DNA of 64,000 bases. Origin: a virus. Shown here piece after piece: positions 1 to 64,000 of the stretch. The notes under the pieces were generated by a model, which was not told the DNA's origin, did not search any database, and saw only the letters and a list, made by a program, of their open reading frames with translations. Positions within the stretch are counted from its first letter, which is position 1. Each line of letters begins with the position of its first letter. The position numbers and the translations under genes are program-made. Location of the stretch: the IMG/VR virus record IMGVR_UViG_3300037486_000582, positions 44,578-108,577 of that record. One strand, written 5' to 3'.

Positions 1-3000
1 GCCGTGGCAGGAAGTTACCCTTGGCGTCCACGCCCATGATCTCGCCGTCGAGGATGAAGTTGCCTCCGACCTTCCGCAAGTCTGCCGTGAGCCCAGGAAG
101 AACGGAGGAGAGGTCGCGCTTCCTGTCCTCCGTGAAGACAAGCACACCGCCGTCCTCCACGCCGGGAGCCACACCGGCGTCCCAGGACTCAGCAACGGCG
201 CGGAAGCCGTTGTACTTGGGCTCGACCTGGACTCCGTCACGGACGAGCTGGTCCGTGAAGACGGTCCGCGCCGCGAGGTCGGCGTCGGTGAACGTGGACG
301 TCTCGCGTTTCGCCGGCTTCATCGGCTGGAACAGGGCTGGCGGACGGAGCAACGTGCGGTCGCCGCCCTTGTCGTCGGTATCGTCGATGTCGGCCGGGTC
401 CCACACCTGTGTTCCATCTGACTGGACGCGGAATCGCTTCTCGGCCGGCTCCACCGGAGTGCTGCTCACGGTGCCGTTCGCGAGCGCGTGGACGTGCGTG
501 TTGCCGCGCAACGCCGGGCCGCCGGTGCGCCCAGCGTCGGCGAGGCCGTGGACGTGCGCCTGGCCGCCGCGTTCGGTTGTCGTAACCCCGCCGCCGGGCA
601 GCCGGTGGCTGTGACCTTGTGCCTCCGTCTGCTTCGGAATGGCGCGCCGCGGGTCGGACCCCGGGCTGAACTGGAACAGGTCTGAGTCGACCTCCTCAGC
701 GACGAGCGTGAACAATCCCTTGAGCCGCTGACCGCCGAGCCGGAACTTCAGGAACGCGCGCTGGGCGTCGAGGAGGTCGGCGCGACCGCTGTCGATCCGC
801 TGGATGCCGGACGCCGTGTTCTTCGTATCGTTCAGCGCCAGCCCGGCGACGCGCGTCCCTGGAGCCACGTCGCCTTCGAAGTTGAGCAGCGCGTTGCCGG
901 CCTCCTGTCTGACGCCGGCAATGACCTCCTCACCCGAGAGCGGATCGCGCTGGAGCTGGAAGTCCCACACCCCGGAGCCGTCCGGTTTCCCCAGGACCAG
1001 GTGCCACACCTGACGACTCGGCGCCGCACGGACGACGGTCTGTCCCTTCCACCACTGCCAGAGCAGCGCGAAGGGCACGCGCTCCTGTTTCGCGACGGGC
1101 TCCGTCTCTTCTTCCTCCGGGTCGTACCCCTCTCGGAGAACCTTCCGCTCGCTCCTGCGGTACTGGAACTCCCCATCGAGGACGACGTTCTCCTCCGTGA
1201 AGAAGCGGGCGTCCACGAGCGCGTCTCGGATGCGCCGCGCCTCGGCCTCACTGTCCGCGAGCCAGAACCTGTACTCCCGCGGCGTCGCCTGCATGAGCGT
1301 CGTAGGCATCCCGCTCTGCCCAAGCGGGGGCATCGTCTCGTTGTCGACGGAGTGCCGGCGCAACACGCCGGGGAGCAGCACCTTGTTGAACCCGCCCGTC
1401 CAGAAGGTTTCGCCCTCCTGCGCGACGCCTTCCTCCATTGGCTGGTCCCCGCCTTCCAGCATCCGGAAGGTCAGCGTCCCACTGAACTTCGGGTCACCCG
1501 TGAGGAAGTACTCGTGCGAGAACGGCTTCTGCAGTCCCCACTCCGCCTGCGGTGTCGCCACCTCGACGTAGACCCCGGGCTCGTTCCGCGTCGCCCCGAC
1601 CCCGCCCGGCTCCACGACGACGTCGCCGAGGTCAAGCCAGACAGTCGGCTGCCGGCTCTTGGCCGCCGCGAAGATCCGGTCCGGGAGCATCATCGGCTTG
1701 GTGTAGCGGCTGCCGGCCACGTCGAAGGCGTCGGCAATGACGCGCGCCTCGGCAACCGTGTTGACCTCGGGGACGGCCCCAGCCTTCTGGAGCGCCATGG
1801 TCCAGCCGACCAGGAAGTCCTTCACCTGCATTCGGAGGTCGGCGTGCAGCGTCTTCCCGCGGAAGTGGAACTGCATCACGGCCGGCCGCTTGCCGGGCGC
1901 GTCGGGCCAGTCTTGAAGCGGGTCGTCCTGCTTCGCTGTGAGTGCCATCTCCTTGACGGTTCGGTCCTCGTGCGGAACGAGGACCAGGTCGTACAAGGCG
2001 ACGTGGTTCGTGTACGGGCCGCCCTGCCCCTCCGTGTGGAACTGCACCCGCTGAGAGAGCCGCGGCCCGAGCGCGCGTCCGAGGCGAAACTTGATGACGT
2101 GCTCCGTGTCCGCGTCGAACGGGCCACGAATCAGAAGGTCGATGTCGTTCTCGCTCTTACCCGCGTTGCAGACCGAGCCGACCAGGTAGACGGCCGGCAT
2201 CCGCAACGCCATCGGCTTCGACAGGGCGCCGAGAACCTCGGTCAGCGCGACCGGGTCGTCGGCATGGACAGCGGCCCCTCCGGGATAGATGGGGGCGAAC
2301 TGCCCGTCTCCATCCACGTCGCCCTTCGACATGCCCCGCCGGAGCAACGCGGTCGTCTCCTCCGCGAGCGGGTCGACCTCGACGGTCTGCACGTTCCGGC
2401 GCTCGAGCTCGCGGAGCAGCATGATGTGGGCGTTGACCACGTCCTCCCGCGTGACGCCTTCCGCCCTGGTCGTGCGCGGAGGGAAGGCTCGGGCGAACAG
2501 CCTGTGAAGCTCCCTGTCCATGGAGATGAGCTGCCCGTCCGGCTCCGTCGCGAGCGCCTCCGGGCTCGGGTCGGCGACGAACTCCTGAATCGCCTTGAGC
2601 GTCCTGTCGCGAAGGGCATCGTCGATGGTCAACTGCCTGGACTTCTCGACGTCCCTGTCGAAGTCCACCGTGGCGCCGAACCGCCGGCCGCCGGGCGGCT
2701 GCTTCAGCCGAAGCGGTGGCTCGAACAGCACGACCAGGTTCAAGGGCAGGTACCAGATGCTCTGCTCGGTGGCGAACTCCCTGGCCGAGAACTCGTCGAC
2801 TCCGGCCCGCTGTTCCGCCGTGAGCTGCGCCATCGAGTCGATCTGCACCGGGTCGTCCTGAGCAACGACAGCCCAGACGTAAGCTCCGTCGAAGTCCGCT
2901 GGCGCGACCTCGTTGACGAGCGCCTGGGGCTGGCCGACGCGGGTCGTGCGCCGCCGCCTGGAGAGCAGCCCGGCCGTCTGCCCAGCCCGCAGCCTTGCGA

Positions 3001-4558
3001 TGAAGTGCTTCGGGTCCGGCACCTTGAGCGCCGGAAGCTCTCCGCGCGGCGGCTCGGCCTGCCACACCATGACCGGAACGAGCCCGCGCGACGTGATGAC
3101 CGCCGCTCCAAGTTCCTCGATGTCGCCGGACTGGGCAAGGGAACAGACCGCCGGGTCCAGGAACGCTGCCTTCCGCGCCTCGCGAACGACGTCCGCCGCG
3201 AGGTCGACGTGCGCGCCCTGGGCACGCCCCGCAGGGGCAGCCCGAAGCTGAAGCGGTGGGCTGAACGACCGGACGACTGTGGCCGGGATGTAGAAGAGGC
3301 TCTCCGCCTTGGCGAAGTACGCCTTCGTCTGCTCCGCGACGTGAGCAGCGCGGCCGCCGAGGGCTTCGACGGAAGCCACGCGCTCCGCGTCCCCAAGGGT
3401 AGCGACTGCCCAGACGAACGAGTCGGAGAAGCCCAGCGGCTCCAACTCGTTCACGAGCGCCTGCTGGACCCCGGTGCGCCCGCGCATCGCCGTCGAGGAG
3501 AGAACGCCGACAGGCAAGCCCTGGCGTGCACGCTCGAGCAGGAACCGCGGGTTGGGCACACGCAGCGTCGGGAAGGAGCCGGATTCCGCCATGAAGACCT
3601 GGACGTCTCGAACGACGACCTGTGGGCCAGTCGGAACGTTCGTCTCCAGGGGTTCCGGGAAGGCGGCGACAACCTTGACCGGCCAAGCGTACAGCGGAGC
3701 AGCACACCAAGACGGCTGCGCCCCGCACCATTCGGCGCGGATGGCCTGCGTGATCCTGTGCTCGTCTTCGCGGGCAGCGAACTGCTCATCCGAGAGCTCC
3801 GCGACGGTGCCAAGTTCAACGACGCCGAGCGCTCGCCTCCCGTTGAGCAGCACGTACCGCGCCTCTCCGATGTCGAGCGGGCGGCTCTTGACGAGCAACG
3901 TCTTCTCCCCGGACAGGATGGCCTCGGCCATGGCCATCGGAGAGACGGCAAGCCCAACGGTCGGAAGATCGTCGTCCTGCTTGCCGAGGCCGACGACGAC
4001 CCCGGGATGGACCGCTTCGGACAACGCGCGCAATGCGGAACGCGCAAGGCTCGTCAGGACGGTCGGGCCGAATCGCAGCGTGTGCGTGTGCTCGCCGTCC
4101 ATCACCGTTCGCGCGCCGGCGAGCGCGTGCGGGTGAAGCCCGGCCGTCTCGGTGATCAGTTCGACGCCGTCGCCGAGCGCCACGACGTGGCGGTGCCCGC
4201 TTCCAGCCGGAGCAGCCGCCCCGTCCACGATCTGGTGGGCGTGCGGTCCATCGCTGTTCGTCACGAGCATCGCCCCGGCCGGAAGCGTAACCCGTTCGCC
4301 GCCGGCCAGGCCGACGATGGTGGTCCCGCCGAGGTGGAAGACGTGCTGATGGAGCCCGCCCAGGCCGGTCTCCGTCGTGGACGATACGTCGTGGACGTGG
4401 GCGCCGGAGGCACACTCGAGATCGCCGAGCCTGTGCATCATGTCGATCTGCGTGCGCTCCGCGTCCTTCGCGCGTTCAGCGAGCAGCGCCTCGGCGTTCT
4501 TCAGCGCCACGTCCATACGACGCTCGAGCTCCTCTCGCGGTGTGCAGGCAGCCGTCAT
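1..4558 (-). CDS. Giant multidomain head-module protein (>=1519 aa, 3' end beyond window): HxH repeats, 3x ASCH-like, pol-beta-type nucleotidyltransferase, 2x LigD phosphoesterase-like, ATP-dependent DNA ligase
   Basis: Manual translation from ATG 4558 (ATGA overlap with the upstream stop), open to the window edge. Motifs: YLVGSVCNAGKSENDIDLLIRG (~2120-2195), MQFHFRGKTLHADLR (~1832-1876), FEGDVAPG...IDSG...LKFRLGGQRLKGLFTLV (~700-880), EPKYNGFR (~198-225), ILDGEIM (~35-57). Confidence 0.85.
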   Translation of the reverse strand, partial: MTAACTPREELERRMDVALKNAEALLAERAKDAERTQIDMMHRLGDLECASGAHVHDVSSTTETGLGGLHQHVFHLGGTTIVGLAGGERVTLPAGAMLVTNSDGPHAHQIVDGAAAPAGSGHRHVVALGDGVELITETAGLHPHALAGARTVMDGEHTHTLRFGPTVLTSLARSALRALSEAVHPGVVVGLGKQDDDLPTVGLAVSPMAMAEAILSGEKTLLVKSRPLDIGEARYVLLNGRRALGVVELGTVAELSDEQFAAREDEHRITQAIRAEWCGAQPSWCAAPLYAWPVKVVAAFPEPLETNVPTGPQVVVRDVQVFMAESGSFPTLRVPNPRFLLERARQGLPVGVLSSTAMRGRTGVQQALVNELEPLGFSDSFVWAVATLGDAERVASVEALGGRAAHVAEQTKAYFAKAESLFYIPATVVRSFSPPLQLRAAPAGRAQGAHVDLAADVVREARKAAFLDPAVCSLAQSGDIEELGAAVITSRGLVPVMVWQAEPPRGELPALKVPDPKHFIARLRAGQTAGLLSRRRRTTRVGQPQALVNEVAPADFDGAYVWAVVAQDDPVQIDSMAQLTAEQRAGVDEFSAREFATEQSIWYLPLNLVVLFEPPLRLKQPPGGRRFGATVDFDRDVEKSRQLTIDDALRDRTLKAIQEFVADPSPEALATEPDGQLISMDRELHRLFARAFPPRTTRAEGVTREDVVNAHIMLLRELERRNVQTVEVDPLAEETTALLRRGMSKGDVDGDGQFAPIYPGGAAVHADDPVALTEVLGALSKPMALRMPAVYLVGSVCNAGKSENDIDLLIRGPFDADTEHVIKFRLGRALGPRLSQRVQFHTEGQGGPYTNHVALYDLVLVPHEDRTVKEMALTAKQDDPLQDWPDAPGKRPAVMQFHFRGKTLHADLRMQVKDFLVGWTMALQKAGAVPEVNTVAEARVIADAFDVAGSRYTKPMMLPDRIFAAAKSRQPTVWLDLGDVVVEPGGVGATRNEPGVYVEVATPQAEWGLQKPFSHEYFLTGDPKFSGTLTFRMLEGGDQPMEEGVAQEGETFWTGGFNKVLLPGVLRRHSVDNETMPPLGQSGMPTTLMQATPREYRFWLADSEAEARRIRDALVDARFFTEENVVLDGEFQYRRSERKVLREGYDPEEEETEPVAKQERVPFALLWQWWKGQTVVRAAPSRQVWHLVLGKPDGSGVWDFQLQRDPLSGEEVIAGVRQEAGNALLNFEGDVAPGTRVAGLALNDTKNTASGIQRIDSGRADLLDAQRAFLKFRLGGQRLKGLFTLVAEEVDSDLFQFSPGSDPRRAIPKQTEAQGHSHRLPGGGVTTTERGGQAHVHGLADAGRTGGPALRGNTHVHALANGTVSSTPVEPAEKRFRVQSDGTQVWDPADIDDTDDKGGDRTLLRPPALFQPMKPAKRETSTFTDADLAARTVFTDQLVRDGVQVEPKYNGFRAVAESWDAGVAPGVEDGGVLVFTEDRKRDLSSVLPGLTADLRKVGGNFILDGEIMGVDAKGNFLPR

Positions 4559-4902
4559 GTCGTCACCTTCGGCCCCTCCGGTGGACCCCAAGCCCGCTCC
4601 GGAGCGGGCGGTTCCCACACGGTTCCGTCCAGCGTCGCACGCAGCGCCCGCGGAAGCGAGTCCAGCGCACGCTGGGTGCTGTAGTGGAGGTCCACGCGGA
4701 GCTTCGCGAACCAGTCGTAGCAGATGTTCGCCCTCCGCTTCACCTCGGCCTCCGTCGGAGCAACCGAGACGGTGACGATGAGGCTCGCCGCCCGGTCCTC
4801 CACGAAGCTGTTGCGAACGACCCGCCCGACCGCGGCAAAGACACGGCGCAGAGAGGCCTCGTCCTTCACTAGAGCGACCAGGAACTCGCGCTTCGTTGAC
4901 AT
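4555..4902 (-). CDS. hypothetical protein
   Basis: ATG 4902 after GGGGAAGG; stop overlaps the giant ORF start. Confidence 0.6.
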   Translation of the reverse strand: MSTKREFLVALVKDEASLRRVFAAVGRVVRNSFVEDRAASLIVTVSVAPTEAEVKRRANICYDWFAKLRVDLHYSTQRALDSLPRALRATLDGTVWEPPAPERAWGPPEGPKVTT

Positions 4903-4913
4903 CCTTCCCCTCG

Positions 4914-6158
4914 TTACAGGACAGGGACCGTCGTGCACCGGCAGCTCGCGTGAGCGGGAGGCACCATCGCCCCGCCACCGCTCCCCGCCCCGCCACCGAC
5001 CGGCCTGTAGACGCCGACTCGGTCGACGACCCCGAACCCGCGCTGCTGAATCTGTGCGACGGGCGGACCGAGCGGACCGCCGCGCGGAGAGACATGAATT
5101 TGGTCCCCGACGACCCTGTACCACGCCGACATGTTGACCGCGGCTTCAGGGTCGGGGCTCCGCAGGGCGGCTTCGGTGCGCGTCAGCGACGACTCGACGG
5201 GGAACTGCTGGCCGTGTAGCCAACGGCACGTCTCACACGTCCGCTCGTCGAGGACAGCCTCCCACGTGTAGGAGTCGATCTCGGCCACGCCGTAACCAAC
5301 CATCTGTCCGTAGGACCGGGCCTGGGCGACGGCCGCACTCGCGACGGCGCGGTAGTAGTTCTCGTCCCGTCCAAGAGCAGCACCGCGCATAGCCACGGCG
5401 AGGTCTTGTGCGATTTGCCTGTAGCCGAGCCCCTCGGCGGCACCCTCGCCAACGATGCGCCGAGCAGCCCGGGAGAACCGCTCACTTCGGCGAGCGAACT
5501 CGTCGGAGATGAAGACGGACCCGTTCCGTCCGATTCTCCGGGCGAGCTCCCGTTCGACCGGACTGAACGTGAAGGCCAACCCGCGAGCAGCCGTCGCCCC
5601 CAACGCTGACCTCTGGGCGACGGACGCCGCAACCTGCTGAAGCTGGCCGAGCGCACCTTCTCGGAAGTCCCGGCTCCCCGGGATGTCCCGTACTGCAGTC
5701 GCCAGCATGGCGATGGCGTTGTCGACCTGAGCCGCGGTCATGGTTGGCCACGGTCGGCGGAGCTGGTCCAGCGCACGACGAAGGGTCCTCCGTGCTGACG
5801 CACGGCTGGTGGCCCGGAGAGCGCGTTCCAAGCGTTCGATGGCCAACGCAAACGCACGACGAGACAGCGGGAGGTCCGCCTTCTCGACGGTCACCGTGTC
5901 CTGCTGGAACGGCCAGAGCCAGAGGCCACTCTGCGTCTGGATGGCGCCACGGTAGACGAGGACATCGCGCTCGGTCGCCTCGGCCAACGCCTTCGCAGCC
6001 GGCCCGACCTCCCGGGCATCGGCGATGCGATGCAGCAGGCCGATCTCTGGAATCGCAATTGCGACCGCACCGCAGGCCGTCAGGGCAGGCGGGTCCGCGA
6101 ACAGGACGCCCCGTGGGTCGCCCACCTCGGTCCAGGGCGGTCCGAGCAACGCGGTCAT
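4914..6158 (-). CDS. MuF / SPP1 gp7-family minor head morphogenesis protein
   Basis: YTWEAVLDERTCETC and C-terminal PPAHASCRCT motifs; downstream of portal. Confidence 0.85.
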   Translation of the reverse strand: MTALLGPPWTEVGDPRGVLFADPPALTACGAVAIAIPEIGLLHRIADAREVGPAAKALAEATERDVLVYRGAIQTQSGLWLWPFQQDTVTVEKADLPLSRRAFALAIERLERALRATSRASARRTLRRALDQLRRPWPTMTAAQVDNAIAMLATAVRDIPGSRDFREGALGQLQQVAASVAQRSALGATAARGLAFTFSPVERELARRIGRNGSVFISDEFARRSERFSRAARRIVGEGAAEGLGYRQIAQDLAVAMRGAALGRDENYYRAVASAAVAQARSYGQMVGYGVAEIDSYTWEAVLDERTCETCRWLHGQQFPVESSLTRTEAALRSPDPEAAVNMSAWYRVVGDQIHVSPRGGPLGPPVAQIQQRGFGVVDRVGVYRPVGGGAGSGGGAMVPPAHASCRCTTVPVL

Positions 6159-6161
6159 CGC

Positions 6162-6617
6162 TCAGACGGCGTCCCTGGGCATCGGAGCTCCGCCGGTCGC
6201 GCAGAGCACAACGTCCGTCGCCCCGGCCGCCACGTAGGCCGTGATACGGAACGCGACCAGGTGTCCGTCCACCGGAACCTGCGCGCTGGCGGCCAGCCCG
6301 GTCAAGCCACCGACCGACGTGAGCGTCTTCCAGCGCCGTCCGAGCGGAGCAGCGGCGTCCGGCGTCGCGACCATTGGCAGGACGTCGACGGACCCGCCGT
6401 CCACTGGTGCCCCGGTCGGGCCACGGAAGTCGGCGATCAGCCTGACGCTCAGCCACTCTCGAGCATCGAGGATGACGACGTCGGGGCCGAGCTCACCCGC
6501 GTTCCTGTTGTCCGGTGTCCAGAGACCCGACACCGGAGCGTCCGGCGCGTTCCGCGGAGCCCGGACGTCTGTCTTCGCACTCGGACTGTAGAGCCTACGC
6601 TTCGTGGGAGCTGTCAT
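6162..6617 (-). CDS. hypothetical protein (head module)
   Basis: 151-aa ORF with GAGGAGG RBS between portal and MuF. Confidence 0.6.
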   Translation of the reverse strand: MTAPTKRRLYSPSAKTDVRAPRNAPDAPVSGLWTPDNRNAGELGPDVVILDAREWLSVRLIADFRGPTGAPVDGGSVDVLPMVATPDAAAPLGRRWKTLTSVGGLTGLAASAQVPVDGHLVAFRITAYVAAGATDVVLCATGGAPMPRDAV

Positions 6618-8481
6618 CTGCGTCCTCCTCGTGCCCGAGCGGGTTCGAAGCCGCCCGAGCAGCCGCGGCGTCCAGTGCGGCCAGCGCGCTGTCGCCTTCC
6701 GTGTGCGTCCTGCGTCGGCCGAGGGCGAGCCCTTGGTGCGACAAGTTCACGAGGTCTTGCGCCTCGGCGACGTCGAGCCCGGCGACCGCCGGTGGCATGT
6801 CCTCCGGTGCGCCCTCCACCGGAGGGGCGAAGCCGGCGAGCGTGAGCTGGATCGGCTGCTTCGCCCACGGCAGGTCCAGCGGGTCGAGCTCGTGGCCGAG
6901 GATGTCGCTCGAAAGGTAGCGTGCTTCGTTCGGGGTGATTGCCCCGACCTTCGCCAGATCGAGGATGACAGCCGCCACCCGTTCCGGGTCGCGGGTCTGC
7001 GGCCCGAGCGAGCGGAAGGTCCACATTCGGATGTCGAGCATCGGAAGGATGACCCTGTTCAGCCAGGAGTCGAACTCCTTCCGCTCGGGCTCGAACACCT
7101 GCTCGTCGGCAAAGCGCAAACTCGCGTCGGCCGTGGACTTGTTGAAGTCGCGCACGTCACCGCGGAGCAGCCGGGGCAGGCGGAAGGAGCTGCCGATCTT
7201 GTCCACGTTCCGCTCGTCGTACTTCTGGAACATGGCGTCGCCCTTCTGCACGTCGCCGAGGCGTTCGAACGTGAGCCGCGGGTGCTCGTGCGGCGACATC
7301 GGGTCGCCTTCGTCGTCGGCCTCGATGACCATGATCTTGTGGAAGTTCTCGCGCCCCTTGATGTGGTCGCGGATGAACGTCTCGATCCTGGTCACGCTCT
7401 CCGAGCTGAGCCGCCCGCCGGACACGAGCAGCGCCAGCGGCGGAATGGCCTTGTTGTCGAAGTAGGCGAAGTTGACCTCGTCCGACGCCCGGCTGCCGAG
7501 GACCGCGAGCAGGTTCCCGATCCAGCGCGGGACACCGTAGGGCTCGCCAGTCCTGTGAATGCGGAAGTGGACCATCTCGGTCGCCTGGTGCTCGCGACCG
7601 CGGGTCTGCTCCGCGAAGACCGCCAGGTTCGCATAGATGCGCCCAGTCTCTCTGGAGACGACCCGCGGGTCGCCAAACTGCTTGAACCAGATGATCTTTG
7701 AACCGACCGCCTGGACGTAGCGGCGGAAGAACTTCGGCTGGTAGATGACCTCCCAGCCAAGCCCGAGGTGGACGCGGTCGGGTACCATGACAGGAATCTC
7801 GTCCAGCGCGGTGCAGCGGACGTGTGTCGGCGGCACCCCAACGAAGCGACTCACCTCCCCGACGCGGTTCCGAAGGATCTCCCAGAAGCCGTTGCCGACG
7901 ATCTCAAGGTCCTGTCTCGTGTGGCGGCGAAGCGTCTCGAAACTCCCGTCTGGGTAGACGCCTTCGAAGAACGAGTCGAGCCGCGCCTTCTCGAACCGCG
8001 CTCGGATGCGGAGTGCCTCGACGGTCTTCGCGACCACCTCGTCCGTCGGAAGGTACTGCTCTGGGTCCTTGACCCGGCTCGCCTGTGCCAGCACGTCCGC
8101 GTCGTCCGCCGCGTCTCGGAGGTCGTCGCTCGCTGCCGTCGATGCCTCCGCCGCGCGCACGCGCTCGACCCACATGGCGTCGCGGACCTTCTCCTCCGCC
8201 TCCTCGCCGAACAGGTCGAACCGAGCAGCGAAGCGGTAGCCGAGGCCGTCGATGTTGGTGACGTACGCCTGGACGTTCTGCGGAAGGGCGCTGCTGTTTT
8301 CCCACATCCGCAGAAGGTCGATCGGATTGTACGGCGGTTCGAGGACACCGGCCTCGCGGAAGATGGACTGAAGCTGGTCCGTGTCCTCGCGAATGGAGAC
8401 CGGAGCGTGGACGGCTTGTCCGAGCAGCCGCGCCTTCAGCGTCGCGCGTGGTTCCTTCGGTTCTTCCTGTGCGTCGGCCAT
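6595..8481 (-). CDS. phage portal protein, PBSX/XkdE-like
   Basis: EPPY, DLEIVGNGFWEILRN, EMVHF...YGVPRW, YFDNKAIP, SFRLP and ITPNEAR motifs; follows the terminase. Confidence 0.9.
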   Translation of the reverse strand: MADAQEEPKEPRATLKARLLGQAVHAPVSIREDTDQLQSIFREAGVLEPPYNPIDLLRMWENSSALPQNVQAYVTNIDGLGYRFAARFDLFGEEAEEKVRDAMWVERVRAAEASTAASDDLRDAADDADVLAQASRVKDPEQYLPTDEVVAKTVEALRIRARFEKARLDSFFEGVYPDGSFETLRRHTRQDLEIVGNGFWEILRNRVGEVSRFVGVPPTHVRCTALDEIPVMVPDRVHLGLGWEVIYQPKFFRRYVQAVGSKIIWFKQFGDPRVVSRETGRIYANLAVFAEQTRGREHQATEMVHFRIHRTGEPYGVPRWIGNLLAVLGSRASDEVNFAYFDNKAIPPLALLVSGGRLSSESVTRIETFIRDHIKGRENFHKIMVIEADDEGDPMSPHEHPRLTFERLGDVQKGDAMFQKYDERNVDKIGSSFRLPRLLRGDVRDFNKSTADASLRFADEQVFEPERKEFDSWLNRVILPMLDIRMWTFRSLGPQTRDPERVAAVILDLAKVGAITPNEARYLSSDILGHELDPLDLPWAKQPIQLTLAGFAPPVEGAPEDMPPAVAGLDVAEAQDLVNLSHQGLALGRRRTHTEGDSALAALDAAAARAASNPLGHEEDADDSSHEA

Positions 8482-8519
8482 GGAGGGACGTTACCACGCC
8501 ACGGCCCGCGCTCCCAGGT

Positions 8520-8900
8520 TCACGTTGGCTGTTCGTCGGCGCCCGGTGGCACCGCTGCGCTCTCGGCCGGTGCCACCGCTGGTCCCTGGGCGGGCTCGGC
8601 GACGAGCTTCGCCCCGAACGCCTTGAGCTCCTCCTGGAGCTGGGCGATGCGCTCCTCCTGAAGCTGCTTCGCCCGCGCGACGCCGTTCATGAGTGCTTCG
8701 GCCAAGTTCGCTGCCGTCTCGGCGGACATCGACACGTCCGCGGTCGTCGAGCTGAACTGCATCTTGACCTGGCCTGCCGCGACCCCGACACGGATGTCGA
8801 TCGCCGGCCGCTTGCCGGAGCCGTTTCCCGCCGGACGTTGCCTGCCCGGTACGCGCCGCTTCCCGTTGTGCTTGTGGTTGCTCTTGCTCGACATCGTCAT
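8520..8900 (-). CDS. hypothetical protein with C-terminal coiled coil
   Basis: ATG 8900 after GGGGAAGG, overlapping the upstream stop. Confidence 0.55.
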   Translation of the reverse strand: MTMSSKSNHKHNGKRRVPGRQRPAGNGSGKRPAIDIRVGVAAGQVKMQFSSTTADVSMSAETAANLAEALMNGVARAKQLQEERIAQLQEELKAFGAKLVAEPAQGPAVAPAESAAVPPGADEQPT

Positions 8901-9163
8901 CCTTCCCCGGGCTCCGTGTCGTCGTCGCGGCCGCTCGCGCCAGACACGCTCACTTCCGAGCAGCCAGCACGCTGCAGCATCAGGTCGGCGGCGCACTCGG
9001 CCGAGCAGACGTGGAAGTCTCCAGCCCACCCTGGGAGACAGGTGGCGGTCCACGGCGACGGGAGCTGCTCGCCGTGCGCGATACCGTCGAACTGGGCCGC
9101 CCGCCCGCAGGCGTCGCAGACGACCAGACAGTGACCTTGGAAGCCCACGCCAGGAGCATACAC
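8897..9163 (-). CDS. small Cys-containing (Zn-ribbon-like) hypothetical protein
   Basis: CDACG ... CSAEC; start uncertain. Confidence 0.45.
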   Translation of the reverse strand: MYAPGVGFQGHCLVVCDACGRAAQFDGIAHGEQLPSPWTATCLPGWAGDFHVCSAECAADLMLQRAGCSEVSVSGASGRDDDTEPGEG

Positions 9164-9208
9164 GGACCTTGACGCCGGCGCAGCAGGAACGACACAATGA
9201 GAGCTCCT

Positions 9209-9254
9209 CCGGGGTCCACGGTGCCCTTCCCCCCCAGGGCACCGTGGACCCCGG
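9209..9254. repeat. perfect 19-bp inverted repeat (hairpin), 8-nt loop
   Basis: CCGGGGTCCACGGTGCCCT-TCCCCCCC-AGGGCACCGTGGACCCCGG just after the terL stop. Confidence 0.9.
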
Positions 9255-9260
9255 TTTCGC

Positions 9261-10847
9261 TCATCCGATGGCGCGAACTCCAGACGACGACGATGAAGAC
9301 GCCCGCCGGCCGGTGTCGCGACGGAGTTTCCGCTCGTACATGCGCGCCGCTTCCCGCGCGATCCAGGAGGCCATGAGCCGGTCGCCGGTGTGACCTTGCG
9401 GGTCGTAGGCCAGCATGTCGTCGATCCAGTCGGCGACGCCCCTGGCGACGCGCCGGGAACCGACTTCGCAGGGGATGAGCCACCGGGAAGCCGCCATCTC
9501 CGCGGCGAGGCTCTCGACGCCGTACTCCGGGGACAGCTTGTTGCGGCCCGTGGTGAAAGCGCGGACGCGCATCCCAGGAGCGCGTTCCCTGACCCACTGG
9601 ACGAGGAAGTCCTGAGCAGCGTTGTTCTCCACGACGACCGTCGAGCGGAAGCGTTCGTTCACCGAGACGACCCGGTCGATGATCTCCGGGCCGCTCCACC
9701 GCCCCGCCTGAACCTCCAGCACTTGGCGCATCCCATTTGGCCAGAGCAGCAGCGTGAACAAGGCGCTCTTGCCGGACCCCGGCCGTGCGCTGATCGCGAG
9801 GTCGACGCCGGTGATGGTCATGAAGCCGGCCGGCATCCCGCCCATCTCGAGCAACTCCTCCGTCAGACTCATCTCGGCGGCGAACTCGGGGTCGCGCTCC
9901 GCGATGTCTTGCAGACTGCTGTACGTCGCGAACCCTTCGCCGAGCGCCAGGCACTGCTCGATCCACGACCGCTGGAACCGCGCGGTGCTCTCGTCGCGCG
10001 GCTGGCAGAGCATCTGACGAGAGAACTCGATCGGCCCGAGCACCTGGGTTCGGACGTGCTCGATCCGGTCCAGCGGCCACCGCTCCGGCCAGGCCAGCTT
10101 GCCGTCCTGGTCCAAGACGGGAAACCGCATCGAGTGCCACCCCTGGCGCTCCAAGTTGTGGGCCATGTCCTTCGGGTGCCAAGCGTTCGTCAGGAGGCAG
10201 ACCCACGCACCCTTCGCGAGCCGCGGGAAGGCGGAAGCGCGAATCCACTCCTCGATCTTGTCCCGCTGGTAGTTGGTGCGTGTGTTGTTCTCGGTCAGGA
10301 CGTCGTCGATGATGAGCCCGTCGAGCCGCGCGCCCTGGATGGTTCCTCCCTCCGGCGAGTAGGCTTGCAGGGACGGGTCCTTGATGCCGCCCGGACGCTC
10401 CACTTCCAACGAAACGTCGGTCCAGAGCGTGCCGCGACGAAGGTCTGGGAAGACCTGGTGGAGTATCTGGTTCTCGATGATGTGCTGCTGCGCGGTGCGG
10501 ATGATCTTCTTTGCCTGGCTCTGCGTCGCGGACAGAACTGCGTACCGCCGACGCTGGTCCTTCCCGAGCAGCCAGAGGACGCGGGCGATGGCGAGCTGCT
10601 GTGTCTTTCCGCTCTCGGGGAACGCCCAGATGACCACGTTGCGGTAGCGCTCGATGGCGTAGTGCCAGGCTGCCTGGAAGGGCTTCACCTGGATGTGGTT
10701 CCCCGTCTCCTCGTCCCGGAGGACCATCTCGCAGAACGCGGGACAGTCCCGCCGCGCCAGACGGAGCATCGCCGCCCACGCAAGCTGCGCCTGCTCACCG
10801 ATACCATCCGTCGGCGCGTCGCGCGCCACGCCCGTTCCAATGCCCAT
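9261..10847 (-). CDS. terL: terminase large subunit
   Basis: Walker A AFPESGKT, Walker B GARLDGLIIDD, RNase H-like TGVDLAIS ... TGDRLMASW; upstream of portal. Confidence 0.9.
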   Translation of the reverse strand: MGIGTGVARDAPTDGIGEQAQLAWAAMLRLARRDCPAFCEMVLRDEETGNHIQVKPFQAAWHYAIERYRNVVIWAFPESGKTQQLAIARVLWLLGKDQRRRYAVLSATQSQAKKIIRTAQQHIIENQILHQVFPDLRRGTLWTDVSLEVERPGGIKDPSLQAYSPEGGTIQGARLDGLIIDDVLTENNTRTNYQRDKIEEWIRASAFPRLAKGAWVCLLTNAWHPKDMAHNLERQGWHSMRFPVLDQDGKLAWPERWPLDRIEHVRTQVLGPIEFSRQMLCQPRDESTARFQRSWIEQCLALGEGFATYSSLQDIAERDPEFAAEMSLTEELLEMGGMPAGFMTITGVDLAISARPGSGKSALFTLLLWPNGMRQVLEVQAGRWSGPEIIDRVVSVNERFRSTVVVENNAAQDFLVQWVRERAPGMRVRAFTTGRNKLSPEYGVESLAAEMAASRWLIPCEVGSRRVARGVADWIDDMLAYDPQGHTGDRLMASWIAREAARMYERKLRRDTGRRASSSSSSGVRAIG

Positions 10848-10924
10848 CGGCCCAAGCATACCGCACTGTGACGCGCGCCGCGACCGCAACGGAAGCGGCG
10901 GACGAGCAACGTCCTACAGCCTCC

Positions 10925-11052
10925 GATAAATCGTCCGGGGGATCACACACTATAATCCACTGGCATTATTGGAGAAACACGGACGTCCTCCAGTAATCGT
11001 CCTGGGATGTCTTGCAGGATACCGCCGGGTTTCCTATAAAGGGTGGTGGAGG
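10925..11052 (+). promoter_or_regulatory. early promoter cassette copy A (TTGCAG-17-TATAAA, two upstream AATCGTCC boxes, GGAGG RBS)
   Basis: -35 at 11012-11017, -10 at 11035-11040; homologous to copies at 16.4, 19.1 and 21.9 kb. Confidence 0.8.
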
Positions 11053-11059
11053 CGACGCG

Positions 11060-11461
11060 ATGGGAAAGAAAGACGGGACGCGGGTAGCGAGAGTGGTCGA
11101 CGCGGGGCACCCGTTGCACGGCCAGCGGTTCGTGGTCCAGCAGTGGAACAACGGTGCCTGGTACTGCTGGGGCCAGGTAACGTCGTTCAAGAACGGCCAC
11201 CGCCGCCACGAGGGGTCCTGGCGTTTCCAGGAGGCGCAGGTCGAAGTCGTCGAGGTCGCGGACTCGGGCGTGGCGCTCTCGATGTCCCTGTTCGAGCAGT
11301 GCCGCCAAGACCTCCGCCGCCGCGGCGCGATGATCTACCGGAACACGATCGTGAAGCCGCCGCACAGCGAGCGGTTTGTGAAGATGGCGCGGGAGCTTGG
11401 AATGGCTCTCGAGTCCCTGACGACCGATGACGAGCGAACCATAAACGAGATGCTGGAGTAG
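11060..11461 (+). CDS. hypothetical early protein
   Basis: ATG 11060 after GGAGG of promoter cassette A. Confidence 0.7.
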   Translation: MGKKDGTRVARVVDAGHPLHGQRFVVQQWNNGAWYCWGQVTSFKNGHRRHEGSWRFQEAQVEVVEVADSGVALSMSLFEQCRQDLRRRGAMIYRNTIVKPPHSERFVKMARELGMALESLTTDDERTINEMLE

Positions 11462-11470
11462 GAGACGAAC

Positions 11471-12349
11471 ATGACGAAGGCGAACGAGAACACGAAGGCG
11501 ATCAAGGTCACGGCGAAGGAGCTCGCGATCCTTCAGGGCATCGTGAGGAGCGAGTTCCAAGACTTCGGGGCCGGCGGCCCCGTCGGCCAGTACGTCTGGT
11601 CATGGAGTGCGACGTCGAACGCGGGCGATGCGATCAAGAGCCAGCGCAGCGCGGGCGGTGTTGTGGCATCCCTGGTCAAGAAGGGTCTCGCGACCCAGAT
11701 GGACGAAGGTCGGGACGCGTGCCTCGCGGTGACCGCGCTCGGCTTTGCCGCCTACCAGGCCAACCTCGCGGTGACCGAGCCCGCCCCGGTTGCCGAGCCC
11801 GCCCCGGTTGCCGAGCCCGCCCCGGTTGCCGAGCCCACCGCCGAGGAGCTGGACGTGATCCGCCGCGCCGTCGAGGACCTCGCCCTGGATGAGCCCGGCA
11901 CGAGCCCCGTCGACGTCCCGCTGTATGCGACGATGACCAGCGCGCTCGCGGCGTCCCTGGCCACGAAGGGCTTGGCCGTCGTGACCGAGGTGCGCGCCCG
12001 GGACGCCTTCATGGCGATTACCCAGCGCGGGTACGACGCCGTCGCGGCGACGGTGCGCGTTGCCGCCGCGGTCCCCGCCGAGGAGCCGGCCCCGGTCGAG
12101 GTCAAGAGCTATGCCGAGCGCCTGGCCGCGATCCTCGGGGCCGGCTGCGCCGTGAACACGAACGGTACCCTTCGCGTCGGCGACGCCGCGCTCGCCAAGC
12201 TCGAGGAGCTTCTGCCCGGTCACGACTACGCGACCAACTTCCCAGAGAGCGGGCTCCTGGAGACCGGGATCAAGATCAACAAGAACAGCATCACCGTCTA
12301 CCCGATCCGGATCGGAACCTTCCTCGTCGCGCTCGGGGACCTCTGCTGA
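11471..12349 (+). CDS. hypothetical early protein (possible wHTH-like repeats; C-terminal domain shared with 18517..19110)
   Basis: AGGAG RBS; AEPAPV tandem linker; AVNTNGTLRVG.AALA.L motif. Confidence 0.7.
   Translation: MTKANENTKAIKVTAKELAILQGIVRSEFQDFGAGGPVGQYVWSWSATSNAGDAIKSQRSAGGVVASLVKKGLATQMDEGRDACLAVTALGFAAYQANLAVTEPAPVAEPAPVAEPAPVAEPTAEELDVIRRAVEDLALDEPGTSPVDVPLYATMTSALAASLATKGLAVVTEVRARDAFMAITQRGYDAVAATVRVAAAVPAEEPAPVEVKSYAERLAAILGAGCAVNTNGTLRVGDAALAKLEELLPGHDYATNFPESGLLETGIKINKNSITVYPIRIGTFLVALGDLC
11775..11836 (+). repeat. 18-bp coding tandem repeat x3 (AEPAPV linker)
   Basis: CCGAGCCCGCCCCGGTTG repeated. Confidence 0.85.
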
Positions 12350-12631
12350 CCGGCCGCGGCGCTCCTCCCTTTCGCCTCCCAGACCACACCCAGACGCCCC
12401 GCCGCCCGACCCGGGCCGGCGTCCGTCACGCCGACCGAGATGAGCACGGCTGCCGCCCCCAGCGCCGAGCACGACCAACCAGGTCTAGTCGGGGTCGTCC
12501 GCCCCCAGCCTCGGAGCGACATGGCCGCACCAGGCGACCTTGGCGCTGGGGGCCACCGCCCTAGCTCGAGCCGGCCAGTATCGCTTGGCGTGGCCAAGCT
12601 GCTCCGGTGCGGACGAGTCGCGTCGGCGGCC

Positions 12632-13651
12632 CTACTGCCACCCGAGGGCTTGGACCAGAAGGGGTGCCACGACCGCCGGCGAGTGCGCAGCCAGCGTGCG
12701 CCCCGCCCCGTCGGCGAGCACGGCCGTGTCGGAGGCAGAAGGCGGCGAGGACAGGAGCCGGGCGAGCGCCTCCGACGACCCGACCGAAAGGCAGTTGACG
12801 CCCGGGGCAAGCTCGCCACCCGGGCGCAGCCAGCCGTCGTGTACGACCAGAGCCGCGCCCGCGTCCCAGGCCTCAAAGAACGTGTACTGCGTCCCTCCGC
12901 CGTCGTCTCGGATGGTGCTCATGTCGACGACGTACTCGGCCTGCCCCGCGATGAGAAGGGGAGCGTCGGCCGTCTTCGGAAACCGCCCGCGGTAGTACCG
13001 CGCCTCCCAGCCCGGGCAAGCCTTCTCGAGCTTGTGGAAGGCGTACAGCCTGTTGACTGCGCCGTAGATGTGGCAGCGGCCGCGGTCGCCCGGCGGCAGC
13101 GCGTCGAAGGCTGGGACGACAAGGTGCGTCCCCTTGTCGAAGTCGACCCTGGACAGGGTAACCGCCCGCTCGGACCGCGGGTGCTGGCTGCTCACCGCCC
13201 GGCGGACGTAGGGGTGTGGAACGAAGGTAACCCGACTGACACCTCGGCGCCGGACGTTCTCCACGTTCGTCGGCCGGATGACCACGACGCGGCGGCGGTG
13301 CCGCTCGATGCACTCCATGAGCGGCGGGGTCATCTCGGTCGGGTCGTGGAGGATGATGTCGGCCCCGGCACGGAGCAGCGCCTCCGTTGCCTCGGCGTGC
13401 GTCCGCCAGTACGAACAGGTGATGAGTCCCTGTCCCGCCGCCTTCAGGTCGCGGAGCATCGTGTCGAGCGACGTGGAGAAGGCACGGACGCCGTGACTCC
13501 ACGGCTTGTCGCCTCGCGCGTCCCGCTTGGCGAGTCGGTAGAGCATGGGGCAGTGGCCGGTGCGCTCGAGCGCAAGGGCAAGGTGGGCCGTGTAGGACAC
13601 GAAGCCGCCGAACGCCACGTCGGTCAGGTAGAACAGGGGCGCGACCGTCAC
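12632..13651 (-). CDS. glycosyltransferase (GT-B, family 4-like)
   Basis: GG..Y..HL N-terminus, ILHDP, LSRVDFDKG, DGGGTQYTFFEAWDAG(A/C) motifs. Confidence 0.7.
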   Translation of the reverse strand: MTVAPLFYLTDVAFGGFVSYTAHLALALERTGHCPMLYRLAKRDARGDKPWSHGVRAFSTSLDTMLRDLKAAGQGLITCSYWRTHAEATEALLRAGADIILHDPTEMTPPLMECIERHRRRVVVIRPTNVENVRRRGVSRVTFVPHPYVRRAVSSQHPRSERAVTLSRVDFDKGTHLVVPAFDALPPGDRGRCHIYGAVNRLYAFHKLEKACPGWEARYYRGRFPKTADAPLLIAGQAEYVVDMSTIRDDGGGTQYTFFEAWDAGAALVVHDGWLRPGGELAPGVNCLSVGSSEALARLLSSPPSASDTAVLADGAGRTLAAHSPAVVAPLLVQALGWQ

Positions 13652-13662
13652 GGAACCCTCCC

Positions 13663-14934
13663 CTACGCCCGCTCGGCGTTCCAGTAGTAGATCAAGTCGC
13701 CGTTCTCGTCCTTGCCCTCCGGCCGGATGACGCCTTCGAAGTAGCGGTATGGGGAGCGCCCGCGGTTCGGATTGTTCCAGAGCCAGTGCAGGAGGTCGTA
13801 CATGGACTGGTGCCAGATCTTCGACGCGCCTTCCACCGTGCCCCAGTTGAGGACGCGGGCGCGGATGTTCTTGAGCAGCCTCAAGTCCTTCTCGAAGTCG
13901 CTCCAACGGACTGAGCCGTTTCTGCGAGCCAGGACGAGCGCCTCGGTGAACTGGCCTCGGCTGTAGTTCCAGGTCGGGGGCAACCCGCAGCAGGAGCCGT
14001 TCGCGCAGCGCTCCTTGAAGTGGGCGTCCGAGACGTAGAAGCGCAAGCCGACCTCCTTGCACAGCTCCTCCATCCGGTCGATGACGGGCCGCTTCACGTT
14101 CCGGTTGAGCCGCATGTAACCGCGCATCGCCGAGTACCGCTTGTAGAAGGCGTACAGGTCGAAGCCGGCGAGCTTCGACATCTCGTGGAAGTGGAGCCGC
14201 CCGCCCGGGCTGCGCTCCTCCATGCAGAAGTACTCGGTGCTGAGCGCCGTCGCCCCGGCACTGGCCGCGTCACGGATGAGTTGCTCGTAGGTCGCGTCGC
14301 TGATCCCAGGGATGAAGGGGCGTAGCCGAAGGGTCACGCCACCCTTGTTCAGCTTGGCGTACTTCTCCATCGCCCGGAGGCGCTCCATTGGGCTCGGCAC
14401 ACCCTTCTCGACCTTCCGGGCGAGTTCCTGGTCGCCCGTGACGATCGAGATCTTCATGTTCCAGTTGTCCTGACCTCGGAAGATGTCCGTGTACCGCTCG
14501 TCGTCGAGCCACCAGGTCCCCTTCGTGCTGAAGCAGATGGGGTAGTCGAGGTCGCGCCAGAACCGGAGCAGCTCCAACCCAACGCCGTACCGCTTCTCGA
14601 ACGGGCAGAACGGGTCGGACAACCCGCCCCACTGAAGGACCTTCCGCGCCCGGATGAAGTCGGTGAAGCGATGGTCCGTGGTCGGGTCGAGCCACAGCCG
14701 CATGACCCGGTCGACGTTGACGGGGACGGCCTCGTGGCTCCAATACTTGTCCTTGCACTTCCCGACCCCGCGGGAGAACTGCGAGAAGCAGTACAGGCAG
14801 AAGTACCCGCACACGCTGTACTGGTCGAAGGTGACCGGCATCGAGCAGTCGGCGACCTCCGCGGAGCAGCGCGGCGAATCGTAGAACCGCTGAAGCCGTG
14901 CCTTCGGCCGGCCGTCACTCGTTTCCGCTGCCAT
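13663..14934 (-). CDS. radical SAM enzyme (SplB/spore-photoproduct-lyase-like clade)
   Basis: DQYSVCGYFCLYCFS (CxxxCxxC), GGLSDPF, STKG, EKGVPSPMERL, RLRPFIPG. Confidence 0.85.
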   Translation of the reverse strand: MAAETSDGRPKARLQRFYDSPRCSAEVADCSMPVTFDQYSVCGYFCLYCFSQFSRGVGKCKDKYWSHEAVPVNVDRVMRLWLDPTTDHRFTDFIRARKVLQWGGLSDPFCPFEKRYGVGLELLRFWRDLDYPICFSTKGTWWLDDERYTDIFRGQDNWNMKISIVTGDQELARKVEKGVPSPMERLRAMEKYAKLNKGGVTLRLRPFIPGISDATYEQLIRDAASAGATALSTEYFCMEERSPGGRLHFHEMSKLAGFDLYAFYKRYSAMRGYMRLNRNVKRPVIDRMEELCKEVGLRFYVSDAHFKERCANGSCCGLPPTWNYSRGQFTEALVLARRNGSVRWSDFEKDLRLLKNIRARVLNWGTVEGASKIWHQSMYDLLHWLWNNPNRGRSPYRYFEGVIRPEGKDENGDLIYYWNAERA

Positions 14935-15676
14935 GCTGCGTCCCAGCGCCACGCCCGGCGACCTCGTCGGCCATCCGCTGAAGCTCCTGCACAGGGTAGA
15001 TGATGCGGTTCGTGCGGAAGGGCACGCCGAAGCACCTCTCCAGCCACGTCCGCTCCGCCTCGCCCTTGAAGACGATGATGAGCCGTTCGCTCTGGAGTGA
15101 GTCGTCCTCGGCATCGAGCGGCGGAAGCGGGTCCGGGCGGAGCCCGGAGTCCTGCGTCCGAGACAGCCGACCATAGTCGATGCCTCCGGGCGCGTTGGGC
15201 TGGTCGGGCACCTGGAAGGTGACCGGGGCGAGCAACTCGTCGATGTTCAGGTCCGGGATGCGGGTGCTCTCGATGATCGCCTGGACCTCGTCCTCGCTCA
15301 TCCCCATCCCGCTGAAGAACGTGGTCTCGGGGTTCCAGTCGGCATAGCGGCTGTTGAGCTGGAGCAGCTTCGCGGCTGCGTCTTGACGGTCCTTCGCCCG
15401 GACCTCGACGTAGACGATGGGCGGGATGGTCCAGCCTTCCTGCTCCAGCGACCGCAGCGCGGCACACGTCTGGTGTCCGTCGAGGATCAGCGGCGAGCCC
15501 TCCTCGTCGCGCCACACGAACTTCGGCACGAACTGGCCGTAGCTCGTGAGACTGGACTTCAGCTTGGCGAGCGCCTCCTCGTCCAGCGGCTTCTTCAGGT
15601 CGCCCTGGAAGTCGCGGAGTTCCGTGTACGGAATGGTCGGTAGGCTGTGTGGGTTGTCGATCTGCAGCGTAGGCAT
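14915..15676 (-). CDS. ParB/Srx N-terminal domain protein
   Basis: LKSSLTSYGQFVP ... ILDGHQT ... LQLNSRY. Confidence 0.75.
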   Translation of the reverse strand: MPTLQIDNPHSLPTIPYTELRDFQGDLKKPLDEEALAKLKSSLTSYGQFVPKFVWRDEEGSPLILDGHQTCAALRSLEQEGWTIPPIVYVEVRAKDRQDAAAKLLQLNSRYADWNPETTFFSGMGMSEDEVQAIIESTRIPDLNIDELLAPVTFQVPDQPNAPGGIDYGRLSRTQDSGLRPDPLPPLDAEDDSLQSERLIIVFKGEAERTWLERCFGVPFRTNRIIYPVQELQRMADEVAGRGAGTQHGSGNE

Positions 15677-15755
15677 GGGCTCTGTTCCTTCCCCTTATCC
15701 GCCCTCGCGGGCGGGAACGGGGTTCATCATAGAACAGGAAGCGCGGGCGGGGAAG

Positions 15756-16019
15756 CTAGGCGGTGAAGGTCTGGAAGGAGCAGGCGGGGCGGCTGGAGTC
15801 GACGCGGAAGCCTTCCGCGCCGTACTGCGCGCACTGCCACCACCCGGTCAGTGCCGAGTTGCGGCGAAGCGAAGCGCCGCACTGAGGGCAGCACCCAGTC
15901 GCCACGACCGTCTGAGCCTCGGCCTGGAGCCGGGCGATGTACGCGGCGTGGCACTTGTTGCAGCGAGTCGCGTACCGGCTCATCACACGTCCACAGGCAC
16001 AACGATTCCTGGTTGCCAT
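15756..16019 (-). CDS. small Cys-rich Zn-finger protein
   Basis: CACG, CNKC, CPQCG; GAGGAGG RBS. Confidence 0.65.
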   Translation of the reverse strand: MATRNRCACGRVMSRYATRCNKCHAAYIARLQAEAQTVVATGCCPQCGASLRRNSALTGWWQCAQYGAEGFRVDSSRPACSFQTFTA

Positions 16020-16020
16020 C

Positions 16021-16431
16021 TCAGACCTCCTCGTCCATTCCCTGTTCGCGCTTCTGCTCGTCGGTCATCGCCGCCGCGCCGCAGGCGCAGCAGACCTCGC
16101 CGTCCCACCAGCGTTCGCAGTGCGTATCGCCCGGCCGGGCAGGGCACCGCTCCTCGGGCTCCCACGCGCTGTCCGGGTCGTCGTCCGCGGCCGCCGCCGC
16201 GTCAGCCTCGGCGGCGGTCTTCTGGGCGTGCGGCCCGTCGGCCTCGAGCGGCAGGCAGTCGGTGAAGAGGGCGAGCAGATCGCCGCTGACGACCAGGTGG
16301 CCGTCGGCGTCCACGCTCGCGTCGCGGTCCAACTCGGCAATGTCGGCGGGAGCGTCGGTGTCGCATCCGACGATCTCTGCCACGCATGCGATCTCCCTCG
16401 GGTCCGTCACGGTCAGCTCGTTTCGCGTCAT
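16021..16431 (-). CDS. hypothetical early protein
   Basis: ATG 16431 directly behind promoter cassette B. Confidence 0.65.
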   Translation of the reverse strand: MTRNELTVTDPREIACVAEIVGCDTDAPADIAELDRDASVDADGHLVVSGDLLALFTDCLPLEADGPHAQKTAAEADAAAAADDDPDSAWEPEERCPARPGDTHCERWWDGEVCCACGAAAMTDEQKREQGMDEEV

Positions 16432-16435
16432 CTTC

Positions 16436-16565
16436 AGCCTCCACCACCCTTTATAGGAAACCCGCGGGTTTCCCACAACACATCCCGGGACGATTATCTG
16501 GAGGCTTGCCAGTTCGCCCTGTGTTTCCGCAGGATTATTAGGAGTGATCCCCCGGACGATTTCTG
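16436..16565 (-). promoter_or_regulatory. early promoter cassette copy B (TTGTGG-17-TATAAA)
   Basis: -10 at 16450-16455, -35 at 16473-16478; spacer contains palindrome GGAAACCCGCGGGTTTCC. Confidence 0.8.
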
Positions 16566-16598
16566 GATGCGCACCGGAGCCGCGCGACGTGGAGGAAG

Positions 16599-17951
16599 TC
16601 AGACGGTGGGGAGCGGGGTCACGGCCACGTCCTCGACGATGACCGCCTGAAGCTCGCGGCGCGATCCCGCCGTGAAGCACCGCCCGTCAGACAGCGTGGC
16701 GGAGAAGGCGCCGTCGTTCAGCGCCCAGGAGCCGATGACCGCCTTCGTGGCGTCGTCGGTGACGTCTCCGTCGCGGGACAGGATGGCCCAGAACCCAGCC
16801 GGCTTCGACGACGTGCCGCGGGTCAGCTTCTCACCGTCCCGGACGTTGAGCCCGAGCAGCCGCGCCAGCGCAGCCAGCGCCGGACCGGTCACGTTCACGC
16901 TGACGACACCGGCCGTCGCGCCGGTGCCGAGCGCCCCGGCGACCGCGGCGAGCAACGCGGCGGTGTCGACCAGGCCACCCATCGGGTTCAGGATGACGAC
17001 GGCGCCGTCGCGCGCCAGCTCGCCGGAGGCGTTCATGGCGGCGACGATCTGCTCGAACCCAGCCCGCTGGACCTTGGAAGCCACACCAACGAGCCGCGCG
17101 AGCTCCGAGCCCGGCCGGCCCCGGCCGTCCGCGAGAACGAGAGCCATCCTGTCGCAGACGCCTGCGCTGCGGAGGGCTGCCGCTGCAGCCGAGGCCTCGG
17201 CCGGAGCGACGCCGTTCGTCGCGGGCTCCGGCGCCTTCTTCGGCTTGGCCGCGGGCGCGGCGACGGGTTCGGCCTTCGGGGTCCGCGCCTTCCCGGTCCG
17301 GCGCTTCGCGACCGTGGCGCCCAGGGTGGCCTGGACGGCGGGCGGCTCGTCCGCCTCGAGCGCGATGGGCTGGCCGGCCTCCTCGCGCATGAACGAGAGC
17401 GCCTCGGGCGAAGGGGCGTCCGCCGCGGGCTTGCCGCACCGGATGCAGAAGCCGTCCGCGTCCCGGTTGTGGCTCTGGTCGTCGCAGAAGGCGCAGAGGT
17501 CGATGGCGGGCGGCTCGGTGGCGACGGGCACCAGCACGCCGGCGTGCTCGGCCTTCTGTGCGGCGGTCGTGACCACGAGCGCCCAGCTCACGCGAGGGAC
17601 GCGCGTCGCGCGGGCGACGAGCCCTTCGGCCTCCATCTGCTCGAGCGCGTAGCGGATGCGATGCCCGGGAACAGCTGCCATGAGCGACTCCCCGGCGGTG
17701 TGGGCCACGGTCGCGGTCGGCATCGGGGCTTCGGCCCGGCTCAGCACGACGGCGATGGCGTTGCGGATCGCGGTGGTGTCGATCTTCTGGGTTCCCTGCG
17801 TCATGGTCCTAGCCTCCCTCTCGCAACCGCCCGTGGCGGCCAGCTCGGCGGCGGTCCCGTCGCCGCCAGTTGCCTCATTGAGCGAAGCCGCGACCATCGC
17901 AGCCTCGTTGCTCTCGAACTCGGTCCCTGTCCCGAAGCGGCTCACGGTCAC
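16599..17951 (-). CDS. hypothetical protein with probable HTH/wHTH domains (alternative start 17804)
   Basis: IRYALEQMEAEGLV wHTH-like segment, CAFC...CIRC; GTGA overlap at 17951, GGAGG before 17804. Confidence 0.6.
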   Translation of the reverse strand: MTVSRFGTGTEFESNEAAMVAASLNEATGGDGTAAELAATGGCEREARTMTQGTQKIDTTAIRNAIAVVLSRAEAPMPTATVAHTAGESLMAAVPGHRIRYALEQMEAEGLVARATRVPRVSWALVVTTAAQKAEHAGVLVPVATEPPAIDLCAFCDDQSHNRDADGFCIRCGKPAADAPSPEALSFMREEAGQPIALEADEPPAVQATLGATVAKRRTGKARTPKAEPVAAPAAKPKKAPEPATNGVAPAEASAAAAALRSAGVCDRMALVLADGRGRPGSELARLVGVASKVQRAGFEQIVAAMNASGELARDGAVVILNPMGGLVDTAALLAAVAGALGTGATAGVVSVNVTGPALAALARLLGLNVRDGEKLTRGTSSKPAGFWAILSRDGDVTDDATKAVIGSWALNDGAFSATLSDGRCFTAGSRRELQAVIVEDVAVTPLPTV

Positions 17952-18487
17952 TTCCCCGCCCCGACGATGGCGCGGATCGCCGCGAGAATCGCGGTCGCCT
18001 GCCACTCCTCCACGTCCATGTCGACCAGGACGGCGAGCTGGCCGGTGCCCTTCCGCGCGACCGCCCGGGCTGTCGAGGTCGCGGACGCCGTCTCGTTGAT
18101 CCGCGCCGCGACCTGGAGCCCCGCCGCCTCGCGGCCGTCGCGCTCGGCCCGCCTCCGCGCCGCGGCCAGCTCGGCCCGGGCGTAGGCGCCGATCGCTTCG
18201 ACGATCTTCGCGACGTTGAGCCCGGTCTTGCCCTCGGGGAACTGCCGGACGTCCCCGTGAGCGCCCAGCTTCGCGCGGACCTTGCCGTTGGGGCTGGAGT
18301 AGAGCGCCCCGCCCGAGTACTCCAGGCCGACCTCGAACGGGACGCGCTGGCCGTTCACGACCAGGTACAGTCCCTTGTCCTCGACGCTCGCCTCCGCCGC
18401 CGTGAGCGCCGCGACGATCTCGGCCCGTGCCGCCGCCGCCTTCGCCAGCCCCGCCTCGGTCCTCTGCTGCCTCGTGATGGTGTTCAT
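17948..18487 (-). CDS. hypothetical protein
   Basis: AGGAGG RBS before ATG 18487. Confidence 0.65.
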   Translation of the reverse strand: MNTITRQQRTEAGLAKAAAARAEIVAALTAAEASVEDKGLYLVVNGQRVPFEVGLEYSGGALYSSPNGKVRAKLGAHGDVRQFPEGKTGLNVAKIVEAIGAYARAELAAARRRAERDGREAAGLQVAARINETASATSTARAVARKGTGQLAVLVDMDVEEWQATAILAAIRAIVGAGK

Positions 18488-18516
18488 GGTGTCCTCCTGT
18501 TCCTCTCTTGCCTTGC

Positions 18517-19110
18517 CTACCAGCACTCCTCGGGGTCCAGCTCCGTCGTCGACTCGCCCGTGGAGCGCGGCCCGATGTAGTCGCCGTAGAAGTGATCGCC
18601 GTTGGCCGGCTTCACGGTGATGACCGTCCGGCGGTTCCAGTACTCGCGGCGGTCCTCGATCGACACGATGATGCCGTCCTGCTCGATGTCGCTCTTGAAC
18701 CCGACCAGGTCGCCGACGCCCACGACGCGCGCCCCGCGGTCGATGATGACGGTCGGACCGGTCGAGGCGGCGGGCGTCGCCTTCGCGCCCGGGAACGCCT
18801 TCGCGGTCGTCTTCGGCGCCTTCGGAACGGAGAAGCCCGGGGCGGGCGTCTCGGAGCGGATCACGACCGGGGCGTCCTTCATGGCGAGCGCGGCGACGTA
18901 GGGGAACGAGGTCGGGTCGATGGTGACGCTGTTGGTGTTCACGCGCACGCCGACGTAGTCGGCATAGCCCGGGGCGAGCTCGGCCAGGCGCGCGAGCGCC
19001 GCGTTGCCGACCCGGAGGGTGCCGTTCGTGTTCACGGCTGTCCCGCTCGCTCCCAGGAGTTCAGCCAGAACCGCCGCCGCCTTCGCCGTCTTCTCGTTTC
19101 GCTTCGCCAT
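18517..19110 (-). CDS. hypothetical early protein (SH3/KOW-like C-terminus; N-terminal domain shared with 11471..12349)
   Basis: Behind promoter cassette C; VGDLVGFKSDIEQDGII motif. Confidence 0.7.
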   Translation of the reverse strand: MAKRNEKTAKAAAVLAELLGASGTAVNTNGTLRVGNAALARLAELAPGYADYVGVRVNTNSVTIDPTSFPYVAALAMKDAPVVIRSETPAPGFSVPKAPKTTAKAFPGAKATPAASTGPTVIIDRGARVVGVGDLVGFKSDIEQDGIIVSIEDRREYWNRRTVITVKPANGDHFYGDYIGPRSTGESTTELDPEECW

Positions 19111-19114
19111 TCTC

Positions 19115-19243
19115 AGCCTCCACCACCATTTATAGGAAACCCGCCGGTTTCCCGCAAGACATCCGGGGCCGATTGTTGGAACCGCCCTGGTTTCGCAAAT
19201 GCTTTCGGCAACTTGTGTGGGTGATCCCCAGGACGATTTATCG
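19115..19243 (-). promoter_or_regulatory. early promoter cassette copy C (TTGCGG-17-TATAAA)
   Basis: -10 at 19129-19134, -35 at 19152-19157. Confidence 0.8.
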
Positions 19244-19257
19244 GAGTGGAATGACGG

Positions 19258-19959
19258 TCAGCGCGTCCGCTGGACACGGCGCGTGCCGCGGGCGGGTGCC
19301 GGTGCGACGGACCGCCGAGCGATGTCCCCGGCCTCCGCGGACGCGGTACTGACGTCGGCGCCACGCCTCCGTGCCGCGGACAGTCCGGCCCGAACCGCAG
19401 CCAGAACGACCCGAGCAACACCAGGCTCCAGGCGCGCCAGGAGCCCGACGAGCCCCGTGACGGCCCGTTCAACCTCACGGGCGAACGCGTCCTGCTCCTT
19501 CGCTCGGCAGTTCTCGGCAAATGCGGCACGCGTCGCGTCGTTCCACGGAACGACCGGGATGCGCGGGTCGGAAGCCATCCGCTGCAAGTTCCTGGACCAC
19601 GCGCGTTCCATCGCCGCCGCCGGCCCCGGCCGAGCAGCAGACTCCACGCGGACCATGACAGCCCACGTCGGGAGCGCTCGCGGGACGCCCCGAACGACCG
19701 CGGTCAGCGCCTTCCCCGCGGCAAAGGCGGCGACGAGCGCGTCTACGAGCTCCCCAGCGGTGCCTGGAACGGAGACGAACCGCCGCGTCGTGGCGCCGCG
19801 CGCCTCCACGTAGGAGCCACCCGCGGCGCGGACGCGCCGACCCCATCCGTTTGCTGTGAATTTCGGGTCCGGCGGAAGATGTAACTCCCAGACTGGCGGA
19901 GGAGCCGACAGAATGATGACCGCCCCGTCATCGTGGAAGGCGTAGTCGACCCGGCTCAC
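19258..19959 (-). CDS. hypothetical protein
   Basis: GTGA overlap with upstream gene. Confidence 0.55.
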   Translation of the reverse strand: MSRVDYAFHDDGAVIILSAPPPVWELHLPPDPKFTANGWGRRVRAAGGSYVEARGATTRRFVSVPGTAGELVDALVAAFAAGKALTAVVRGVPRALPTWAVMVRVESAARPGPAAAMERAWSRNLQRMASDPRIPVVPWNDATRAAFAENCRAKEQDAFAREVERAVTGLVGLLARLEPGVARVVLAAVRAGLSAARRRGADVSTASAEAGDIARRSVAPAPARGTRRVQRTR

Positions 19960-20264
19960 GAGTGCCCCGGCGCGACGACCTCATCGACCAGGTCGTCGTA
20001 CAGCGCACGGTACTTCGCCCGCATGCCGGCCGCTTCGGCGCGAAGGTCGTTGTCGCCTTCCAGGAAGACGCGGAGCGCGAAGGCCTGCCCGTCGGCCAGG
20101 GACAGGCCAGCCCGCGCCTGCTTGATGGCCGTGCTGAGCTGCTCGCGGTTCGTGTCGAAGGAATCGTCGGCCGCCGCGGCCGCGCGAAGTGTCTTCTGCA
20201 CCTCTGGCGCGAGCTGCGCCCAGGCGTCGCACAGAGCAAACAACGTCGCCAGCGTCATGCTCAC
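19956..20264 (-). CDS. hypothetical protein
   Basis: GGAGG RBS; preceded by GCTCAATAAC motif. Confidence 0.6.
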   Translation of the reverse strand: MSMTLATLFALCDAWAQLAPEVQKTLRAAAAADDSFDTNREQLSTAIKQARAGLSLADGQAFALRVFLEGDNDLRAEAAGMRAKYRALYDDLVDEVVAPGHS

Positions 20265-20299
20265 CTCCGTTCGGCCTGGTTATTGAGCGGCGGGCTCGC

Positions 20300-20491
20300 C
20301 TAGTCGTTGAGGCCGGACGGCCCCTCGGCGGCAGCAGCGACGGAGGTGATGCAGTCGGGGCACCGGCCGCAGGGCTCCAGCGTCTCGAGCGCCTTGCCGT
20401 GGTCCGGGCCACTGAACTCGCCGGCGTCGAAGCCGGCGTCCATCTCCGCCCCGATCACTTCGCGCCAGTACGCACAGCGTTCCATGGTCAT
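20300..20491 (-). CDS. small hypothetical protein (CGRCPDC)
   Basis: AAGGAG RBS before ATG 20491. Confidence 0.5.
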   Translation of the reverse strand: MTMERCAYWREVIGAEMDAGFDAGEFSGPDHGKALETLEPCGRCPDCITSVAAAAEGPSGLND

Positions 20492-20513
20492 CGTGCTCTC
20501 CTTTCCCTGTGTT

Positions 20514-21212
20514 TCAGTCCGCATCGAAGGTCGACGTGAAGGCTTCGCGCACGCCGAGCGCCTTGGCCACCGCCGGGTTCCTCGTCCAGCCGCGGATGAG
20601 CCGCGCGGAGATCTGCATCCCGGTGCCGAAGCCGTGCGGGTAGATGCTGTGGACGGAGCCCGAGGCCAGGGTCGCCTGCACGCGCGGAAGGTCGTCCTGG
20701 TGCAGCCGAGAAGGCGCACCCGGGACGGTGATCCACTTACCCACGTTGGCGAGCGCCTTGGCGCGCCCCGCCTCCGCCCGTTCGAGCTGCTTCGCGAGGA
20801 GCTCGCTGGCCGGCTTGGGCGGGTTGCTGCGGTTCGAGAAGTCGGTCCCGTAGAAGGAATCCTCGATTCCACGCCGCGAATAGGAGCACCACTGGCCCTC
20901 GGCGTTCGTGAACAGGGTGTGTCCGTAGACGTCGACACCCTGCTCGTCACAGGAGACGTTGAACACGACCCGGGCCGCCGCGCCGACCAGGACGGTCGCC
21001 CACGTCTCGTTCCCCGTACCGAACCCGCGGCCGTCCCGCCGGTAGGCACACGTCCCGTCGTTGGAGCCCTCGCCCGTTGCGACGGTCGCGCCGGCCGGGG
21101 CGGCCGCCCGGATCGAGTCGACGTACTCGGCCACGGCCAACGCCTGTTGTGCCACGGTCAGCTTGCGCGGCTTCCTGCTCGTCCTGCTCGTCTTGCTCGC
21201 CTTGCCCGTCAT
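20514..21212 (-). CDS. hypothetical protein
   Basis: AAGGAGG RBS before ATG 21212. Confidence 0.65.
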   Translation of the reverse strand: MTGKASKTSRTSRKPRKLTVAQQALAVAEYVDSIRAAAPAGATVATGEGSNDGTCAYRRDGRGFGTGNETWATVLVGAAARVVFNVSCDEQGVDVYGHTLFTNAEGQWCSYSRRGIEDSFYGTDFSNRSNPPKPASELLAKQLERAEAGRAKALANVGKWITVPGAPSRLHQDDLPRVQATLASGSVHSIYPHGFGTGMQISARLIRGWTRNPAVAKALGVREAFTSTFDAD

Positions 21213-21232
21213 GGTCTGCCTCCTTGCCTGTC

Positions 21233-21517
21233 TCACACGTTCACAGCGACCGGCAGCCCCGCCGCCTGCGGCGCGTTCAACCTGACCTTCGACACGCCAC
21301 GGGTCACGAACACGAGCCCGCCGTCGTCGCTCTGGGCGACCTTCCAGGTGCGCCCCGTCTCCTCCAAGAACGAGCTGGCGACACCGCGGTCGCGGGCGTC
21401 GGCCAACGCGCGGAAGGCCTCGGGGTGGACGATGACCGTCACCGCGTGCCCCGCCTCGATGACCAGAAGCGTTCCCCAGGAGTACTGCTGGACGTTGATC
21501 CTTGAAGCCTTCATCAC
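21233..21517 (-). CDS. hypothetical protein
   Basis: GAGGAGG RBS. Confidence 0.55.
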   Translation of the reverse strand: MMKASRINVQQYSWGTLLVIEAGHAVTVIVHPEAFRALADARDRGVASSFLEETGRTWKVAQSDDGGLVFVTRGVSKVRLNAPQAAGLPVAVNV

Positions 21518-21524
21518 ATCCTCC

Positions 21525-21923
21525 TCAAGCCACCAGGGCGACAGCCGCCCGGGTCGTGTTCCACATCGCCAGCCCGGCCGCGGCGCTCGGCATCCGGCGG
21601 CGGCCCGCGTTCCTTACGCTCTTCTTCACGCCCTCCGCGTTGACACCGCGGGCGGTCAGGTGCGCGACGAACTCGCTGGTGGTCCGGTCCTGCTTCGCGC
21701 TGTTGCAGGACAAACAGGCGGTGACCAGGTTCGACGGGTCGTTGGTACCGCCGAGCTCGACGGGGACGATGTGATCCAGGGTGGCGTTGCCGCCCGCGCC
21801 CGGGGTCACATGGCCGCTGCAGTACTGGCAGCAGTAGGCATCGCGAGCGTAGATGCGCGACCGGGTCGAACGCCTGATCCACTTGGAGCCCTGTCCCGCC
21901 TTCCTCGTCCCGCCTCTCGTCAT
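21525..21923 (-). CDS. HNH endonuclease
   Basis: RDAYCCQYC...ATLDHIVPVELGGTNDPSNLVTACLSCNSAK; first gene behind promoter cassette D. Confidence 0.9.
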   Translation of the reverse strand: MTRGGTRKAGQGSKWIRRSTRSRIYARDAYCCQYCSGHVTPGAGGNATLDHIVPVELGGTNDPSNLVTACLSCNSAKQDRTTSEFVAHLTARGVNAEGVKKSVRNAGRRRMPSAAAGLAMWNTTRAAVALVA

Positions 21924-21928
21924 CCCGT

Positions 21929-22056
21929 CACCTCCACCACCCTTTATAGGAAACCCGCGGGTTTCCCACAACACATCCCGGGACGATTATCAGAGCGCCC
22001 GCCCAATTCGGCTTGAGTCACGAAGGACTACGCGGGGAGATCCCCCGGACGATTTC
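21929..22056 (-). promoter_or_regulatory. early promoter cassette copy D (TTGTGG-17-TATAAA)
   Basis: -10 at 21943-21948, -35 at 21966-21971; ~60 bp near-identical to copy B. Confidence 0.8.
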
Positions 22057-22091
22057 CGGAGGCCGTGCGGAGTGAGGAAGCGTCTACCGCG

Positions 22092-22331
22092 TCACGGACG
22101 CCAGCGGCGAAGCCACGCCGGAACAGGTTCCACCTGGCGACGCGCAGCAAGGGCAGGGCGAACCCGCGGAGCCCGGTGGCGCTGGTCGTTCCGCAGCAAC
22201 TCGCAGCGGCCACAGACCGGGTCGCTCCCGAACAGGGACGGAGACAGAGCCGTCTCTTGGTCCGACGTTCCGCAGTCCGAGCAGTAGCGAACCGTGTCCA
22301 TCCTGACCTCCCTGGTCACGCCGACCCACAA
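22092..22331 (-). CDS. small Zn-finger hypothetical protein (likely start MDTVRYCSDC, ~22301)
   Basis: CSDC...CGRC; GGAGG RBS. Confidence 0.5.
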   Translation of the reverse strand: MWVGVTREVRMDTVRYCSDCGTSDQETALSPSLFGSDPVCGRCELLRNDQRHRAPRVRPALAARRQVEPVPAWLRRWRP

Positions 22332-22570
22332 TCGGCAAGCGCCTTGACGACGTCGGCGTGGAGCCAGTTCAGCATCCTGGTCGTCTCGGCAAGCCGGTCA
22401 CGAGCAGCGGTGAGCGCGCCCAGCCCGCAAGCCGGGCGGTTCCCGTGGCGCCCGCCGACCTCGACGGTGTCGAGCGCAGCGCGCTTCGTCCCTTCCAGCA
22501 GCCCAACGCAGATGAGCGCCCGAGTCACGAAGGCGTCCCACTCCAGCGGCGCGTCGTCAGGTGCGCTCAC
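22316..22570 (-). CDS. hypothetical protein
   Basis: GTGA overlap with upstream small ORF. Confidence 0.45.
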   Translation of the reverse strand: MSAPDDAPLEWDAFVTRALICVGLLEGTKRAALDTVEVGGRHGNRPACGLGALTAARDRLAETTRMLNWLHADVVKALADCGSA

Positions 22571-22683
22571 GGCAGCCACCCCAGGCAACCGAAGACGGTA
22601 GAGGCGATTGACACGCCGACCAACGCGCCGATCAACGGGGCGACCACGTCCAGCATGAGGTCGAAGGGTCGGGGTGTCAGCAT
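22567..22683 (-). CDS. 38-aa hydrophobic peptide (MLTPRPFDLMLDVVAPLIGALVGVSIASTVFGCLGWLP)
   Basis: GCGCAATGAC motif, GGAGG and ATG; below ORF-track length cutoff. Confidence 0.45.
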   Translation of the reverse strand: MLTPRPFDLMLDVVAPLIGALVGVSIASTVFGCLGWLP

Positions 22684-22701
22684 CGAGGTCCTCCGCCCCG
22701 G

Positions 22702-23391
22702 TCATTGCGCCGGCGCGTCCTGTGTCCTGTCGTACAGGTCACGGAGCAACCGCGCGTCAGCGTCCCGGAACCGCCCGGGCGCGAGCCCGCCCTGGAACGC
22801 CATGTCCGGGGCGAGCGGATACATCACCGACCCGCTGTCGTCGGGGTCGTGGGCAAGCCCAAGTACATGCCCGAGCTCGTGGACCAGAACCCGGTGTGCC
22901 GTCCCGTCGTCGGGGACGTTCCGCATCCGGACAGTGGCCCTGGCCACGAAGCCGCTTCCGACCTCGCGGGTGTGGAAGCAGCCGGCGTCGGCGTCCGCCG
23001 CCTCCGCAGGAACACCGAAGACCAGGGCAACGCGCGGTTCGGCGCTGACCGGACAGAAGGCCAGGGCGTCGAAGCCGAGCTGCATGTTGACCTCGCGGAC
23101 CGCATACTCGGCACGACGCATGTCCGCCGACGTCAGCTCCGCGCTCTCGTTGCGGACCCCAAGGCACAGCGGGAAGGCGCTCCTGCCCCAACGGACCTCT
23201 TCCGGCGACGCACAGACGCCGACGGCGCCCGAGCCTTCAACCTGGTCGGCGTACTGCGCGACCGTTCCGCTCCAGCACACACGAAGCAGGAGCGGCTCGG
23301 TGTGCCGCGGAACGAACCACACGAGCAGCACGACGGCGGTCACGGCGATGGCCGCGAAGGCGGCGACGGATACGATCCACTTCCAGCGCAT
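22702..23391 (-). CDS. membrane-anchored/secreted matrixin-like (metzincin) zinc metalloprotease
   Basis: N-terminal hydrophobic helix; HELGHVLGLAH and Met-turn SVMYP. Confidence 0.85.
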   Translation of the reverse strand: MRWKWIVSVAAFAAIAVTAVVLLVWFVPRHTEPLLLRVCWSGTVAQYADQVEGSGAVGVCASPEEVRWGRSAFPLCLGVRNESAELTSADMRRAEYAVREVNMQLGFDALAFCPVSAEPRVALVFGVPAEAADADAGCFHTREVGSGFVARATVRMRNVPDDGTAHRVLVHELGHVLGLAHDPDDSGSVMYPLAPDMAFQGGLAPGRFRDADARLLRDLYDRTQDAPAQ

Positions 23392-23409
23392 GGCGTACCT
23401 CCGAGGGTT

Positions 23410-24507
23410 CTAGTCTACGCCACCGCCGGGCGGGTCGCGCCAGTAGGCGGGCGGGTGGCAGAGTCGCGGCCAGGCTGCTCCGACCGGCCCGCCGGCCGTT
23501 GCGCGCACCGCGACTTCTGCGTCGTCCGGGTAAGGCTTCGGCATCTTCGGAAGGAGGAAGGCGCGCGTGCCGGCGTCCTTGTCGCACCAACCACACGGCG
23601 CGAACCGACGATCCTTCGACGCGAGCAGGCGCCGAGCAGCCATGAACCGCCAGCCCCACCAGATATCCGTCAGCGTTTCGTCCCGATCAGCCACGCCGCA
23701 GACGTAATCGCCGCGCCAGTCGATGCAGCAGAGCCGCACCTCGCCGTTCCAGGTGACGGCGAGCTCGCGGAAGGGGTTCGAGCAGTTCTTCCGGAGCGGA
23801 GCTTCTGGAACGGGGCGAGCCGGGCTCGCCCCGGCGTGGTTGAGCACCTTGCGGCTGGCCCGCTCCCGGTCGCGAAGTCCCAGGTCGTCCATGAGCACGA
23901 CGAGCCGGCGGGCGAAGCGCCTGTGGTTCCCCCACGGCGACCACCCGCTGGGGGCGAGGTCAGCGTAGAAGTCGCGTACGGTGATGCCGACGCCAAGCGT
24001 TGCTGCTTCGGCGCGGAGGTCGTCCCTGTCCTCACGGTAGGTGTCGATGATGACGTAGTCGAGTCCGGCGTCGAACAGCCCGACGATCTTCTCTCGCATC
24101 CGGCCCCGGAGAAGCTGGCCGTTCGTGGTCATCTGGAGCTGCGCCTTCGGGAGCAGCGCCCTGAAGGTCGCCACCACCTCGACCGCCTGTCGGTTGGCAA
24201 GTGGTTCACCGTGCATCGCGAACTCGTACCGCGCCCACGGGGCAAGGGCGGCTGCCTGTTCAGCCACGAGCAGCGCCGTGTCGAGCGTCATCGGCTTGAA
24301 GCCGCCAGGCTTCGTGCGGATTGCGTTCAGTCCGCAGAAGGAACAGAGCCGGGTACACCCTTCGGTCAGCTCGATCTGGACGGACCAGGGACGCTGGACC
24401 AGAGCAGCCGCCGGGTCAGCAGCGATGGCGTCTGCAGGCGCGTGTGGCGGCGGCGGCTGCCGCCACTTGTCGCGAACGTACCTCCGCTTCACCCGGGGCT
24501 CGGTCAT
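23410..24507 (-). CDS. radical SAM enzyme with SPASM/twitch domain
   Basis: [23 protein letters not shown]; CSNPF...[11 protein letters not shown]...CGWCD. Confidence 0.9.
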
Positions 24508-24941
24508 TGGTCTTCCAATTCCAGCGGGTCGGTCGGCCGGTCGGCATCCGCCTCCATCTCGCCGGCCACCGAACAGAACGCTTCGACGTGGTCAGCGCGA
24601 TCGAGCATCTGTCCTGCCAGGGACCGAATCTGCTTGGCGCACTCACGGAGTGCTGTGCGGAGCCAGGCATTTGCCTCGTGTTCGGCGAGCCAGGCCTCGT
24701 AGGAGACGTCCAAGCACCCACACGAGAGGAGCTGGCCTCCACACCGCGGGCACCGCTCCATGTCGCAGCCAGGATGGTGCCGACCGCCGGGGCGCACCCC
24801 GCAGTCATGACAGCAGTGACGCCCGGCCGGGCGGTAGGGCACCGTCGGAAGGGACTCCCCGTCCGGGAACACGACGGACACGTTCTTGACGCAGGTGTCC
24901 ACCTTGCCCATCTCTCCAGAGCACGCCAAGCAGGCTCCCAT
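24504..24941 (-). CDS. Cys/His-rich multi-Zn-finger protein
   Basis: [33 protein letters not shown]. Confidence 0.7.
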
Positions 24942-24974
24942 GTTTCGTTACTCCCGCCCCGGTCATTGAGCCGG

Positions 24975-25460
24975 TCAGCGGCCGGCACGAGCGAGACGCG
25001 CACGCTCCCGGGCAAGGCGCTCGCCGTGGAATCGGGTGCGAGCAGCGACGTGGGCCTGCGCGTCGGCCACGGCGGTCGGGCCACTGAACGCGCGTGGCGC
25101 GGGTATGGTAGACAGCCCGCCTGGGCGAGAGTACGTCCCGTCCTGGTTACGGAATGCTGGCACTCCTTCCGTGACCGTGACCTCGTCGGTGTTCGACCGC
25201 CGCGTCTGGACCATCGCCATGTAGGGTGAGCGCACGCGCTCGTTCCCCACGAACACGGCACCGCCGTTATTGTAGAAGTCCTCGGCGCGCGTCCCGGTCG
25301 GTGGCGCTGCCGAAACCCGCTCGATCACGTCCTCGGCGATCATGCGTCCGGTCAGCGGAGTCACCTCTGTCGGGAGCCCGCCGGCCGCTTCGCCACCGCC
25401 ACCGGCCGCTGCTCCGCCGGCTGCCCCGCCACCGCCGCCACCGCCTCCACGTCCGCCCAT
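24975..25460 (-). CDS. MGGRG-polyGly-tagged protein 5
   Basis: Starts MGGRGGGGGGGGAAGG; GGAGG RBS. Confidence 0.8.
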   Translation of the reverse strand: MGGRGGGGGGGGAAGGAAAGGGGEAAGGLPTEVTPLTGRMIAEDVIERVSAAPPTGTRAEDFYNNGGAVFVGNERVRSPYMAMVQTRRSNTDEVTVTEGVPAFRNQDGTYSRPGGLSTIPAPRAFSGPTAVADAQAHVAARTRFHGERLARERARLARAGR

Positions 25461-25463
25461 GAC

Positions 25464-25967
25464 CTACCTCCGTCCACCTGGCCGTGTGCCAGTAGTCGGC
25501 AACGATGGCCGACGCTGCCGCCGCTCCTCGGAGAGCCGCCGAGCGGACTCAGCCGCAGACCGCGTTGCCTCCCGTTGAGCAGCCTCCAGGGTCGCGTGCT
25601 GGCTCCGCTGTGTCGTCGCTGCCGTCCGGTTCGGCGCCCCAAATTCCCTGGCGCCTTGTCCCCAGCGCGAGGACGTCGCGACATCGAAGACGGGCTCGCC
25701 GCGGATGTTCTGCCCGCGGTCGATTGTCACCTGGCGGACGACGATGTCGTTGGTCTGCCCGACGCTGATGACGTTGCCTGCGGCTGCGACGTCGTTGCGG
25801 TTCAAGTTGTCCGGGTACCGCCCGGCCGGGAGCCCGCCCGAGACGACCGTTTCCGTTGCCGCCGTTGCCGCCGTCTCCGTCGCGGCACCGCCGCCGGCTG
25901 CCCCGCCACCACCCGCGGCACCACCACCGCCGCCGCCTCCACCACCACCACCACCACGTCCTCCCAT
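25464..25967 (-). CDS. MGGRG-polyGly-tagged protein 4
   Basis: Starts MGGRGGGGGGGGGGGGAAGG; AGGAGG RBS. Confidence 0.8.
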   Translation of the reverse strand: MGGRGGGGGGGGGGGGAAGGGGAAGGGAATETAATAATETVVSGGLPAGRYPDNLNRNDVAAAGNVISVGQTNDIVVRQVTIDRGQNIRGEPVFDVATSSRWGQGAREFGAPNRTAATTQRSQHATLEAAQREATRSAAESARRLSEERRQRRPSLPTTGTRPGGRR

Positions 25968-25976
25968 CTTGACCTC

Positions 25977-26486
25977 CTACCGCGCGACTGTTCTGCTCGT
26001 GTCGGGCAGGTAGACCCGCGCCAGTTGCGTTTCACCTCGACGCTGTCGATTTGGCCGCGGACGGGTGACCGGATCGACTGTCGCTCCGGACATGCCCTGT
26101 CGGGTCAGCATCTCTCCGATGGCCTGTTGCTCTCGGTCGGTGAGCGGACGCGTCCTGCTCCCTCGGCCGACCGAATTGAGCTCGATCCGCCCGGTGTTCA
26201 CGTCGCGGTTCACCTGGAGCCCTTGGTCGCGCAGCCCGGGGACGACGCTGATGGCGTCGACCAGAGCCCGCTCGGCTCGGCGCTGGCGCTGTTGCGGCGT
26301 CTCCGCATTCGCAGCCGCGACATTCCGCTGCACGTCCGCGAGCCGTGGAGCCCCGCCGGGGATGAGCCCGGAGGCCTCGACCACCGTCGCCGTCTCGGCC
26401 GCGGCTGCTCCGCCGCCACCGCCGGCCGCGGCACCGCCAGCTCCACCACCGCCGCGACCGCCGCCTCCTCCGCCTCGACCGCCCAT
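25977..26486 (-). CDS. MGGRG-polyGly-tagged protein 3
   Basis: Starts MGGRGGGGGGRGGGGAGG; AGGAGG RBS. Confidence 0.8.
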   Translation of the reverse strand: MGGRGGGGGGRGGGGAGGAAAGGGGGAAAAETATVVEASGLIPGGAPRLADVQRNVAAANAETPQQRQRRAERALVDAISVVPGLRDQGLQVNRDVNTGRIELNSVGRGSRTRPLTDREQQAIGEMLTRQGMSGATVDPVTRPRPNRQRRGETQLARVYLPDTSRTVAR

Positions 26487-26507
26487 GACTTACCTCCTGC
26501 TCGCCCG

Positions 26508-26909
26508 CTACGGGGTCCGCTCACCGGGGCGCAACCCGGCCTGCCTGATCCGCTCCTCGCTCGGTCTGACGCCGGACGGGAGCTGGCGCAGCTCGTTCAC
26601 CGTGAGCCCCGACGGGAGCGTCCCTCGGCGGTTCATCGCGTCGGTCGCGTTCATCCCGACGCCCTGCCACGTAGCCGAACGCCAGTCGCCCCAGACACCC
26701 CGCGTGCTGATGCCCTCACCGAGCGCGCGCAGCTCCGGGTCCGAGAGCGTCTGCAGCCGGGCTGGCGAGAAGTCCCCAGCCGGGTCCGTTGACGCCGCTG
26801 CCTCGGCGAGCACCGCGGCTGCTCCGCCGCCGCCACCGCCGCCTCCTGCAGCAGCCCCACCGCCGCCTCCGCCTCCCCGGCCACCGCCGCCACCGCCGCG
26901 TCCGCCCAT
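26508..26909 (-). CDS. MGGRG-polyGly-tagged protein 2
   Basis: Starts MGGRGGGGGGRGGGGGGGAAA; AGGAGG RBS. Confidence 0.8.
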   Translation of the reverse strand: MGGRGGGGGGRGGGGGGGAAAGGGGGGGGAAAVLAEAAASTDPAGDFSPARLQTLSDPELRALGEGISTRGVWGDWRSATWQGVGMNATDAMNRRGTLPSGLTVNELRQLPSGVRPSEERIRQAGLRPGERTP

Positions 26910-26918
26910 CGTCGCCTC

Positions 26919-27269
26919 CTAGTAGCTCCGCAGCGCGTCGCGGAGCTGCGGGTCCAAGTCACGGTTGTTGTGCCGAACTCCGTACATGAAGTTCCGGGCG
27001 TGGGCGGCCAACTCGGGCGGCGGGTTCGCGTCGAGGTACGTCCTGGTCGCACGGATCAGGTCGCGCCTGGCTTCGCCGTGGTCGCCCTTGTACCACCCGT
27101 TGAACGGCGTCATCCGGTCCATCCGGTCCATCGCGGTGATGGACTGCTGCAAGGATCGCCCGGCCGACGCGACGGCGGGCGGTACTGCAGCGGCTCCACC
27201 GCCGCCACCCGCGGCAGCCCCGCCACCGCCACCGCCACCGCCACCGCCTCCGCCACCACGTCCGCCCAT
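26919..27269 (-). CDS. MGGRG-polyGly-tagged protein 1
   Basis: Starts MGGRGGGGGGGGGGGGGAAA; AGGAGG RBS; 2 nt after DUF4417 stop. Confidence 0.8.
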   Translation of the reverse strand: MGGRGGGGGGGGGGGGGAAAGGGGGAAAVPPAVASAGRSLQQSITAMDRMDRMTPFNGWYKGDHGEARRDLIRATRTYLDANPPPELAAHARNFMYGVRHNNRDLDPQLRDALRSY

Positions 27270-27271
27270 GT

Positions 27272-28045
27272 TCAGCCTCCTGTCCCCGTTATTGCGTCGA
27301 CCGGCTCCGCGTCTGCCTCGTCATCGAACAGGCCGTCCAAGAGGCTCAACTGCCGCGTGTCCACGGGACCACGTTCCAGCCGCGAACGCATCTCGAGTAT
27401 ACCCTTGGGCGAGAAGCGAGCGAATGACGAAAGGTCTGCCACGCCGAGGTCATCCCAGAGCTCCCCGTACACGAGGACCATGGATGGCTGAATCGTGTCG
27501 ACCATCGCCCGGTACCCCTCGCAGAACCGACGTCGCACATCCTCCCCGACCCTGATACCTACCGTCGAAACGCAGACCGTCGAACGTCGCGCGATCCCGG
27601 CAAAGCAGAAGTCGAACGTACGCCAGTCGCCCCAGTTGACCGTGGGCACCACGACCGCCCCGCGAGCAGCCCAATAGGCGCCGAGCCACCGCGAGCGGTA
27701 GGTGTTCCAGAGCTGAAGCGCGGGCGGCCACTCGACGTACATGCTGAAGTCCGGCGTCAGCACGCCCTGCGCGCCAAGGACGTAGCGGTCGTACCTCCCG
27801 GGATTGTTCCAGACCGACTCGAATCGGTAGTCGTCGAAGAAGAAGTGCCAACAGCCGCCAGCCACTTCGTCGTCGTCGAGCTTGTTCCGGTTCACCCACG
27901 GAAGCAGCACGTCCGGCACCCAATCGACCGGGCCGGCGACATCTGGGAGGCCGAACCTGTTCGCGCTCCGATACAAGGACGTCGCGTGGAGCGGGTCCCA
28001 GTTGCCGGGGAGGCACTTCCAGTCCTTGACGTTCGGAATGCCCAT
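27272..28045 (-). CDS. DUF4417-family protein
   Basis: HFFFDDYRFESVWNNP, LTPDFSMY, QLWNTYRSRW, VVPTVNW, FDFCFAGI, VSTVG, LVYG. Confidence 0.85.
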   Translation of the reverse strand: MGIPNVKDWKCLPGNWDPLHATSLYRSANRFGLPDVAGPVDWVPDVLLPWVNRNKLDDDEVAGGCWHFFFDDYRFESVWNNPGRYDRYVLGAQGVLTPDFSMYVEWPPALQLWNTYRSRWLGAYWAARGAVVVPTVNWGDWRTFDFCFAGIARRSTVCVSTVGIRVGEDVRRRFCEGYRAMVDTIQPSMVLVYGELWDDLGVADLSSFARFSPKGILEMRSRLERGPVDTRQLSLLDGLFDDEADAEPVDAITGTGG

Positions 28046-28067
28046 GGCCTTCGTTTCTACCACGCCG

Positions 28068-28091
28068 GTCATTGAGCGTCTGCTCAATGAC
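28068..28091. promoter_or_regulatory. back-to-back pair of GCTCAATGAC elements (palindrome), divergent promoter candidate
   Basis: GTCATTGAGC-GTCT-GCTCAATGAC. Confidence 0.65.
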
Positions 28092-28097
28092 GTGGCC

Positions 28098-28526
28098 GTG
28101 ACGTTGCTACCGCTGCTGGACGACAAGCTCCCGGTGCTCCGCCGGCCGCATGAGCGCCTGGCCTCGGCGGACTTCATCGCCCTGTTCAGCGATGAAGATG
28201 CCGCTGCCATCCGGCTCGGAGAACGTGGGCGCATTCGCGTTCACGGCGTCGGGCACACATCCTGTCGGATCACGGTGATGCTGCGCGGACAGCGCCGTAT
28301 CGCGCTCCGCGCCGAGGTCGTGCGCGTTGCGCTCGTTGTCGGACTGGTCGAGATCGCCACGTCCTTCGGTTGGGACGTGGCGTACTCCGGTGGAATCGAG
28401 TCGGTGACGCGGATAAACGGGCTCGGGATGATCAAGCACCGTCCGGCGGTGGCCCTTGGGGATCTTGAGGTACGGAACCCCGGCGCTCCAGCACCGCGGA
28501 GACGAAGGCCCACGGCGGGCAGTTGA
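28098..28526 (+). CDS. hypothetical protein, probably leaderless
   Basis: GTG 6 nt after plus-strand GCTCAATGAC; fills a gap with no credible minus-strand gene. Confidence 0.5.
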   Translation: MTLLPLLDDKLPVLRRPHERLASADFIALFSDEDAAAIRLGERGRIRVHGVGHTSCRITVMLRGQRRIALRAEVVRVALVVGLVEIATSFGWDVAYSGGIESVTRINGLGMIKHRPAVALGDLEVRNPGAPAPRRRRPTAGS

Positions 28527-29601
28527 CGGCCTCGCTCCAGCCCACCGCCCGGGCAAGCCTGTCCCACTCGCGGTGCTCGTTGACCAGGGATGCCTCCTCG
28601 GTCCAGTCGTGGCCCCAGCCGACCGTCCCGTCCATCGCATGAGACGGCCCGTCGACCCACAGGGCGCTTGCCGCAGCCAGCTCGGCCGGCCGGTCGACAA
28701 GCGTCACGTCCCAGTACGGGTCGCACCAGGCATCGCACCAGCGCGTTACGTCCTCGTCCAGCGTGGGCTCGACGCGCACGCGGACGGGCGGGTCCAGATG
28801 GAACTCGCGGAAGTCGTCGCCGACGTATCCATAGACGGTGCGCGCAACCAGGATCTTCCCGACGTGGGCAGCGAACTCCGCGCGACAGAGCGCCTCGGCG
28901 CGCAGCCGCCCCGCCGCCTCCGGACCGGGCGGACTGACGCGCTCCGCCGCAACGGGCTCCCCGAGCGGAGCAGCGCCGGCGACAGCCGCCTTGATGGCGA
29001 TGGTGGCCTCGTCCGGTGTGTTCCAGCCGTCGGGGACAGCCGCCACGATTGCGTCGATCCAGCGACGGCGCGACCGTGCGAAGGCGGCGACCCGCTCGCG
29101 CAGCTCCAGAATGGTCGCGTTGGCGTCGGTCAGTGCATCTGGAAGTTCGGGGTGCTCGACGCGCGGTAGGCGCCCCATGATGCTCTGCGAGAGCCCGGAC
29201 AACTCATCAGCGACCTGGTAGCAGGCCAGCGCGCGTTCCTCCGCCAACATGTCCACGACACGCGGAGCGCCTTCCTTGCGGAGCCGCTTCGCCTCAGCCT
29301 CGTGTCGGTCGCCGGCTGCGAGCACGAGATCGACGACGCCTGGCGGCGGCCCGGCGAGCGCCGGGTTGGCGACGTCGGACTGGTCGGTTTCGCCCAGGTC
29401 GAGCTCGGCCTGGCGTTCGGCTTCCAAGTCCTCGCTGTTGTGCAGCGCCCCCAGGTCCGCACGCTCCCGCAGCAGCAGCACGGCTTCGTCGGCAAGCCCG
29501 ACACCGAGCGCCGCTGCTCGTGGGGGCTCGGCCATCGACGAGTACCTGTTGAAGCTGTCTCCGAAGACGGCTGCCCAGACCTGACGTTCCAGCAAGTTCA
29601 T
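28432..29601 (-). CDS. hypothetical protein
   Basis: GGAGG RBS, ATGA overlap at 29601. Confidence 0.6.
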   Translation of the reverse strand: MNLLERQVWAAVFGDSFNRYSSMAEPPRAAALGVGLADEAVLLLRERADLGALHNSEDLEAERQAELDLGETDQSDVANPALAGPPPGVVDLVLAAGDRHEAEAKRLRKEGAPRVVDMLAEERALACYQVADELSGLSQSIMGRLPRVEHPELPDALTDANATILELRERVAAFARSRRRWIDAIVAAVPDGWNTPDEATIAIKAAVAGAAPLGEPVAAERVSPPGPEAAGRLRAEALCRAEFAAHVGKILVARTVYGYVGDDFREFHLDPPVRVRVEPTLDEDVTRWCDAWCDPYWDVTLVDRPAELAAASALWVDGPSHAMDGTVGWGHDWTEEASLVNEHREWDRLARAVGWSEAVNCPPWAFVSAVLERRGSVPQDPQGPPPDGA

Positions 29602-30374
29602 GGTGCCTCCACGCTCTCGGCGAACTGTCGGATGATGTCCAAGATGCCACGCGAATCGAACCCGATCACGGAGCCCGCTTGGTTCGCTGCGATCTTGGCC
29701 AGGCTGACGTGGTCGATGGCAGACTGACGACGGATCGTCTCCCAGAAGTCGTCCGCCGGGCCAACGTCGGCATCCAGCCACGCGGCAACCTGAAGTGGGA
29801 GCCCGCGGACGTAGATGTCGCGCGGCCACCCGAGCCCCGCGGCGGCGGTCATCGCCACCTGGATCGAGGTCGCCACCGGAGCCCCGTTGTCGACCACGGC
29901 GACCATCGGCCGCTCCCCGTCTTCGCGCTCCGCGTAGGGACGGCAGGCGTCCCGCCCATCGAAGACGATGTACGTCCTGCAGCTGGTCGGCCTGACGGCG
30001 TACACGGTGCAGCGGTTCTGTCGGTCGAGCAACGGGCACCGGCTCATGCGCTCGCTCTCCCGACCGACGAGCAGCGTACGCTCCTGCTTCTCGCCAGCTC
30101 GGCGCAGTGCGCGGCGAAAGGAACGCGTCGCCCGACCGGCCGCGGTCAAGGCGCGAGCGACGGCCAGCGCCTCGACGAACGTCGTCAGGACTGGCTGGTA
30201 GCAGCAGTGCCCAAGCCCGCAGCCCGGACAAGCCGCCCGGCGCCCATCCACAAGCAGTCGCACTCCGGCCGCCTCGGACCAGCGGTCCGACGACCGCTTC
30301 ACCATGGCGTCCACGTCGGACAGCCGTTGTCCGAAGAAGACGGCCTCGGCCGCAGCGTCGAGCGCCCTACCCAT
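29598..30374 (-). CDS. YkgJ-family Cys-cluster (putative Fe-S/Zn) protein
   Basis: ACPGCGLGHCC ... CPLLD..NRCTVYAVRPTSCRTY. Confidence 0.8.
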   Translation of the reverse strand: MGRALDAAAEAVFFGQRLSDVDAMVKRSSDRWSEAAGVRLLVDGRRAACPGCGLGHCCYQPVLTTFVEALAVARALTAAGRATRSFRRALRRAGEKQERTLLVGRESERMSRCPLLDRQNRCTVYAVRPTSCRTYIVFDGRDACRPYAEREDGERPMVAVVDNGAPVATSIQVAMTAAAGLGWPRDIYVRGLPLQVAAWLDADVGPADDFWETIRRQSAIDHVSLAKIAANQAGSVIGFDSRGILDIIRQFAESVEAP

Positions 30375-30563
30375 GCAACCTCCGCCGCCCCTCCAGCCAA
30401 CGCCCGATGGCGCCGTACAGCTCGCGGACGTGGTCTTCGTGGAGCACGAGGCACGCTGCTCCCTCCGGCAGCACGACCTCGAACATCAGCCCGTCCGCGG
30501 CGTCCGGCCGGACGATGAGCCGCGACTCGTAGTGGAGGCCGGACCCGACCCCTTCCTTGGAGG

Positions 30564-30869
30564 TCAGCACGGCCGGCCCCGCTCCGCGTACAGCGACATG
30601 AGCAGCGCGATGCCCGAATCGCGGGACACCGTCATCCGGGCAGTCCACGGTGACAACCCCTGGGCCGGTCGAACCTCCCAGTGGTGCGGCCCCTCCAACA
30701 ACCACCCGAGCCGTGTCGCCAGCGAACTGCCTGGAGCGACCCGCCTGGTCACCTCGTACTCGCCGCGAACGCGCTGACGGACGATGACCCTGGCGTCCTT
30801 CGCTGGGCAGCCGCCTTCCCAGTGGCCGAGCGCGTCCACGAAGGCGACCTTCTCCGCCGCGTAGTCCAT
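30564..30869 (-). CDS. hypothetical protein
   Basis: TGATG coupling with upstream gene. Confidence 0.45.
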   Translation of the reverse strand: MDYAAEKVAFVDALGHWEGGCPAKDARVIVRQRVRGEYEVTRRVAPGSSLATRLGWLLEGPHHWEVRPAQGLSPWTARMTVSRDSGIALLMSLYAERGRPC

Positions 30870-31138
30870 CAGCGCCCCGTCTCGTGCCAGTAGGCGCAGC
30901 AGTTCTTCAGCTCGTCGACGGCGTCCATCGTGGTACGAGACGGCCGCAGCACGAGCGTCCGTCCCCAGGCGGACAGGAGCCACGTCGAGAGCGGGCGCGC
31001 GACCTCGATGCCCCAGCAGGACGGCAGCCAGTACCAGACGCGGTTTCGGCGCACCGAGAGGCGCGGCAGCGCCCGCGTCACCTCCCGACAGAACCGAACG
31101 ACCCCTATCCGCCCCATGTAGCGTTCCTGCGTGGGCAT
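30869..31138 (-). CDS. hypothetical protein
   Basis: TGATG coupling on both sides. Confidence 0.45.
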   Translation of the reverse strand: MPTQERYMGRIGVVRFCREVTRALPRLSVRRNRVWYWLPSCWGIEVARPLSTWLLSAWGRTLVLRPSRTTMDAVDELKNCCAYWHETGR

Positions 31139-31341
31139 CAGGCCACCCCCGTCGGGTGAGCAGCCCGTCCCCGCGCCTGCTGCGCCAGGAGCCGCATGGA
31201 CTTCGCCTGCTCGCGGAGCGCCCGCGCGTTGCTCTCCAGGCGGTCAGCCTCGGCCTCGACGCCCGCTGCCTGGCGTTCCCAGGCTTCCGCGTCGCAGATC
31301 TCGTACCGCTGTCGCGCGTCGGCCATCACCGATCCGTTCAT
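31138..31341 (-). CDS. small coiled-coil hypothetical protein
   Basis: GCTCAATGAC motif and GGAGG before ATG 31341. Confidence 0.55.
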   Translation of the reverse strand: MNGSVMADARQRYEICDAEAWERQAAGVEAEADRLESNARALREQAKSMRLLAQQARGRAAHPTGVA

Positions 31342-31448
31342 CGCGTCCTCCGTTCTGGTCATTGAGCGCCTGACGGGACCAGGCCTCCTGCAGTCGCGCT
31401 GTCCAAATTGGCTGGAATGGCAGCCGCGGTCAACGGCTGCTCGCACCG

Positions 31449-31649
31449 TCAGGCCAAGCCGGCGGTGGCGCGACCGGCCACGATCTTGATGACCAGACGC
31501 TCCAGCGCCTCCTTCAGCGACGCGTGCTGGCTCTCGAAATTGGCGTTCTTGCTGTAGGCGCGAACGGTCCACAGGCCGATCTTCCTGTGGGCGAACATCT
31601 CCGTGATCTCCAGCTCCCCGAACGTCTCGTCCAAGCCATCCAAGTGCAT
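31449..31649 (-). CDS. hypothetical protein
   Basis: ORF in operon context. Confidence 0.5.
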   Translation of the reverse strand: MHLDGLDETFGELEITEMFAHRKIGLWTVRAYSKNANFESQHASLKEALERLVIKIVAGRATAGLA

Positions 31650-31653
31650 CCCG

Positions 31654-31947
31654 CTACCCTACCCTCTCCCACCGCGCCCACGCGGTGCCGTCGAACGTCT
31701 CGAGGAACTGGAGCCCCATCACCACGAATCCCTCCGGAACCCCGAACTCGGGGCCGGCCGTGATCCAGGTCACGCCCGCCCGGAGGGCCATCCCGGACAT
31801 GCGGCTGTACTTCGGGATGAACTCCCACAGCTCGAGCAAGTCCCCGACGTGGAAACCGCGATCGTCCTTCCGCCACTCGTACGTCTTCAGCCCGTCCTTG
31901 ATCGCCATGAACTCCCGAGGCCAGCACTTCAGGGTGTGGACCTTCAT
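31654..31947 (-). CDS. DUF3850 / ASCH-PUA domain protein
   Basis: HTLKCWPREF.AI.DGLKTYEWRKDDRGFHVGDLLELWE...GFVVMG. Confidence 0.85.
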   Translation of the reverse strand: MKVHTLKCWPREFMAIKDGLKTYEWRKDDRGFHVGDLLELWEFIPKYSRMSGMALRAGVTWITAGPEFGVPEGFVVMGLQFLETFDGTAWARWERVG

Positions 31948-32010
31948 CAGAAGTCGACCTCCGCGTTCTCCACAATCGCCCGAAGGTCCGCGCCCGGCGG
32001 AACGGTAGCC

Positions 32011-32244
32011 TTAGCTCGCGTCATCTTCATCCACAGCCTCCAAATCCCGGGCCGCAAACCAGAAGGCGATCGCGCCCACCTTGACGGAGTAGCGGATCGG
32101 CGCATAGCTGCGCTCGCCCATTGCCGGACTGTTCTGCTCCGGGCTGCAAACCTCCGCGACCTCCGCGACGACTTCAGATCCGCGCAGACGCACCCGCTCC
32201 CCGACCTTGAACGGGTTGCCCTTCGACCCGCGCCTACCCGGCAT
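32011..32244 (-). CDS. small SH3/KOW-like hypothetical protein
   Basis: FKVGERVRL...YSVK...WFAARDLE; GGAGG RBS. Confidence 0.55.
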   Translation of the reverse strand: MPGRRGSKGNPFKVGERVRLRGSEVVAEVAEVCSPEQNSPAMGERSYAPIRYSVKVGAIAFWFAARDLEAVDEDDAS

Positions 32245-32476
32245 CGTCCCCTCCGTCGATCTCCGGCGCGAGCCACGCCTCCACCATGTCCAGTGCTTCA
32301 CGCACCGTGTGCGCCGCAGCCGTTTGGGGCAAGGGCTGGTCGCCTTCGACACAACCACGGAGCCACCACCCGCGCTTGCCGCCGACCGCGCAGTATTCGA
32401 TTCGTAGTTGCTCCGTCGTCGTCAACTTGAGCGCGCGGGCGAGTCGTTCTTCGCGGGCTATCACCGAGAGGTTCAT
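32234..32476 (-). CDS. hypothetical protein
   Basis: GGAGG RBS, ATGA overlap. Confidence 0.5.
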   Translation of the reverse strand: MNLSVIAREERLARALKLTTTEQLRIEYCAVGGKRGWWLRGCVEGDQPLPQTAAAHTVREALDMVEAWLAPEIDGGDDAG

Positions 32477-32718
32477 TCGTCCGCCTCCGCAACGAGCAGC
32501 TCCGCGTACTCGTCGCCGTAGCACTCGCGCACCGACTCGACGACTACGTCACGAAGGCAATCAGCCGGGGTGTCGCCCGCGTCGAAGCTCTCGCGCAGCG
32601 CCATGTCCTCCAAGTCGAACAGCTCCAGCGGAACGCGCGCCCGCACGAGCACGTCGACATCTTCCAGCCACTCGGCGAACGCCCGGTCGCCGTCGGCGTA
32701 CTCCGTCGCCCGGCTCAT
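32473..32718 (-). CDS. acidic hypothetical protein
   Basis: FAEWLEDVD...ESFDAGDTP; ATGA overlap. Confidence 0.6.
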   Translation of the reverse strand: MSRATEYADGDRAFAEWLEDVDVLVRARVPLELFDLEDMALRESFDAGDTPADCLRDVVVESVRECYGDEYAELLVAEADE

Positions 32719-32972
32719 GTGCCGACCCGCTCGAGCGCCCCCGGGTGAACATAGAGCGCCCCGGCGTCGTCACGGACAACGGCGTAGCCGTGTGGTTTGG
32801 AGAAGCGGTCGAGGACGAACCGCCGCCCGAGCACCGCCCGCGCCACCGCATCGACCGCGTAACGCACGATGACCTCGTCACCGGGCTTCAGCTTCCGCCA
32901 CTTCTCGTCGCCCCTGTCCCGGGCGACCGCAGCCGACAACGGCGTCCGCGTGAGTTCTGCGCCCTGTGCCAT
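32715..32972 (-). CDS. hypothetical protein
   Basis: AAGGAGG RBS before ATG 32972. Confidence 0.55.
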   Translation of the reverse strand: MAQGAELTRTPLSAAVARDRGDEKWRKLKPGDEVIVRYAVDAVARAVLGRRFVLDRFSKPHGYAVVRDDAGALYVHPGALERVGT

Positions 32973-32983
32973 CGAACCCTCCT

Positions 32984-33217
32984 TCACCCAAGCATCCGTT
33001 CCAGCCGAGCAGCGAGCACTTGCGCCCCTCCCAGCAGGCGCAGCTCCTCCCCAGCGTACTCCGTTCCAACGCGCTCCCCGCGGACCACAATCACGGCTAT
33101 GCCGTGGATCGGCTTGTCGCTCGCCCGGACGCGTTCCGCCGCCGCCAACAGCAGCTCCGCCCACCCGTCGATGTCGGCTGGGCTGTCGCGAAGGACGTGG
33201 ATGTTCGCCCCGCTCAT
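32984..33217 (-). CDS. hypothetical protein
   Basis: ATGA overlap. Confidence 0.5.
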   Translation of the reverse strand: MSGANIHVLRDSPADIDGWAELLLAAAERVRASDKPIHGIAVIVVRGERVGTEYAGEELRLLGGAQVLAARLERMLG

Positions 33218-33408
33218 TGCCCGGCCCGGCCCGGTGCCTGTCCAGCGAGGTTCCATCGCGTCTGCGCCTCGGGCGCGTCCGGAGTGGCCGCCCTGGACAG
33301 CGAGGTCTTCGTCATCTCCGCTTCCTGTGCCATGTTGCCTCCGCGCCCCGGGTCATTGCGCGCCCGGTGGGCGCGCGCAAGGAAGAAAGAAACCGTCGGC
33401 GACTCCTG

Positions 33409-33747
33409 TCACGGACGGAGCGTCAGCCGGATCACGCCCCACTCGCTCCGCTCCACATCGTTCAGCACCCACGCGGCATCGTTGAACCGTACCGGGAGCC
33501 CGATGTACGCCTGGAGGGCAGCCGTCGCCCAGAGCGTAACCTCGCTCGTGCGGCCCCCACGCCAGAGCAACAGAACGACCAGGAGGCCGGGAGCTTCGTC
33601 CGCGATCCGCATGAAGAGGACCGGAACCAGGTCGGCTCCGAGCCGCACCTCCGCCTCGGCAGCCACGGCGTCCGCTTGGGTTCTGGCACAGACGAGCAAC
33701 GCACCGCCCTCGTCCACCACGATGAGCGGTTTCGCCGGCGACCCCAT
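33409..33747 (-). CDS. hypothetical protein, paralog family A
   Basis: IVVDEGGALLVCART...AEAEVRLG. Confidence 0.55.
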   Translation of the reverse strand: MGSPAKPLIVVDEGGALLVCARTQADAVAAEAEVRLGADLVPVLFMRIADEAPGLLVVLLLWRGGRTSEVTLWATAALQAYIGLPVRFNDAAWVLNDVERSEWGVIRLTLRP

Positions 33748-34181
33748 CAGTTTGCTCCGAGCATCCAAACGAGCTCGAGCTCCAAAGTTCGATTCGCCTC
33801 CGTGGCGCCAAGCAGGAAGAGCCAACGGGAATCGGCGAGCACGGGATAGTGCATGAAGGCGCGGAGCGACAACGCGAGCCAACGCTCCGACACGTCACCA
33901 TAGACCGACCGACATGTGCCGTCGCGGTCGCGGAAGGGGCGCGGAAGGCGGACGCCACGGATGGACGCCACGACGTCACCCCGTCCCCGCTCCTTCACGA
34001 CGCGCCGGTAGGCTCCGACGGCCATCGTGTCGACCTCGTACCGCAGCCCACCGAGCCGCGCCTCGGCTTCGGCCAACGTCGCTGCTCGGCGTGTGGCGGC
34101 AAGCGTGACGGCGCAGCCCCGCGTGTCGATGAAGACCACAGGGTCTAGACCCGCAACGGTATCGTTCACGGCAACGCCCAT
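33747..34181 (-). CDS. hypothetical protein, paralog family A
   Basis: VFIDTRGCAVTLAAT...AEAEARLG. Confidence 0.55.
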   Translation of the reverse strand: MGVAVNDTVAGLDPVVFIDTRGCAVTLAATRRAATLAEAEARLGGLRYEVDTMAVGAYRRVVKERGRGDVVASIRGVRLPRPFRDRDGTCRSVYGDVSERWLALSLRAFMHYPVLADSRWLFLLGATEANRTLELELVWMLGAN

Positions 34182-34480
34182 CAGCGCGGTCCCCTTCGCC
34201 CGGCGCGGTCACCCGGCGAACTGACCGCCGTGGCCTCGCGCTGGGCGGCGTCCGACGTCCTGTTCTGGTCAACCGGAGGGAATGGTAGCTCGGCGAGCAG
34301 CCTGTCGTAGTTACAGCCGCCGGACGAGCAGTAGACCGAGACGGCCTCCGGTCGGTAGAACCGAACACCGTCAATCTCAACGGAGCCGCTCGTCATCATC
34401 GCACCGACGACCTGGCCTCCGCACACCGGACAGACCGGGTAAGGCGGACGCCGCATCCTGTCTGGCGTGCCCACGGTCAC
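34181..34480 (-). CDS. small Zn-ribbon hypothetical protein
   Basis: CPVCGG...CSSGGC. Confidence 0.5.
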   Translation of the reverse strand: MTVGTPDRMRRPPYPVCPVCGGQVVGAMMTSGSVEIDGVRFYRPEAVSVYCSSGGCNYDRLLAELPFPPVDQNRTSDAAQREATAVSSPGDRAGRRGPR

Positions 34481-35205
34481 TCCTCCTCGGGCTCGTCGGC
34501 CAGGGCGGCGTCAACTACGTCACGCACCGAGCGTCTGTAGCACCCGCCGGCATACCGCAGCGGTCTGATCTCAGAGCCCGTATCGCGCAGCCCGATCCAG
34601 CAGTCCTGAGTCTCTAGCCAGTCAACGCGGCGCGTGTCGGCCATGGTGGCAACGTCGGAGCTATCGAGCGCGGCGTCGATCAGTGCGACCACGTCGGCCA
34701 CGTCACCGTCGTTCTTGAAGAGCCTCAAGCACGCGGCCCACGACGCGGAGCGCGCCTTCCACTGCACTACAGCAGCCTCGGCCTTCTCGGCGCGGGCGAC
34801 GGCGGCGTCGCGCTCCGCGATCAGTTCGCGTGCGTGCCGCTCTATCGCCGTCGCAGGATCGGCGGGGTCGTCCCCGAGCATGCATTGGTTGTCGAGCGCC
34901 TCCAGCAGCGGCTCGTCGGCTCGGGGCGGCTTCACCGGCGACATCGCAGCTGCGATGTTCAACTCCGAGGGCAAACCAGACCCAGCGCCGCGCGGACAGC
35001 CCGGCGCGATGTGCCAGTCGTGCTCGCCACACAGCTCGGGCGGGCACGGGCACTTCATGCCGAGCATGCAGTCGACGGACGGGTCGCAGCACGGAAACAG
35101 GTCGCGCGCCTCGCAGGCGCACTCTCCGTCCTCGTTGAATAGCCCGTCCCAGCCTTCAGCCTCGACGGCCCGGACGACGAGGTCGCGGATCGACGCGGGC
35201 ATCAT
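34477..35205 (-). CDS. hypothetical protein with Cys-rich N-terminus
   Basis: GWDGLFNEDGECAC...DLFPCC. Confidence 0.6.
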   Translation of the reverse strand: MMPASIRDLVVRAVEAEGWDGLFNEDGECACEARDLFPCCDPSVDCMLGMKCPCPPELCGEHDWHIAPGCPRGAGSGLPSELNIAAAMSPVKPPRADEPLLEALDNQCMLGDDPADPATAIERHARELIAERDAAVARAEKAEAAVVQWKARSASWAACLRLFKNDGDVADVVALIDAALDSSDVATMADTRRVDWLETQDCWIGLRDTGSEIRPLRYAGGCYRRSVRDVVDAALADEPEEE

Positions 35206-35564
35206 CGCACCACCCCGAGAATGCGCTCCAGATCGGCCAGCGGAGGCCTGTCCTCGGTCGTGATTTCGCCCTGGTGCCCGAGCGGCCCGCCTTCGACGGC
35301 GACGGCAGCTACCCGCCCGGCCCGGTTGATCGCCGCGACGCAGTCGGTCGTCGCCGTCGGAGCGATGAACTCGGCGACGGCGACGCGGTAGTGCTCCAGC
35401 ACCGCCCACAGCACGCGGCAGCGATCGCGCCGTTCCTCGGCCAGCCGCTTCTGCCAGGCCAGGTCGCCGCCCAGAGCAGCCTCCAGCGCGTCCTGGGCAG
35501 CCTCGGCCCGGCGGACCGCCGCGTCGCGTTCCCGCTGCATCCTCTTGACGTAGGACTCGCTCAT
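35202..35564 (-). CDS. hypothetical coiled-coil protein
   Basis: ATGA overlaps. Confidence 0.5.
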   Translation of the reverse strand: MSESYVKRMQRERDAAVRRAEAAQDALEAALGGDLAWQKRLAEERRDRCRVLWAVLEHYRVAVAEFIAPTATTDCVAAINRAGRVAAVAVEGGPLGHQGEITTEDRPPLADLERILGVVR

Positions 35565-35704
35565 GACTCGAACCCCGGGAATCGCCGCAACCAACGGGCG
35601 GCGCCGGCGGCCGCCGCGACGGCGCCGTCGATGACCCACGCGAGGCACACCAGCCAGCGCGGGAACACGGTCGGGTGGTGGAACATGGTCGGCCTCCGGC
35701 CTGA

Positions 35705-36343
35705 TCATTGCGCGGACCGGAGCCACAGCTCGGCGCCCGGGTCGCCATAGGCGGGCAGCCGCAGCGCGACTGCTGCTCCGACCACACGGGCCACGGTACT
35801 CGGGCGGGTCGCCCGGCCGACGCGGAACACACCGACCCCGTAGACAGCCACGTCCACGACCACGAGCCGCCCGGCCGCCGACCACTCCGGGACGTGGTCC
35901 GGCGTCCACTCCGGGGTCGTCACAAACCAGCCTTCCCGCGACAGCAACGGGTTGAGGCAGACGACCTTCTGTCGACTGACCGCCCGGCCGAGCCGACGCA
36001 CGCCCGTCGGCAGAAAGCCCTCGGCCCGGGCCGCCCGCTCCTCCAGCCAGACCGTGAGCCGGCCGCACCCCAGCCGCCACTCCGCGACGACCGTGTCCGG
36101 CAGCCGGTCGAGCAGCGCCCGCCGCAGAGCGTCGCCGTCGAGCTCGTCGAACGTCGAGACCGGAACCCGTCGGGCGCCCTCCGACGGCCCGCGCCCCGGC
36201 CAGAAGGGTCCGGCACCTGTCGTGTAGTCGATGCTGACGCTGTACCTGACCGACTTCTGCGTCGCCCACCAGCGGTAGGGCAGCCCCGCGCCTTCCCGTA
36301 GCCGAACCCGCCGCCGCCTGTTGTACCCGGTGCCCCGGCTCAC
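35705..36343 (-). CDS. hypothetical protein
   Basis: GTGA overlap. Confidence 0.5.
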   Translation of the reverse strand: MSRGTGYNRRRRVRLREGAGLPYRWWATQKSVRYSVSIDYTTGAGPFWPGRGPSEGARRVPVSTFDELDGDALRRALLDRLPDTVVAEWRLGCGRLTVWLEERAARAEGFLPTGVRRLGRAVSRQKVVCLNPLLSREGWFVTTPEWTPDHVPEWSAAGRLVVVDVAVYGVGVFRVGRATRPSTVARVVGAAVALRLPAYGDPGAELWLRSAQ

Positions 36344-36816
36344 GGCTTCGCCTGCTGCCCGAGGCGCCATGCGGCTTCGTCCGCGTCGCCCAACAGCCCG
36401 GGTGCGCGGATCAGCGCCATGCACCGCACCGCGGCGAAGGTTCCGCCGATGAAGACCTCGGCCATCTTCTGCAACGCGGCGTGGTGCTTCCGGGCGGCGG
36501 TCACCATCAGGATGCTGTAGTCGCCCTGCACGTCGCGGGCGGAGATGACCCGCACGCCCCTGACCCCGTGGAGCCGCTTGATCGCCTTGACCACCGACGC
36601 CACCCCGCCGAGCCACTCGCCGCCGCGGTAGATGAACGCCTCCCTGTCGCCGTTGGCTCGGGCCAGGATGAGGACGTGCCCCTCCTTCGGGTTGAAGCCG
36701 AACGTGGGGAGCAGCTGCCCCGGCTCCCAGAAGTAGTCGCCGTGGCCGTCGGGCGCGTCATCATCGCCGAGGAGGAGCAGACCGTTCAGAAAGACGTCGG
36801 GCTTCCGCTTCGCCAC
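36340..36816 (-). CDS. hypothetical protein, probably leaderless
   Basis: GTG 6 nt after GCGCAATGAC. Confidence 0.6.
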   Translation of the reverse strand: MAKRKPDVFLNGLLLLGDDDAPDGHGDYFWEPGQLLPTFGFNPKEGHVLILARANGDREAFIYRGGEWLGGVASVVKAIKRLHGVRGVRVISARDVQGDYSILMVTAARKHHAALQKMAEVFIGGTFAAVRCMALIRAPGLLGDADEAAWRLGQQAKP

Positions 36817-36823
36817 GGCCCGG

Positions 36824-37210
36824 TCATTGCGCCCGCCGGGCGTAGTGACCGGCCAGCGCCGCGTCCCACAGCAGGAGCGGAATCCGCTGGCCGAAGCCGC
36901 CCGCCGCCGCCACGACCAGGCTCGAGTACCAGGACCAGCCCACGTCGTACAGACCGAGGCCGGCGACCTCGACCGCCATCCGGTGCGGGTTGAGCTCGCG
37001 CCCCACCGCGATGTACACGACGGGGCGCACCACCGAGAGCCGCACCTCCGCCTCGGCCTCGGGCGGCAGCCGCGAGAGCAGCATGTCCCACCCGTGCGCC
37101 CCCACGTCGAGGAGGCCGTGCCGGTTCAGGTCAGCCTCCGTCGGCTCGTCTGGCGACGGGGACAGGAACCGCAGCGCGAACACGCGCAAGCCCTTCATCG
37201 ACGCGGTCAT
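36824..37210 (-). CDS. hypothetical protein
   Basis: ATGA overlap; ends AQ* in promoter motif. Confidence 0.55.
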   Translation of the reverse strand: MTASMKGLRVFALRFLSPSPDEPTEADLNRHGLLDVGAHGWDMLLSRLPPEAEAEVRLSVVRPVVYIAVGRELNPHRMAVEVAGLGLYDVGWSWYSSLVVAAAGGFGQRIPLLLWDAALAGHYARRAQ

Positions 37211-37548
37211 TGGGCGACCAGGCGGAGCTGTACCGCGCTGGCGAACAGGGACTTCACGCCGAACAGGCGGTAGGTCCGTCCCAGGCACAGCGCGACGTAG
37301 CCGGCGTCGCGGGCGGCCCGCAGGTTGGGGACGAAGAACGGAGCCGTGTCCACCTCGCGCTCGAACTTCAGGTCGAGCAGCAGGTCCGGCGGCAAGACCC
37401 GACGCTGTAGCGGGTCGCTTCGCGGCACCATCATCACGAGCTGGTGGGCCACTGGCCCGTAGAGCCGCGCCTCGGCCGACTCCACGGCAGCAGCCTCCAC
37501 GGTGGGGGCGGTGGTCAGCAGCGCCCCGGTTCTGTCGATGAAGGTCAC
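37207..37548 (-). CDS. hypothetical protein, paralog family A, probably leaderless
   Basis: GTG 6 nt after GCTCAATGAC; TFIDRTGALLTTAPT...ESAEARLYG. Confidence 0.55.
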   Translation of the reverse strand: MTFIDRTGALLTTAPTVEAAAVESAEARLYGPVAHQLVMMVPRSDPLQRRVLPPDLLLDLKFEREVDTAPFFVPNLRAARDAGYVALCLGRTYRLFGVKSLFASAVQLRLVAQ

Positions 37549-37860
37549 GGCCGGGTCATTGAGCCGGCCCGCGGCGCAGCACGAAGCAAAGCCGTCGAAA
37601 GGGTGCCGGGTCAAAGCCAGAGTCGGTGCGGAGCCCGTTGTGCGGCCAAGGACGGTGGCTCAAGTCCGCGCAGAAGGGCGGCTGCTCGGGGCGGTGGCGC
37701 ATTGGCGGCAGCGCGCCGACCCCCACCCGAGCAGCGCCGTCGGGCCGGAGCCGCGCCGTCTTCGCAGAATCGGCGCGGACTGCGTGCGGGGCGCAAGGGG
37801 TGAGTTCAGGGTGCGGATGGAGGAGCACGTTAGCACCCACCGCCCCGGCCACGGCCGGCG

Positions 37861-37876
37861 GCCCCCCCGGGGGGGC
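37861..37876. repeat. perfect palindrome G-C7-G7-C
   Basis: GCCCCCCCGGGGGGGC within an ~800-bp non-coding region. Confidence 0.85.
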
Positions 37877-38233
37877 GGTTTCGTCAATGATATGGAGGGT
37901 TTAGCTCCGGCAGCGGAGCCCGGCCTGGAGGGGCAACCCCTCCAAATCGTTAGGGTGACTCCGGCCGGATGCGGGTCTGGCGCCAGGCCGGCGGCTGGCC
38001 GCCGCCGGAGTGCTGCTGGAACGGCCAGCCGGCCTGGCGCCTCGGTGGGCGCGGCACGGGGTCGGGGAGGCCACAGGACGGCGTTCTCTACTCGCGCGCC
38101 CGCGCGCATCCCGTCGCGGCCGGCCCCGACAGGCCGGCTCACCGCGGAATCGGTGTACAGTCTGTGAGGTCGTGGCTCCGCGCGGATGGACCTACAACCG
38201 CGCCAAGTGTTCGGAGTCTGTACGGAAGCGCCC

Positions 38234-38340
38234 CGGTCTGCATGTTCTACAGGCGGTCTGCATGTTCTACAGGCGGTCTGCATGGTCTGTAGCCGGTCTG
38301 CATGTTCTACAGCGTGGTGAACATGGTGAGCATGGTGAAC
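38234..38340. repeat. 20-bp tandem repeat x4 followed by 9-bp repeats
   Basis: CGGTCTGCATGTTCTACAGG x4 (38234-38313), then (CA)TGGTGA(A/G) x3. Confidence 0.9.
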
Positions 38341-38368
38341 CGCGGCAGGCAGCCTCGTCCGCCCGCGC

Positions 38369-39184
38369 TCACGGCTTGCGCGGCTCGCCCTTGGGCGGCG
38401 GGTCCACGACGTAAGCCTCGACCCGCACGAGGCCTTCCTGGGCTCGGACGCGCTCGAGCGCCCGGGAGGCCATGTCGATGACGCGCTCGGCGTCGTCCAT
38501 GGACATGCGGTCGGCCTGGATGCCGAGTATCTCGGTCGGCGCGCCGAGGAGGAGGCGCTCCATTCGCATGGTGGTCTCCGCGGCTTCGGCCGCGGTCTTC
38601 GCCAAGTACCCGCAGCTCGAGACGAACTGCAACGTCTGCGCGGGCGTCAGCAGCACATCGCCAGCGTCCAGCGACTTCTGCAGCGCCTGCGCACGGGCCA
38701 CGCCCGCTCGGAGCAGGTGGCTTGTCGTGCCCATCAGGGCAATGGTGTTGCCGCGGGACAGCTGGACCATCTGTCCTTCCTGAGCTCGTGCCCGGGCTGC
38801 GTCGAGCGCGGCCGCTTCCGCGTCCAAGGCCAGCTTCCGTGCGGCTTCGGGATGGAGCCCCTGCGGGGAGGCCTGGAGTGCTGCCATAGAACCCGGCGTC
38901 TGCACGGAAGCTGTATCGCCGCCGGGCGTCTGCACGCCCCCACCATCGGCCTGAAATCGGATCGCCCTGGCCAGCCGTTGCTCCTGCTCCAACACGTCCC
39001 GAATCGGCGGCCACCGGCGGGCCGGCCAGCCCCTAAGTAGTGCTAATCGTGCCGTTTTACGCGCGACCCCCGCCGCCTTCGCAGCAGCACTGACGTTTCC
39101 GGGTACGGCACGAAACGCAGCGAGCAGCGCGTCATAGACCTCCCGCTCGATTGGCTTGCACAGGGGTTCTGACTTCTCGCTCAC
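38369..39184 (-). CDS. HTH protein with helical C-terminus; candidate terminase small subunit
   Basis: GNVSAAAKAAGVARKTA HTH; MERLLLGAPTE-type ending; GGAGG before GTG 39184. Confidence 0.55.
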   Translation of the reverse strand: MSEKSEPLCKPIEREVYDALLAAFRAVPGNVSAAAKAAGVARKTARLALLRGWPARRWPPIRDVLEQEQRLARAIRFQADGGGVQTPGGDTASVQTPGSMAALQASPQGLHPEAARKLALDAEAAALDAARARAQEGQMVQLSRGNTIALMGTTSHLLRAGVARAQALQKSLDAGDVLLTPAQTLQFVSSCGYLAKTAAEAAETTMRMERLLLGAPTEILGIQADRMSMDDAERVIDMASRALERVRAQEGLVRVEAYVVDPPPKGEPRKP

Positions 39185-39444
39185 GGGGACCGCCTCCGTT
39201 GTCCACACGACTGTACTCGACCTGGGGCCGGTCATCCAGCCTGACAACGGGGTGCGCCCGCTTCTGCACCCGGCGCCGTCACCGCGGCCGGGTACACCGG
39301 GCAACCACCCAAGCCGGCCGCGCTGCTCCGTCCGTCCTACTTCCCCGTCCTGTTGCTCACGGGCCGCCGAGGGCTTGGCCACTGGATACGCTGGCCACCA
39401 CCCGGTAGAGTTCGGGGCGTGGGCTGGGAAGGAGCCACGCGACG

Positions 39445-40584
39445 ATGGCACGACTGACGGAAGCGGAGATGCTCGGAGCGCTGGACGCCGGGCGGGTGGT
39501 ATTCCTGCTCGAGCCGCCGCATCGGCGGAAGCACATCCCGATGGGACTCGCGCGGATCGCGGGTTATCTACGGCTGGCTGGGAAGGCGCCGCGGTACGGG
39601 CGGTGGCTGAACCGTGGCGACGCGGACGTGGACCTGGTCTGCGTGGGGTCGTTGTGGACGCAGGACTTGACCATCCTCATCCAGTCCATCGACCGGGCGA
39701 GGCGAGTCGCGCCGCGAGCTCGCATCGTGGTTGGCGGGGTACTGGCGTCGCTCATGCCCGACCTTGTGGCCGGGGCGACCGGGGCCGACGTCTTCTGCGG
39801 CACCTCCCCGGTACTGGACGCGGTCCGTCCCGACTACTCGCTCGCCTGGCGGCCCGACCCCAAGTTCGAGACGGCCGCCTTCGTCTACACGACCCGCGGC
39901 TGCCCAAACTCCTGCCCATACTGCGTGGTCGGACGCATCGAGCGGCCCCGCTACGTCGTCGAGGGGTGGCGTGAGCAGATGGTCGTCCGCGGCAAGGACA
40001 CGGTCCTCGTCAGCGACAACAACCTGCTCGCGTGGCCCGACGCCCACTGGACCGCCGTGCTGGACGCCGTGGAAGCGTCGGGACTCAAGGCGTGCTTCGA
40101 CAACGGCTTCGACTGCCACCGGGTCGACGACGACGTGGCCGCACGGCTGGCCCGGCTTCGGTACGGGCTGTCGGGGCTCCGCATGAGCTTCGACCGGGTC
40201 GGCGACGACGGCGTGTTCCAGTCGGCGGCCCGCCGGCTCATCAAGGCGGGGTGCCACGTCGAGGACATGATGGCGTTCGTGCTCTACAACTTCCACGACA
40301 CGCCGGCGGAGGCGCACTACAAGCTGATGGAGGTCCTCCGGCTCGGCATCCGCCCGTACCCGCAGCAGTACGTCCCGCTGGACAAGATCGAACGGGCCGG
40401 CAAGCACGTGGGCCGTTACTGGACGGACCGCGCGCTCGGCGCCTTCCGCTTCTACTGGCTGATGCGGGGCATCCACAACAAGGAGACGCTCCCCGCCTGG
40501 CTCCGGCGGGCAGGGGCGCGCCAGTGCCGGCTCGGGCCTCGCGACCTGGACATCCTCATGCCGCTCACCGACTGGGTCCGATAG
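39445..40584 (+). CDS. B12-binding-domain radical SAM enzyme
   Basis: PMGLARIAGYL, IVVGGVLASL, TTRGCPNSCPYC, DNNLL, FDNGFD. Confidence 0.85.
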   Translation: MARLTEAEMLGALDAGRVVFLLEPPHRRKHIPMGLARIAGYLRLAGKAPRYGRWLNRGDADVDLVCVGSLWTQDLTILIQSIDRARRVAPRARIVVGGVLASLMPDLVAGATGADVFCGTSPVLDAVRPDYSLAWRPDPKFETAAFVYTTRGCPNSCPYCVVGRIERPRYVVEGWREQMVVRGKDTVLVSDNNLLAWPDAHWTAVLDAVEASGLKACFDNGFDCHRVDDDVAARLARLRYGLSGLRMSFDRVGDDGVFQSAARRLIKAGCHVEDMMAFVLYNFHDTPAEAHYKLMEVLRLGIRPYPQQYVPLDKIERAGKHVGRYWTDRALGAFRFYWLMRGIHNKETLPAWLRRAGARQCRLGPRDLDILMPLTDWVR

Positions 40585-40594
40585 GTGGGAGCGG

Positions 40595-40661
40595 GGTCTG
40601 CATCGTCTGCACCTGGTCAGCATCGTCTGCACCGGTCAGCATCGTCTGCACGGCGTCTGCA
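40595..40661. repeat. 19-20-bp tandem repeat x3 with GTCTGCA core
   Basis: GGTC(T/A)GCATCGTCTGCAC repeated in convergent intergenic space. Confidence 0.85.
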
Positions 40662-40703
40662 AGCTGGCGAGCGGTCACCGCTTCGGCGGACGCGGAAGGT
40701 CGT

Positions 40704-41198
40704 CTACCACGACCAGGTCGGCCCGCCGACGCCCCGAGGACGCTGGAGCAGGGCGACCCGGCGCTTGAGCGTCCGATGGTGCCACCAGCACCGCGCCATG
40801 TACGGGGTCGTCGGGTCGCGCCGTCTGCACGAGGAGCACGCGCTTTCGGCTGCGTAGGCGCCGGGGTCCACAGCCCAGCCGTACTCCATGGCCGCCTGCG
40901 TGATGGTCGTCGCGTCCTGACCCGACTTGTCGAAACCGGGCAGGAAGCCCAGGTAGGCCGAACACCCGTCGCGTTTCCCCACGGCGCGGACGCAGACGTG
41001 GAGCCGGCCGCTTCCCCTCGGGCCGTCCGAGTACTTCGCCAGGAAGCGCCAGCCGATCGCCAACGGGAACGTCTGGCCAAGCCGGAGCAGCGCCGCCTTG
41101 TCCGGCGGCAGCACGTCGCACACCCGCTGGAGAAGCGCGCTCGCGACCACCGCGAGCGTCACCGGAGGCGCGATGACGAGTGGTCCGGGCCGGCTCAC
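40704..41198 (-). CDS. hypothetical protein
   Basis: GTGA overlap. Confidence 0.5.
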   Translation of the reverse strand: MSRPGPLVIAPPVTLAVVASALLQRVCDVLPPDKAALLRLGQTFPLAIGWRFLAKYSDGPRGSGRLHVCVRAVGKRDGCSAYLGFLPGFDKSGQDATTITQAAMEYGWAVDPGAYAAESACSSCRRRDPTTPYMARCWWHHRTLKRRVALLQRPRGVGGPTWSW

Positions 41199-41686
41199 TT
41201 CAGCACGTTCCCGTCCCAGCACACCGACACGCAACACCCGAGCAACGCCTCCCTCAACAGCTCCCTGGCCCGCTTGCGTCGGACGGAGCCGAGCCGATAC
41301 GTCCGTCCCAGCACCCTCACCAGCGCGTGCAGATTGAGCTGCCGAACAACGACGTGCCCTCCCGGCTTCCGTCGCCGGTGCTCCCTGGTCTCAACCGTCA
41401 CCACCGCGCACGCCCGCTCGCCGAGACGGATCGCTGCTCCGGTCGCGTCGGGCAGACGGCGAAGCACCACGCCGGTCAGGATGGCTTGCTTCGCCAGGTT
41501 CCAATCGGTCATCCGACGGGCATTCGTGTACCCCCATCTGTCCACGAGCGCCCCGCCGTCGAAGGTCATGTAAGCCCGGAACAAATCGCCTTCCAAACTC
41601 GTTCGGAGCACGATACCATCTTCGCCTTGCTGCTCGCATAGTTGCGTGGTTTGTTGCCCCGTTTGTTGCCCCGTTTGTTGCCCCAT
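41195..41686 (-). CDS. hypothetical protein (N-terminal GQQT repeats)
   Basis: GAGGG RBS. Confidence 0.55.
   Translation of the reverse strand: MGQQTGQQTGQQTTQLCEQQGEDGIVLRTSLEGDLFRAYMTFDGGALVDRWGYTNARRMTDWNLAKQAILTGVVLRRLPDATGAAIRLGERACAVVTVETREHRRRKPGGHVVVRQLNLHALVRVLGRTYRLGSVRRKRARELLREALLGCCVSVCWDGNVLK
41649..41684. repeat. 12-bp tandem repeat x3
   Basis: GTTTGTTGCCCC x3; near-identical to unit at 57757. Confidence 0.9.
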
Positions 41687-41696
41687 CAGTACGCCC

Positions 41697-42113
41697 TCAC
41701 GACAGCCACCCACGGTCGTAGTTGAACAGGGCGCCTTTCGGGGTCTCCGCGGCCCCGTCCTCGTACCCAAGGCCGAGCGTCTGCGCGCAACTGGCTACCG
41801 CTGTCGGCGTGCCCCACCCGTGGCACCCACCAAGCGAGTAGCACTCGTTGTCGACGACCAGGACGACGTGCCAGACGAACGGGTGGCGGAGCTCGAGCTG
41901 GCCGCACAGGAACTCGGTCAAGACGCAGAGCGTCCCCTGTGTACCGAGCCGAAGGGCTGCCTGGACGGCTTCCGGAAGCAGCGCCCGCAGCCGCCCGGCC
42001 GACACCTCCAAGTCCTTCACGTCGTCCCCGGTGCCGGGAAACAAGACGTCGCAGAGGTTCCGCCCGCTCCTGTCCTCGCCCACGAACTCCCGCCGACGGA
42101 ACGGCATCCTCAC
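41697..42113 (-). CDS. hypothetical protein
   Basis: GTGA overlap. Confidence 0.5.
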   Translation of the reverse strand: MRMPFRRREFVGEDRSGRNLCDVLFPGTGDDVKDLEVSAGRLRALLPEAVQAALRLGTQGTLCVLTEFLCGQLELRHPFVWHVVLVVDNECYSLGGCHGWGTPTAVASCAQTLGLGYEDGAAETPKGALFNYDRGWLS

Positions 42114-42472
42114 GCCTCGTCTTCCGGCATTGGCTGGTCCGGCTGCTCGTCGCTCATGCTCCGCGTCCGGAACTCCACGGACCAGCCAACGGCCCGCGCC
42201 GCGGTCAGGTACTTGCGCGCAGTCTTGGCCATCAACAGCGTCGACACCCGCGTCCAACGCTCGTTGGAACTCAAGGTCCGTGCCCAGACAACGTAGTTGA
42301 TCCGCGCGTACGGCTTGCCGCGCACGGTCACCGTCTCGATCATAAGCGCCACGAGCTCGCCGAGCCGAGCGGCCGCCTGACCCACCATTGGCAACTTCCG
42401 CACGATCCGCCTGTGGATGCGCAGCCCCTCAGCCTTGGAAATAGAGACCTGACGATCCAGCCAGTGCGTCAC
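42110..42472 (-). CDS. hypothetical basic protein
   Basis: GTGA overlap. Confidence 0.5.
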   Translation of the reverse strand: MTHWLDRQVSISKAEGLRIHRRIVRKLPMVGQAAARLGELVALMIETVTVRGKPYARINYVVWARTLSSNERWTRVSTLLMAKTARKYLTAARAVGWSVEFRTRSMSDEQPDQPMPEDEA

Positions 42473-42843
42473 GGCCGCCTCGTCCCCCTCCAGAGCGCCC
42501 GCGCCTCTTGACGTGGCACCCGGAGCTGAATGTGGCACTCGAACGCAGCAGCCACAAGGCGCCGGAAACCCTCGGTGTCGGCGCGGTCCAAGCACCCGAC
42601 CCGATACGTCCTCCCATCGAGCGACGCGTAGGCGAACGACAGGCTGTTCCTGTGCTCGAACCACATGTTGACGCGCGCCCCGCCGCCTAGCCTCACCTCG
42701 GCCGCTATCTCCGGTGGCAGAAACCCGAGCAGCGCGCCGACCAGCCCGGGCGTGTCGTTTCCGGCCGCCTCCACGAAGGCGTCGTGCATGCGCTCGAACG
42801 GGTTCCCCGGGAGTCGGTGCCGCTGCTTGGGCATCACCACCAC
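42469..42843 (-). CDS. hypothetical protein
   Basis: Operon context. Confidence 0.5.
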   Translation of the reverse strand: MVVMPKQRHRLPGNPFERMHDAFVEAAGNDTPGLVGALLGFLPPEIAAEVRLGGGARVNMWFEHRNSLSFAYASLDGRTYRVGCLDRADTEGFRRLVAAAFECHIQLRVPRQEARALWRGTRRP

Positions 42844-43274
42844 TCCACATCCCCGTGCCCACGGTCAACCCCAATGCACCAGCGACGCCGGATGGCGTCG
42901 AACGCCAGCGACAGCCGCGCCCCGGGCCGGACCGCACCCTCCAGCCCGTCCGCCTGCACGGGGTCGATGTTCAGGAGCTGGACCTCCGTCGTGCTGATGT
43001 CCGTGTCCGCCGCCTCCCCGCTGGTCGGCCGCATGACCTGGGTCAACGCGACGAAGCCACGGCCCGCCCACCATCGCTTCCCGGCCAAAGGTGGCCCGCC
43101 GTCGTCGCAGAGGAGGAGCAGGAGCGCCGGGTGGTGCGAGAGCCCCGTCTCGAGTGCCGACAGGACCACGAAGCCGGTCGCCGGGCCGCCGCTCAGTCGG
43201 TAGGCGGCGACCGCCTCTGGCGGAGCGTGGTGATCGAGCAGCGCGGCCAACTTCTGGCGCACGTCAGCCCCCAT
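42834..43274 (-). CDS. hypothetical protein
   Basis: GGAGG RBS. Confidence 0.5.
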   Translation of the reverse strand: MGADVRQKLAALLDHHAPPEAVAAYRLSGGPATGFVVLSALETGLSHHPALLLLLCDDGGPPLAGKRWWAGRGFVALTQVMRPTSGEAADTDISTTEVQLLNIDPVQADGLEGAVRPGARLSLAFDAIRRRWCIGVDRGHGDVEWW

Positions 43275-44343
43275 CCCCTCCGGCCGCCGGGAGGGCCAAG
43301 TCGAGCGCCACGACGTCCTCGACTGGAATGGCGTACACGAGATTCCGGAAGTTCATCCACGCGTCGGACCCGATGACCGGGCGCCGAACTCCGGATCGGA
43401 CGTCGACCGCAATCGCTCGGTCCGCCGATATGGCGAGCGCCGCCTCTCGGTTCCTGTACAGCCCGCACTTTCGGCACCCGACGACCTGGATGTAATCGCT
43501 TGGGAGGATGCTCGTTGCGAACCCGCGCACCGTCCTGTAACCCGGGCAATCCGGCGAGCACGAGAGCCGGCGAGCCCGTCGTTGCAGGTCCGGTGTCGCT
43601 GTACTCGCCGCTGGATCGCCTCCGGGCGCATCGCCGGAGCCGCCGCACCGATCACAGGGCCAGCTGTGGTAGCCGACGTAGTCCGTGTGGCTCACGACAC
43701 CGCCGCCGCTGCAGGCTGGGCACGGTTCCACACCCAGCCGCCGGGTCGCTGCCCGCGCCACTGCTGCGCCAAGCCGGTCCAAGAGCACCGCCTCCTCGAT
43801 TCGCGCCGGCTCTAGGAGTCCCCGGATCAACGTCGCCTCGTCCGCCGTCAGCGTCAGCGTGATCGCCCGTCCGTGCGGCGGCCCGCTCGCGACCAGCCCG
43901 GTCATCAGGAGCACCGACCGCACGTCCGGCATCTCTTCCGCCCTGATGTAGACGGTCGGGGTGCCGTCGTACAGGACACCGAGCGCGCGGCACACGTCCT
44001 CGGCCGCCGCGTTTCTGCCGGCGTCCGTGACGTGTTGCTCGCGAACAGTCTCCGACGCCAGACGGTACGAGGAGCCGCCCCGCCCACGGAGCCTCTCGAG
44101 CCACCCGATGTCGACGAGGTAGCCGAGCAGCACACGCACCTCCTGGTACGAGCCTTGGACACGCATCCGCACGTCGGGGTCGTCCTTCCCGGAGTTCGAC
44201 GGTGGAAGCCCGCACCGCCGGCCGACGTTGGTCGCTGTCAGCCCGTCCTTGCGCTTCGACCGCCGCACCGCGGCCATCACGCGAGCGGTCAACTCCGGGT
44301 TCTGTTCGTGAAGCTGCATGGTCCCGTTCCCCACCGCGCTCAT
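43264..44343 (-). CDS. hypothetical protein (wHTH-like N-terminus; DnaJ-type CxxCxGxG Zn finger)
   Basis: CPACSGGG...CDRCGGSG. Confidence 0.6.
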   Translation of the reverse strand: MSAVGNGTMQLHEQNPELTARVMAAVRRSKRKDGLTATNVGRRCGLPPSNSGKDDPDVRMRVQGSYQEVRVLLGYLVDIGWLERLRGRGGSSYRLASETVREQHVTDAGRNAAAEDVCRALGVLYDGTPTVYIRAEEMPDVRSVLLMTGLVASGPPHGRAITLTLTADEATLIRGLLEPARIEEAVLLDRLGAAVARAATRRLGVEPCPACSGGGVVSHTDYVGYHSWPCDRCGGSGDAPGGDPAASTATPDLQRRARRLSCSPDCPGYRTVRGFATSILPSDYIQVVGCRKCGLYRNREAALAISADRAIAVDVRSGVRRPVIGSDAWMNFRNLVYAIPVEDVVALDLALPAAGGDGG

Positions 44344-44861
44344 TGAGCGCCCGCGCACCGAGCGCGGCCCGCCCAGTCCTCGAACACGACCACGACCGAG
44401 TAGAACCGTGCCTTGTCGAGCGGCACCCCATCCGGCCGCACGTACCGCAGCTTGTTGGGCAGGAACTCCAAGTGGAACGCGGGGTACACGAGGACGAGCC
44501 CACCGGCCGGAGGCTGATCCTGAGCGACGATGAACCTTCGCCACCAGACCTTCCCCGTCTTCGCAGGCAGAAGGGCGACAACGCGGCGAGCCCGCCCGGT
44601 CAGCACCTCCGCCCGCGCCTTCGTCACCCATCGCTGCTCGGCCGTTCCGTAGGGGCAGTTCATGTAGCAGACGCCGGCCCACGGCTGCGTCAGCCCGTCG
44701 TCGCGGGCGGTGAAGTAGGTCGGACAGACGTGGAGCGCGTCGCTGGCGGCCACGTCCAGGTCGAACGCGCCGCCAGCCCACCGAACAGCCAGCGACTTCG
44801 CCAGCGCGGGCGGCGTGCCGAACTCCGGGTCGGTCAGCGCCCAGCCGGCCGGCCGCCTCAT
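44340..44861 (-). CDS. phage DNA N6-adenine methyltransferase (Dam, PF05869-like), NCPY variant
   Basis: TPP, FDLDVAAS, FTARDDGLTQPW, YMNCPY, WVTKA, VVALLPAKT. Confidence 0.8.
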   Translation of the reverse strand: MRRPAGWALTDPEFGTPPALAKSLAVRWAGGAFDLDVAASDALHVCPTYFTARDDGLTQPWAGVCYMNCPYGTAEQRWVTKARAEVLTGRARRVVALLPAKTGKVWWRRFIVAQDQPPAGGLVLVYPAFHLEFLPNKLRYVRPDGVPLDKARFYSVVVVFEDWAGRARCAGAQ

Positions 44862-44898
44862 CGACCCGCCCCGCCGCCGGCCGCTGGCAATCCGATGC

Positions 44899-45207
44899 TC
44901 ACAGGCCCAGCCCGCCCAAGCGCCACTCCGCGTCCATGATGGACCAGGCACGGCCGACTGCAGCGCGCATCTCCCTGAAGGCTGCGCTCGCCGGCATCCC
45001 GAGGGTGATGGAGTCCACGACGCTCATCGACCGCCTGAAGCCGTCCCTGGTCTGCTTGCGAATGGGGGCGGAACAGTCCATTCCGCGGAGCCGCCGCACC
45101 TCGCTTGACAAGTACCAGCTCGAGCACCCCATTTGAATCGCTTCGCCGCAGAGCGCAAGCATGAGGTCGCGCAGCTCGTCGGCGGACGTGCGGTCGGTAA
45201 CGGTCAC
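44899..45207 (-). CDS. hypothetical protein
   Basis: GTGA overlap. Confidence 0.5.
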   Translation of the reverse strand: MTVTDRTSADELRDLMLALCGEAIQMGCSSWYLSSEVRRLRGMDCSAPIRKQTRDGFRRSMSVVDSITLGMPASAAFREMRAAVGRAWSIMDAEWRLGGLGL

Positions 45208-45647
45208 AGCCCGCCTCCCAGGCGCCACTCCGCCTCCATGATGTTCGCCGCCAGCAGCAACCGCTCCAGAGCAGCGGCCACTTCGTCGGGGTGCGGCCGG
45301 GCCGCCACGGCGAGCTGGCAAACGTACCGAGCGTGCGTGATCAGCTCCCTGTCCTTCGGAGGCCACAACACACGGCCAGCCGGCCCGCGCGGGCCACGGG
45401 CTTTCAGGTACGCCACGTCCGTCCAGAAGTTGTTGACCCGGACGAGCGTGTCGGACGGCTTCCAGGCCTGCCGGTGCTCGGGGTCGTCTTCCGTCGGCTC
45501 GTTCGCCAGGCGCGCGGCCACGCGGGACAGGGCGGCGACCTGGTCCGGCCAGAGGTCGGAGCCTCTTGGCGCCGAGCGGTTCCATCCGAGCAGCCAGTCC
45601 ACAAGCCCGGGCAACTCGGCACAGACGGTGACCCGCGCGGTCGGCAC
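45204..45647 (-). CDS. hypothetical protein
   Basis: GGAGGAGG RBS before GTG. Confidence 0.5.
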   Translation of the reverse strand: MPTARVTVCAELPGLVDWLLGWNRSAPRGSDLWPDQVAALSRVAARLANEPTEDDPEHRQAWKPSDTLVRVNNFWTDVAYLKARGPRGPAGRVLWPPKDRELITHARYVCQLAVAARPHPDEVAAALERLLLAANIMEAEWRLGGGL

Positions 45648-45904
45648 TACCTCCTCCGCCCGCCCTGCGCCTTCGTCGGCCCGCCGAGCGCCTTCGCGTC
45701 CCGCATGAGCGCCGCGTGCTCGACCCGCTGCGCTCCGGCCGCCGCGGTCAGTTGCTCGGCCAGTTGACCGCACCCCGCCGCGTAGTCCAGCGTCACACGC
45801 ATCCACGTCTGAAGCGGCATCCCGTTCGCCGCCGCCGCCTGTCGCCAAGACAGCTCCTCCGCCTCGGACATCTTGAGGCTGGTCTGCCTGTCGTAGAGCC
45901 CCAT
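45647..45904 (-). CDS. small ribbon-helix-helix-like DNA-binding protein
   Basis: TSLKMSEAEELSWRQAAAANGMPLQTWMRVTL. Confidence 0.6.
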   Translation of the reverse strand: MGLYDRQTSLKMSEAEELSWRQAAAANGMPLQTWMRVTLDYAAGCGQLAEQLTAAAGAQRVEHAALMRDAKALGGPTKAQGGRRR

Positions 45905-45965
45905 CGCGCTACCTCCACTCCCCTTCCGTTATTGAGCGTCTGTGGGTTTCCTGCAAGGCAGGACG

Positions 45966-47585
45966 TCAGGAAGCAACGCCGTTCGCGAACACGAACCGCT
46001 GGGCGGCGTCCAGCTCGGAGGCAACGTCGTCGGAGTGGGTGATGACCACCACGCAGCGGTCCTCGGCGATCTCGGAAAGGGCTTCGGAGACGCCGGCGAT
46101 GCCAGCCGGGTCCAGCGTATCGAAGACCTCGTCGAACCACATCGTCCCTTGGCCTGTCCCGGCGGCGGCTGCGTGGACCTCGGCAAGCGCGAGCACCATG
46201 GCAACGTCCACACGACGGCGCTCCCCGCCCGAGCATCCCTTGTAGCCGTGGTCGTGGCCGAGCCCGTGGATGTCCAGGGCGATCCGCTCGACCGTCCCGC
46301 CCCGGGCCGTCTCGCTGTCCGACCGCAACGAGATCGCTCCGCCGGGCATCAGGCGGTCGAGCCAGGCATTCGCTACGGCCTCCAGCCCACCGAGCGCCCC
46401 GGCGATGACGTGACTCCTGACACCGCGCAGGCCAAGCACGCGCTCCACGGCTTGAAGCTCGGCCAACCGAGCGTCCGCCGCCGACGCCGCGTCCTCCAAA
46501 TCGAGCAACTCGCCCTCCGCCTCGCGGACCGCCCGCTGCACCTCCGCCGCCTTCTCGCGGTGGTAGCGGTCGCGCTCCTCCCATTCGCGACGGGCGACGA
46601 CCGCGGCCCGGGCCGTTCCGACACGCTCGGCCAGCGCCTGTTGCTCGTCAGCCAGCTCGGCGGCTTCATCGGCCGACGCCCGTGCGCTCTCCTCCGCGGC
46701 GGGCGCGCCAGCCTCCGCTGCTCGCACCGTCTCGGCAGCACCAGCGCCGAGCCGGGCGCGGACCGCGTCGTCCACAGGCTGCGCACACGTCGGACAGTGG
46801 GTCATGGCCTGCGCCCGCTCCACAACCCGCCGCGCATCGGCCGCCTTCTGGCGAAGCGCAGTTGCCTCTGCAGCTGCCGTTGCGCTCGCCCTGGAGGCAA
46901 CGGTTCCGTCCCGCCTGGCTTCCGCCAGCGCGGCTTCCAGCTTCCGCACCTCGGAAGGGGCGGTATGCGGCGGCTCGGCGCCCGGCCCGCCGCCTGCGTC
47001 CACGAGCCGCTTCCGTTCGCCTTCCAACCTTGCCTGCATGGTGCGCACGGCAGACGCGGCGTTCGCTGCTCCCTGACGCGCCTCAGCGATGTCCTTGCGG
47101 CAGGCGTCCAGGCCGATGTCGAAGACGTGGAGGCCGAGCATCCCCTCGACCAGTCGCTTCCGCTCCGCGTCTGTGGCGAGGCTGAAGGACAGGACGTCCT
47201 GCGACGAGAACACGCTCGTCCGGCGCCACGTCTCGAGGTCGCCGACGAGGCTGTCGAGCTCGGCTTGCGCCTTCGTCGCCGTTTCGAACTCCCGCCGGCT
47301 GCCCCCGGGCGGGGCGAAGCGGACCACGTTCGTCTTGTGGTCGCGCACCCGTTCCACCACCGCCATCTCCGTGTCGAGCAGCACGTAGCTTCGGACGCCC
47401 TCAACATGCCACGGCGAGCCACGAAGCGTCTTTCCCCAGAGCGCGGCAGCGACCGCCTCGATGCACGTCGACTTCCCCGCCCCGTTGTCGCCGGTGATGA
47501 CCACGACCCCGGTGTCAGGTAGGTCCAGGGTCACGGCGTCGTGGCCGAGGACGTGGTCCGTCTGGATGCGCCGAACGTGGATCAT
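45966..47585 (-). CDS. SbcC/Rad50/gp46-like ATPase
   Basis: GDNGAGKST, zinc hook CPTC, SGGERRR, WFDEVFD, VITH. Confidence 0.92.
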   Translation of the reverse strand: MIHVRRIQTDHVLGHDAVTLDLPDTGVVVITGDNGAGKSTCIEAVAAALWGKTLRGSPWHVEGVRSYVLLDTEMAVVERVRDHKTNVVRFAPPGGSRREFETATKAQAELDSLVGDLETWRRTSVFSSQDVLSFSLATDAERKRLVEGMLGLHVFDIGLDACRKDIAEARQGAANAASAVRTMQARLEGERKRLVDAGGGPGAEPPHTAPSEVRKLEAALAEARRDGTVASRASATAAAEATALRQKAADARRVVERAQAMTHCPTCAQPVDDAVRARLGAGAAETVRAAEAGAPAAEESARASADEAAELADEQQALAERVGTARAAVVARREWEERDRYHREKAAEVQRAVREAEGELLDLEDAASAADARLAELQAVERVLGLRGVRSHVIAGALGGLEAVANAWLDRLMPGGAISLRSDSETARGGTVERIALDIHGLGHDHGYKGCSGGERRRVDVAMVLALAEVHAAAAGTGQGTMWFDEVFDTLDPAGIAGVSEALSEIAEDRCVVVITHSDDVASELDAAQRFVFANGVAS

Positions 47586-48772
47586 TCGCTACCTCCGGCC
47601 CCGACGTAGCGCCGAGCCTCGGACAGCACCCGCTTGCGGTCGACTCCCGCTGGCAAGTCCATCTCCGCGACGTAGGCGGCGAGCGCCTCGGTCAGCGTCG
47701 CCGCGCTCCTCGCCGCCACGGCCGCTCGGTGGGCACGCCCGGCCGCCTCCTCGACGCTCACGACCACGGTTCCCCGGGCAACGTCTCCTCGCGCCTCGGC
47801 CGACCGCAGCTCCTGCCTTGCGAAGTCCGTCTCACCGGGTGCGGCGTGCCACTCCACGAACAATCGCGAGCCGGCGGCTGCGTGTTCTCGCTGTTCCAGT
47901 GCGTCGGGCAGACCGTCCGGTCCGGACACGCGCACAAACCGCGGCCCAGGCACCTCGACCGCCGAGATGTGCGGCCGGCCGCTGCTGACGAGCAGCATTC
48001 GCCCTCGGTTCACGGTGCCCTGGTCCGACCAGCCCGTCGGAACGAGAGCCCCGATCTGCACGACCGTCGCCCCGCACGGCAGCGCCGCGTCGTAGGCCTC
48101 GTGCCAGTGGCCGGCGAGCACCGCCCGGAAGCCGTGTTCGACGCACAGCGCGTCGAGCAGCGCGACGTCCACGGCGCTCGGGTCGGAGCGCAGGTGCCCC
48201 GGCGTCCCCTGATGTGTGATGCCGAGATGCAGAACGAGCACCCGGAACGGGGCGAGGGAGGCTGTTGACGGGACCCCATCGGTTACCCACTCCGGATGCT
48301 CGTTCCGCACCCCGGCAATCGCCCCCGGTAGCCAGCCGGAGGCCGGCCCGGAGCGGTGCGGCACCATCACGACCTGGATGCCCGTCGACTTGCCCCTGTG
48401 CTCTGGGACAGACAGACTGGGCCGGTCCACCACGAAGCACACCGGACCGAGCGGCCCGAGCGCGTGGTCGCCACGCTCTGTGCTTACGGCGTCGTGGTTC
48501 CCGGGCATGACGTAGACCGGCACGCCGAGGACCCGGCTCTCGTCCAGCACGGTCTGGACCGGGGAGACGACCCTCGGACCTGGGTTCACGCTGTCGAACA
48601 GGTCGCCGGCCACGTACAGCGCGTCGCATCCCTGTTCGCGGGCCTGGCCGCATGCTGCTCTCAGGGTGTCTATGGCCAGGCGGCACCGCTCGTTGAGCCC
48701 GGCCGTCATCGGGCCGCCGAGTCGGCGTGGGTTGCCGACGTGGACGTCGGCGAGGACGGCGATTCGACCCAT
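47582..48772 (-). CDS. SbcD/Mre11/gp47-like nuclease
   Basis: ADVHVG, AGDLFD, PGNHD, AGHWH. Confidence 0.92.
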   Translation of the reverse strand: MGRIAVLADVHVGNPRRLGGPMTAGLNERCRLAIDTLRAACGQAREQGCDALYVAGDLFDSVNPGPRVVSPVQTVLDESRVLGVPVYVMPGNHDAVSTERGDHALGPLGPVCFVVDRPSLSVPEHRGKSTGIQVVMVPHRSGPASGWLPGAIAGVRNEHPEWVTDGVPSTASLAPFRVLVLHLGITHQGTPGHLRSDPSAVDVALLDALCVEHGFRAVLAGHWHEAYDAALPCGATVVQIGALVPTGWSDQGTVNRGRMLLVSSGRPHISAVEVPGPRFVRVSGPDGLPDALEQREHAAAGSRLFVEWHAAPGETDFARQELRSAEARGDVARGTVVVSVEEAAGRAHRAAVAARSAATLTEALAAYVAEMDLPAGVDRKRVLSEARRYVGAGGSE

Positions 48773-48795
48773 GGTGTGTTCCCCTTCCGCTCTGG

Positions 48796-49767
48796 TTATT
48801 GAGCGGTCGGACCGGTGCGTAGGGCGACCAGGTACTCGCGGACGGCGGCGAGGTTCTCTGTGCTGCGGTGCGCCCCGTCTGGAAGGACGCCGAGGTCTTT
48901 GCCCAGGTCCATCAGGGACCAGGCACTGTCCCAGCCATCCTCGAACAGCAAGCGGAGCTTGGCCTTGCGGAACGGGCGGGCCACCTTGTTCTTGACTGCC
49001 TTCACCGTGGACTGGATGCCGATGGCCTCGGCGCCTTCCTTCACGGCTGCTCCGCGCCAGAGCTGAAGCCGCCACGTCATGTGGTGCTTGGTGGCGTTCC
49101 CGCCCTGCGTCGTCGTCGGGTCGCCGAACACGACCCCGATCTTCTCCCGCACTTGGTTGATAATGACGATGGCTGCCCGGCGGTCGCGGGCGATGCGCCC
49201 GAGGACCGGAAGCGCCTGGCTCATCAACCTGGCCTTCTTCCCAACGAAGCCCTGCCCGCCCTTGTCCTTGTCGAACACCGCGCCGTCCTGTCCACGCAAC
49301 TCCGTCGCCGCGAGGCTGTCCCAGACCAAGACGTTTGGTCCGGCCCCGGCTGGAATCACGTCCAGCGTGGCATGGAGCGCGTCGAGCGTCTGCTCCATCG
49401 TCTTCGGCTCCATCAGGATCAGGTCTTCGACCACGACCCCGAACACCGCTGCTCGCTCTACCTGTAGCGTCTTCTCCGTCTCGAGCAACACGCCAACCCC
49501 GCCGGCCCGTTGCGCCGCCGCCAAGAACGTGAAGCCGAGGCTGGTCTTCCCCGCGCCTTCGTCAGCGAAGACTTCTCCCATCCTCCCGATGGGAAGCCCA
49601 CCGCACCCGAGGACGTGCAGGTCGAGCACTTCGATGCCGGTCTGGATGACCTCCCGCACTTCGCTCTGCGACCCGTCGGCGGCGGACCGCGCGAGCTTGG
49701 GGAGCGCCTTCTTGATCGCGGCGCACACGTCCGCGGCGTGCGCTTGCGCCTTGATGGTCTTTGCCAT
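48796..49767 (-). CDS. recA: RecA/UvsX-like recombinase
   Basis: TGIEVLD..LGCGGLPIGR..E, GAGKT, WDSLAA, INQVREKIGVVFGDPTTTQGG, KNKVARPF. Confidence 0.92.
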   Translation of the reverse strand: MAKTIKAQAHAADVCAAIKKALPKLARSAADGSQSEVREVIQTGIEVLDLHVLGCGGLPIGRMGEVFADEGAGKTSLGFTFLAAAQRAGGVGVLLETEKTLQVERAAVFGVVVEDLILMEPKTMEQTLDALHATLDVIPAGAGPNVLVWDSLAATELRGQDGAVFDKDKGGQGFVGKKARLMSQALPVLGRIARDRRAAIVIINQVREKIGVVFGDPTTTQGGNATKHHMTWRLQLWRGAAVKEGAEAIGIQSTVKAVKNKVARPFRKAKLRLLFEDGWDSAWSLMDLGKDLGVLPDGAHRSTENLAAVREYLVALRTGPTAQ

Positions 49768-49778
49768 GTGCGTGTCGC

Positions 49779-50564
49779 CTAGAAGGGCGGCTCGCGGCCG
49801 CCGGCCGGTGTGCCGTCCGCGTCGCCGACCACGTCGCGGGCGACGTCGTCCTGTGCCGTGCGGCCGCCACCGTCGCTGTCCTCTCCGTCGTCGCTTCCGC
49901 CCTTCACCATGCCAACGATCTCCTCCCAGGAGGGAACCCCAGCAAGGGCACGCAGGTTGGGCTGAGCGGTGATCCACTCGTGCTTGCCGAGCGGGCTGCT
50001 CTTACGGGCCGGCATCACTTTGTAGCGGGTGTCCATCTTCCCCGTGCCCACACGTTCGACGATGATGTCGAAGCCGTGAGCGGGGTCGGTGAAGTCGCCG
50101 CCCGCGTCCTCGTCCCGCCGGATGGCGACGAGCGCCTCGTGGACGGTCTTGCCAAACCCAAGCACCTTCGGTCCGGCGTCCTGGTCGGCGCGGTCGATGA
50201 CCGCGCAGAAGACCCGGCGGCTCGCCCAGAAGTCCCGCGCCGCGTCCTGGTCCATCGAGTTCGCGCTGGACCGCAGCTTGTCCGCCTTCATGCAGGCGGG
50301 GCACTGCCGCCGCTCCATCATGCGCGGGCAGTTGAACACGATCGGCTCGCGCCCGGGCAGGTTGATGAAGTGCTGGTAGGTGGTCACGAACGGCGTGTTC
50401 CGCCCGGGCGGCGGCGGGAGGATGCGGATGACGTTGCGTCCGACCTCCAGCTTCATGAACTGGCCGCCGCTCGCCTTCCCGAGCGCGTCGTGCTCCTCTT
50501 CGGCCGCCTCCGGGGTGTACGCCCCGTACTCCACGATGTTCCCGTCTTCCTTCTTTGCTGGCAT
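49779..50564 (-). CDS. T4 gp32-like single-stranded DNA-binding protein
   Basis: KLEVGRNVIRILPP, CP...CPAC, GDFTDP..GFDI.VER.G.G..TRY, acidic tail ending PPF. Confidence 0.8.
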   Translation of the reverse strand: MPAKKEDGNIVEYGAYTPEAAEEEHDALGKASGGQFMKLEVGRNVIRILPPPPGRNTPFVTTYQHFINLPGREPIVFNCPRMMERRQCPACMKADKLRSSANSMDQDAARDFWASRRVFCAVIDRADQDAGPKVLGFGKTVHEALVAIRRDEDAGGDFTDPAHGFDIIVERVGTGKMDTRYKVMPARKSSPLGKHEWITAQPNLRALAGVPSWEEIVGMVKGGSDDGEDSDGGGRTAQDDVARDVVGDADGTPAGGREPPF

Positions 50565-50628
50565 GTCCTTCTCCTTGTCCCTGCCTGGCGTACTTGCCTG
50601 GCTTGTCTCGCTTGCTGCTCCGGGCGTT

Positions 50629-51111
50629 CTACTCGTGGTTGCCCCGATGTCCGAACTCCATGGCCGTTGCCGCCGCCATCTGGTCTCGCAGAACGGGGTC
50701 CGCCCACATCTCAGCGCGGAGCTTCGCACCGAGGCTCTGGATCATGTCTCGCTTCGCGAGCAGCGCGTCCACGACACCGCGCACCCGCAGCCGAGCCGCC
50801 TCCGCCTCGATCCACACCATCTGCGCGTCCTGCACCTCGGTGTCGAGCAACACCTTGGCGTCGACCTCGCCGACCGTCATCTTGCCCTTGTCGAGCCGGT
50901 CCGCCTCCCGAATGGCAAGCGTGGCCCGGGCGCGGTCGGCTTCGTGGTCGGCCTTGGCCAGCATCGCCTTGTGGGTCAGGTCGGCGAGCTGTCCGTTCCA
51001 GTAGGCGAGTTGCCCGGGCAACTCGCAGTACGCCCGGTTCAGGTCCATCGGGTCGATCCGAATCGAATCCTCGTTGAACGTGTCCAGGTCGTTCCGTTCC
51101 TGCTTCTCCAT
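50629..51111 (-). CDS. UvsY-like recombination mediator
   Basis: Helical protein IRIDPMDL...LAYW...DALLAKRDMIQSL next to SSB and RecA. Confidence 0.55.
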   Translation of the reverse strand: MEKQERNDLDTFNEDSIRIDPMDLNRAYCELPGQLAYWNGQLADLTHKAMLAKADHEADRARATLAIREADRLDKGKMTVGEVDAKVLLDTEVQDAQMVWIEAEAARLRVRGVVDALLAKRDMIQSLGAKLRAEMWADPVLRDQMAAATAMEFGHRGNHE

Positions 51112-51128
51112 GGTGTCCTCCGCGCTGG

Positions 51129-53693
51129 TTATTGCGCCGCTGCTCCCGGCTGTTGCCACTCGTCCATGTCGCCGAGCGTCTGCCCGACCTCGACGTCCAC
51201 GCGCAGCGGCACGGCCAGGCTGTTGTGCGCGAGCATGATGTCGAGCGCCCCCACGGCAAGGTCATCCACGGCGTCTGCCCGCACCTCGAACACGACGCTG
51301 TCGTGAACGGTGAGCACAACTTTGGCGGGTAGCCCATCCCGGAGCACCCACTCGACCAGGGAGCAGATGGACGAGAGCATGAAGTCGCTCGCGGTCCCCT
51401 GGACCGGGGTGTTGATGGCGCTGTTCTCCGCGTTGCTGCGCTGGAGATTGTCCGTCGACCGGATGCCGAAGAGCGGCCGCCGACGCGCGTCGGCGCCGTC
51501 CCACCAGGTCCGAGCATAGCCCGTCTTCCTGGTCGACGTGATGCGCTCGTGCATCCAGACGGCGAGGCGCTTCCACTTCCCCATGATCGCGGCGCGCAGG
51601 CGGCTGGCATCCGCGACCGAGCAGCCGAGCCGCTTCGCGAGCCCGCGGTCGGTCATGCCGTACAGAAGCCCGAAGTTGAAGCTCTTGGCCTGTGTCCTGT
51701 GTTTGTCCTCGACGGCCGACGCCTTGATTCCCCAGTACGCCTCGCAAATGAGCTTGGCCGTCGCCAGATGGAAGTCCTCCCCGCTCTGGAACATGGCGAT
51801 CATCACCGGGTCGCCAGACAGGAAGGCGGCGGTGCGCAGTTCGATCTGCGAGTAGTCGGCGTTGAGGATTAGGTACCCGGGCGGTGCCACGAAGCACCGC
51901 TTGATCATCTTGCCCTCGGCCGTGAAGGAGCGGGGTATCTGGTGCAGCGGAGGGTTGACGCACGACAGCCGCCCCGTCTCCGCACCGTCGATCTTCAGCT
52001 CGGGGTGGATGCGGCCGTCCATCCGAACGAACGCGGCCATCTTCAGTCCGTAGTTGGACCGGAGCTTCTCGAGCCGGCGGTACTCGATGATGTCGCCGAC
52101 CACCGGATGGTCGTAGCGCAGCCGCTTCAGCACCTCCTTGTCCGTGGACGGGCGGTCCCCGGAGCTGGTCATGGCCAGCGGCTTCAGCTTCAGCTCGTCA
52201 AAGAGCAACCGCGACACGTCGGCGGCGGAGGCCGGGTTGAACGTCCCATAGGTCGCGAGCCGCCGCGAGACCTGCTCGATCTCCATTCCGAGGTAGGCGT
52301 CGAACTGGCCCATCGCTGCTCGGTCGGCGGCGATGCCCCACCGCTCCATCTGCTCCACGGCGTCCGTCGCCCGGTGCACGATGGACGTCCACACCCGGCG
52401 GATCGGCGGGTCGGCGTCGAGCTGGCGCTCCTCCATGTCTCCGAGCCGGGCCGTCGCCACGGCGTCTCGAGCGCAGTAGCGGTCGCGAACTTCGGGCGGA
52501 ATGAGGGCGAAGGCGAACCGCTTCGGGTCTTCGTCCGGGGCCGCAACGGCGGCGAGCAACGCGGGGTCGTTCCCCTCGAACATCGCCGCTTGCCGGGACT
52601 TCCTGTCTCGGCGCATGTCACGGATGGCCGCCACCGCCTTCTCGAGCCAGGACTCGTTCTCCTCCTTGTGCCCACCCATCCCGACGAGCTCGGCGCACAC
52701 GTCGAGCTTGGCGTTGACGTCGGCACACAGGAGCCGCCGCCAGAGCCGGGTATCGCCGTAGGTCCCGCGTACCTGAACGCCCCACGCCGCGTACACCGAC
52801 TGGTTGTCGCTCTTGATGTTGTGGCCGACCTTCCCGACCGCCGGGTCGGCCAGCAGATCGAGCAGCGGCCGCCGCGTCGCCGGGTCATGGAGCGCGTTCC
52901 TGCTCCAGACGTAGGGCTCGTCTGTGCCAGAGGAGCACACCGCCGCGGTCACGACCTCGAAGAACCGCGTGAACGGTACGCCCGACCACTCCAGGTCGTA
53001 CGCGCACCAGGGAGCCTCGTCCCGGATGTCCGCGACCGCGGCGGCTGCATCGTCCGGCGTCTCGACCAGGTGGTAGCTCGCGGCCCAGGGCGGTCGGATA
53101 GGAACGGGCCGCCGCAGGGCGAAGGCAATGTCGTCCTCGATGAACCGCTGGAGCGTGGGATTCCGCTCCCCGGCCGCCGGGTGCGGAACGAAGAACACGG
53201 GCACGAGAGCCCCATCTGGCATCCGCGTCCAGGCGTAGCCGCTGCGGACGCTCATCACCGGAACCGACCGTCCGACCAGCCCGAGCGCAGCCTCGGCGCC
53301 AAGCGCGATGATGCGCTGCGGTCGAGCCTGTCGGAGTATGCGACGGAGGTACGGGCGGCACTCGGTGATGCTGTTCGCTGGCAGCGACCTCCCCTGTCCC
53401 GGGAAGCACCGAACGACGTTGTCGTAGACGGCTGGACCGGTCCAGTGTCTTCCAACGATCTCACGAAGCGTCTTTCCGCTCTGGCCTACATGCGCGCGGC
53501 CGGCCGTGTCCTCGACCTTTCCTGGGTGCTTGCCGATGAACACGACCCCGCCAGGGGTTCCGTCCGCTGGGAGACAGGGATGGCGCGCGAGTGCGCCGAG
53601 CTTGCACCGCGAGCAGCCACGGTCGATGTCCAGCTCGGCCCCTGTGCTGACGGGGCTGACCGGCTCCTCCGGGTATAGCGGGCGGCTGCGCAC
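51129..53693 (-). CDS. family A DNA polymerase with N-terminal family-4 UDG-like domain (SPO1-type architecture)
   Basis: CSRCKL, IGKHPG, NVVRCFP, IIALG, PHPA; exo YDLE/GHN/YCARD; pol ADYSQIELR, AKSFNFGLLYG, VHDS. Confidence 0.93.
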   Translation of the reverse strand: MRSRPLYPEEPVSPVSTGAELDIDRGCSRCKLGALARHPCLPADGTPGGVVFIGKHPGKVEDTAGRAHVGQSGKTLREIVGRHWTGPAVYDNVVRCFPGQGRSLPANSITECRPYLRRILRQARPQRIIALGAEAALGLVGRSVPVMSVRSGYAWTRMPDGALVPVFFVPHPAAGERNPTLQRFIEDDIAFALRRPVPIRPPWAASYHLVETPDDAAAAVADIRDEAPWCAYDLEWSGVPFTRFFEVVTAAVCSSGTDEPYVWSRNALHDPATRRPLLDLLADPAVGKVGHNIKSDNQSVYAAWGVQVRGTYGDTRLWRRLLCADVNAKLDVCAELVGMGGHKEENESWLEKAVAAIRDMRRDRKSRQAAMFEGNDPALLAAVAAPDEDPKRFAFALIPPEVRDRYCARDAVATARLGDMEERQLDADPPIRRVWTSIVHRATDAVEQMERWGIAADRAAMGQFDAYLGMEIEQVSRRLATYGTFNPASAADVSRLLFDELKLKPLAMTSSGDRPSTDKEVLKRLRYDHPVVGDIIEYRRLEKLRSNYGLKMAAFVRMDGRIHPELKIDGAETGRLSCVNPPLHQIPRSFTAEGKMIKRCFVAPPGYLILNADYSQIELRTAAFLSGDPVMIAMFQSGEDFHLATAKLICEAYWGIKASAVEDKHRTQAKSFNFGLLYGMTDRGLAKRLGCSVADASRLRAAIMGKWKRLAVWMHERITSTRKTGYARTWWDGADARRRPLFGIRSTDNLQRSNAENSAINTPVQGTASDFMLSSICSLVEWVLRDGLPAKVVLTVHDSVVFEVRADAVDDLAVGALDIMLAHNSLAVPLRVDVEVGQTLGDMDEWQQPGAAAQ

Positions 53694-53700
53694 GGCTCCG

Positions 53701-54480
53701 CTACGCGTCCAGACCCATGACTGTGATGGCCCGCCGAACACGCTCGTCGGCGTTCCGGATGCGAGCCAGCACCTGGATGTCGTCCTTGACCTCCAGGCAC
53801 CGGCGGACGATCTCCTCCGGGTCGCGGATGCCGGAGTCGTAGAAGTAGGCAACCACGTCCCGTATCTTCTTCGCCTCGGTCAGCTCGCGCGGCACCCCTC
53901 CCGTGCTCGGCGCGGCGACAGGCACCGCCGGGGCCGGGGCCGGGGCCGGGGCCGGGGCCGGGTCCGAATGCACCGGCGGAGGCGCCGGCTGCTCGACCAC
54001 CGGCGAGGCGGACAGGGAGAAGTCGTCGGCCGGCTCGGGCTCGCTCTTAGCCATCGCTCCGACGTCGTCCTGCACCGTCGCTGCGGTGCCCGCCCCGCGC
54101 CTCCTTGCTGGCGGCTTCCGTGCCGACTTCACCTCGGCGGCGGACGGTTGCTCGGCCGGGGCCGGCGGCGTAGCGGAGGCTGGAACCGCGGCCGGAACGA
54201 CAACCGTCTCGACCTTCGGCTCGCCCGTGTGCAGCACGGCCATTGCTCGGGCCGCCGCCGCCGGAGCGGCCGCCGCCATCACCACCTCCTGCTCGCCCTG
54301 CGGCATCGCGCCCACGACGTGCCCCGGCGCACCGCCGAGAGCAGCGATGAGCACGACCGCCTCGTCCGCGTCCAGCGCATCGATCCAGAGACGGCGGATC
54401 GCGCCATCGTACCCGACGTTCTTCACGGTACCGCGGATCTCCGCGGTCGCCTGGAACCCCGTCACTCTCAGCATTGCCAT
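53701..54480 (-). CDS. hypothetical Pro/Ala-rich protein
   Basis: GAGGAGG RBS; preceded by GCGCAATGAC. Confidence 0.65.
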   Translation of the reverse strand: MAMLRVTGFQATAEIRGTVKNVGYDGAIRRLWIDALDADEAVVLIAALGGAPGHVVGAMPQGEQEVVMAAAAPAAAARAMAVLHTGEPKVETVVVPAAVPASATPPAPAEQPSAAEVKSARKPPARRRGAGTAATVQDDVGAMAKSEPEPADDFSLSASPVVEQPAPPPVHSDPAPAPAPAPAPAVPVAAPSTGGVPRELTEAKKIRDVVAYFYDSGIRDPEEIVRRCLEVKDDIQVLARIRNADERVRRAITVMGLDA

Positions 54481-54502
54481 CGGTCCATCCTCCTCTGTAC
54501 GG

Positions 54503-55399
54503 TCATTGCGCGCCAGCCGCTTCGTTCACCTTCTGCGTCAGCCAAGCCGGGTCCACCGAACCGGGGTCCTCCCCGGGCGGGAGCTTCACCCACGAGGCGG
54601 CTGCTCCGTCAAGCTGCAATCGCATCGCCAGCATCTCGCACTCCAGCCACGCGTCCCCATCGAGACAGCACACGACCGGGCGCGGTGCCCTCCTGAGCTT
54701 TGCTTCCTGTCCCGCGCTCGGCTTGCCCAGCAACGCCACGACGTCCGGCCAGTAGGGGAGCGCGTCGAACGTGCCTTCCACCACCATGACCGGGCGGTCT
54801 GTCTCGACCAGGAGAGCGGCTTCGTTGAAGACCGTGTTGAAACGATCCATCCCCCCGGCCGTGAGGTACTTCGGGATAGCTGGCGGGCACTGACCCCAGA
54901 ACCGCCCTTGCCAGCCAACCCACGTCCGCCTGTCCGCGGCGAGGACGGGAACGACGACACGCCCGCGCGCCCAGCCCCGTAGGCACGCGCCGATCTGCAC
55001 GTCCCGGATGGTCTGGCTGCTGACCCTCCGCCGACGGAGGTAGGCCCGAGCCGCCGCGAGCACCGACGCAGAGTCCCCTGGCGGCTCCCATAGGGGCGTC
55101 CAGTCTTCGGGCGGCCCGAGGTCGGGCGCACCCTCCTCCGGCTCCTCCGCGATACGCGCAGGCGCGTTCTTGTCGCCGGCGCGGAGGTAGCCCCACGCGG
55201 CGCACCGAAAGCAGTGGTACCGCCCGGTGTCGAAGTTGATGCCGAGCGAAGCACGCCGGTCCTGCGTCCCGACTCGCTGAACGCAGAGCGGACACGAGCA
55301 GCGCGCCCATCCCGTGCGCCCGGTGTGGTCCGCAAGCCGGACGGCCCGCCGCACAAGCTCCAGGTCAGCTCCCGGTTCAGAAGAGGTCTGGTAGGTCAT
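54503..55399 (-). CDS. DNA primase (Zn finger + Toprim)
   Basis: CPLC...HCFRC, RVVVP, WQGR, PKYL, VVEGTFDAL, CLDGDA. Confidence 0.88.
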   Translation of the reverse strand: MTYQTSSEPGADLELVRRAVRLADHTGRTGWARCSCPLCVQRVGTQDRRASLGINFDTGRYHCFRCAAWGYLRAGDKNAPARIAEEPEEGAPDLGPPEDWTPLWEPPGDSASVLAAARAYLRRRRVSSQTIRDVQIGACLRGWARGRVVVPVLAADRRTWVGWQGRFWGQCPPAIPKYLTAGGMDRFNTVFNEAALLVETDRPVMVVEGTFDALPYWPDVVALLGKPSAGQEAKLRRAPRPVVCCLDGDAWLECEMLAMRLQLDGAAASWVKLPPGEDPGSVDPAWLTQKVNEAAGAQ

Positions 55400-56696
55400 C
55401 GGACGTCAACTCCGCGATGGGAGCGATCCGCGCGCACTCCAACTCGGTCGGCAACGTGACCGAGCCACCGCGCTTCCCTCCCCGGTTCTTCGCCACGTAG
55501 TACTCGATCTCGGAGCCGTCTTCGCTCATTCGCAACACGATCCAGAGGTCGGACACCCTGATCTTGTGCTGGGAGTCAGCACCGTCATCGGCGCCCTGCT
55601 TCTCCTTGCCGCCCTTCGCCTTCCGCCGGCTCTGGCACGCCGTCCAGACCCACCCGTGGCGCTTCACGGCGAACTCTTCCCGGAGCCCGCTGTAGACCTC
55701 GCGCATCCCTTCGTAGTCGCGCATCTTGCTGTGCCCGAGGAGGTCGGCGTAGTCCACGACCAAGAGATCGGCCTTCCAGCCTTTCCGCTGCTCGACCTGG
55801 TCGACCCACTCCATGAGGTCGGCGACCCTGGTCACCTCCGGCGCCCAATGCCCGACCTCGCACCGGCCGAGCGGAAGGTCCCCGAGCCGGTGCGCACAGT
55901 CCCGCTCCATCGAGCCTTCGATGATGGTGTCGATGGGGATGCCGGTCAGGTTCGCCATGAGCCGCGCGAGCCACTGCCCGTCGTTCAGCTCCAGCGTCGC
56001 GACCAGCACGTTGAACCCGCCCATCAGCGCGGACCCCGCCATGTGGCAGAGCAACATCGACTTGCCGTCGCCGCTTCCACCCATCGCGACGGACAGCGAG
56101 CTGATCGGCGGCCCGCCGCCCAGCTCCGTGTCCAGCTCGAGAATCCCCGTGCGGAGCCGGTCCGTCTGACGCAGGTTGCGCACGACGGCGAGCGCGTCCG
56201 GCCCAAGCTCCACTCCGGTGACGGCCTGAGTAGTTCCGAGTCGACTGGTCGCCTGGAGATGCTCGATCACGTCCGTCAGGTCGTCCCGGGTGGCGACCCG
56301 CTTCATGGCCATGCGCACGGCCTCTCGGTTTCGCCGTTCCTGGAGAACTGGAACGAGCTCGTGGACGACGCCGTCCACGGGCGGTGGGTTCTCCCAGTCC
56401 TCGAGTTCATCGACCAGGTCCGAGACGGCCATCACCTGTTCGTGTGTGACCCGCCCTTCGTGCCGCCAGCGCGCAACCCGCTGGACAACAAGCGTTCCGC
56501 TTCCAGGTCCCCGGCCCGTCTCCGCCGCAATCGCCGCCACCGCCTTCGCGAGCAGCTTCGCCTCCTCCGAGCCCAGCGCGTCGGGCTCGATGCTCCCTCC
56601 GACCTGTCCCCACACCCGCGGTTCGAGAACCAGATGGCGAAGGACCGCCAGCTCGAACGCACGGGTGAACCCGTACTGCTCTGTTCCGTCTGTCAT
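55377..56696 (-). CDS. DnaB-like replicative helicase
   Basis: TGILELD, GGSGDGKS, TLEL, LVVDYADL, WTACQ, AKNRGG. Confidence 0.9.
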   Translation of the reverse strand: MTDGTEQYGFTRAFELAVLRHLVLEPRVWGQVGGSIEPDALGSEEAKLLAKAVAAIAAETGRGPGSGTLVVQRVARWRHEGRVTHEQVMAVSDLVDELEDWENPPPVDGVVHELVPVLQERRNREAVRMAMKRVATRDDLTDVIEHLQATSRLGTTQAVTGVELGPDALAVVRNLRQTDRLRTGILELDTELGGGPPISSLSVAMGGSGDGKSMLLCHMAGSALMGGFNVLVATLELNDGQWLARLMANLTGIPIDTIIEGSMERDCAHRLGDLPLGRCEVGHWAPEVTRVADLMEWVDQVEQRKGWKADLLVVDYADLLGHSKMRDYEGMREVYSGLREEFAVKRHGWVWTACQSRRKAKGGKEKQGADDGADSQHKIRVSDLWIVLRMSEDGSEIEYYVAKNRGGKRGGSVTLPTELECARIAPIAELTSDDLPDLF

Positions 56697-56708
56697 GGTC
56701 GCCCCGGG

Positions 56709-58130
56709 TTATTGCGCTCCGTCGACCCAGATGAACGTCCCGCGTGCGGCGTCGTCGCGGAGCCCGCTCATCGCGGTGACGCAGCGTGAATGGACTTCCG
56801 CGAGCAGAGCCGCCGCGTGCTCCGCACCACGCGGGAAGAACTCGGAAACGACGGAACGTACCTGGTCGTCTCCGGCTGCTCCCGCCGTCCGCGCCACAAG
56901 GGCATCCAGCTTGCGCTCCATCGCACGGAAGCGGTACAGGAACGCCCGGCCGACCGGGTCGTAGGTGACGCGCCCGCCAAGGTGCCGCTGCCGGATACGG
57001 TACATTCGACGAACGCGCCCCTTCTGCACCTGGTCCCCGGACAGGACGAGCTTGATCGGCGGCTGCCCGCCCTTCTCACGCGACCACCACTCCAACGACC
57101 ACGCCACCCACTCAGCGGGCTCCACGCTATGCTCGGCGCAGGCAGCCCAGAAGTCCAGAGCAGCAACGCCGAGCTGCCCGTGACCCTTCGCCAGCGAGTG
57201 CGCCCGGACATCGTCCACGTTCTGGAGCGCCCGCCGAGCGGTCAGCCACAGCCGCCCGAGATGCCGACACACGTCGGGGCCGGCCGTCGTGGGCGTGGCC
57301 GGCGGCGGGTTCGGAGTACGAACGGCCAGCTCCGCGGAGCGCCCATCGGGCAGGCGCAGACTCGGCACGAACGGCAGCGCCAGCAGCTCCCGCACGCCCC
57401 GCCTTGGGGCTCCGTCCGGCGCGTCGGAAGGGCCTGCTGATGGGGCGACAACCCCCGCAACCCCGTCTCGATGTTCGACAAATTCCCCGCAAGGCGTGCC
57501 CTGCGTCCCGGACGCGGGGCACGTCTTACGAGCGAACGAAGTGAGCGAGTAAGACTCCATAGTTACCAACGTCATGTCCACGATGTCCTTCGCGGGCGCG
57601 CGGCTTCGCGCGAGCGCATGCACCGCCCCGGGCTGCACCTCCCCGTAGGGGAGGGCAGACTCCGCCCCGACTCCGTCTAGAACGCCGTCCTTTGGACTGG
57701 CCATCTTGCTTGCGGTGCCCAATCCTATTTCCAGAGTTGTTTCGCGCTGCTCCTCTGTTTGTCGCCCCGTTTGTCGCCCCGCTTGTCGCCCCGCTTGCCG
57801 CCCCGCCTGCGCGCCCACGTCCTTCCCGTTGCCGCGCCGCCCGCCTTCGGCCCGCCGCAAGGCAGCCTTCGGGACGACGTCGTCGGCACCGAGGACGGAG
57901 CCGCGCACCCGGCGCACGGACGACGAGCCTGACGCCGAGCTGAGCAACCCAGCGACCCGGAGGCGTTCCAGCGCGTGGCGCGTCTGCTTCGGGGTGAGCC
58001 CGGAGGCCGTCTCCATCTCGAACGCGCAGAGCGTCACGTAGCCTCCGTGGGCGGCGGCAACCAGCACCCGCCAGAGGCACGCAGCCGAGGTGCCCAGGTG
58101 TCGCTCTAGCTCGCCTTGGCCAAGTCGCAT
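56709..58130 (-). CDS. putative replication initiator (N-terminal wHTH, internal tandem repeats)
   Basis: METASGLTPKQTRHALERLRVAGLL; directly upstream of DnaB and primase; start uncertain. Confidence 0.45.
   Translation of the reverse strand: MRLGQGELERHLGTSAACLWRVLVAAAHGGYVTLCAFEMETASGLTPKQTRHALERLRVAGLLSSASGSSSVRRVRGSVLGADDVVPKAALRRAEGGRRGNGKDVGAQAGRQAGRQAGRQTGRQTEEQRETTLEIGLGTASKMASPKDGVLDGVGAESALPYGEVQPGAVHALARSRAPAKDIVDMTLVTMESYSLTSFARKTCPASGTQGTPCGEFVEHRDGVAGVVAPSAGPSDAPDGAPRRGVRELLALPFVPSLRLPDGRSAELAVRTPNPPPATPTTAGPDVCRHLGRLWLTARRALQNVDDVRAHSLAKGHGQLGVAALDFWAACAEHSVEPAEWVAWSLEWWSREKGGQPPIKLVLSGDQVQKGRVRRMYRIRQRHLGGRVTYDPVGRAFLYRFRAMERKLDALVARTAGAAGDDQVRSVVSEFFPRGAEHAAALLAEVHSRCVTAMSGLRDDAARGTFIWVDGAQ
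57757..57816. repeat. 12-bp tandem repeat x4-5 (iteron-like)
   Basis: G(T/C)TTG(T/C)CGCCCC units beside an AT-richer patch (57721-57742). Confidence 0.85.
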
Positions 58131-59533
58131 AGGGGTAACTGGGCCAGCGCGTGATCGCTCACGTCGAAGCCCTCCCGTTCGTAAGCCCGGCGCCGCGTCT
58201 TGGAGTGGCGCTCGAGCACAGGGGTGCCCACGTCGTTGATGTCCCACACGTCGAACCCGTCCTTCCCGTCGGGTCGGCGCATTCCACGACCGATTCTCTG
58301 GAGAGCAGCGATTGTGCTCTTGCCGCCCGCGCCGACGATGACGCTTGCGAGCGCCGGGATGTCGATGCCCTCCTGCCAGACGACCGAACAAATGACCACG
58401 TCCAGGTCGCCCCGTTCCAGGGACCGAATGGCGTTGCTCCGCGTCGCCTGCTGAGAGTTCCCCCACACGAACGCAACCCGAAGGCCTGCCTTCTCCATCA
58501 GCGTCCGGAGCGCCATTCCGTGCGCGGTCAGCTTGACGAAGACCAACGCGGGCTTCCGCGCGAACTTCGCGATGGCGACGAGTGCGTCGTTCCGTTCCTT
58601 CGACCGGACGACCGCCTCGCCGTAGACCCCGCGGTACGTTGGCCGGATGACGTACTGCTCGACTGGGACCATGCGCACCGTGGGAGCAGCCAGGACGCCA
58701 GCCTCGATGAGCGCCTCAGCACGGAGGCGGTAGACGACAGGACCGAGAGCGCCGACCGCCATCAGCGACCGCCTGTCCTCTCGGTCCAGCGGGGTGCCCG
58801 AGAGGCCGATCCTGTGCCGGGCGTGCACGAACTCCATGGCCACTCCGTAGAAGGTCCGCGCCGGAAGCGTGTGGGCCTCGTCCACGATGAGCCCGCGGGT
58901 TCCGGCGACCAGTGCCCGCCCTTCCGGCGCGGCGAGCTTGGCGTAGATGGTCTGGAACGTCCCGACGGTGAAGTCCCCAAGGTCGTGATGCCCGTCCCCG
59001 AACCGCGCGGCCGGGGCAAGGGCGAGCCCGTGCTCGGCCGTCCGCTTGTCGTACCGCTCGGCGACCTCGTACATGATGCTGGAGCGGTGAACCACGAACA
59101 GCCACTTCCCGGGCAACGCCCGGGTCAACCCGATTGCGACCTCCGTCTTTCCGCCTCCCGTTGCCAGCCAAAGCAACCCGCGCTCGCCCTTGATGGCCGC
59201 CTCCAGTGCGTCGCGCTGGTAGGGTCGCAGCCAAGCGAGGTCTGCGGCGGGGTCGCGCTGCAGCCCCGGCTGGCGGGCGTCCCGCCATTCCACGCTGAAC
59301 CCCTGCTCCTTCGCCCGGTCGTGTACCAAGCGGAGCAGCCCGCTCGGAAACGTGTCCGAGAGCGGATCGTATAGCCGGATGCGCGGAGGCTTGACCCGCT
59401 TCGCGCGCCCGCCCCGTTGCTGCCGGAAGGCGTTGCTCTCGTCCACGAAGGTCAGGTAGCCGATGAGCCACCTGGTCTCGTCGTCCGAAGCCGCAACCAC
59501 CCGCGTCGCGCAGTTGCCGATCTCGAGCTTCAT
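58106..59533 (-). CDS. superfamily 2 helicase (UvsW/ResIII-like)
   Basis: LRPYQ, ATGGGKT, IVDEAH, LSGTP, EGIDIP, QRIGRGMR. Confidence 0.92.
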   Translation of the reverse strand: MKLEIGNCATRVVAASDDETRWLIGYLTFVDESNAFRQQRGGRAKRVKPPRIRLYDPLSDTFPSGLLRLVHDRAKEQGFSVEWRDARQPGLQRDPAADLAWLRPYQRDALEAAIKGERGLLWLATGGGKTEVAIGLTRALPGKWLFVVHRSSIMYEVAERYDKRTAEHGLALAPAARFGDGHHDLGDFTVGTFQTIYAKLAAPEGRALVAGTRGLIVDEAHTLPARTFYGVAMEFVHARHRIGLSGTPLDREDRRSLMAVGALGPVVYRLRAEALIEAGVLAAPTVRMVPVEQYVIRPTYRGVYGEAVVRSKERNDALVAIAKFARKPALVFVKLTAHGMALRTLMEKAGLRVAFVWGNSQQATRSNAIRSLERGDLDVVICSVVWQEGIDIPALASVIVGAGGKSTIAALQRIGRGMRRPDGKDGFDVWDINDVGTPVLERHSKTRRRAYEREGFDVSDHALAQLPLCDLAKAS

Positions 59534-59760
59534 GCGGCCGCCTCGGACAAGATCATCGAGCGTACCGGCTCTGGGTAGTAGGCGCCGAGCTGGGCTGCAT
59601 GTACGAAGCGGAACCGCCCAATGCGGAGCCCTCCCACGGTGCCGCTGTCGATCAGTCTGTAGATCGTCGTCGCGTGGACGCCGGCCCGGCGAGCAGCCTC
59701 GTGGACGGTCATGTACCCGGCCCGCCGCATCTTATCCACCAACTTCCCTGGTCCTCCCAT
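59530..59760 (-). CDS. excisionase-type HTH (HTH_17) DNA-binding protein
   Basis: YMTVHEAARRAGVHATTIYRLIDSG...RIGR. Confidence 0.8.
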   Translation of the reverse strand: MGGPGKLVDKMRRAGYMTVHEAARRAGVHATTIYRLIDSGTVGGLRIGRFRFVHAAQLGAYYPEPVRSMILSEAAA

Positions 59761-59794
59761 GACTTCACCTCTCGCGGTCCGCTCCCGCGGCCGC

Positions 59795-60445
59795 CTACAC
59801 GGTGTCCGTGTAGTCCTCGCACCGAAGTTGCTCGCGGAGCGCCCGCTCCTCCTGACTCTTCGACTGCCACATCGGCGGGGTCACGAGGACGTGCCCCCAT
59901 GCGCCGGCGACCTCGTCCATCATGCGTGACCAGGGGTAGTGCGGCGCGCGGAGCCGCGCCTTCCGAATGTTCGCGATCGGGAGCTCAAGCCACGCCGTGC
60001 CGCGCTCCGCTATGAACGCGCGGGCCAGCCTGAAACGCTGGTCCTGCAACACCCGCAAGAGCAGCACGCGCCTCGGTCGCTGCATATACTGCGTCGCGCC
60101 GACAACCTTCGCGAACCACTTTGGCACGTACGGCCGGGACTCGGCCTTGGCGAGTTTGTAGCTTCCGTACGAGTACGCGAACCCGCCGATGTCTTGGACG
60201 ACGCGAACGCCTGCGTCCGCGGCAATGCCAAGCACCCCGGAATGGACGACCGTCATTCCCCGCCCCGCCCACCGGCGCTGCGCCTCAGCGACACGACACC
60301 AGTCGCTTTCGTGGTGCCCCATGCCGGCCACGTAGTTCTGCCCGCAGCGGTGGCACACAACGATGACCCGCGTCCGTCTGGGCTGAAGCCGCGCCTCCGC
60401 CTCGATGATCCTGGCCTCGTTGTCCGTCTCCGGATGGGCATACAT
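59795..60445 (-). CDS. hypothetical protein
   Basis: AAGGAG RBS; CHRC motif. Confidence 0.6.
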   Translation of the reverse strand: MYAHPETDNEARIIEAEARLQPRRTRVIVVCHRCGQNYVAGMGHHESDWCRVAEAQRRWAGRGMTVVHSGVLGIAADAGVRVVQDIGGFAYSYGSYKLAKAESRPYVPKWFAKVVGATQYMQRPRRVLLLRVLQDQRFRLARAFIAERGTAWLELPIANIRKARLRAPHYPWSRMMDEVAGAWGHVLVTPPMWQSKSQEERALREQLRCEDYTDTV

Positions 60446-60456
60446 GCCGCTCTCCT

Positions 60457-60987
60457 TCAGCGGAGCGCCAACGCCACCTCGCGCAGCGTCTCGTCTTCAC
60501 GGACTGCGGCGCACGTCGCCCTCGCGACGGCGCGAATGTCCTCGACGCGCACGCCCAGCCGCTTTGCCACAGCCGTCGCCGGCTCGTCGCCGAGCAGGTA
60601 GGTCAGGGCGAGTGCCCCATCCGGCCGTGCCTCGATGGCTTCCCGCAGCCGGCGGAAGGCGCGTGCCCGGTCCAGCAATCGGTCTGCCGACTCGGCCTCG
60701 CTGTGGAACTCCTCGAGCGGCACTGACCGCGTGTCGCAGAGCAGCGCGCCCAGCTTCCTGGTCCCGGCGTGGACCGGGCTCCACTGGTACACGACTTCGC
60801 GCCAGAGCGCGGTGTTGACCGCCCGCCAGACGTACGACGTGAGCAGCGCCCCGCCGTCCGCCTTCCAGGTGCGCTGGGCGCACGCAGCAGCTTCCCATGC
60901 CGTCTGGCCAAGGTCGTCGCGATCCGCGTGCGGATACCGTATCGCATACCGCTTGACCAGGGATTCAACGACCTTCTCGATTTCCAT
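60457..60987 (-). CDS. phage-encoded ECF-like RNA polymerase sigma factor
   Basis: DRDDLGQTAW ... LTSYVWRAV (region 2); AVAKRLGVRVEDIR (region 4 HTH). Confidence 0.7.
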   Translation of the reverse strand: MEIEKVVESLVKRYAIRYPHADRDDLGQTAWEAAACAQRTWKADGGALLTSYVWRAVNTALWREVVYQWSPVHAGTRKLGALLCDTRSVPLEEFHSEAESADRLLDRARAFRRLREAIEARPDGALALTYLLGDEPATAVAKRLGVRVEDIRAVARATCAAVREDETLREVALALR

Positions 60988-61399
60988 CGTCGCCTCCAGC
61001 CGCCCGCGGAGGAACCCGCGGGACCCGTCTTACAAGGCAACCGAAGCTCCGCACGGTCGACTCCAACTCGCGGAGCCCCGGTTCGTCGTAGGCGTCCCAC
61101 TCCGAGTTCCATAGGGGCACGCCCGATTCCTCGACCAGCATCCGCACAGGGTAGAACAGCACGGCGCTGCCGGAGAGCCGCGCCATGGCCACGTCCAGGA
61201 TGACGATCCGTCGCCGCGTCGGCTGGAGCGGTGCCTCCCGTGGCCCACCGAGCCGCCGGGAGGCCTCCTCGACTTGGACATTCCGAGCGTGCGCGGGCGG
61301 TAGGTGGAAGGTCAGCCAGGCCACGGCTTCCGCGTAGGCGCGCGGAAGCCGTGGCTTGACGGATGTCGGCGGCACCCTCGGCTGCCCGACCGTCTTCAT
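60965..61399 (-). CDS. hypothetical protein
   Basis: ATG 1 nt after upstream stop. Confidence 0.5.
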   Translation of the reverse strand: MKTVGQPRVPPTSVKPRLPRAYAEAVAWLTFHLPPAHARNVQVEEASRRLGGPREAPLQPTRRRIVILDVAMARLSGSAVLFYPVRMLVEESGVPLWNSEWDAYDEPGLRELESTVRSFGCLVRRVPRVPPRAAGGDDGNREGR

Positions 61400-61400
61400 C

Positions 61401-62597
61401 TCAGACCGTCTCTCCGGGCTGGATGTCCGCCGCGTTCAGGAACGGCAGCAGGTTGACGAGCGCGTGTTGCTTCGCGGAGCAGCCGGTGGCCAGCCGCGTC
61501 GAGATGGCGGCCCGCGCCGCGGTCACGACCAGGTCGTACACCGACGCGTCTGTGACGATCCGGTCGATGATGCCCCACAGCGCCTCCACACGCGCTTCCC
61601 GCCGTTCGCAGCGGTCACTCCGCACGAGCGCCGCGCAGGCGGCCATCACGGCGTCCGTCCTGTCCAGGCGGTGCGGTTCGTGCGTCCAGGCGATGCGTCC
61701 GTCGAGCAGCATCTCCGGGTCCGGAAGGGCAACGTCGACGATGAAGGTCACGAGCTGGGCACAGGCACCCGCCCCAACGAACGCGGTTATCAGGTCGTCG
61801 CGCACGGCCTCGTCGGCGCGATGGACGAAGCACCCGGCGAGCGCCCTGGTCGCCATCTCCCAGGTGCGGGGCGACGGCCACGCCCGACCGCGCGCCTCGC
61901 TCCCCGCCTCGGGCTGGTCGTGGAGGTGTTGCTCGAACGACTTGATGAAGGCGCCGACGATGCCCTTGGCCTTCGCAAAGGCGGCGGGCCAAGCGTTCAG
62001 CACCCGGGCTTCCTCGACCGTGGGGTCGAGGACGTCGTCGTCTTCATGCTCTGAGGTGCCGTTGACGCCGATGAGCCAGTCGCACCACTCGCGGGCGTCG
62101 GGCTTGTCGAAGTCGAGGTGACCGAAGCGGTTCGCGAGCGGCCCGCCCAGGTCATACCCGCCCACCGCGTCCATGACGCTGTTCGCGGCCGCGGTGAAGC
62201 GGATCATCTTGCTCAGCTCGTGGTCGCCCAGGAAGCCGTCCAGCACCATCCTGAGCAACGCCTTCTGGGTCTGCGGCTCGACCGTGGTCAGCTCGTCGGT
62301 GAGCACCACGCCCCGGCCGCCGCCTTCGACCTCGACGTCCGCGGCCCACGCGGGCGGCGCGAACTCCATGTACGTCGACTTCCCCTTCAGCACGGGGATC
62401 GGGAAGCCGCCGAAGTCCTCGGGCCGTCGGATGGACCCGAGCATGGTATTGCAGACCAGCCCGCACCGACGGGCGGCTTCCTCGATGCGGCGCGTCTTGC
62501 CCACGCCAGGCGGTCCCCAGAACAGCAGCGGCAAGCCCCACCGCCCGTTCAGCCCCGGGGTGAACCACGCGACCTTCAGTACGGCATTGATGTCCAT
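61401..62597 (-). CDS. MoxR-like AAA+ ATPase
   Basis: WGPPGVGKT, VLTDEL, AAAN, LANRFGH, SPRTW. Confidence 0.88.
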   Translation of the reverse strand: MDINAVLKVAWFTPGLNGRWGLPLLFWGPPGVGKTRRIEEAARRCGLVCNTMLGSIRRPEDFGGFPIPVLKGKSTYMEFAPPAWAADVEVEGGGRGVVLTDELTTVEPQTQKALLRMVLDGFLGDHELSKMIRFTAAANSVMDAVGGYDLGGPLANRFGHLDFDKPDAREWCDWLIGVNGTSEHEDDDVLDPTVEEARVLNAWPAAFAKAKGIVGAFIKSFEQHLHDQPEAGSEARGRAWPSPRTWEMATRALAGCFVHRADEAVRDDLITAFVGAGACAQLVTFIVDVALPDPEMLLDGRIAWTHEPHRLDRTDAVMAACAALVRSDRCERREARVEALWGIIDRIVTDASVYDLVVTAARAAISTRLATGCSAKQHALVNLLPFLNAADIQPGETV

Positions 62598-62734
62598 GAC
62601 CAGCCTCCTTCGCTTCTTTCCCCGCGGCCCGTCATCCGCGGTACTCGACCAGACCTCAGCTTACCCCTGCGTTGCATTCGTAGCAAGCGAAACATTGGCG
62701 GCGGAGTGATCCCTCCTGTTGCTCCACCGTGTGC

Positions 62735-64000
62735 TCACGCGCTAGCCCCTTCCACGTCGTCGGATTTGATCTCCACGAACTCGCCCCACGGCTGCGTTCC
62801 TGTCGGGAACCACGGCTTCTGCGCCCCGCGGCCGACGAGCAGCCACACGGTCTTGACCCCGGCGGGCGGGCGAGCGGGAGCCGGCCCCTGCCCGTCCGTC
62901 GCGAAGACCACGACCTCCGGCCGCGGCCGGAGCTTCTCGACCGCCTCGAACACGGGGCGGAAGTCCGTTCCGCCACCGCCGACCAGGGCGGCCAGCACCT
63001 CTCGGCGCGTCCTGACCTCGCGGAGTGCTCCAACCGTGGCGTCGCAGGCGATGAAGGTTGCCGACGCGCCGATTGCCTTCAGGATGCCGTCCGCCTCGCA
63101 GACTGCGTCGGCAAGCTCGCGCGGCGACATGGAGCCGCTCGTGTCCACGGCAATCGCCACGCGCGGAACGGGCTGGACCATGTCCGGGAGGATTGGCCGG
63201 CCCGGTCCGAACCCGTAGACGGCTTGGCGACGGCACGGTCGGCTGTACGTGTACGTCGTCGCCCCGGCGCGGTACTTCACGGCGGTTCGGCAGACCTCGC
63301 CGAGCTTGGTGCGCCAGTCGACCTTCGGCGGCTTCAGGAACTCCTCGGCCCAGCGCACGAGCCCGCCCGGAACGTCACCCCGCCCCTTTGCGGCCGCGGC
63401 ACGCACCGCTTCCGCGACCTGACGCTGGATGGCTCGCTGCTCGGCCGGGGTGCGGCCGACCTTGTCGGTCTGCGGCGCGTACGTCTTCTCGATGGGGAGC
63501 GGCCGGCCGCCGCCCGACCCGTCCCAGCCACCGCCGGCCACGGGCTTCTGCGGTGCGTTCTTTCCACACGCCGGGCAGTTGCCGTTGCTTCGGCTACCGC
63601 TGGCCTCTGGGCCGCCGCCAGCGTCGTCCTTCCCGGGTTGCCCGCCCTCGCCCTTCCCCGTTCCAGACTTCCCGCTGCGCGCTGCCTGGCCCTTCGCCTT
63701 GCCCTTCCCAGCACCCTCGCCCTCGCCCTCGCCCTCGGCGTCTTGGTCCTGCTCGCCCGGGTCGCCCTCCTCCGTGCCCTTGCCATTCTGCTCGCCGGCG
63801 GCGTCGCCCTTGCCCTGCTTCCCCTTGCCCTCACGGCCGCACTGCTGACAGCTCTGCTGCTCCTTGAGGAGCGCCCGGAAGTACGCCTCCGCGGTCCAGC
63901 CACGTTCCAGGCCGAACTTCTCGGCAAGGATTCCACCATCGTCTGGCAACGCGACGCCGGCCGCGACGAGGTCGTCGTTGATCTCCATGTCCGTCGCGAT
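62735..64000 (-). CDS. VWA-like / DUF2201 putative metallopeptidase domain protein (5' end beyond window)
   Basis: D.EIND, TAEAY, VDWR, AVDTSGSM, GGGGTDFRPVF, FATDG. Confidence 0.85.
   Translation of the reverse strand: MATDMEINDDLVAAGVALPDDGGILAEKFGLERGWTAEAYFRALLKEQQSCQQCGREGKGKQGKGDAAGEQNGKGTEEGDPGEQDQDAEGEGEGEGAGKGKAKGQAARSGKSGTGKGEGGQPGKDDAGGGPEASGSRSNGNCPACGKNAPQKPVAGGGWDGSGGGRPLPIEKTYAPQTDKVGRTPAEQRAIQRQVAEAVRAAAAKGRGDVPGGLVRWAEEFLKPPKVDWRTKLGEVCRTAVKYRAGATTYTYSRPCRRQAVYGFGPGRPILPDMVQPVPRVAIAVDTSGSMSPRELADAVCEADGILKAIGASATFIACDATVGALREVRTRREVLAALVGGGGTDFRPVFEAVEKLRPRPEVVVFATDGQGPAPARPPAGVKTVWLLVGRGAQKPWFPTGTQPWGEFVEIKSDDVEGASA

Follow-up and report, generated by a model that had tools for sequence, protein, structure and literature searches.

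A phage gene trio encoding a ParB-like protein, a radical SAM enzyme and a glycosyltransferase: a candidate oxygen-independent module for DNA hypermodification

From where does a phage DNA glycosyltransferase obtain a hydroxylated base, if its genome has none of the enzymes recognised as making one? The routes to hydroxymethylpyrimidines in DNA that we know of all run either through a thymidylate-synthase-type enzyme before replication or through an O2-dependent TET/JBP dioxygenase after it. The question is raised by a stretch of 64,000 nucleotides (hereafter the window), positions 44,578 to 108,577 of IMG/VR record IMGVR_UViG_3300037486_000582, which is an uncultured phage of 108,577 bp (~109 kb; 100% complete by CheckV). 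Three minus-strand genes lie here head to tail, encoding a ParB-like protein (14915-15676), a radical SAM enzyme (13663-14934) and a GT-B glycosyltransferase (12632-13651). The ATG of the radical SAM gene and the ParB stop overlap by 20 nt, the glycosyltransferase gene opens with a GTG 11 nt past the radical SAM stop, and all coordinates of this tight linkage, as described in the original prediction, were confirmed. GC3 in these genes is 0.89, typical of real genes in a genome of 69% GC. The large terminase gene terL (minus strand, 9261-10889; PHROG 38 at 1.5e-56, Pfam Terminase_6N) had been placed some 1.8 kb away, and the distance from the glycosyltransferase stop measures 1742 nt (~1.7 kb). 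Conserved adjacency to terL is the one basis on which the trio is possibly coupled to packaging; the two plus-strand genes that lie between them count against reading the trio as a hypermodification module.

No hydroxymethylase or TET/JBP enzyme had been seen in the window, and this extends to the whole record, which has no match to PF00303, PF12851 (E<=1), PF18724, PF00145 or PF18748; an enzyme of either kind elsewhere in the genome, which the original prediction had allowed for as another explanation of the glycosyltransferase, was not found there. Nor do 27 other virus records bearing the radical SAM gene (19 of them at least 90% complete) match PF00303 or PF12851, the TET search having detected its target in 5 of 5 positive-control records. 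Because the window phage has no C5-cytosine methyltransferase, thymine is favoured over 5mC as the target base. A 133-aa plus-strand gene with a weak AAA_33 match was considered as a 5-hmdU kinase and rejected, as the kinase family HMM and PF18748 match nowhere in the genome. The phage has no tRNAs, and its portal is 30-34% identical to portals of Rhizobium, Rhodobacter and Streptomyces phages. The region, the radical SAM enzyme and the glycosyltransferase, searched as DNA and as protein, have no match in a collection of 50,697 cultured phage records, and members of both enzyme families have to date been seen only in uncultured phages and in prophages.

The radical SAM enzyme (P0002, 423 aa) carries the motif C42-x3-C46-x2-C49, invariant among 24 aligned homologs, and its family counts over 2,391 proteins at ~55% identity. 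Its sequence scores are low: PF04055 matches at 1.8e-4 (22.2 bits, under the gathering cut-off of 29.5), though many homologs bear a precomputed match to this model; the NCBIfam models PA0069 and Rv2578c match at 1e-15, with 57 and 50 bits far under their cut-offs of 360 and 430; and there is no match to PDB sequences at E<=1. Structure is more telling, since the AF2 model (pLDDT 87) has the partial TIM-barrel fold and reaches Z 14-20 against many radical SAM enzymes of solved structure. The best of them is spore photoproduct lyase (SPL; Z 19.8, rmsd 3.0 over 262 residues), with the next family at Z 15.8, and the same lyase comes first in Foldseek (E 2e-7). Both motif and fold thus identify a radical SAM enzyme, and it is structure, not sequence models, that places it with the SPL clade. 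SplB (PDB 4fhc and related entries) is the closest solved fold, shares the CxxxCxxC core and acts on DNA, as is predicted for the phage enzyme. The two are, however, only 14-18% identical, and the ~120 C-terminal residues of the phage protein form a family-specific domain without SPL counterpart, in which C310, C315 and C316 (CxNGSCCG) are invariant; C30 is a further conserved cysteine. Another difference from SplB is the obligate ParB partner and a context of phage hypermodification, not repair.

That partner (P0001, 253 aa; PHROG ParB families at 1.8e-6) begins with a domain of the ParB/Srx nucleotide-binding type and ends in a conserved beta-alpha module, and the family alignment shows no HTH. 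The alignment matches the N-terminal domains of Noc/ParB/Spo0J structures in the PDB at 1e-17, and an HMM of the ParB family adjoining radical SAM genes matches the window protein at 2e-11. This family is present at 52 of the 52 radical SAM loci that have at least 4 kb of upstream DNA, and it flanks both TET and radical SAM genes. In its tree the partner label switches at least five times between the two enzymes, with well-supported sister pairs having opposite partners; L086 and L100 represent sister lineages of this kind. A ParB of this kind activates phage thymine dioxygenases (O'Toole et al., PNAS 2026, PMC13229309), and the protein of the window is predicted to be an activator or DNA-targeting partner of the radical SAM enzyme. 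Two features speak against this: it is without the NPR and GHxR arginine motifs present in most family members, and it forms a long branch, at most 27% identical to other members.

The third protein (P0003, 339 aa) is a GT4-like GT-B enzyme whose match to Pfam Glyco_trans_1_2 (1.5e-4, 22.2 bits) stops short of the gathering score of 25; several of its homologs bear a precomputed PF13524 match. Its AF2 model (pLDDT 96) has the two-Rossmann GT-B fold and matches HepE, GlgM, MshA, WaaG and PimA (E 1e-12 to 1e-9, TM ~0.7); T4 BGT (GT63) is absent among the Foldseek PDB matches listed, and viral matches include SP-15 glycosyltransferases and proteins named DNA alpha-GT. It is predicted to glycosylate a hydroxymethyl base in DNA. 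By fold and by gene position, directly behind a known or predicted base oxidase, it can be set beside GT53, GT66 and GT94; these glycosyltransferases associated with 5mYOX enzymes (Pyle et al., Cell Rep 2024; bioRxiv 10.1101/2023.12.21.572611) are reported to resemble T4 beta-GT and cellular GT-B enzymes such as PglH among PDB structures, and differ in that the partner in the window is a radical SAM enzyme.

An indication of what this partner might be doing comes from the relatives of the trio, which were found by alignment-based locus search (a search with a single protein found none among viral contigs) and counted in 80 of the 336 glycosyltransferase loci and 80 of the 325 radical SAM loci in IMG/VR. 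Directly upstream of the glycosyltransferase, 44 of its 80 loci carry a TET/JBP gene (PF12851, 2.5e-24 to 1e-6), and in 34 of the 80 the order is ParB-TET/JBP-glycosyltransferase, with the same ParB family. In the window and three further loci (L100, L091, L092) the order is ParB-radical SAM-glycosyltransferase, the radical SAM gene filling the TET slot, and the phages that share this trio differ in GC content (52%, 65% and 69%). TET was found at none of the 80 radical SAM loci; an apparent TET match within the radical SAM gene of L100 was an artefact, which disappeared once the TET HMM was rebuilt without that ORF. Among the closest relatives, a 6,867-bp contig appears to hold both a 90%-identical radical SAM enzyme and an 81%-identical glycosyltransferase, and contigs of 87,785 and 14,424 bp appear in the match lists of both. 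Rare co-occurrence of the two genes had been named as a reason to give up the idea of a shared pathway, and numerically it is indeed rare (3 of 80 glycosyltransferase loci). But the radical SAM gene replaces TET in a fixed slot, and this pattern backs the idea.

The same substitution is apparent against the closest known systems, the clusters of ParB-dependent 5mYOX enzymes of TET/JBP clade C1 (PMC13229309). These share with the window a ParB-like activator made of an N-terminal nucleotide-binding domain and a C-terminal domain without HTH, the same glycosyltransferase family, the tailoring kinds found around its relatives (P-loop 5-hmdU kinase, AADT, GNAT, glycosyltransferase), a terminase-adjacent position and an action presumed to be post-replicative. 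They differ in their Fe(II)/2-oxoglutarate dioxygenase, which the window genome does not have, an unrelated SPL-like radical SAM enzyme standing in its slot, and in that the cellular-genome relatives of that enzyme are almost entirely from anaerobes. Of 39 such loci almost all belong to strict anaerobes (e.g., Segatella, Prevotella, Bacteroidales, Clostridia, Victivallales). Locus L187 lies in a prophage of Segatella copri HDE04 (NZ_CP152346.1, ~1.934-1.948 Mb). The window phage itself, with 69% GC and no host assigned, differs from the gut anaerobes dominating the family, which tells against extending to it what holds for them.

Gene fusions point the same way as the slot. The radical SAM enzyme is fused to a PF18748 5-hmdU DNA kinase in one locus (L200), and to TAGT (PF20691, the TET-associated glycosyltransferase) in L022 and L027 and in 8 of 17 long homologs. 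Its relatives have as neighbours 5-hmdU-kinase-like (matching gp54 of phage M6 at 5e-11), AADT-like, GNAT and MetK genes. A 7-deazaguanine (QueCDE) cluster was considered for such cassettes and rejected, since Pfam identifies their genes as MetK, AADT-like, P-loop kinase and GNAT. Phage thymine dioxygenases, too, are reported to have P-loop kinases, AADTs and GNATs around them, with kinases and AADTs in the ParB-dependent subclass (PMC13229309). Throughout, no gene is as conserved and as constant as that of the radical SAM enzyme, and the tailoring set differs between loci (kinase/AADT/GNAT, cytidylyltransferase, or one of three kinds of glycosyltransferase).

If these genes form one post-replicative hypermodification module, its action could be pictured as follows. 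The ParB-like protein would help the radical SAM enzyme to act on double-stranded phage DNA, as it does for the ParB-dependent thymine dioxygenases. The 5'-deoxyadenosyl radical would then abstract a hydrogen atom from the thymine 5-methyl group, leaving a thymine-methyl radical species of the sort through which SplB also works in the spore photoproduct lyase reaction. Water would capture the oxidised intermediate, so that 5-hydroxymethyluracil, or some activated base equivalent to it, arises with no need of O2, and the GT-B enzyme would move a sugar from a host nucleotide-sugar onto the new hydroxyl. The radical SAM enzyme is accordingly predicted to oxidise thymine in DNA at its 5-methyl group independently of oxygen. 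The original prediction had it doing without oxygen what a TET/JBP enzyme or a hydroxymethylase does, for the glycosyltransferase to follow, and comparative genomics (slot swap, absences, fusions, anaerobic hosts) lends this support. Judged from sequences and models, it is quite probable that the ParB-like protein and the radical SAM enzyme oxidise thymine methyl groups in this way and that the glycosyltransferase glycosylates the product. The reasoning is one of guilt by association: from it we infer which base is attacked and what it becomes, where the oxygen atom comes from, which sugar is added and what the ParB-like protein does, and the product could be other than 5-hmU. Against it also stands that we found no precedent in the literature for anaerobic hydroxylation of a DNA base by a radical SAM enzyme. 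The literature searched on radical SAM enzymes together with 5mYOX, 5hmU or ParB gave no account of the ParB-radical SAM pairing.

The only characterised phage radical SAM enzyme acting on modified DNA, gp53 of Pseudomonas phage M6, is a tailoring isomerase (N-alpha-glycinylthymidine isomerase; Lee et al., NAR 2021, PMC8989533) and not a first-step enzyme, which weighs against oxidation as the task of the window enzyme. By analogy the latter could act late, rearranging a group already attached to a hydroxymethyl base that some unrecognised enzyme provides. Both gp53, which adjoins a 5-hmdU kinase, and SP10 gp185 are SPL-like radical SAM enzymes of thymidine hypermodification clusters (PMC8989533, PMC5889632), hhalign ties the core of the family to gp53 (87% probability, 172 columns), and many of its relatives adjoin a kinase and an AADT. 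We nevertheless hold a late tailoring role unlikely. The resemblance is confined to that core, as the family HMM does not match gp53 and finds nothing else in M6; gp53 has a PLP decarboxylase (gp52) beside it, and phages of the M6 type have a gene for dUMP hydroxymethyl transferase, which often lies close to the modification cluster (PMC5889632), whereas the 27 records searched have neither hydroxymethylase nor TET. In addition, the window offers no amino-acid adduct to isomerise, and constancy amid varying tailoring sets, occupation of the TET slot and fusion to TAGT are not what a late enzyme would lead one to expect.

A different priming chemistry, or a different base, is as improbable an explanation. 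The ParB-like protein and the radical SAM enzyme could prepare host-methylated 5mC for the glycosyltransferase, or generate an electrophilic 5-methylene intermediate trapped without a free hydroxyl. Phage 5mYOX enzymes do act on T as well as on 5mC (PMC13229309, PMC8256090), the conserved cysteines outside the CxxxCxxC motif (C30, C310, C315 and C316) suggest a second cluster and non-canonical chemistry, and the C-terminal domain has no equivalent in SPL; yet the missing C5-methyltransferase disfavours 5mC, and the fusion to a 5-hmdU DNA kinase, together with glycosyltransferase families that otherwise stand behind TET, points to a hydroxymethyl product. Finally, phage GT-B enzymes that glycosylate virions exist, family members are labelled 'DNA repair photolyase' by JGI and all three proteins score under curated Pfam cut-offs, so that a repair lyase, a partition or packaging ParB and a glycosyltransferase for virion proteins or the host envelope might be mere neighbours, which is very improbable indeed given the obligate ParB-radical SAM pairing, the glycosyltransferase directly behind TET in more than half of its loci, the fusions to DNA kinase and TAGT and the recurrence of the trio in phages of such different GC contents.

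Returning to thymine oxidation as the preferred reading, it remains to consider where transcription of the module begins. The TATGAT hexamer noted upstream of the ParB-like gene is present (minus strand, 15726-15731, in a gap of 79 nt) and is followed on its 3' side by a CCGCCC-GCGA-GGGCGG hairpin and an RBS, but a sigma-70 consensus scan calls no promoter there. Further upstream, a predicted promoter- or operator-like cassette of ~70 nt (minus strand, 16426-16495), with the palindrome GGAAACCCGCGGGTTTCC and an RBS, sits at the start of a gene for a 151-aa protein of no assigned function (minus strand, 16021-16476; GC3 0.88; no match in Pfam or PHROG). A repeat search finds this cassette family three times, the other copies being at 19105-19174 and 21919-21988, with 84-87% identity. 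The stop of the 151-aa gene is overlapped by the ATG of a gene for an 87-aa Cys-rich, zinc-ribbon-like protein (minus strand, 15756-16019; no Pfam match). Given the position of the cassette, the transcription unit may therefore start there and include these two small genes.

Pairs of oxygen-dependent and oxygen-independent enzymes for one reaction are familiar, as HemN with HemF and BchE with AcsF. On balance it seems probable that a ParB-like protein and an SPL-like radical SAM enzyme likewise make up an oxygen-independent hydroxylase of thymine (5-methylpyrimidine) in DNA, an anaerobic counterpart of TET/JBP whose product would be glycosylated here and would enter kinase/amino-acid transferase pathways in phages of anaerobes, by the thousand. 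If so, this would be a new type of reaction for radical SAM enzymology, and might yield a tool with which T or 5mC in DNA can be oxidised in the absence of oxygen. Many phage glycosyltransferase clusters have no enzyme recognised as activating the base, as bioRxiv 10.1101/2023.12.21.572611 points out, and some of these would then be accounted for. ParB-like proteins would turn out to be activators of two unrelated classes of enzyme. The hypermodification of DNA in phages whose hosts are strict anaerobes, among them Segatella, Prevotella and other bacteria of gut and rumen, would likewise have an explanation.

The three genes lying head to tail on the minus strand of the window, encoding a ParB-like protein (14915-15676, 253 aa), a radical SAM enzyme (rSAM; 13663-14934, 423 aa) and a glycosyltransferase (GT; 12632-13651, 339 aa), very probably form a DNA hypermodification module. 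They are as tightly linked as originally predicted, the rSAM start overlapping the ParB stop by 20 nt and the GTG start of the GT lying 11 nt past the rSAM stop, and the ~1.8 kb then estimated to terL (9261-10889, minus strand) measures 1742 nt from GT stop to terL start. Two plus-strand genes intervene there, one of which (11471-12349, 292 aa) contains tandem 18-nt repeats encoding PAPVAE units (11769-11839). The whole virus record, whose final 64 kb make up the window, has 108,577 bp and is 100% complete (CheckV). Genes in the window (~69% GC) were called by third-position GC, and nearly all are on the minus strand; no tRNAs were found in the window phage, and its portal (6595-8307) shares no more than 30-34% identity with its counterparts in cultured Rhizobium, Rhodobacter and Streptomyces phages.

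Library matches of the three proteins were weak, and families were therefore built. The rSAM, with CxxxCxxC at C42/C46/C49, matches Pfam PF04055 at 1.8e-4 and the SplB-like NCBIfam PA0069/Rv2578c at 1e-15, yet far under the cut-off. Judged by its sequences, its family is large and tightly conserved (>2,391 database proteins of ~414 aa, ~55% identity, on contigs of 28-69% GC), with further invariant cysteines at C30, C310, C315 and C316 (CxNGSCCG). The nearest fold to its AF2 model (pLDDT 87) is spore photoproduct lyase (Foldseek E 2e-7; VIA-align Z 19.8 over 262 residues, rmsd 3.0, next family 15.8), with residues 304-423 outside the match. The GT model (pLDDT 96) is GT-B and GT4-like, matching HepE, GlgM, MshA, WaaG and PimA; among its viral matches are GTs of Bacillus phage SP-15 and proteins that carry the name DNA alpha-GT. 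The window ParB matches PHROG ParB families at 1e-6 and is divergent, lacking the NPR and GHxR motifs, whilst its family combines an N-terminal domain (alignment to Noc/ParB/Spo0J N-terminal domains, 1e-17) with a conserved C-terminal module and no HTH.

The rSAM and the TET/JBP thymine dioxygenases stand in for one another in a single slot, flanked by a shared ParB family and a shared GT family. In 80 IMG/VR loci sampled around the GT, a TET/JBP gene (PF12851, 2.5e-24 to 1e-6) lies immediately upstream of the GT in 44, and in 34 of these 44 it is preceded by the ParB family that accompanies rSAM, most others being cut by contig ends. The order ParB-rSAM-GT is found in the window and recurs in three of the 80 GT loci, L100 (65% GC) and L091/L092 (52% GC); it is from these two arrangements that the shared slot is deduced. 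Around the rSAM (80 IMG/VR and 39 cellular-genome loci), ParB is present in all 52 loci with ≥4 kb of upstream DNA, its HMM matching the window ParB at 2e-11; terL follows within 3 kb in 52/57 and 33/33 loci (median gap ~580 nt), and TET/JBP occurs in none of the 80 IMG/VR loci. Between ParB and rSAM lie variable sets of genes: MetK, an AADT-like protein, a P-loop kinase and GNAT; a 355-aa protein, a cytidylyltransferase and a short rSAM paralog; or the kinase alone. The short paralog (~260-280 aa, PF04055 2.9e-14; L019 7211-8011, L022 5610-6446) stands directly before or near the 414-aa rSAM in cytidylyltransferase-type cassettes and some others.

On the ParB tree, the partner label (rSAM or TET) needs at least 5 changes, versus ~27 for shuffled labels, and well-supported pairings join opposite partners: L086 (TET) with L100 (rSAM); L009 (rSAM) with L142, L109 and L122 (TET); and L091 (rSAM) with L130 and L108 (TET). 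As the tree comes from a quick search and the window ParB is a long branch, we rely on the change count and the supported pairs only. O'Toole et al. (PNAS 2026, PMC13229309) show that one subclass of phage thymine dioxygenases is activated on dsDNA by a ParB homolog built from the same domains; such clusters carry P-loop kinases, AADTs, GTs, terminases and, in a few, a C5-methyltransferase, and radical SAM is unmentioned in the paper. Some 65% of phage GT contigs are without a recognised base-modifying partner (Pyle et al., bioRxiv 10.1101/2023.12.21.572611), and we found no paper pairing radical SAM with 5mYOX, 5hmU or ParB in phages.

Natural fusions point the same way. In L200 (Victivallis vadensis MAG contig, 1739-3688), one open frame joins rSAM (residues 16-425) to a 5-hmdU DNA kinase domain (463-605; PF18748, 49 bits, over cut-off). 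In L022 (7233-9329) and L027, a TET-associated glycosyltransferase domain (PF20691, 35.7 bits, over cut-off) is joined to the rSAM N-terminus, and PF20691 occurs in 8/17 long database homologs, fusions being found among P0249 and P0252-P0258. In another, P0251, the fusion partner is an FkbM methyltransferase, and other long homologs contain inteins (PF14528, PF14890); in L009, a further GT-B and a GT2 come after ParB-rSAM.

The absence of any visible hydroxymethylase or TET/JBP, claimed earlier, holds for the phage genome, where PF00303, PF12851, PF18724, PF00145 and PF18748 find no match at E≤1. PF00303 and PF12851 are also absent from 27 full rSAM-bearing virus records (19 of them ≥90% complete), and the same search detected TET in 5/5 ParB-TET-GT records. 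This bears on a tailoring role for rSAM like that of M6 gp53, an SPL-like rSAM which isomerises glycinyl-thymidine (Lee et al., PMC8989533). The P-loop kinase of rSAM cassettes does match M6 gp54, a 5-hmdU DNA kinase, at 5e-11; however, the rSAM family HMM finds nothing in M6, only the core of gp53 aligns to the family (hhalign, 87% probability), and M6-like phages possess a dUMP hydroxymethyl transferase gene, so that we consider such a role improbable. Equally doubtful is a priming reaction that acts on some other base or leaves no free hydroxyl, against which the place of the GT family after TET elsewhere and the 5-hmdU kinase fusion speak. That the three genes serve unrelated functions is very improbable, given their recurrent order.

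The TATGAT hexamer noted upstream of the operon is present (15726-15731, within the 79 nt that separate ParB from the gene ahead of it), but a consensus scan calls no promoter there. Probably serving as a shared promoter/operator, a 70-nt element comprising an RBS and the palindrome GGAAACCCGCGGGTTTCC occurs three times (16426-16495, 19105-19174, 21919-21988; 84-87% identical), each time where a minus-strand gene begins. After the first copy come a gene for 151 aa and, overlapping it, one for a Cys-rich protein of 87 aa; as these run straight into the pre-ParB gap, the transcription unit may be five genes long. Unusually for a single phage, there are three radical SAM enzymes. A SPASM-domain gene (23410-24507, minus strand; PF04055 2e-10, SPASM 9e-9) adjoins a metallopeptidase-like gene (22702-23391, minus strand; Peptidase_M10 3.6e-6), together looking like a peptide-maturase pair (22702-24507), and a third (39445-40584, plus strand) has a B12-binding domain (PF02310, 4.8e-8) and weak matches to B12-binding rSAM methyltransferases. 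The pair sits just below a block of DUF4417 and MGGRG-tagged genes. A family of 261-aa proteins encoded immediately upstream of ParB in L019-type cassettes (L019 3577-4362) gives an HMM that matches the DUF4417 protein (27272-28234, minus strand; 9.6e-49) at 1.2e-7; DUF4417 may be linked to rSAM-type modification systems.

From the genes, folds and associations we infer every chemical step of a route in which rSAM is, rather likely, specifically a thymine oxidase. ParB would aid its access to thymine in duplex DNA, a 5'-deoxyadenosyl radical would abstract a methyl hydrogen, the allylic radical would be oxidised, perhaps with the help of a second cluster bound by the additional conserved cysteines, and quenching by water would give 5-hmU, to which the GT would add a sugar. 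Oxygen-independent base activation by an SplB-like rSAM, followed by glycosylation, as originally predicted, is supported by the slot exchange, the fusions and the hosts. The 39 cellular-genome loci belong nearly all to strict anaerobes of gut and rumen (Segatella copri, Prevotella, Phocaeicola and other Bacteroidales, Victivallales, Clostridia, Faecalibacterium, and one Methanomethylophilaceae archaeon), which fits replacement of an O2-dependent enzyme, in a survey covering rSAM loci only; the window's 69% GC phage is unlike these hosts. One locus, ParB-kinase-rSAM-terL in the complete chromosome of Segatella copri HDE04 (NZ_CP152346.1:1934309-1947541), is probably a prophage, and this named, completely sequenced strain offers an experimental handle. 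The system is probably a post-replicative, ParB-assisted pyrimidine hypermodification whose first enzyme is non-homologous to the dioxygenase and oxygen-independent.

What the first reader, a model, noticed from the sequence alone, without database searches (positions are those of the whole stretch)
24975..28045. DUF4417 enzyme + five tandem MGGRG-polyGly-tagged proteins with unrelated bodies: candidate protein-tagging/conjugation and cargo-delivery system
Seen: DUF4417 is followed, with 2-21-bp gaps, by five genes (116-169 aa), each with a GGAGG RBS. All begin with invariant M-G-G-R-G, then a Gly run and a Gly/Ala linker, then a mutually dissimilar ~90-140-aa domain. The tag is encoded with different synonymous codons, so selection acts on the peptide and it is not a DNA slippage repeat. 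The array has its own promoter motif (27288) as well as that of DUF4417 (28068). Recollection, to be verified: DUF4417 genes in other phages are often followed by a single MGGRG-starting ORF. Inference: GGRG, exposed after Met removal, is the substrate or recognition tag of DUF4417, and the flexible linker displays interchangeable cargo domains. If DUF4417 (conserved HFFxDD and PDFS aspartates) has a TGT-like transglycosylase barrel, the N-terminal Gly amine or the Arg guanidinium could replace a base, covalently tethering cargo to phage DNA for co-packaging and injection (anti-defence or DNA shielding). Alternatives: a T4 internal-protein-like capsid-targeting leader, or a RiPP-like leader.
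Basis: partly seen in the sequence, partly recalled or inferred. Interest (0 to 1): 0.93.

Follow-up and report, generated by a model that had tools for sequence, protein, structure and literature searches.

The report
Phage GGRG-tagged cargo array with DUF4417
This phage carries one enzyme-like gene (DUF4417, shaped like the enzymes that swap bases in tRNA and DNA) followed by five unrelated small proteins that all begin Met-Gly-Gly-Arg-Gly. The same enzyme-plus-tag pairing recurs in hundreds of phages and I found no paper on it, so it looks like an undescribed way of labelling and handling swappable phage cargo proteins.

Summary
On the minus strand, a DUF4417 gene (27272-28045) is followed, after gaps of 2-21 nt, by five genes. 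Each has a GGAGG ribosome site and starts MGGRG, followed by a 28-32-residue Gly/Ala linker. Their bodies are mutually unrelated orphans. No other ORF in the 108-kb phage starts this way.

The pairing is general:
- In 80 DUF4417 loci from viral contigs, 98 MG(G/K)RG-start ORFs lie just downstream of the gene, against 5 elsewhere. This holds in 15 of 19 lineages, at 27-68% GC.
- A separate scan found at least 110 phage contigs where the Prp/L27 cleavage leader NLQFF directly precedes GGRG. So the working tag is a free N-terminal Gly-Gly-Arg-Gly.

The DUF4417 model is a TIM barrel closest to ArcTGT, DpdA, QTRT2 and TGT (Z 8.8-10.6). Tagged bodies in other phages include ADP-ribosyltransferase and deamidase toxin domains, and almost all lack cysteine. 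The cassette usually sits just before terminase and portal.

My best reading is a tag-and-reader system for polymorphic, probably virion-delivered, cargo. The chemistry is not shown, and covalent tethering to DNA remains speculative. The promoter claims and a link to the neighbouring radical-SAM gene are not supported. This scan has already noted the same system on about 30 other stretches of DNA.

The parts
27272..28045 (-). DUF4417 protein (257 aa), a TIM barrel with a TGT/DpdA-like shape. It is the candidate reader or enzyme for the GGRG tag. Residues 198-257 form a low-confidence acidic tail.
   Evidence: Pfam PF14386, E 5.5e-49. phrog_940 and phrog_8680. AF2 model pLDDT 86. VIA-align top hits: 1iq8 Z 10.6, 7ui4 Z 10.1, 6fv5 Z 10.0, 3unt Z 8.8. 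In BFVD the first hit outside the family is a phage queuine tRNA-ribosyltransferase, E 2.7e-4. The invariant residues lie at or just after the C-terminal ends of the modelled strands.
26919..27269 (-). Cargo 1 (116 aa). MGGRG plus Gly/Ala leader of 28 aa (27186-27269), then an 88-aa helical body.
   Evidence: The single-sequence AF2 model has residues 1-28 disordered and four helices in the body at pLDDT about 80. No Pfam, PHROG, NCBIfam or PADLOC match.
26508..26909 (-). Cargo 2 (133 aa). MGGRG plus Gly/Ala leader of 32 aa (26814-26909), then a 101-aa orphan body.
   Evidence: No family match.
25977..26486 (-). Cargo 3 (169 aa). Leader of 31 aa (26394-26486), then a 138-aa orphan body with an Arg-rich tail (net charge +8).
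   Evidence: No family match.
25464..25967 (-). Cargo 4 (167 aa). Leader of 29 aa (25881-25967), then a 138-aa body. It is the only body with a detectable relative, which is the first cargo gene of the related metagenome contig L257.
   Evidence: BLASTP against the L257 cargo gives 49% identity over 72 aa (phmmer E 2e-4). Otherwise no homologues.
24975..25460 (-). Cargo 5 (161 aa). Leader of 28 aa (25377-25460), then a 133-aa orphan body with an Arg-rich C-terminal helix-like tail.
   Evidence: No family match. No usable Atlas hit.

Best explanation
This is a large instance (five cargo genes) of a widespread phage system made of a tag and a reader. The five proteins are polymorphic cargo or effector proteins. 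After the initiator Met is removed, each begins with a free Gly-Gly-Arg-Gly, followed by a flexible Gly/Ala leash of about 30 residues and a small, Cys-free, swappable body. DUF4417 is a TIM-barrel protein shaped like the tRNA/DNA base-exchange enzymes, with a fully conserved acidic and aromatic active-site face. I take it to be the dedicated partner that recognises or processes this N-terminus, most likely with the N-terminal amine and the Arg side chain held in the barrel pocket by the conserved Asp/Glu residues. The most likely purpose is to hand the cargo to the DNA-packaging stage, so that it leaves with the virion and acts in the next host. Shown: the genes, the peptide-level conservation of the tag, the genomic coupling, the need for a free N-terminus, the fold class, the toxin-type bodies in relatives, the Cys depletion, and the usual position before terminase and portal. 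Inferred: direct tag-DUF4417 contact, any catalysis, packaging and injection, and what the five orphan bodies do.
For: Coupling. In 80 viral DUF4417 loci, 98 MG(G/K)RG-start ORFs lie within -300..+2000 nt of the DUF4417 stop on the same strand. Only 5 lie elsewhere on that strand and none on the other strand (0.555 against 0.004 per kb). The pairing is seen in 73 of 80 loci and in 15 of 19 lineages clustered at 70% identity, at 27-68% GC. It also holds after DUF4417 in 39 of 76 loci from bacterial and archaeal genomes. In this phage, all 5 such ORFs in 108 kb adjoin DUF4417.

Reverse direction. A scan for NLQFF-GGRG returned at least 110 contigs. In 55 of the 80 loci fetched, DUF4417 lies on the same strand, in nearly all of them just upstream. 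A control pattern, MGGNGAS, gave 61 of 63 loci without DUF4417. The other two carry true ORF-start variant tags and do have DUF4417.

Free N-terminus. The L27/Prp cleavage motif ...NLQFF'A (PMC9405229) sits exactly before GGRG. Removal of Met before Gly is established knowledge.

Fold. The four TGT-family entries top the PDB-wide structural search (Z 10.6, 10.1, 10.0, 8.8) and generic barrels follow at Z 8.2 or less. Phage TGT-like proteins are the first BFVD hits outside the family. The invariant H67, D72, E76, D99, S101, R74, R117, R119 and Trp/Tyr residues lie at or just after the strand C-ends.

Cargo nature. Among 93 distinct tagged proteins there are ADPrib_exo_Tox x5 (best E 1e-24), Gln_amidase toxin x4, and single ART and ATLF matches. 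Of 88 distinct bodies from other loci, 79 are Cys-free (0.14% Cys against 1.84% in the neighbouring DUF4417; Fisher P 8e-60). The five bodies here have 0 Cys in 598 residues.

Packaging link. The cassette lies directly before terminase and portal in 4 of 5 representative loci, and at the left end before an HNH gene in cluster A mycobacteriophage Odin.

Cargo turnover. The 74%-identical relative L257 has a cargo-4-like gene first, followed by another tagged gene.
Against: No binding, modification or virion location has been shown for any member. The five bodies here are orphans with no recognisable toxin or effector domain. No immunity-like ORF separates them. In this phage the cassette lies about 14 kb upstream of the large terminase, not next to it. 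About half of the DUF4417 loci in cellular genomes show no tagged ORF under my pattern, and there the tagged proteins can reach 500-1000 aa, which fits capsid loading poorly. The TGT likeness is at fold level only, with Z about 10 where generic barrels reach about 8. No sequence link exists.
Confidence: 0.5

Rival explanations
1. Covalent tethering to nucleic acid. DUF4417 acts as a true transglycosylase. It removes a base from phage DNA (or an RNA) through an Asp-linked intermediate, and the cargo's N-terminal Gly amine or Arg guanidinium replaces the base. Cargo is then joined to the DNA and travels with it through portal and tail.
For: The barrel is TGT/DpdA-like. DpdA exchanges bases in DNA and needs the ParB-fold ATPase DpdB (PMC10164549). 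DUF4417 is often fused to a ParB-CTPase fold in phages (bioRxiv 10.1101/2025.10.10.680097; the phrog_940 profile has 388 positions with DUF4417 at 150-339). A free N-terminus is required. The flexible leash, the small Cys-free bodies and the usual position before terminase all fit passage together with DNA. From general knowledge, N-terminal amines as C1' nucleophiles (T4 endonuclease V, Fpg) and Arg-ribose N-glycosides (ADP-ribosyl-arginine) have chemical precedent.
Against: No adduct has been seen. No sequence relation to TGT was found. There is no conserved Cys/His zinc site. The equivalence of D72 and D99 to the TGT catalytic Asp residues is untested, and no invariant residue lies beyond G194, roughly where the TGT nucleophile would be expected. 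This phage has no ParB_N domain. Five competing cargos and the 500-1000-aa cargos in Chloroflexota are awkward for DNA-linked passage.
Confidence: 0.15
2. A T4 internal-protein-type capsid-targeting leader. GGRG plus linker is recognised by the scaffold, portal or head protease. DUF4417 is an unrelated DNA- or RNA-modifying enzyme that merely shares the operon.
For: The architecture matches T4 IPI-III and Alt: a short conserved N-terminal leader on unrelated, partly toxic bodies. The cassette usually sits in the packaging module. The Prp leader in front of GGRG is the same leader used on capsid and scaffold proteins of phage 80alpha (PMC9405229).
Against: The tag tracks DUF4417 across very different head-gene sets and hosts, at 27-68% GC and in bacteria and an archaeon. 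That is hard to explain if different scaffolds or proteases had to read it. The tag is also found with DUF4417 on long contigs of bacterial genome assemblies. A tag that must be exposed by cleavage is the opposite of a T4 leader, which is removed by cleavage.
Confidence: 0.12
3. An intracellular toxin or effector module that is not virion-linked. DUF4417 activates, inactivates or exports GGRG-tagged effectors inside the infected or lysogenic cell, for host takeover, superinfection exclusion or inter-bacterial competition.
For: Toxin-type bodies occur in relatives. The pairing is present in cellular genomes with very large tagged proteins. Earlier notes of this scan describe chromosomal DUF4417-toxin-immunity cassettes (not tested here).
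Against: The cargo array here contains no immunity-like genes. The usual position directly before terminase and portal and the near-total lack of Cys point to proteins that leave the cell. No secretion signal or secretion-system gene was seen beside the cassette.
Confidence: 0.1
4. RiPP-like precursors. The Gly-rich N-terminus is a leader for the radical SAM/SPASM enzyme encoded two genes downstream.
For: A radical SAM + SPASM gene (23410-24507) and a Cys-rich 145-aa ORF follow the array.
Against: The radical SAM gene, the Cys-rich ORF and the metalloprotease have no counterpart in any of 163 other DUF4417 loci. The bodies are 88-138 aa and Cys-free. The tag is coupled to DUF4417, not to radical SAM genes.
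Confidence: 0.02
5. No system at all: diverged paralogues of one ordinary gene, or a slippage-prone GGN repeat that creates similar starts by chance.
For: GGN runs are recombination- and slippage-prone, and the window is 69% GC.
Against: Third codon positions of the leaders are only 25-50% identical while positions 1+2 are 96-100% identical. The bodies are unrelated. The same five residues head ORFs beside DUF4417 in AT-rich phages.
Confidence: 0.01

Closest known systems
T4 internal proteins (IPI, IPII, IPIII, Alt) with an N-terminal capsid-targeting sequence
   Same: A short conserved N-terminal leader sits on unrelated, fast-evolving small proteins, some of them ADP-ribosyltransferases, that are thought to be delivered with the DNA.
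   Different: The T4 leader is removed by the head protease and needs no dedicated enzyme gene. Here the tag must be the free, exposed N-terminus, and it co-varies in presence with one enzyme-like gene, DUF4417, across unrelated head modules.
MuF-fused polymorphic toxins and polyvalent proteins of phages
   Same: Swappable toxin or effector domains (ART, deamidase, metallopeptidase) are encoded beside packaging genes.
   Different: Those toxins are physically fused to a head protein. Here the cargo is free-standing, carries a 4-residue tag plus flexible linker, and is paired with a TGT-fold protein.
DpdA/DpdB DNA 7-deazaguanine insertion system and tRNA-guanine transglycosylases (PDB 7ui4, 1iq8, 3unt, 6fv5; PMC10164549)
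   Same: These are the best structural matches to DUF4417 (Z 8.8-10.6). DpdA works with a ParB-fold NTPase, and DUF4417 is often fused to a ParB-CTPase fold in phages.
   Different: There is no sequence similarity, no conserved zinc site, no 7-deazaguanine pathway context examined or seen, and the conserved partner is a protein tag instead of a base.
Sorting-signal plus dedicated-enzyme pairs (sortase/LPXTG, exosortase/PEP-CTERM, rhombosortase/GlyGly-CTERM; recalled from general knowledge)
   Same: A very short invariant peptide tag on many unrelated proteins is tied by gene presence and neighbourhood to one dedicated processing protein.
   Different: Those tags are C-terminal, belong to cell-envelope sorting, and use protease or transpeptidase folds. 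This tag is N-terminal, phage-borne, and paired with a TIM barrel.
Prp-processed proteins: pro-L27 of Bacillota and capsid/scaffold of S. aureus phage 80alpha (PMC9405229)
   Same: In many Bacillota phages, the tagged proteins carry the same NLQFF leader directly before GGRG.
   Different: This does not apply to this actinobacterial-type phage, where Met removal would expose the tag. It matters here only as evidence that the tag must be a free N-terminus.

Membership tests
DUF4417 (Pfam PF14386) | Match to the family HMM above the gathering score | tested here: met
   166.6 bits against a cut-off of 28.9, E 5.5e-49, residues 25-196. Found once in the genome.
DUF4417-GGRG cassette (undescribed; defined here by neighbourhood) | One or more ORFs that start MGGRG (or expose GGRG after a Prp leader) on the same strand within about 2 kb downstream of DUF4417 | tested here: met
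   Five such ORFs with gaps of 2-21 nt. This is the norm in 73 of 80 viral loci.
tRNA-guanine transglycosylase / DpdA family | Sequence match to the TGT family | tested here: not met
   Pfam lists only DUF4417 at E up to 0.1. The profile search against PDB sequences gave 0 hits at E up to 10. hhalign against E. coli Tgt gave probability 0.1%.
tRNA-guanine transglycosylase / DpdA family | (beta/alpha)8 barrel with a deep central pocket, superposable on TGT/DpdA | tested here: met
   1iq8 Z 10.6, 7ui4 Z 10.1 (rmsd 3.1 A over 162 residues), 6fv5 Z 10.0 and 3unt Z 8.8 rank 1-4 of 48,161 chains. A phage queuine tRNA-ribosyltransferase is the first BFVD hit outside the family.
tRNA-guanine transglycosylase / DpdA family | Three invariant active-site Asp residues: general acid/base, base recognition and nucleophile (DpdA D95, D130, D256; PMC10164549) | tested here: inconclusive
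   DUF4417 has invariant D72 and D99 and near-invariant D71 just after strand ends. No residue-level superposition was available, and no invariant residue lies beyond G194.
tRNA-guanine transglycosylase / DpdA family | Zinc-binding Cys/His cluster of TGTs (recalled from general knowledge) | tested here: not met
   No invariant or nearly invariant Cys among 45 homologues, and H67 is the only invariant His.
T4-type capsid-targeting leader proteins | Leader removed by the prohead protease at a defined site | not testable with these tools
   No cleavage motif is evident. In Bacillota relatives, processing occurs before the tag and exposes it, which is the opposite logic.
Polymorphic toxin systems (conserved N-terminal part, variable C-terminal toxin, immunity gene) | Recognisable toxin domain followed by a cognate immunity gene | tested here: not met
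   The five bodies match nothing in Pfam, PHROGs, NCBIfam or PADLOC. Gaps of 2-21 nt leave no room for immunity ORFs. Relatives do carry ART and deamidase toxin domains.
RiPP precursor with radical SAM/SPASM maturase | Maturase gene co-occurs with the precursor family across relatives | tested here: not met
   tblastn with the radical SAM protein, the Cys-rich ORF and the protease against 163 other DUF4417 loci gave no hit.

The most novel reading that the evidence does not exclude
DUF4417 is a protein-to-nucleic-acid transglycosylase. It uses TGT-like double-displacement chemistry to replace a base in the phage genome with the free Gly-Gly-Arg-Gly N-terminus (amine or guanidinium) of cargo proteins. 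Phages would thereby inject a changeable set of effectors covalently leashed to their DNA. The ParB-fold fusions would play the role that DpdB plays for DpdA.
Probability: 0.15. Interest if true: 0.97.

Novelty: categorically new. Interest (0 to 1): 0.8.

Why it matters
If the reading holds, hundreds of phages share a modular address label for cargo proteins, read by one enzyme-like protein of a fold known so far only for base exchange in tRNA and DNA. These phages include the heavily used cluster A and L mycobacteriophages, many gut Bacillota phages and an archaeal contig. That would explain a family of unknown function (DUF4417) that RefSeq currently labels 'nuclease'. It would give a simple sequence rule (^MGGRG, or NLQFF-GGRG) for finding phage effectors, toxins and possible anti-defence proteins among genes of unknown function. 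It could also provide a short tag for loading chosen proteins into phage particles. The system is directly testable in Mycolicibacterium smegmatis phages with existing genetics.

Tried and rejected
- Complex prediction of DUF4417 (residues 1-230, alignment A1) with the tag and linker (alignment A2) gave no verdict (median score 0.29, mark 0.32). It counts neither for nor against binding.
- Foldseek against PDB gave only weak generic TIM-barrel hits (E at least 4.6e-3). The structural signal came from VIA-align and BFVD.
- Sequence links to solved structures or to E. coli Tgt: none.
- The first viral scan with the single DUF4417 protein found nothing. The alignment-based scan worked.
- A search for fused forms longer than 450 aa found none, which is weak evidence.
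- Cargo function: no homologues for the body of cargo 4. A profile search over 1.84 billion representatives found only its own relative and two repetitive giants. The Atlas gave nothing for cargo 5. The cargo 1 model had no significant BFVD match. phmmer of all five bodies against all fetched loci hit only L257.
- Covariation between the tag Arg and pocket residues: only one variant lineage was available (L208/L255, tags MGGNG/MGGSG). Its DUF4417 differs at D71E, P107N, W113N, W120L and T135I, among other positions. One lineage is too few to test the idea.
- Lys depletion as a general rule is rejected. Other high-GC cargos average 5% Lys.
- Sigma-70 promoter scan: 0 sites.
- NCBIfam and PADLOC: no hits for DUF4417 or the cargos.
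- Literature: 'DUF4417' occurs in 4 papers and none describes the pairing. 'MGGRG' and 'GGRG'+phage gave nothing relevant.

Full report
THE LOCUS

The window is the right-hand 64 kb of a 108,577-bp IMG/VR phage record at 69% GC. Nearly all genes run on the minus strand:
- replication genes (DNA polymerase, two helicases, an SbcC-like protein) at 45-64 kb;
- large terminase at 9261-10889;
- portal at 6595-8481.

At 27272-28045 (minus strand) lies a 257-aa protein that matches Pfam DUF4417 (E 5.5e-49). Five ORFs of 116, 133, 169, 167 and 161 aa follow, separated by gaps of 2, 9, 21, 9 and 3 nt. Each is preceded by GGAGG/AGGAGG.

All five start MGGRG. A run of 7-13 further Gly follows (interrupted by one Arg in two of them), and then Gly/Ala, giving leaders of 28-32 residues. 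No other ORF in the whole genome starts MGG[RK]G.

Across the first 12 codons, the five leaders agree at 96-100% of first and second codon positions but at only 25-50% of third positions. What is conserved is therefore the peptide, not a DNA repeat.

The bodies (88-138 aa) have no detectable similarity to one another. They match nothing in Pfam, PHROGs, NCBIfam or PADLOC.

A sigma-70 consensus scan finds no site in 22000-30500. The position named for the DUF4417 promoter lies inside a conserved plus-strand gene (see 'Neighbours' below).

IS THE PAIRING MORE THAN CHANCE?

Yes, and it holds far beyond this phage. tblastn finds DUF4417 in 506 GenBank phage records, mostly Mycobacterium, Streptococcus and Gordonia phages. 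In Mycobacterium phage Tourach, the next gene starts MGGRGGGGGG. In phage Odin, a 292-aa ORF starting MGGRGGKGG overlaps the end of the DUF4417 ORF.

An alignment-based scan of IMG/VR returned 80 DUF4417 loci. In them:
- 98 ORFs starting MG(G/K)RG lie within -300..+2000 nt of the DUF4417 stop on the same strand;
- 5 lie elsewhere on that strand and none on the opposite strand (0.555 against 0.004 per kb);
- 73 of 80 loci have at least one, as do 15 of 19 lineages clustered at 70% identity, over 27-68% GC;
- the cargo number per locus is 0 (7 loci), 1 (54), 2 (13) or 3 (6).

Five cargo genes is therefore the largest array in this sample.

In bacterial and archaeal genome contigs, 39 of 76 usable loci have an MGGRG ORF after DUF4417. 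These contigs come from Chloroflexota, actinomycetes, Eubacterium and a Methanobacteriaceae contig, among others. In Chloroflexota the tagged proteins are 500-1000 aa.

THE TAG MUST BE A FREE N-TERMINUS

One locus read ...NLQFF-GGRG, so I scanned for that pattern. At least 110 viral contigs carry it. In 55 of the 80 loci fetched, DUF4417 lies on the same strand. In nearly all of these it lies just upstream, typically 5-550 nt away.

NLQFF'A is the documented site at which the protease Prp removes the N-terminal extension of ribosomal protein L27. Prp also trims the capsid and scaffold proteins of phage 80alpha at the same site (PMC9405229). Cleavage there would leave Gly-Gly-Arg-Gly as the new N-terminus. 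Methionine aminopeptidase would leave the same end on MGGRG, because Met is removed before Gly (general knowledge).

As a control, the pattern for MGGNGAS returned 63 loci. In 61 the match was internal to unrelated ORFs and no DUF4417 was present. The two with a true ORF-start MGGNGASS (L208 and L255) do have DUF4417 nearby.

WHAT DUF4417 LOOKS LIKE

The AF2 model, built on 45 homologues, has a mean pLDDT of 86. It is an alpha/beta barrel.

The invariant residues lie at or just after the C-terminal ends of the modelled strands, which is the usual active-site face of TIM barrels:
- H67, D72-Y73-R74-F75-E76, W79;
- P98-D99-F100-S101;
- Y116, R117, R119, W120;
- W138, S160, G194.

Foldseek against PDB gave only weak generic barrels. 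The exhaustive VIA-align search ranked four members of one superfamily first:
- archaeosine TGT 1iq8, Z 10.6;
- the DNA preQ0 insertase DpdA 7ui4, Z 10.1 (rmsd 3.1 A over 162 residues);
- QTRT2 6fv5, Z 10.0;
- bacterial TGT 3unt, Z 8.8.

Designed and generic barrels follow at Z 8.2 and below.

In BFVD, after three DUF4417 relatives, the first hit is a mycobacteriophage 'queuine tRNA-ribosyltransferase' (E 2.7e-4). More phage TGT-like proteins follow at weaker E-values.

The likeness is at fold level only:
- no sequence link was found;
- there is no conserved Cys/His cluster for a zinc site;
- I could not test whether D72 and D99 coincide with the catalytic Asp residues of DpdA (D95, D130, D256; PMC10164549).

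I therefore say it is shaped like TGT/DpdA, and I do not file it as a member.

One parallel deserves mention. DpdA needs DpdB, a ParB-fold ATPase, to act on DNA. [quoted passage not shown] The phrog_940 profile has 388 positions, and DUF4417 occupies positions 150-339. I suspect that the 'nuclease' label on phrog_940, and on stand-alone DUF4417 genes in RefSeq, derives from such ParB-type N-terminal parts. I did not check this. This phage has no ParB_N domain.

WHAT THE CARGO IS

I scanned 93 distinct tagged proteins against Pfam: the five here plus 88 de-duplicated ones from other loci. The matches were:
- ADP-ribosyltransferase exoenzyme, 5 proteins (best E 1e-24);
- papain-fold glutamine deamidase toxin, 4;
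- DUF3626, 2;
- NDUS4, 2 (best E 4.5e-5, weak);
- DUF6883, ART and anthrax-lethal-factor-type domain, 1 each;
- two further weak single matches (LRR_ComC, Rib_mS39_PPR);
- nothing for roughly three quarters.

The tag thus heads a polymorphic set that includes bona fide toxin-type enzymes.

One general property emerged. Of the 88 distinct bodies, 79 have no cysteine (18 Cys in 12,932 residues, 0.14%). The DUF4417 proteins encoded next to them have 1.84% (Fisher P 8e-60). The sequences are related, so the P value overstates independence. The five bodies here have no Cys in 598 residues, against 1.6% in this phage's other proteins (P 8e-5).

Such Cys avoidance is typical of proteins that leave the cytoplasm. 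That is my inference, not a tested point.

The five bodies here also have a single Lys in 598 residues, against a 3.2% background (P 8e-8). This is peculiar to this phage, because other high-GC cargos average 5% Lys. It remains unexplained.

The single-sequence model of cargo 1 shows a disordered tag and linker (residues 1-28) and a four-helix body at pLDDT about 80. It has no informative structural match.

Cargo 4 has one relative. It is the first cargo gene of metagenome contig L257, whose DUF4417 is 74% identical to this one. On that contig the leader carries a long Gly run of more than 20 residues, and a second tagged gene starts at the contig end. Cargo content and order therefore differ between close relatives.

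WHERE THE CASSETTE SITS

In four of five representative loci from different lineages, the genes right after the cargo are small and large terminase and portal (L096, L063), or large terminase and portal (L065, L138). In cluster A phage Odin the pair lies at the extreme left end, before an HNH gene. Here it lies on the same strand as the large terminase but about 14 kb upstream of it.

NEIGHBOURS THAT ARE NOT PART OF THE SYSTEM

Downstream of the array lie:
- a Cys-rich 145-aa ORF (24504-24941), whose stop overlaps the start of the next gene;
- a radical SAM/SPASM gene (23410-24507);
- a matrixin/reprolysin-like zinc protease (22702-23391).

None of these has a counterpart in 163 other DUF4417 loci, so the RiPP reading is unlikely.

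Upstream lie a 389-aa protein of unknown function and a CxxCxxCC-domain protein, both shared with L257. A 162-aa gene on the opposite strand (28038-28526) is also conserved in L257 (53% identity, E 3e-33). Its start codon overlaps that of DUF4417 by 8 nt. It matches no family.

MECHANISM

What is shown:
- a peptide-level tag that must be N-terminal and free;
- a very tight, bidirectional genomic coupling to one barrel protein with an enzyme-like conserved face rich in Asp, Glu, Arg and aromatic residues;
- flexible Gly-rich or Gly/Ser-rich linkers after the tag;
- swappable, Cys-free bodies, some of them toxins;
- a usual position at the head of the packaging module.

What I infer (confidence 0.5): DUF4417 captures the free Gly-Gly-Arg-Gly end in its pocket and passes the cargo to the packaging stage, so that it travels with the virion. 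The two positive groups of that end, the alpha-amine and the guanidinium, would face the conserved acids.

It proposes a TGT-like base exchange that joins the tag to DNA. It fits the fold, the ParB parallel, the free N-terminus and the leash. It has no direct support, and it faces the missing zinc site, the missing sequence relation and the very large Chloroflexota cargos.

The other rivals are:
- a T4-type capsid-targeting leader with DUF4417 as a bystander (0.12);
- an intracellular effector or toxin module (0.10);
- a RiPP leader (0.02);
- an artefact (0.01).

NOVELTY

'DUF4417' occurs in four papers of the library, and none describes a tag or partner. 'MGGRG' and 'GGRG' give nothing relevant to phages. 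Earlier notes of this scan record the same pairing on about 30 other stretches. They also record the Prp-leader form, the TGT-like fold and a ParB-fused form. I re-derived each of these here from my own searches. What this locus adds:
- the largest array seen (five genes);
- pure Gly/Ala leashes;
- Lys-free cargo;
- the general Cys depletion of tagged bodies.

I know of no described system that pairs an N-terminal peptide tag with a TGT-fold protein, so I rate it categorically new. The function is still inferred.

Noticed in passing
window 28038-28526 (+): A 162-aa gene lies on the opposite strand in an otherwise all-minus region. Its ATG overlaps the DUF4417 ATG by 8 nt. It is conserved in the related contig L257 (53% identity over 135 aa, E 3e-33) and matches nothing in Pfam, PHROGs, NCBIfam or PADLOC. 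It could be a regulator or partner specific to this lineage.
   Followed up: partly
window 22702-24941 (-): Three genes lie right after the array: a Cys-rich 145-aa ORF (24504-24941), a radical SAM + SPASM enzyme (23410-24507, start overlapping the previous stop) and a matrixin/reprolysin-like HExxH protease (22702-23391, only 1 Lys in 229 aa). They look like a separate peptide-modification module and are absent from 163 other DUF4417 loci.
   Followed up: partly
window 24975-27269 (-): The five cargo bodies together have 1 Lys in 598 residues (background 3.2%, P 8e-8). The N-terminal Gly amine is therefore almost the only primary amine in each protein. This is not seen in tagged cargos of other high-GC phages and is unexplained.
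   Followed up: yes
window 13663-15174 (-) and 29598-30374 (-): There is a second, weak radical-SAM-like protein (503 aa, E 3.3e-4) and a CxxCxxCC (PF03692) putative metal-binding protein. The latter, and the 389-aa protein of unknown function at 28432-29601, are shared with contig L257 upstream of DUF4417.
   Followed up: no
L261-L334 (Chloroflexota genome contigs): In Chloroflexota MAGs the MGGRG-starting ORF after DUF4417 is often 500-1000 aa long. That is far larger than phage cargos and may represent a cellular, polymorphic-toxin-like use of the same tag.
   Followed up: no
L208:9835-12678 and L255: A variant lineage carries tags MGGNGASS and MGGSGASS. Its DUF4417 differs from the consensus at otherwise near-invariant positions (D71E, P107N, W113N, W120L, T135I). 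This would fit tag-pocket co-variation but is a single lineage.
   Followed up: partly
L009, L011, L023, L046, L047, L055: Some cluster-A-type mycobacteriophage contigs have MGKRGG in place of MGGRGG, while the listed conserved DUF4417 residues are almost unchanged. Position 3 therefore tolerates Lys, whereas Arg at position 4 is kept.
   Followed up: partly
phage records; phrog_940: RefSeq labels stand-alone DUF4417 genes 'nuclease' and phrog_940 carries the same label. [quoted passage not shown] The label may therefore come from ParB-type parts and not from any evidence on the DUF4417 barrel. I did not check what the N-terminal part of the profile is.
   Followed up: partly
P0123 (1480 aa) against window 25464-25880: The N-terminal motif of the cargo 4 body (G-R-x-P-x-N ... 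G-N-x-I-x-V-G-x-T-N-D) matches 19 repeated stretches in one 1480-aa metagenomic protein. This may be a repeat unit borrowed from a large repetitive protein.
   Followed up: no
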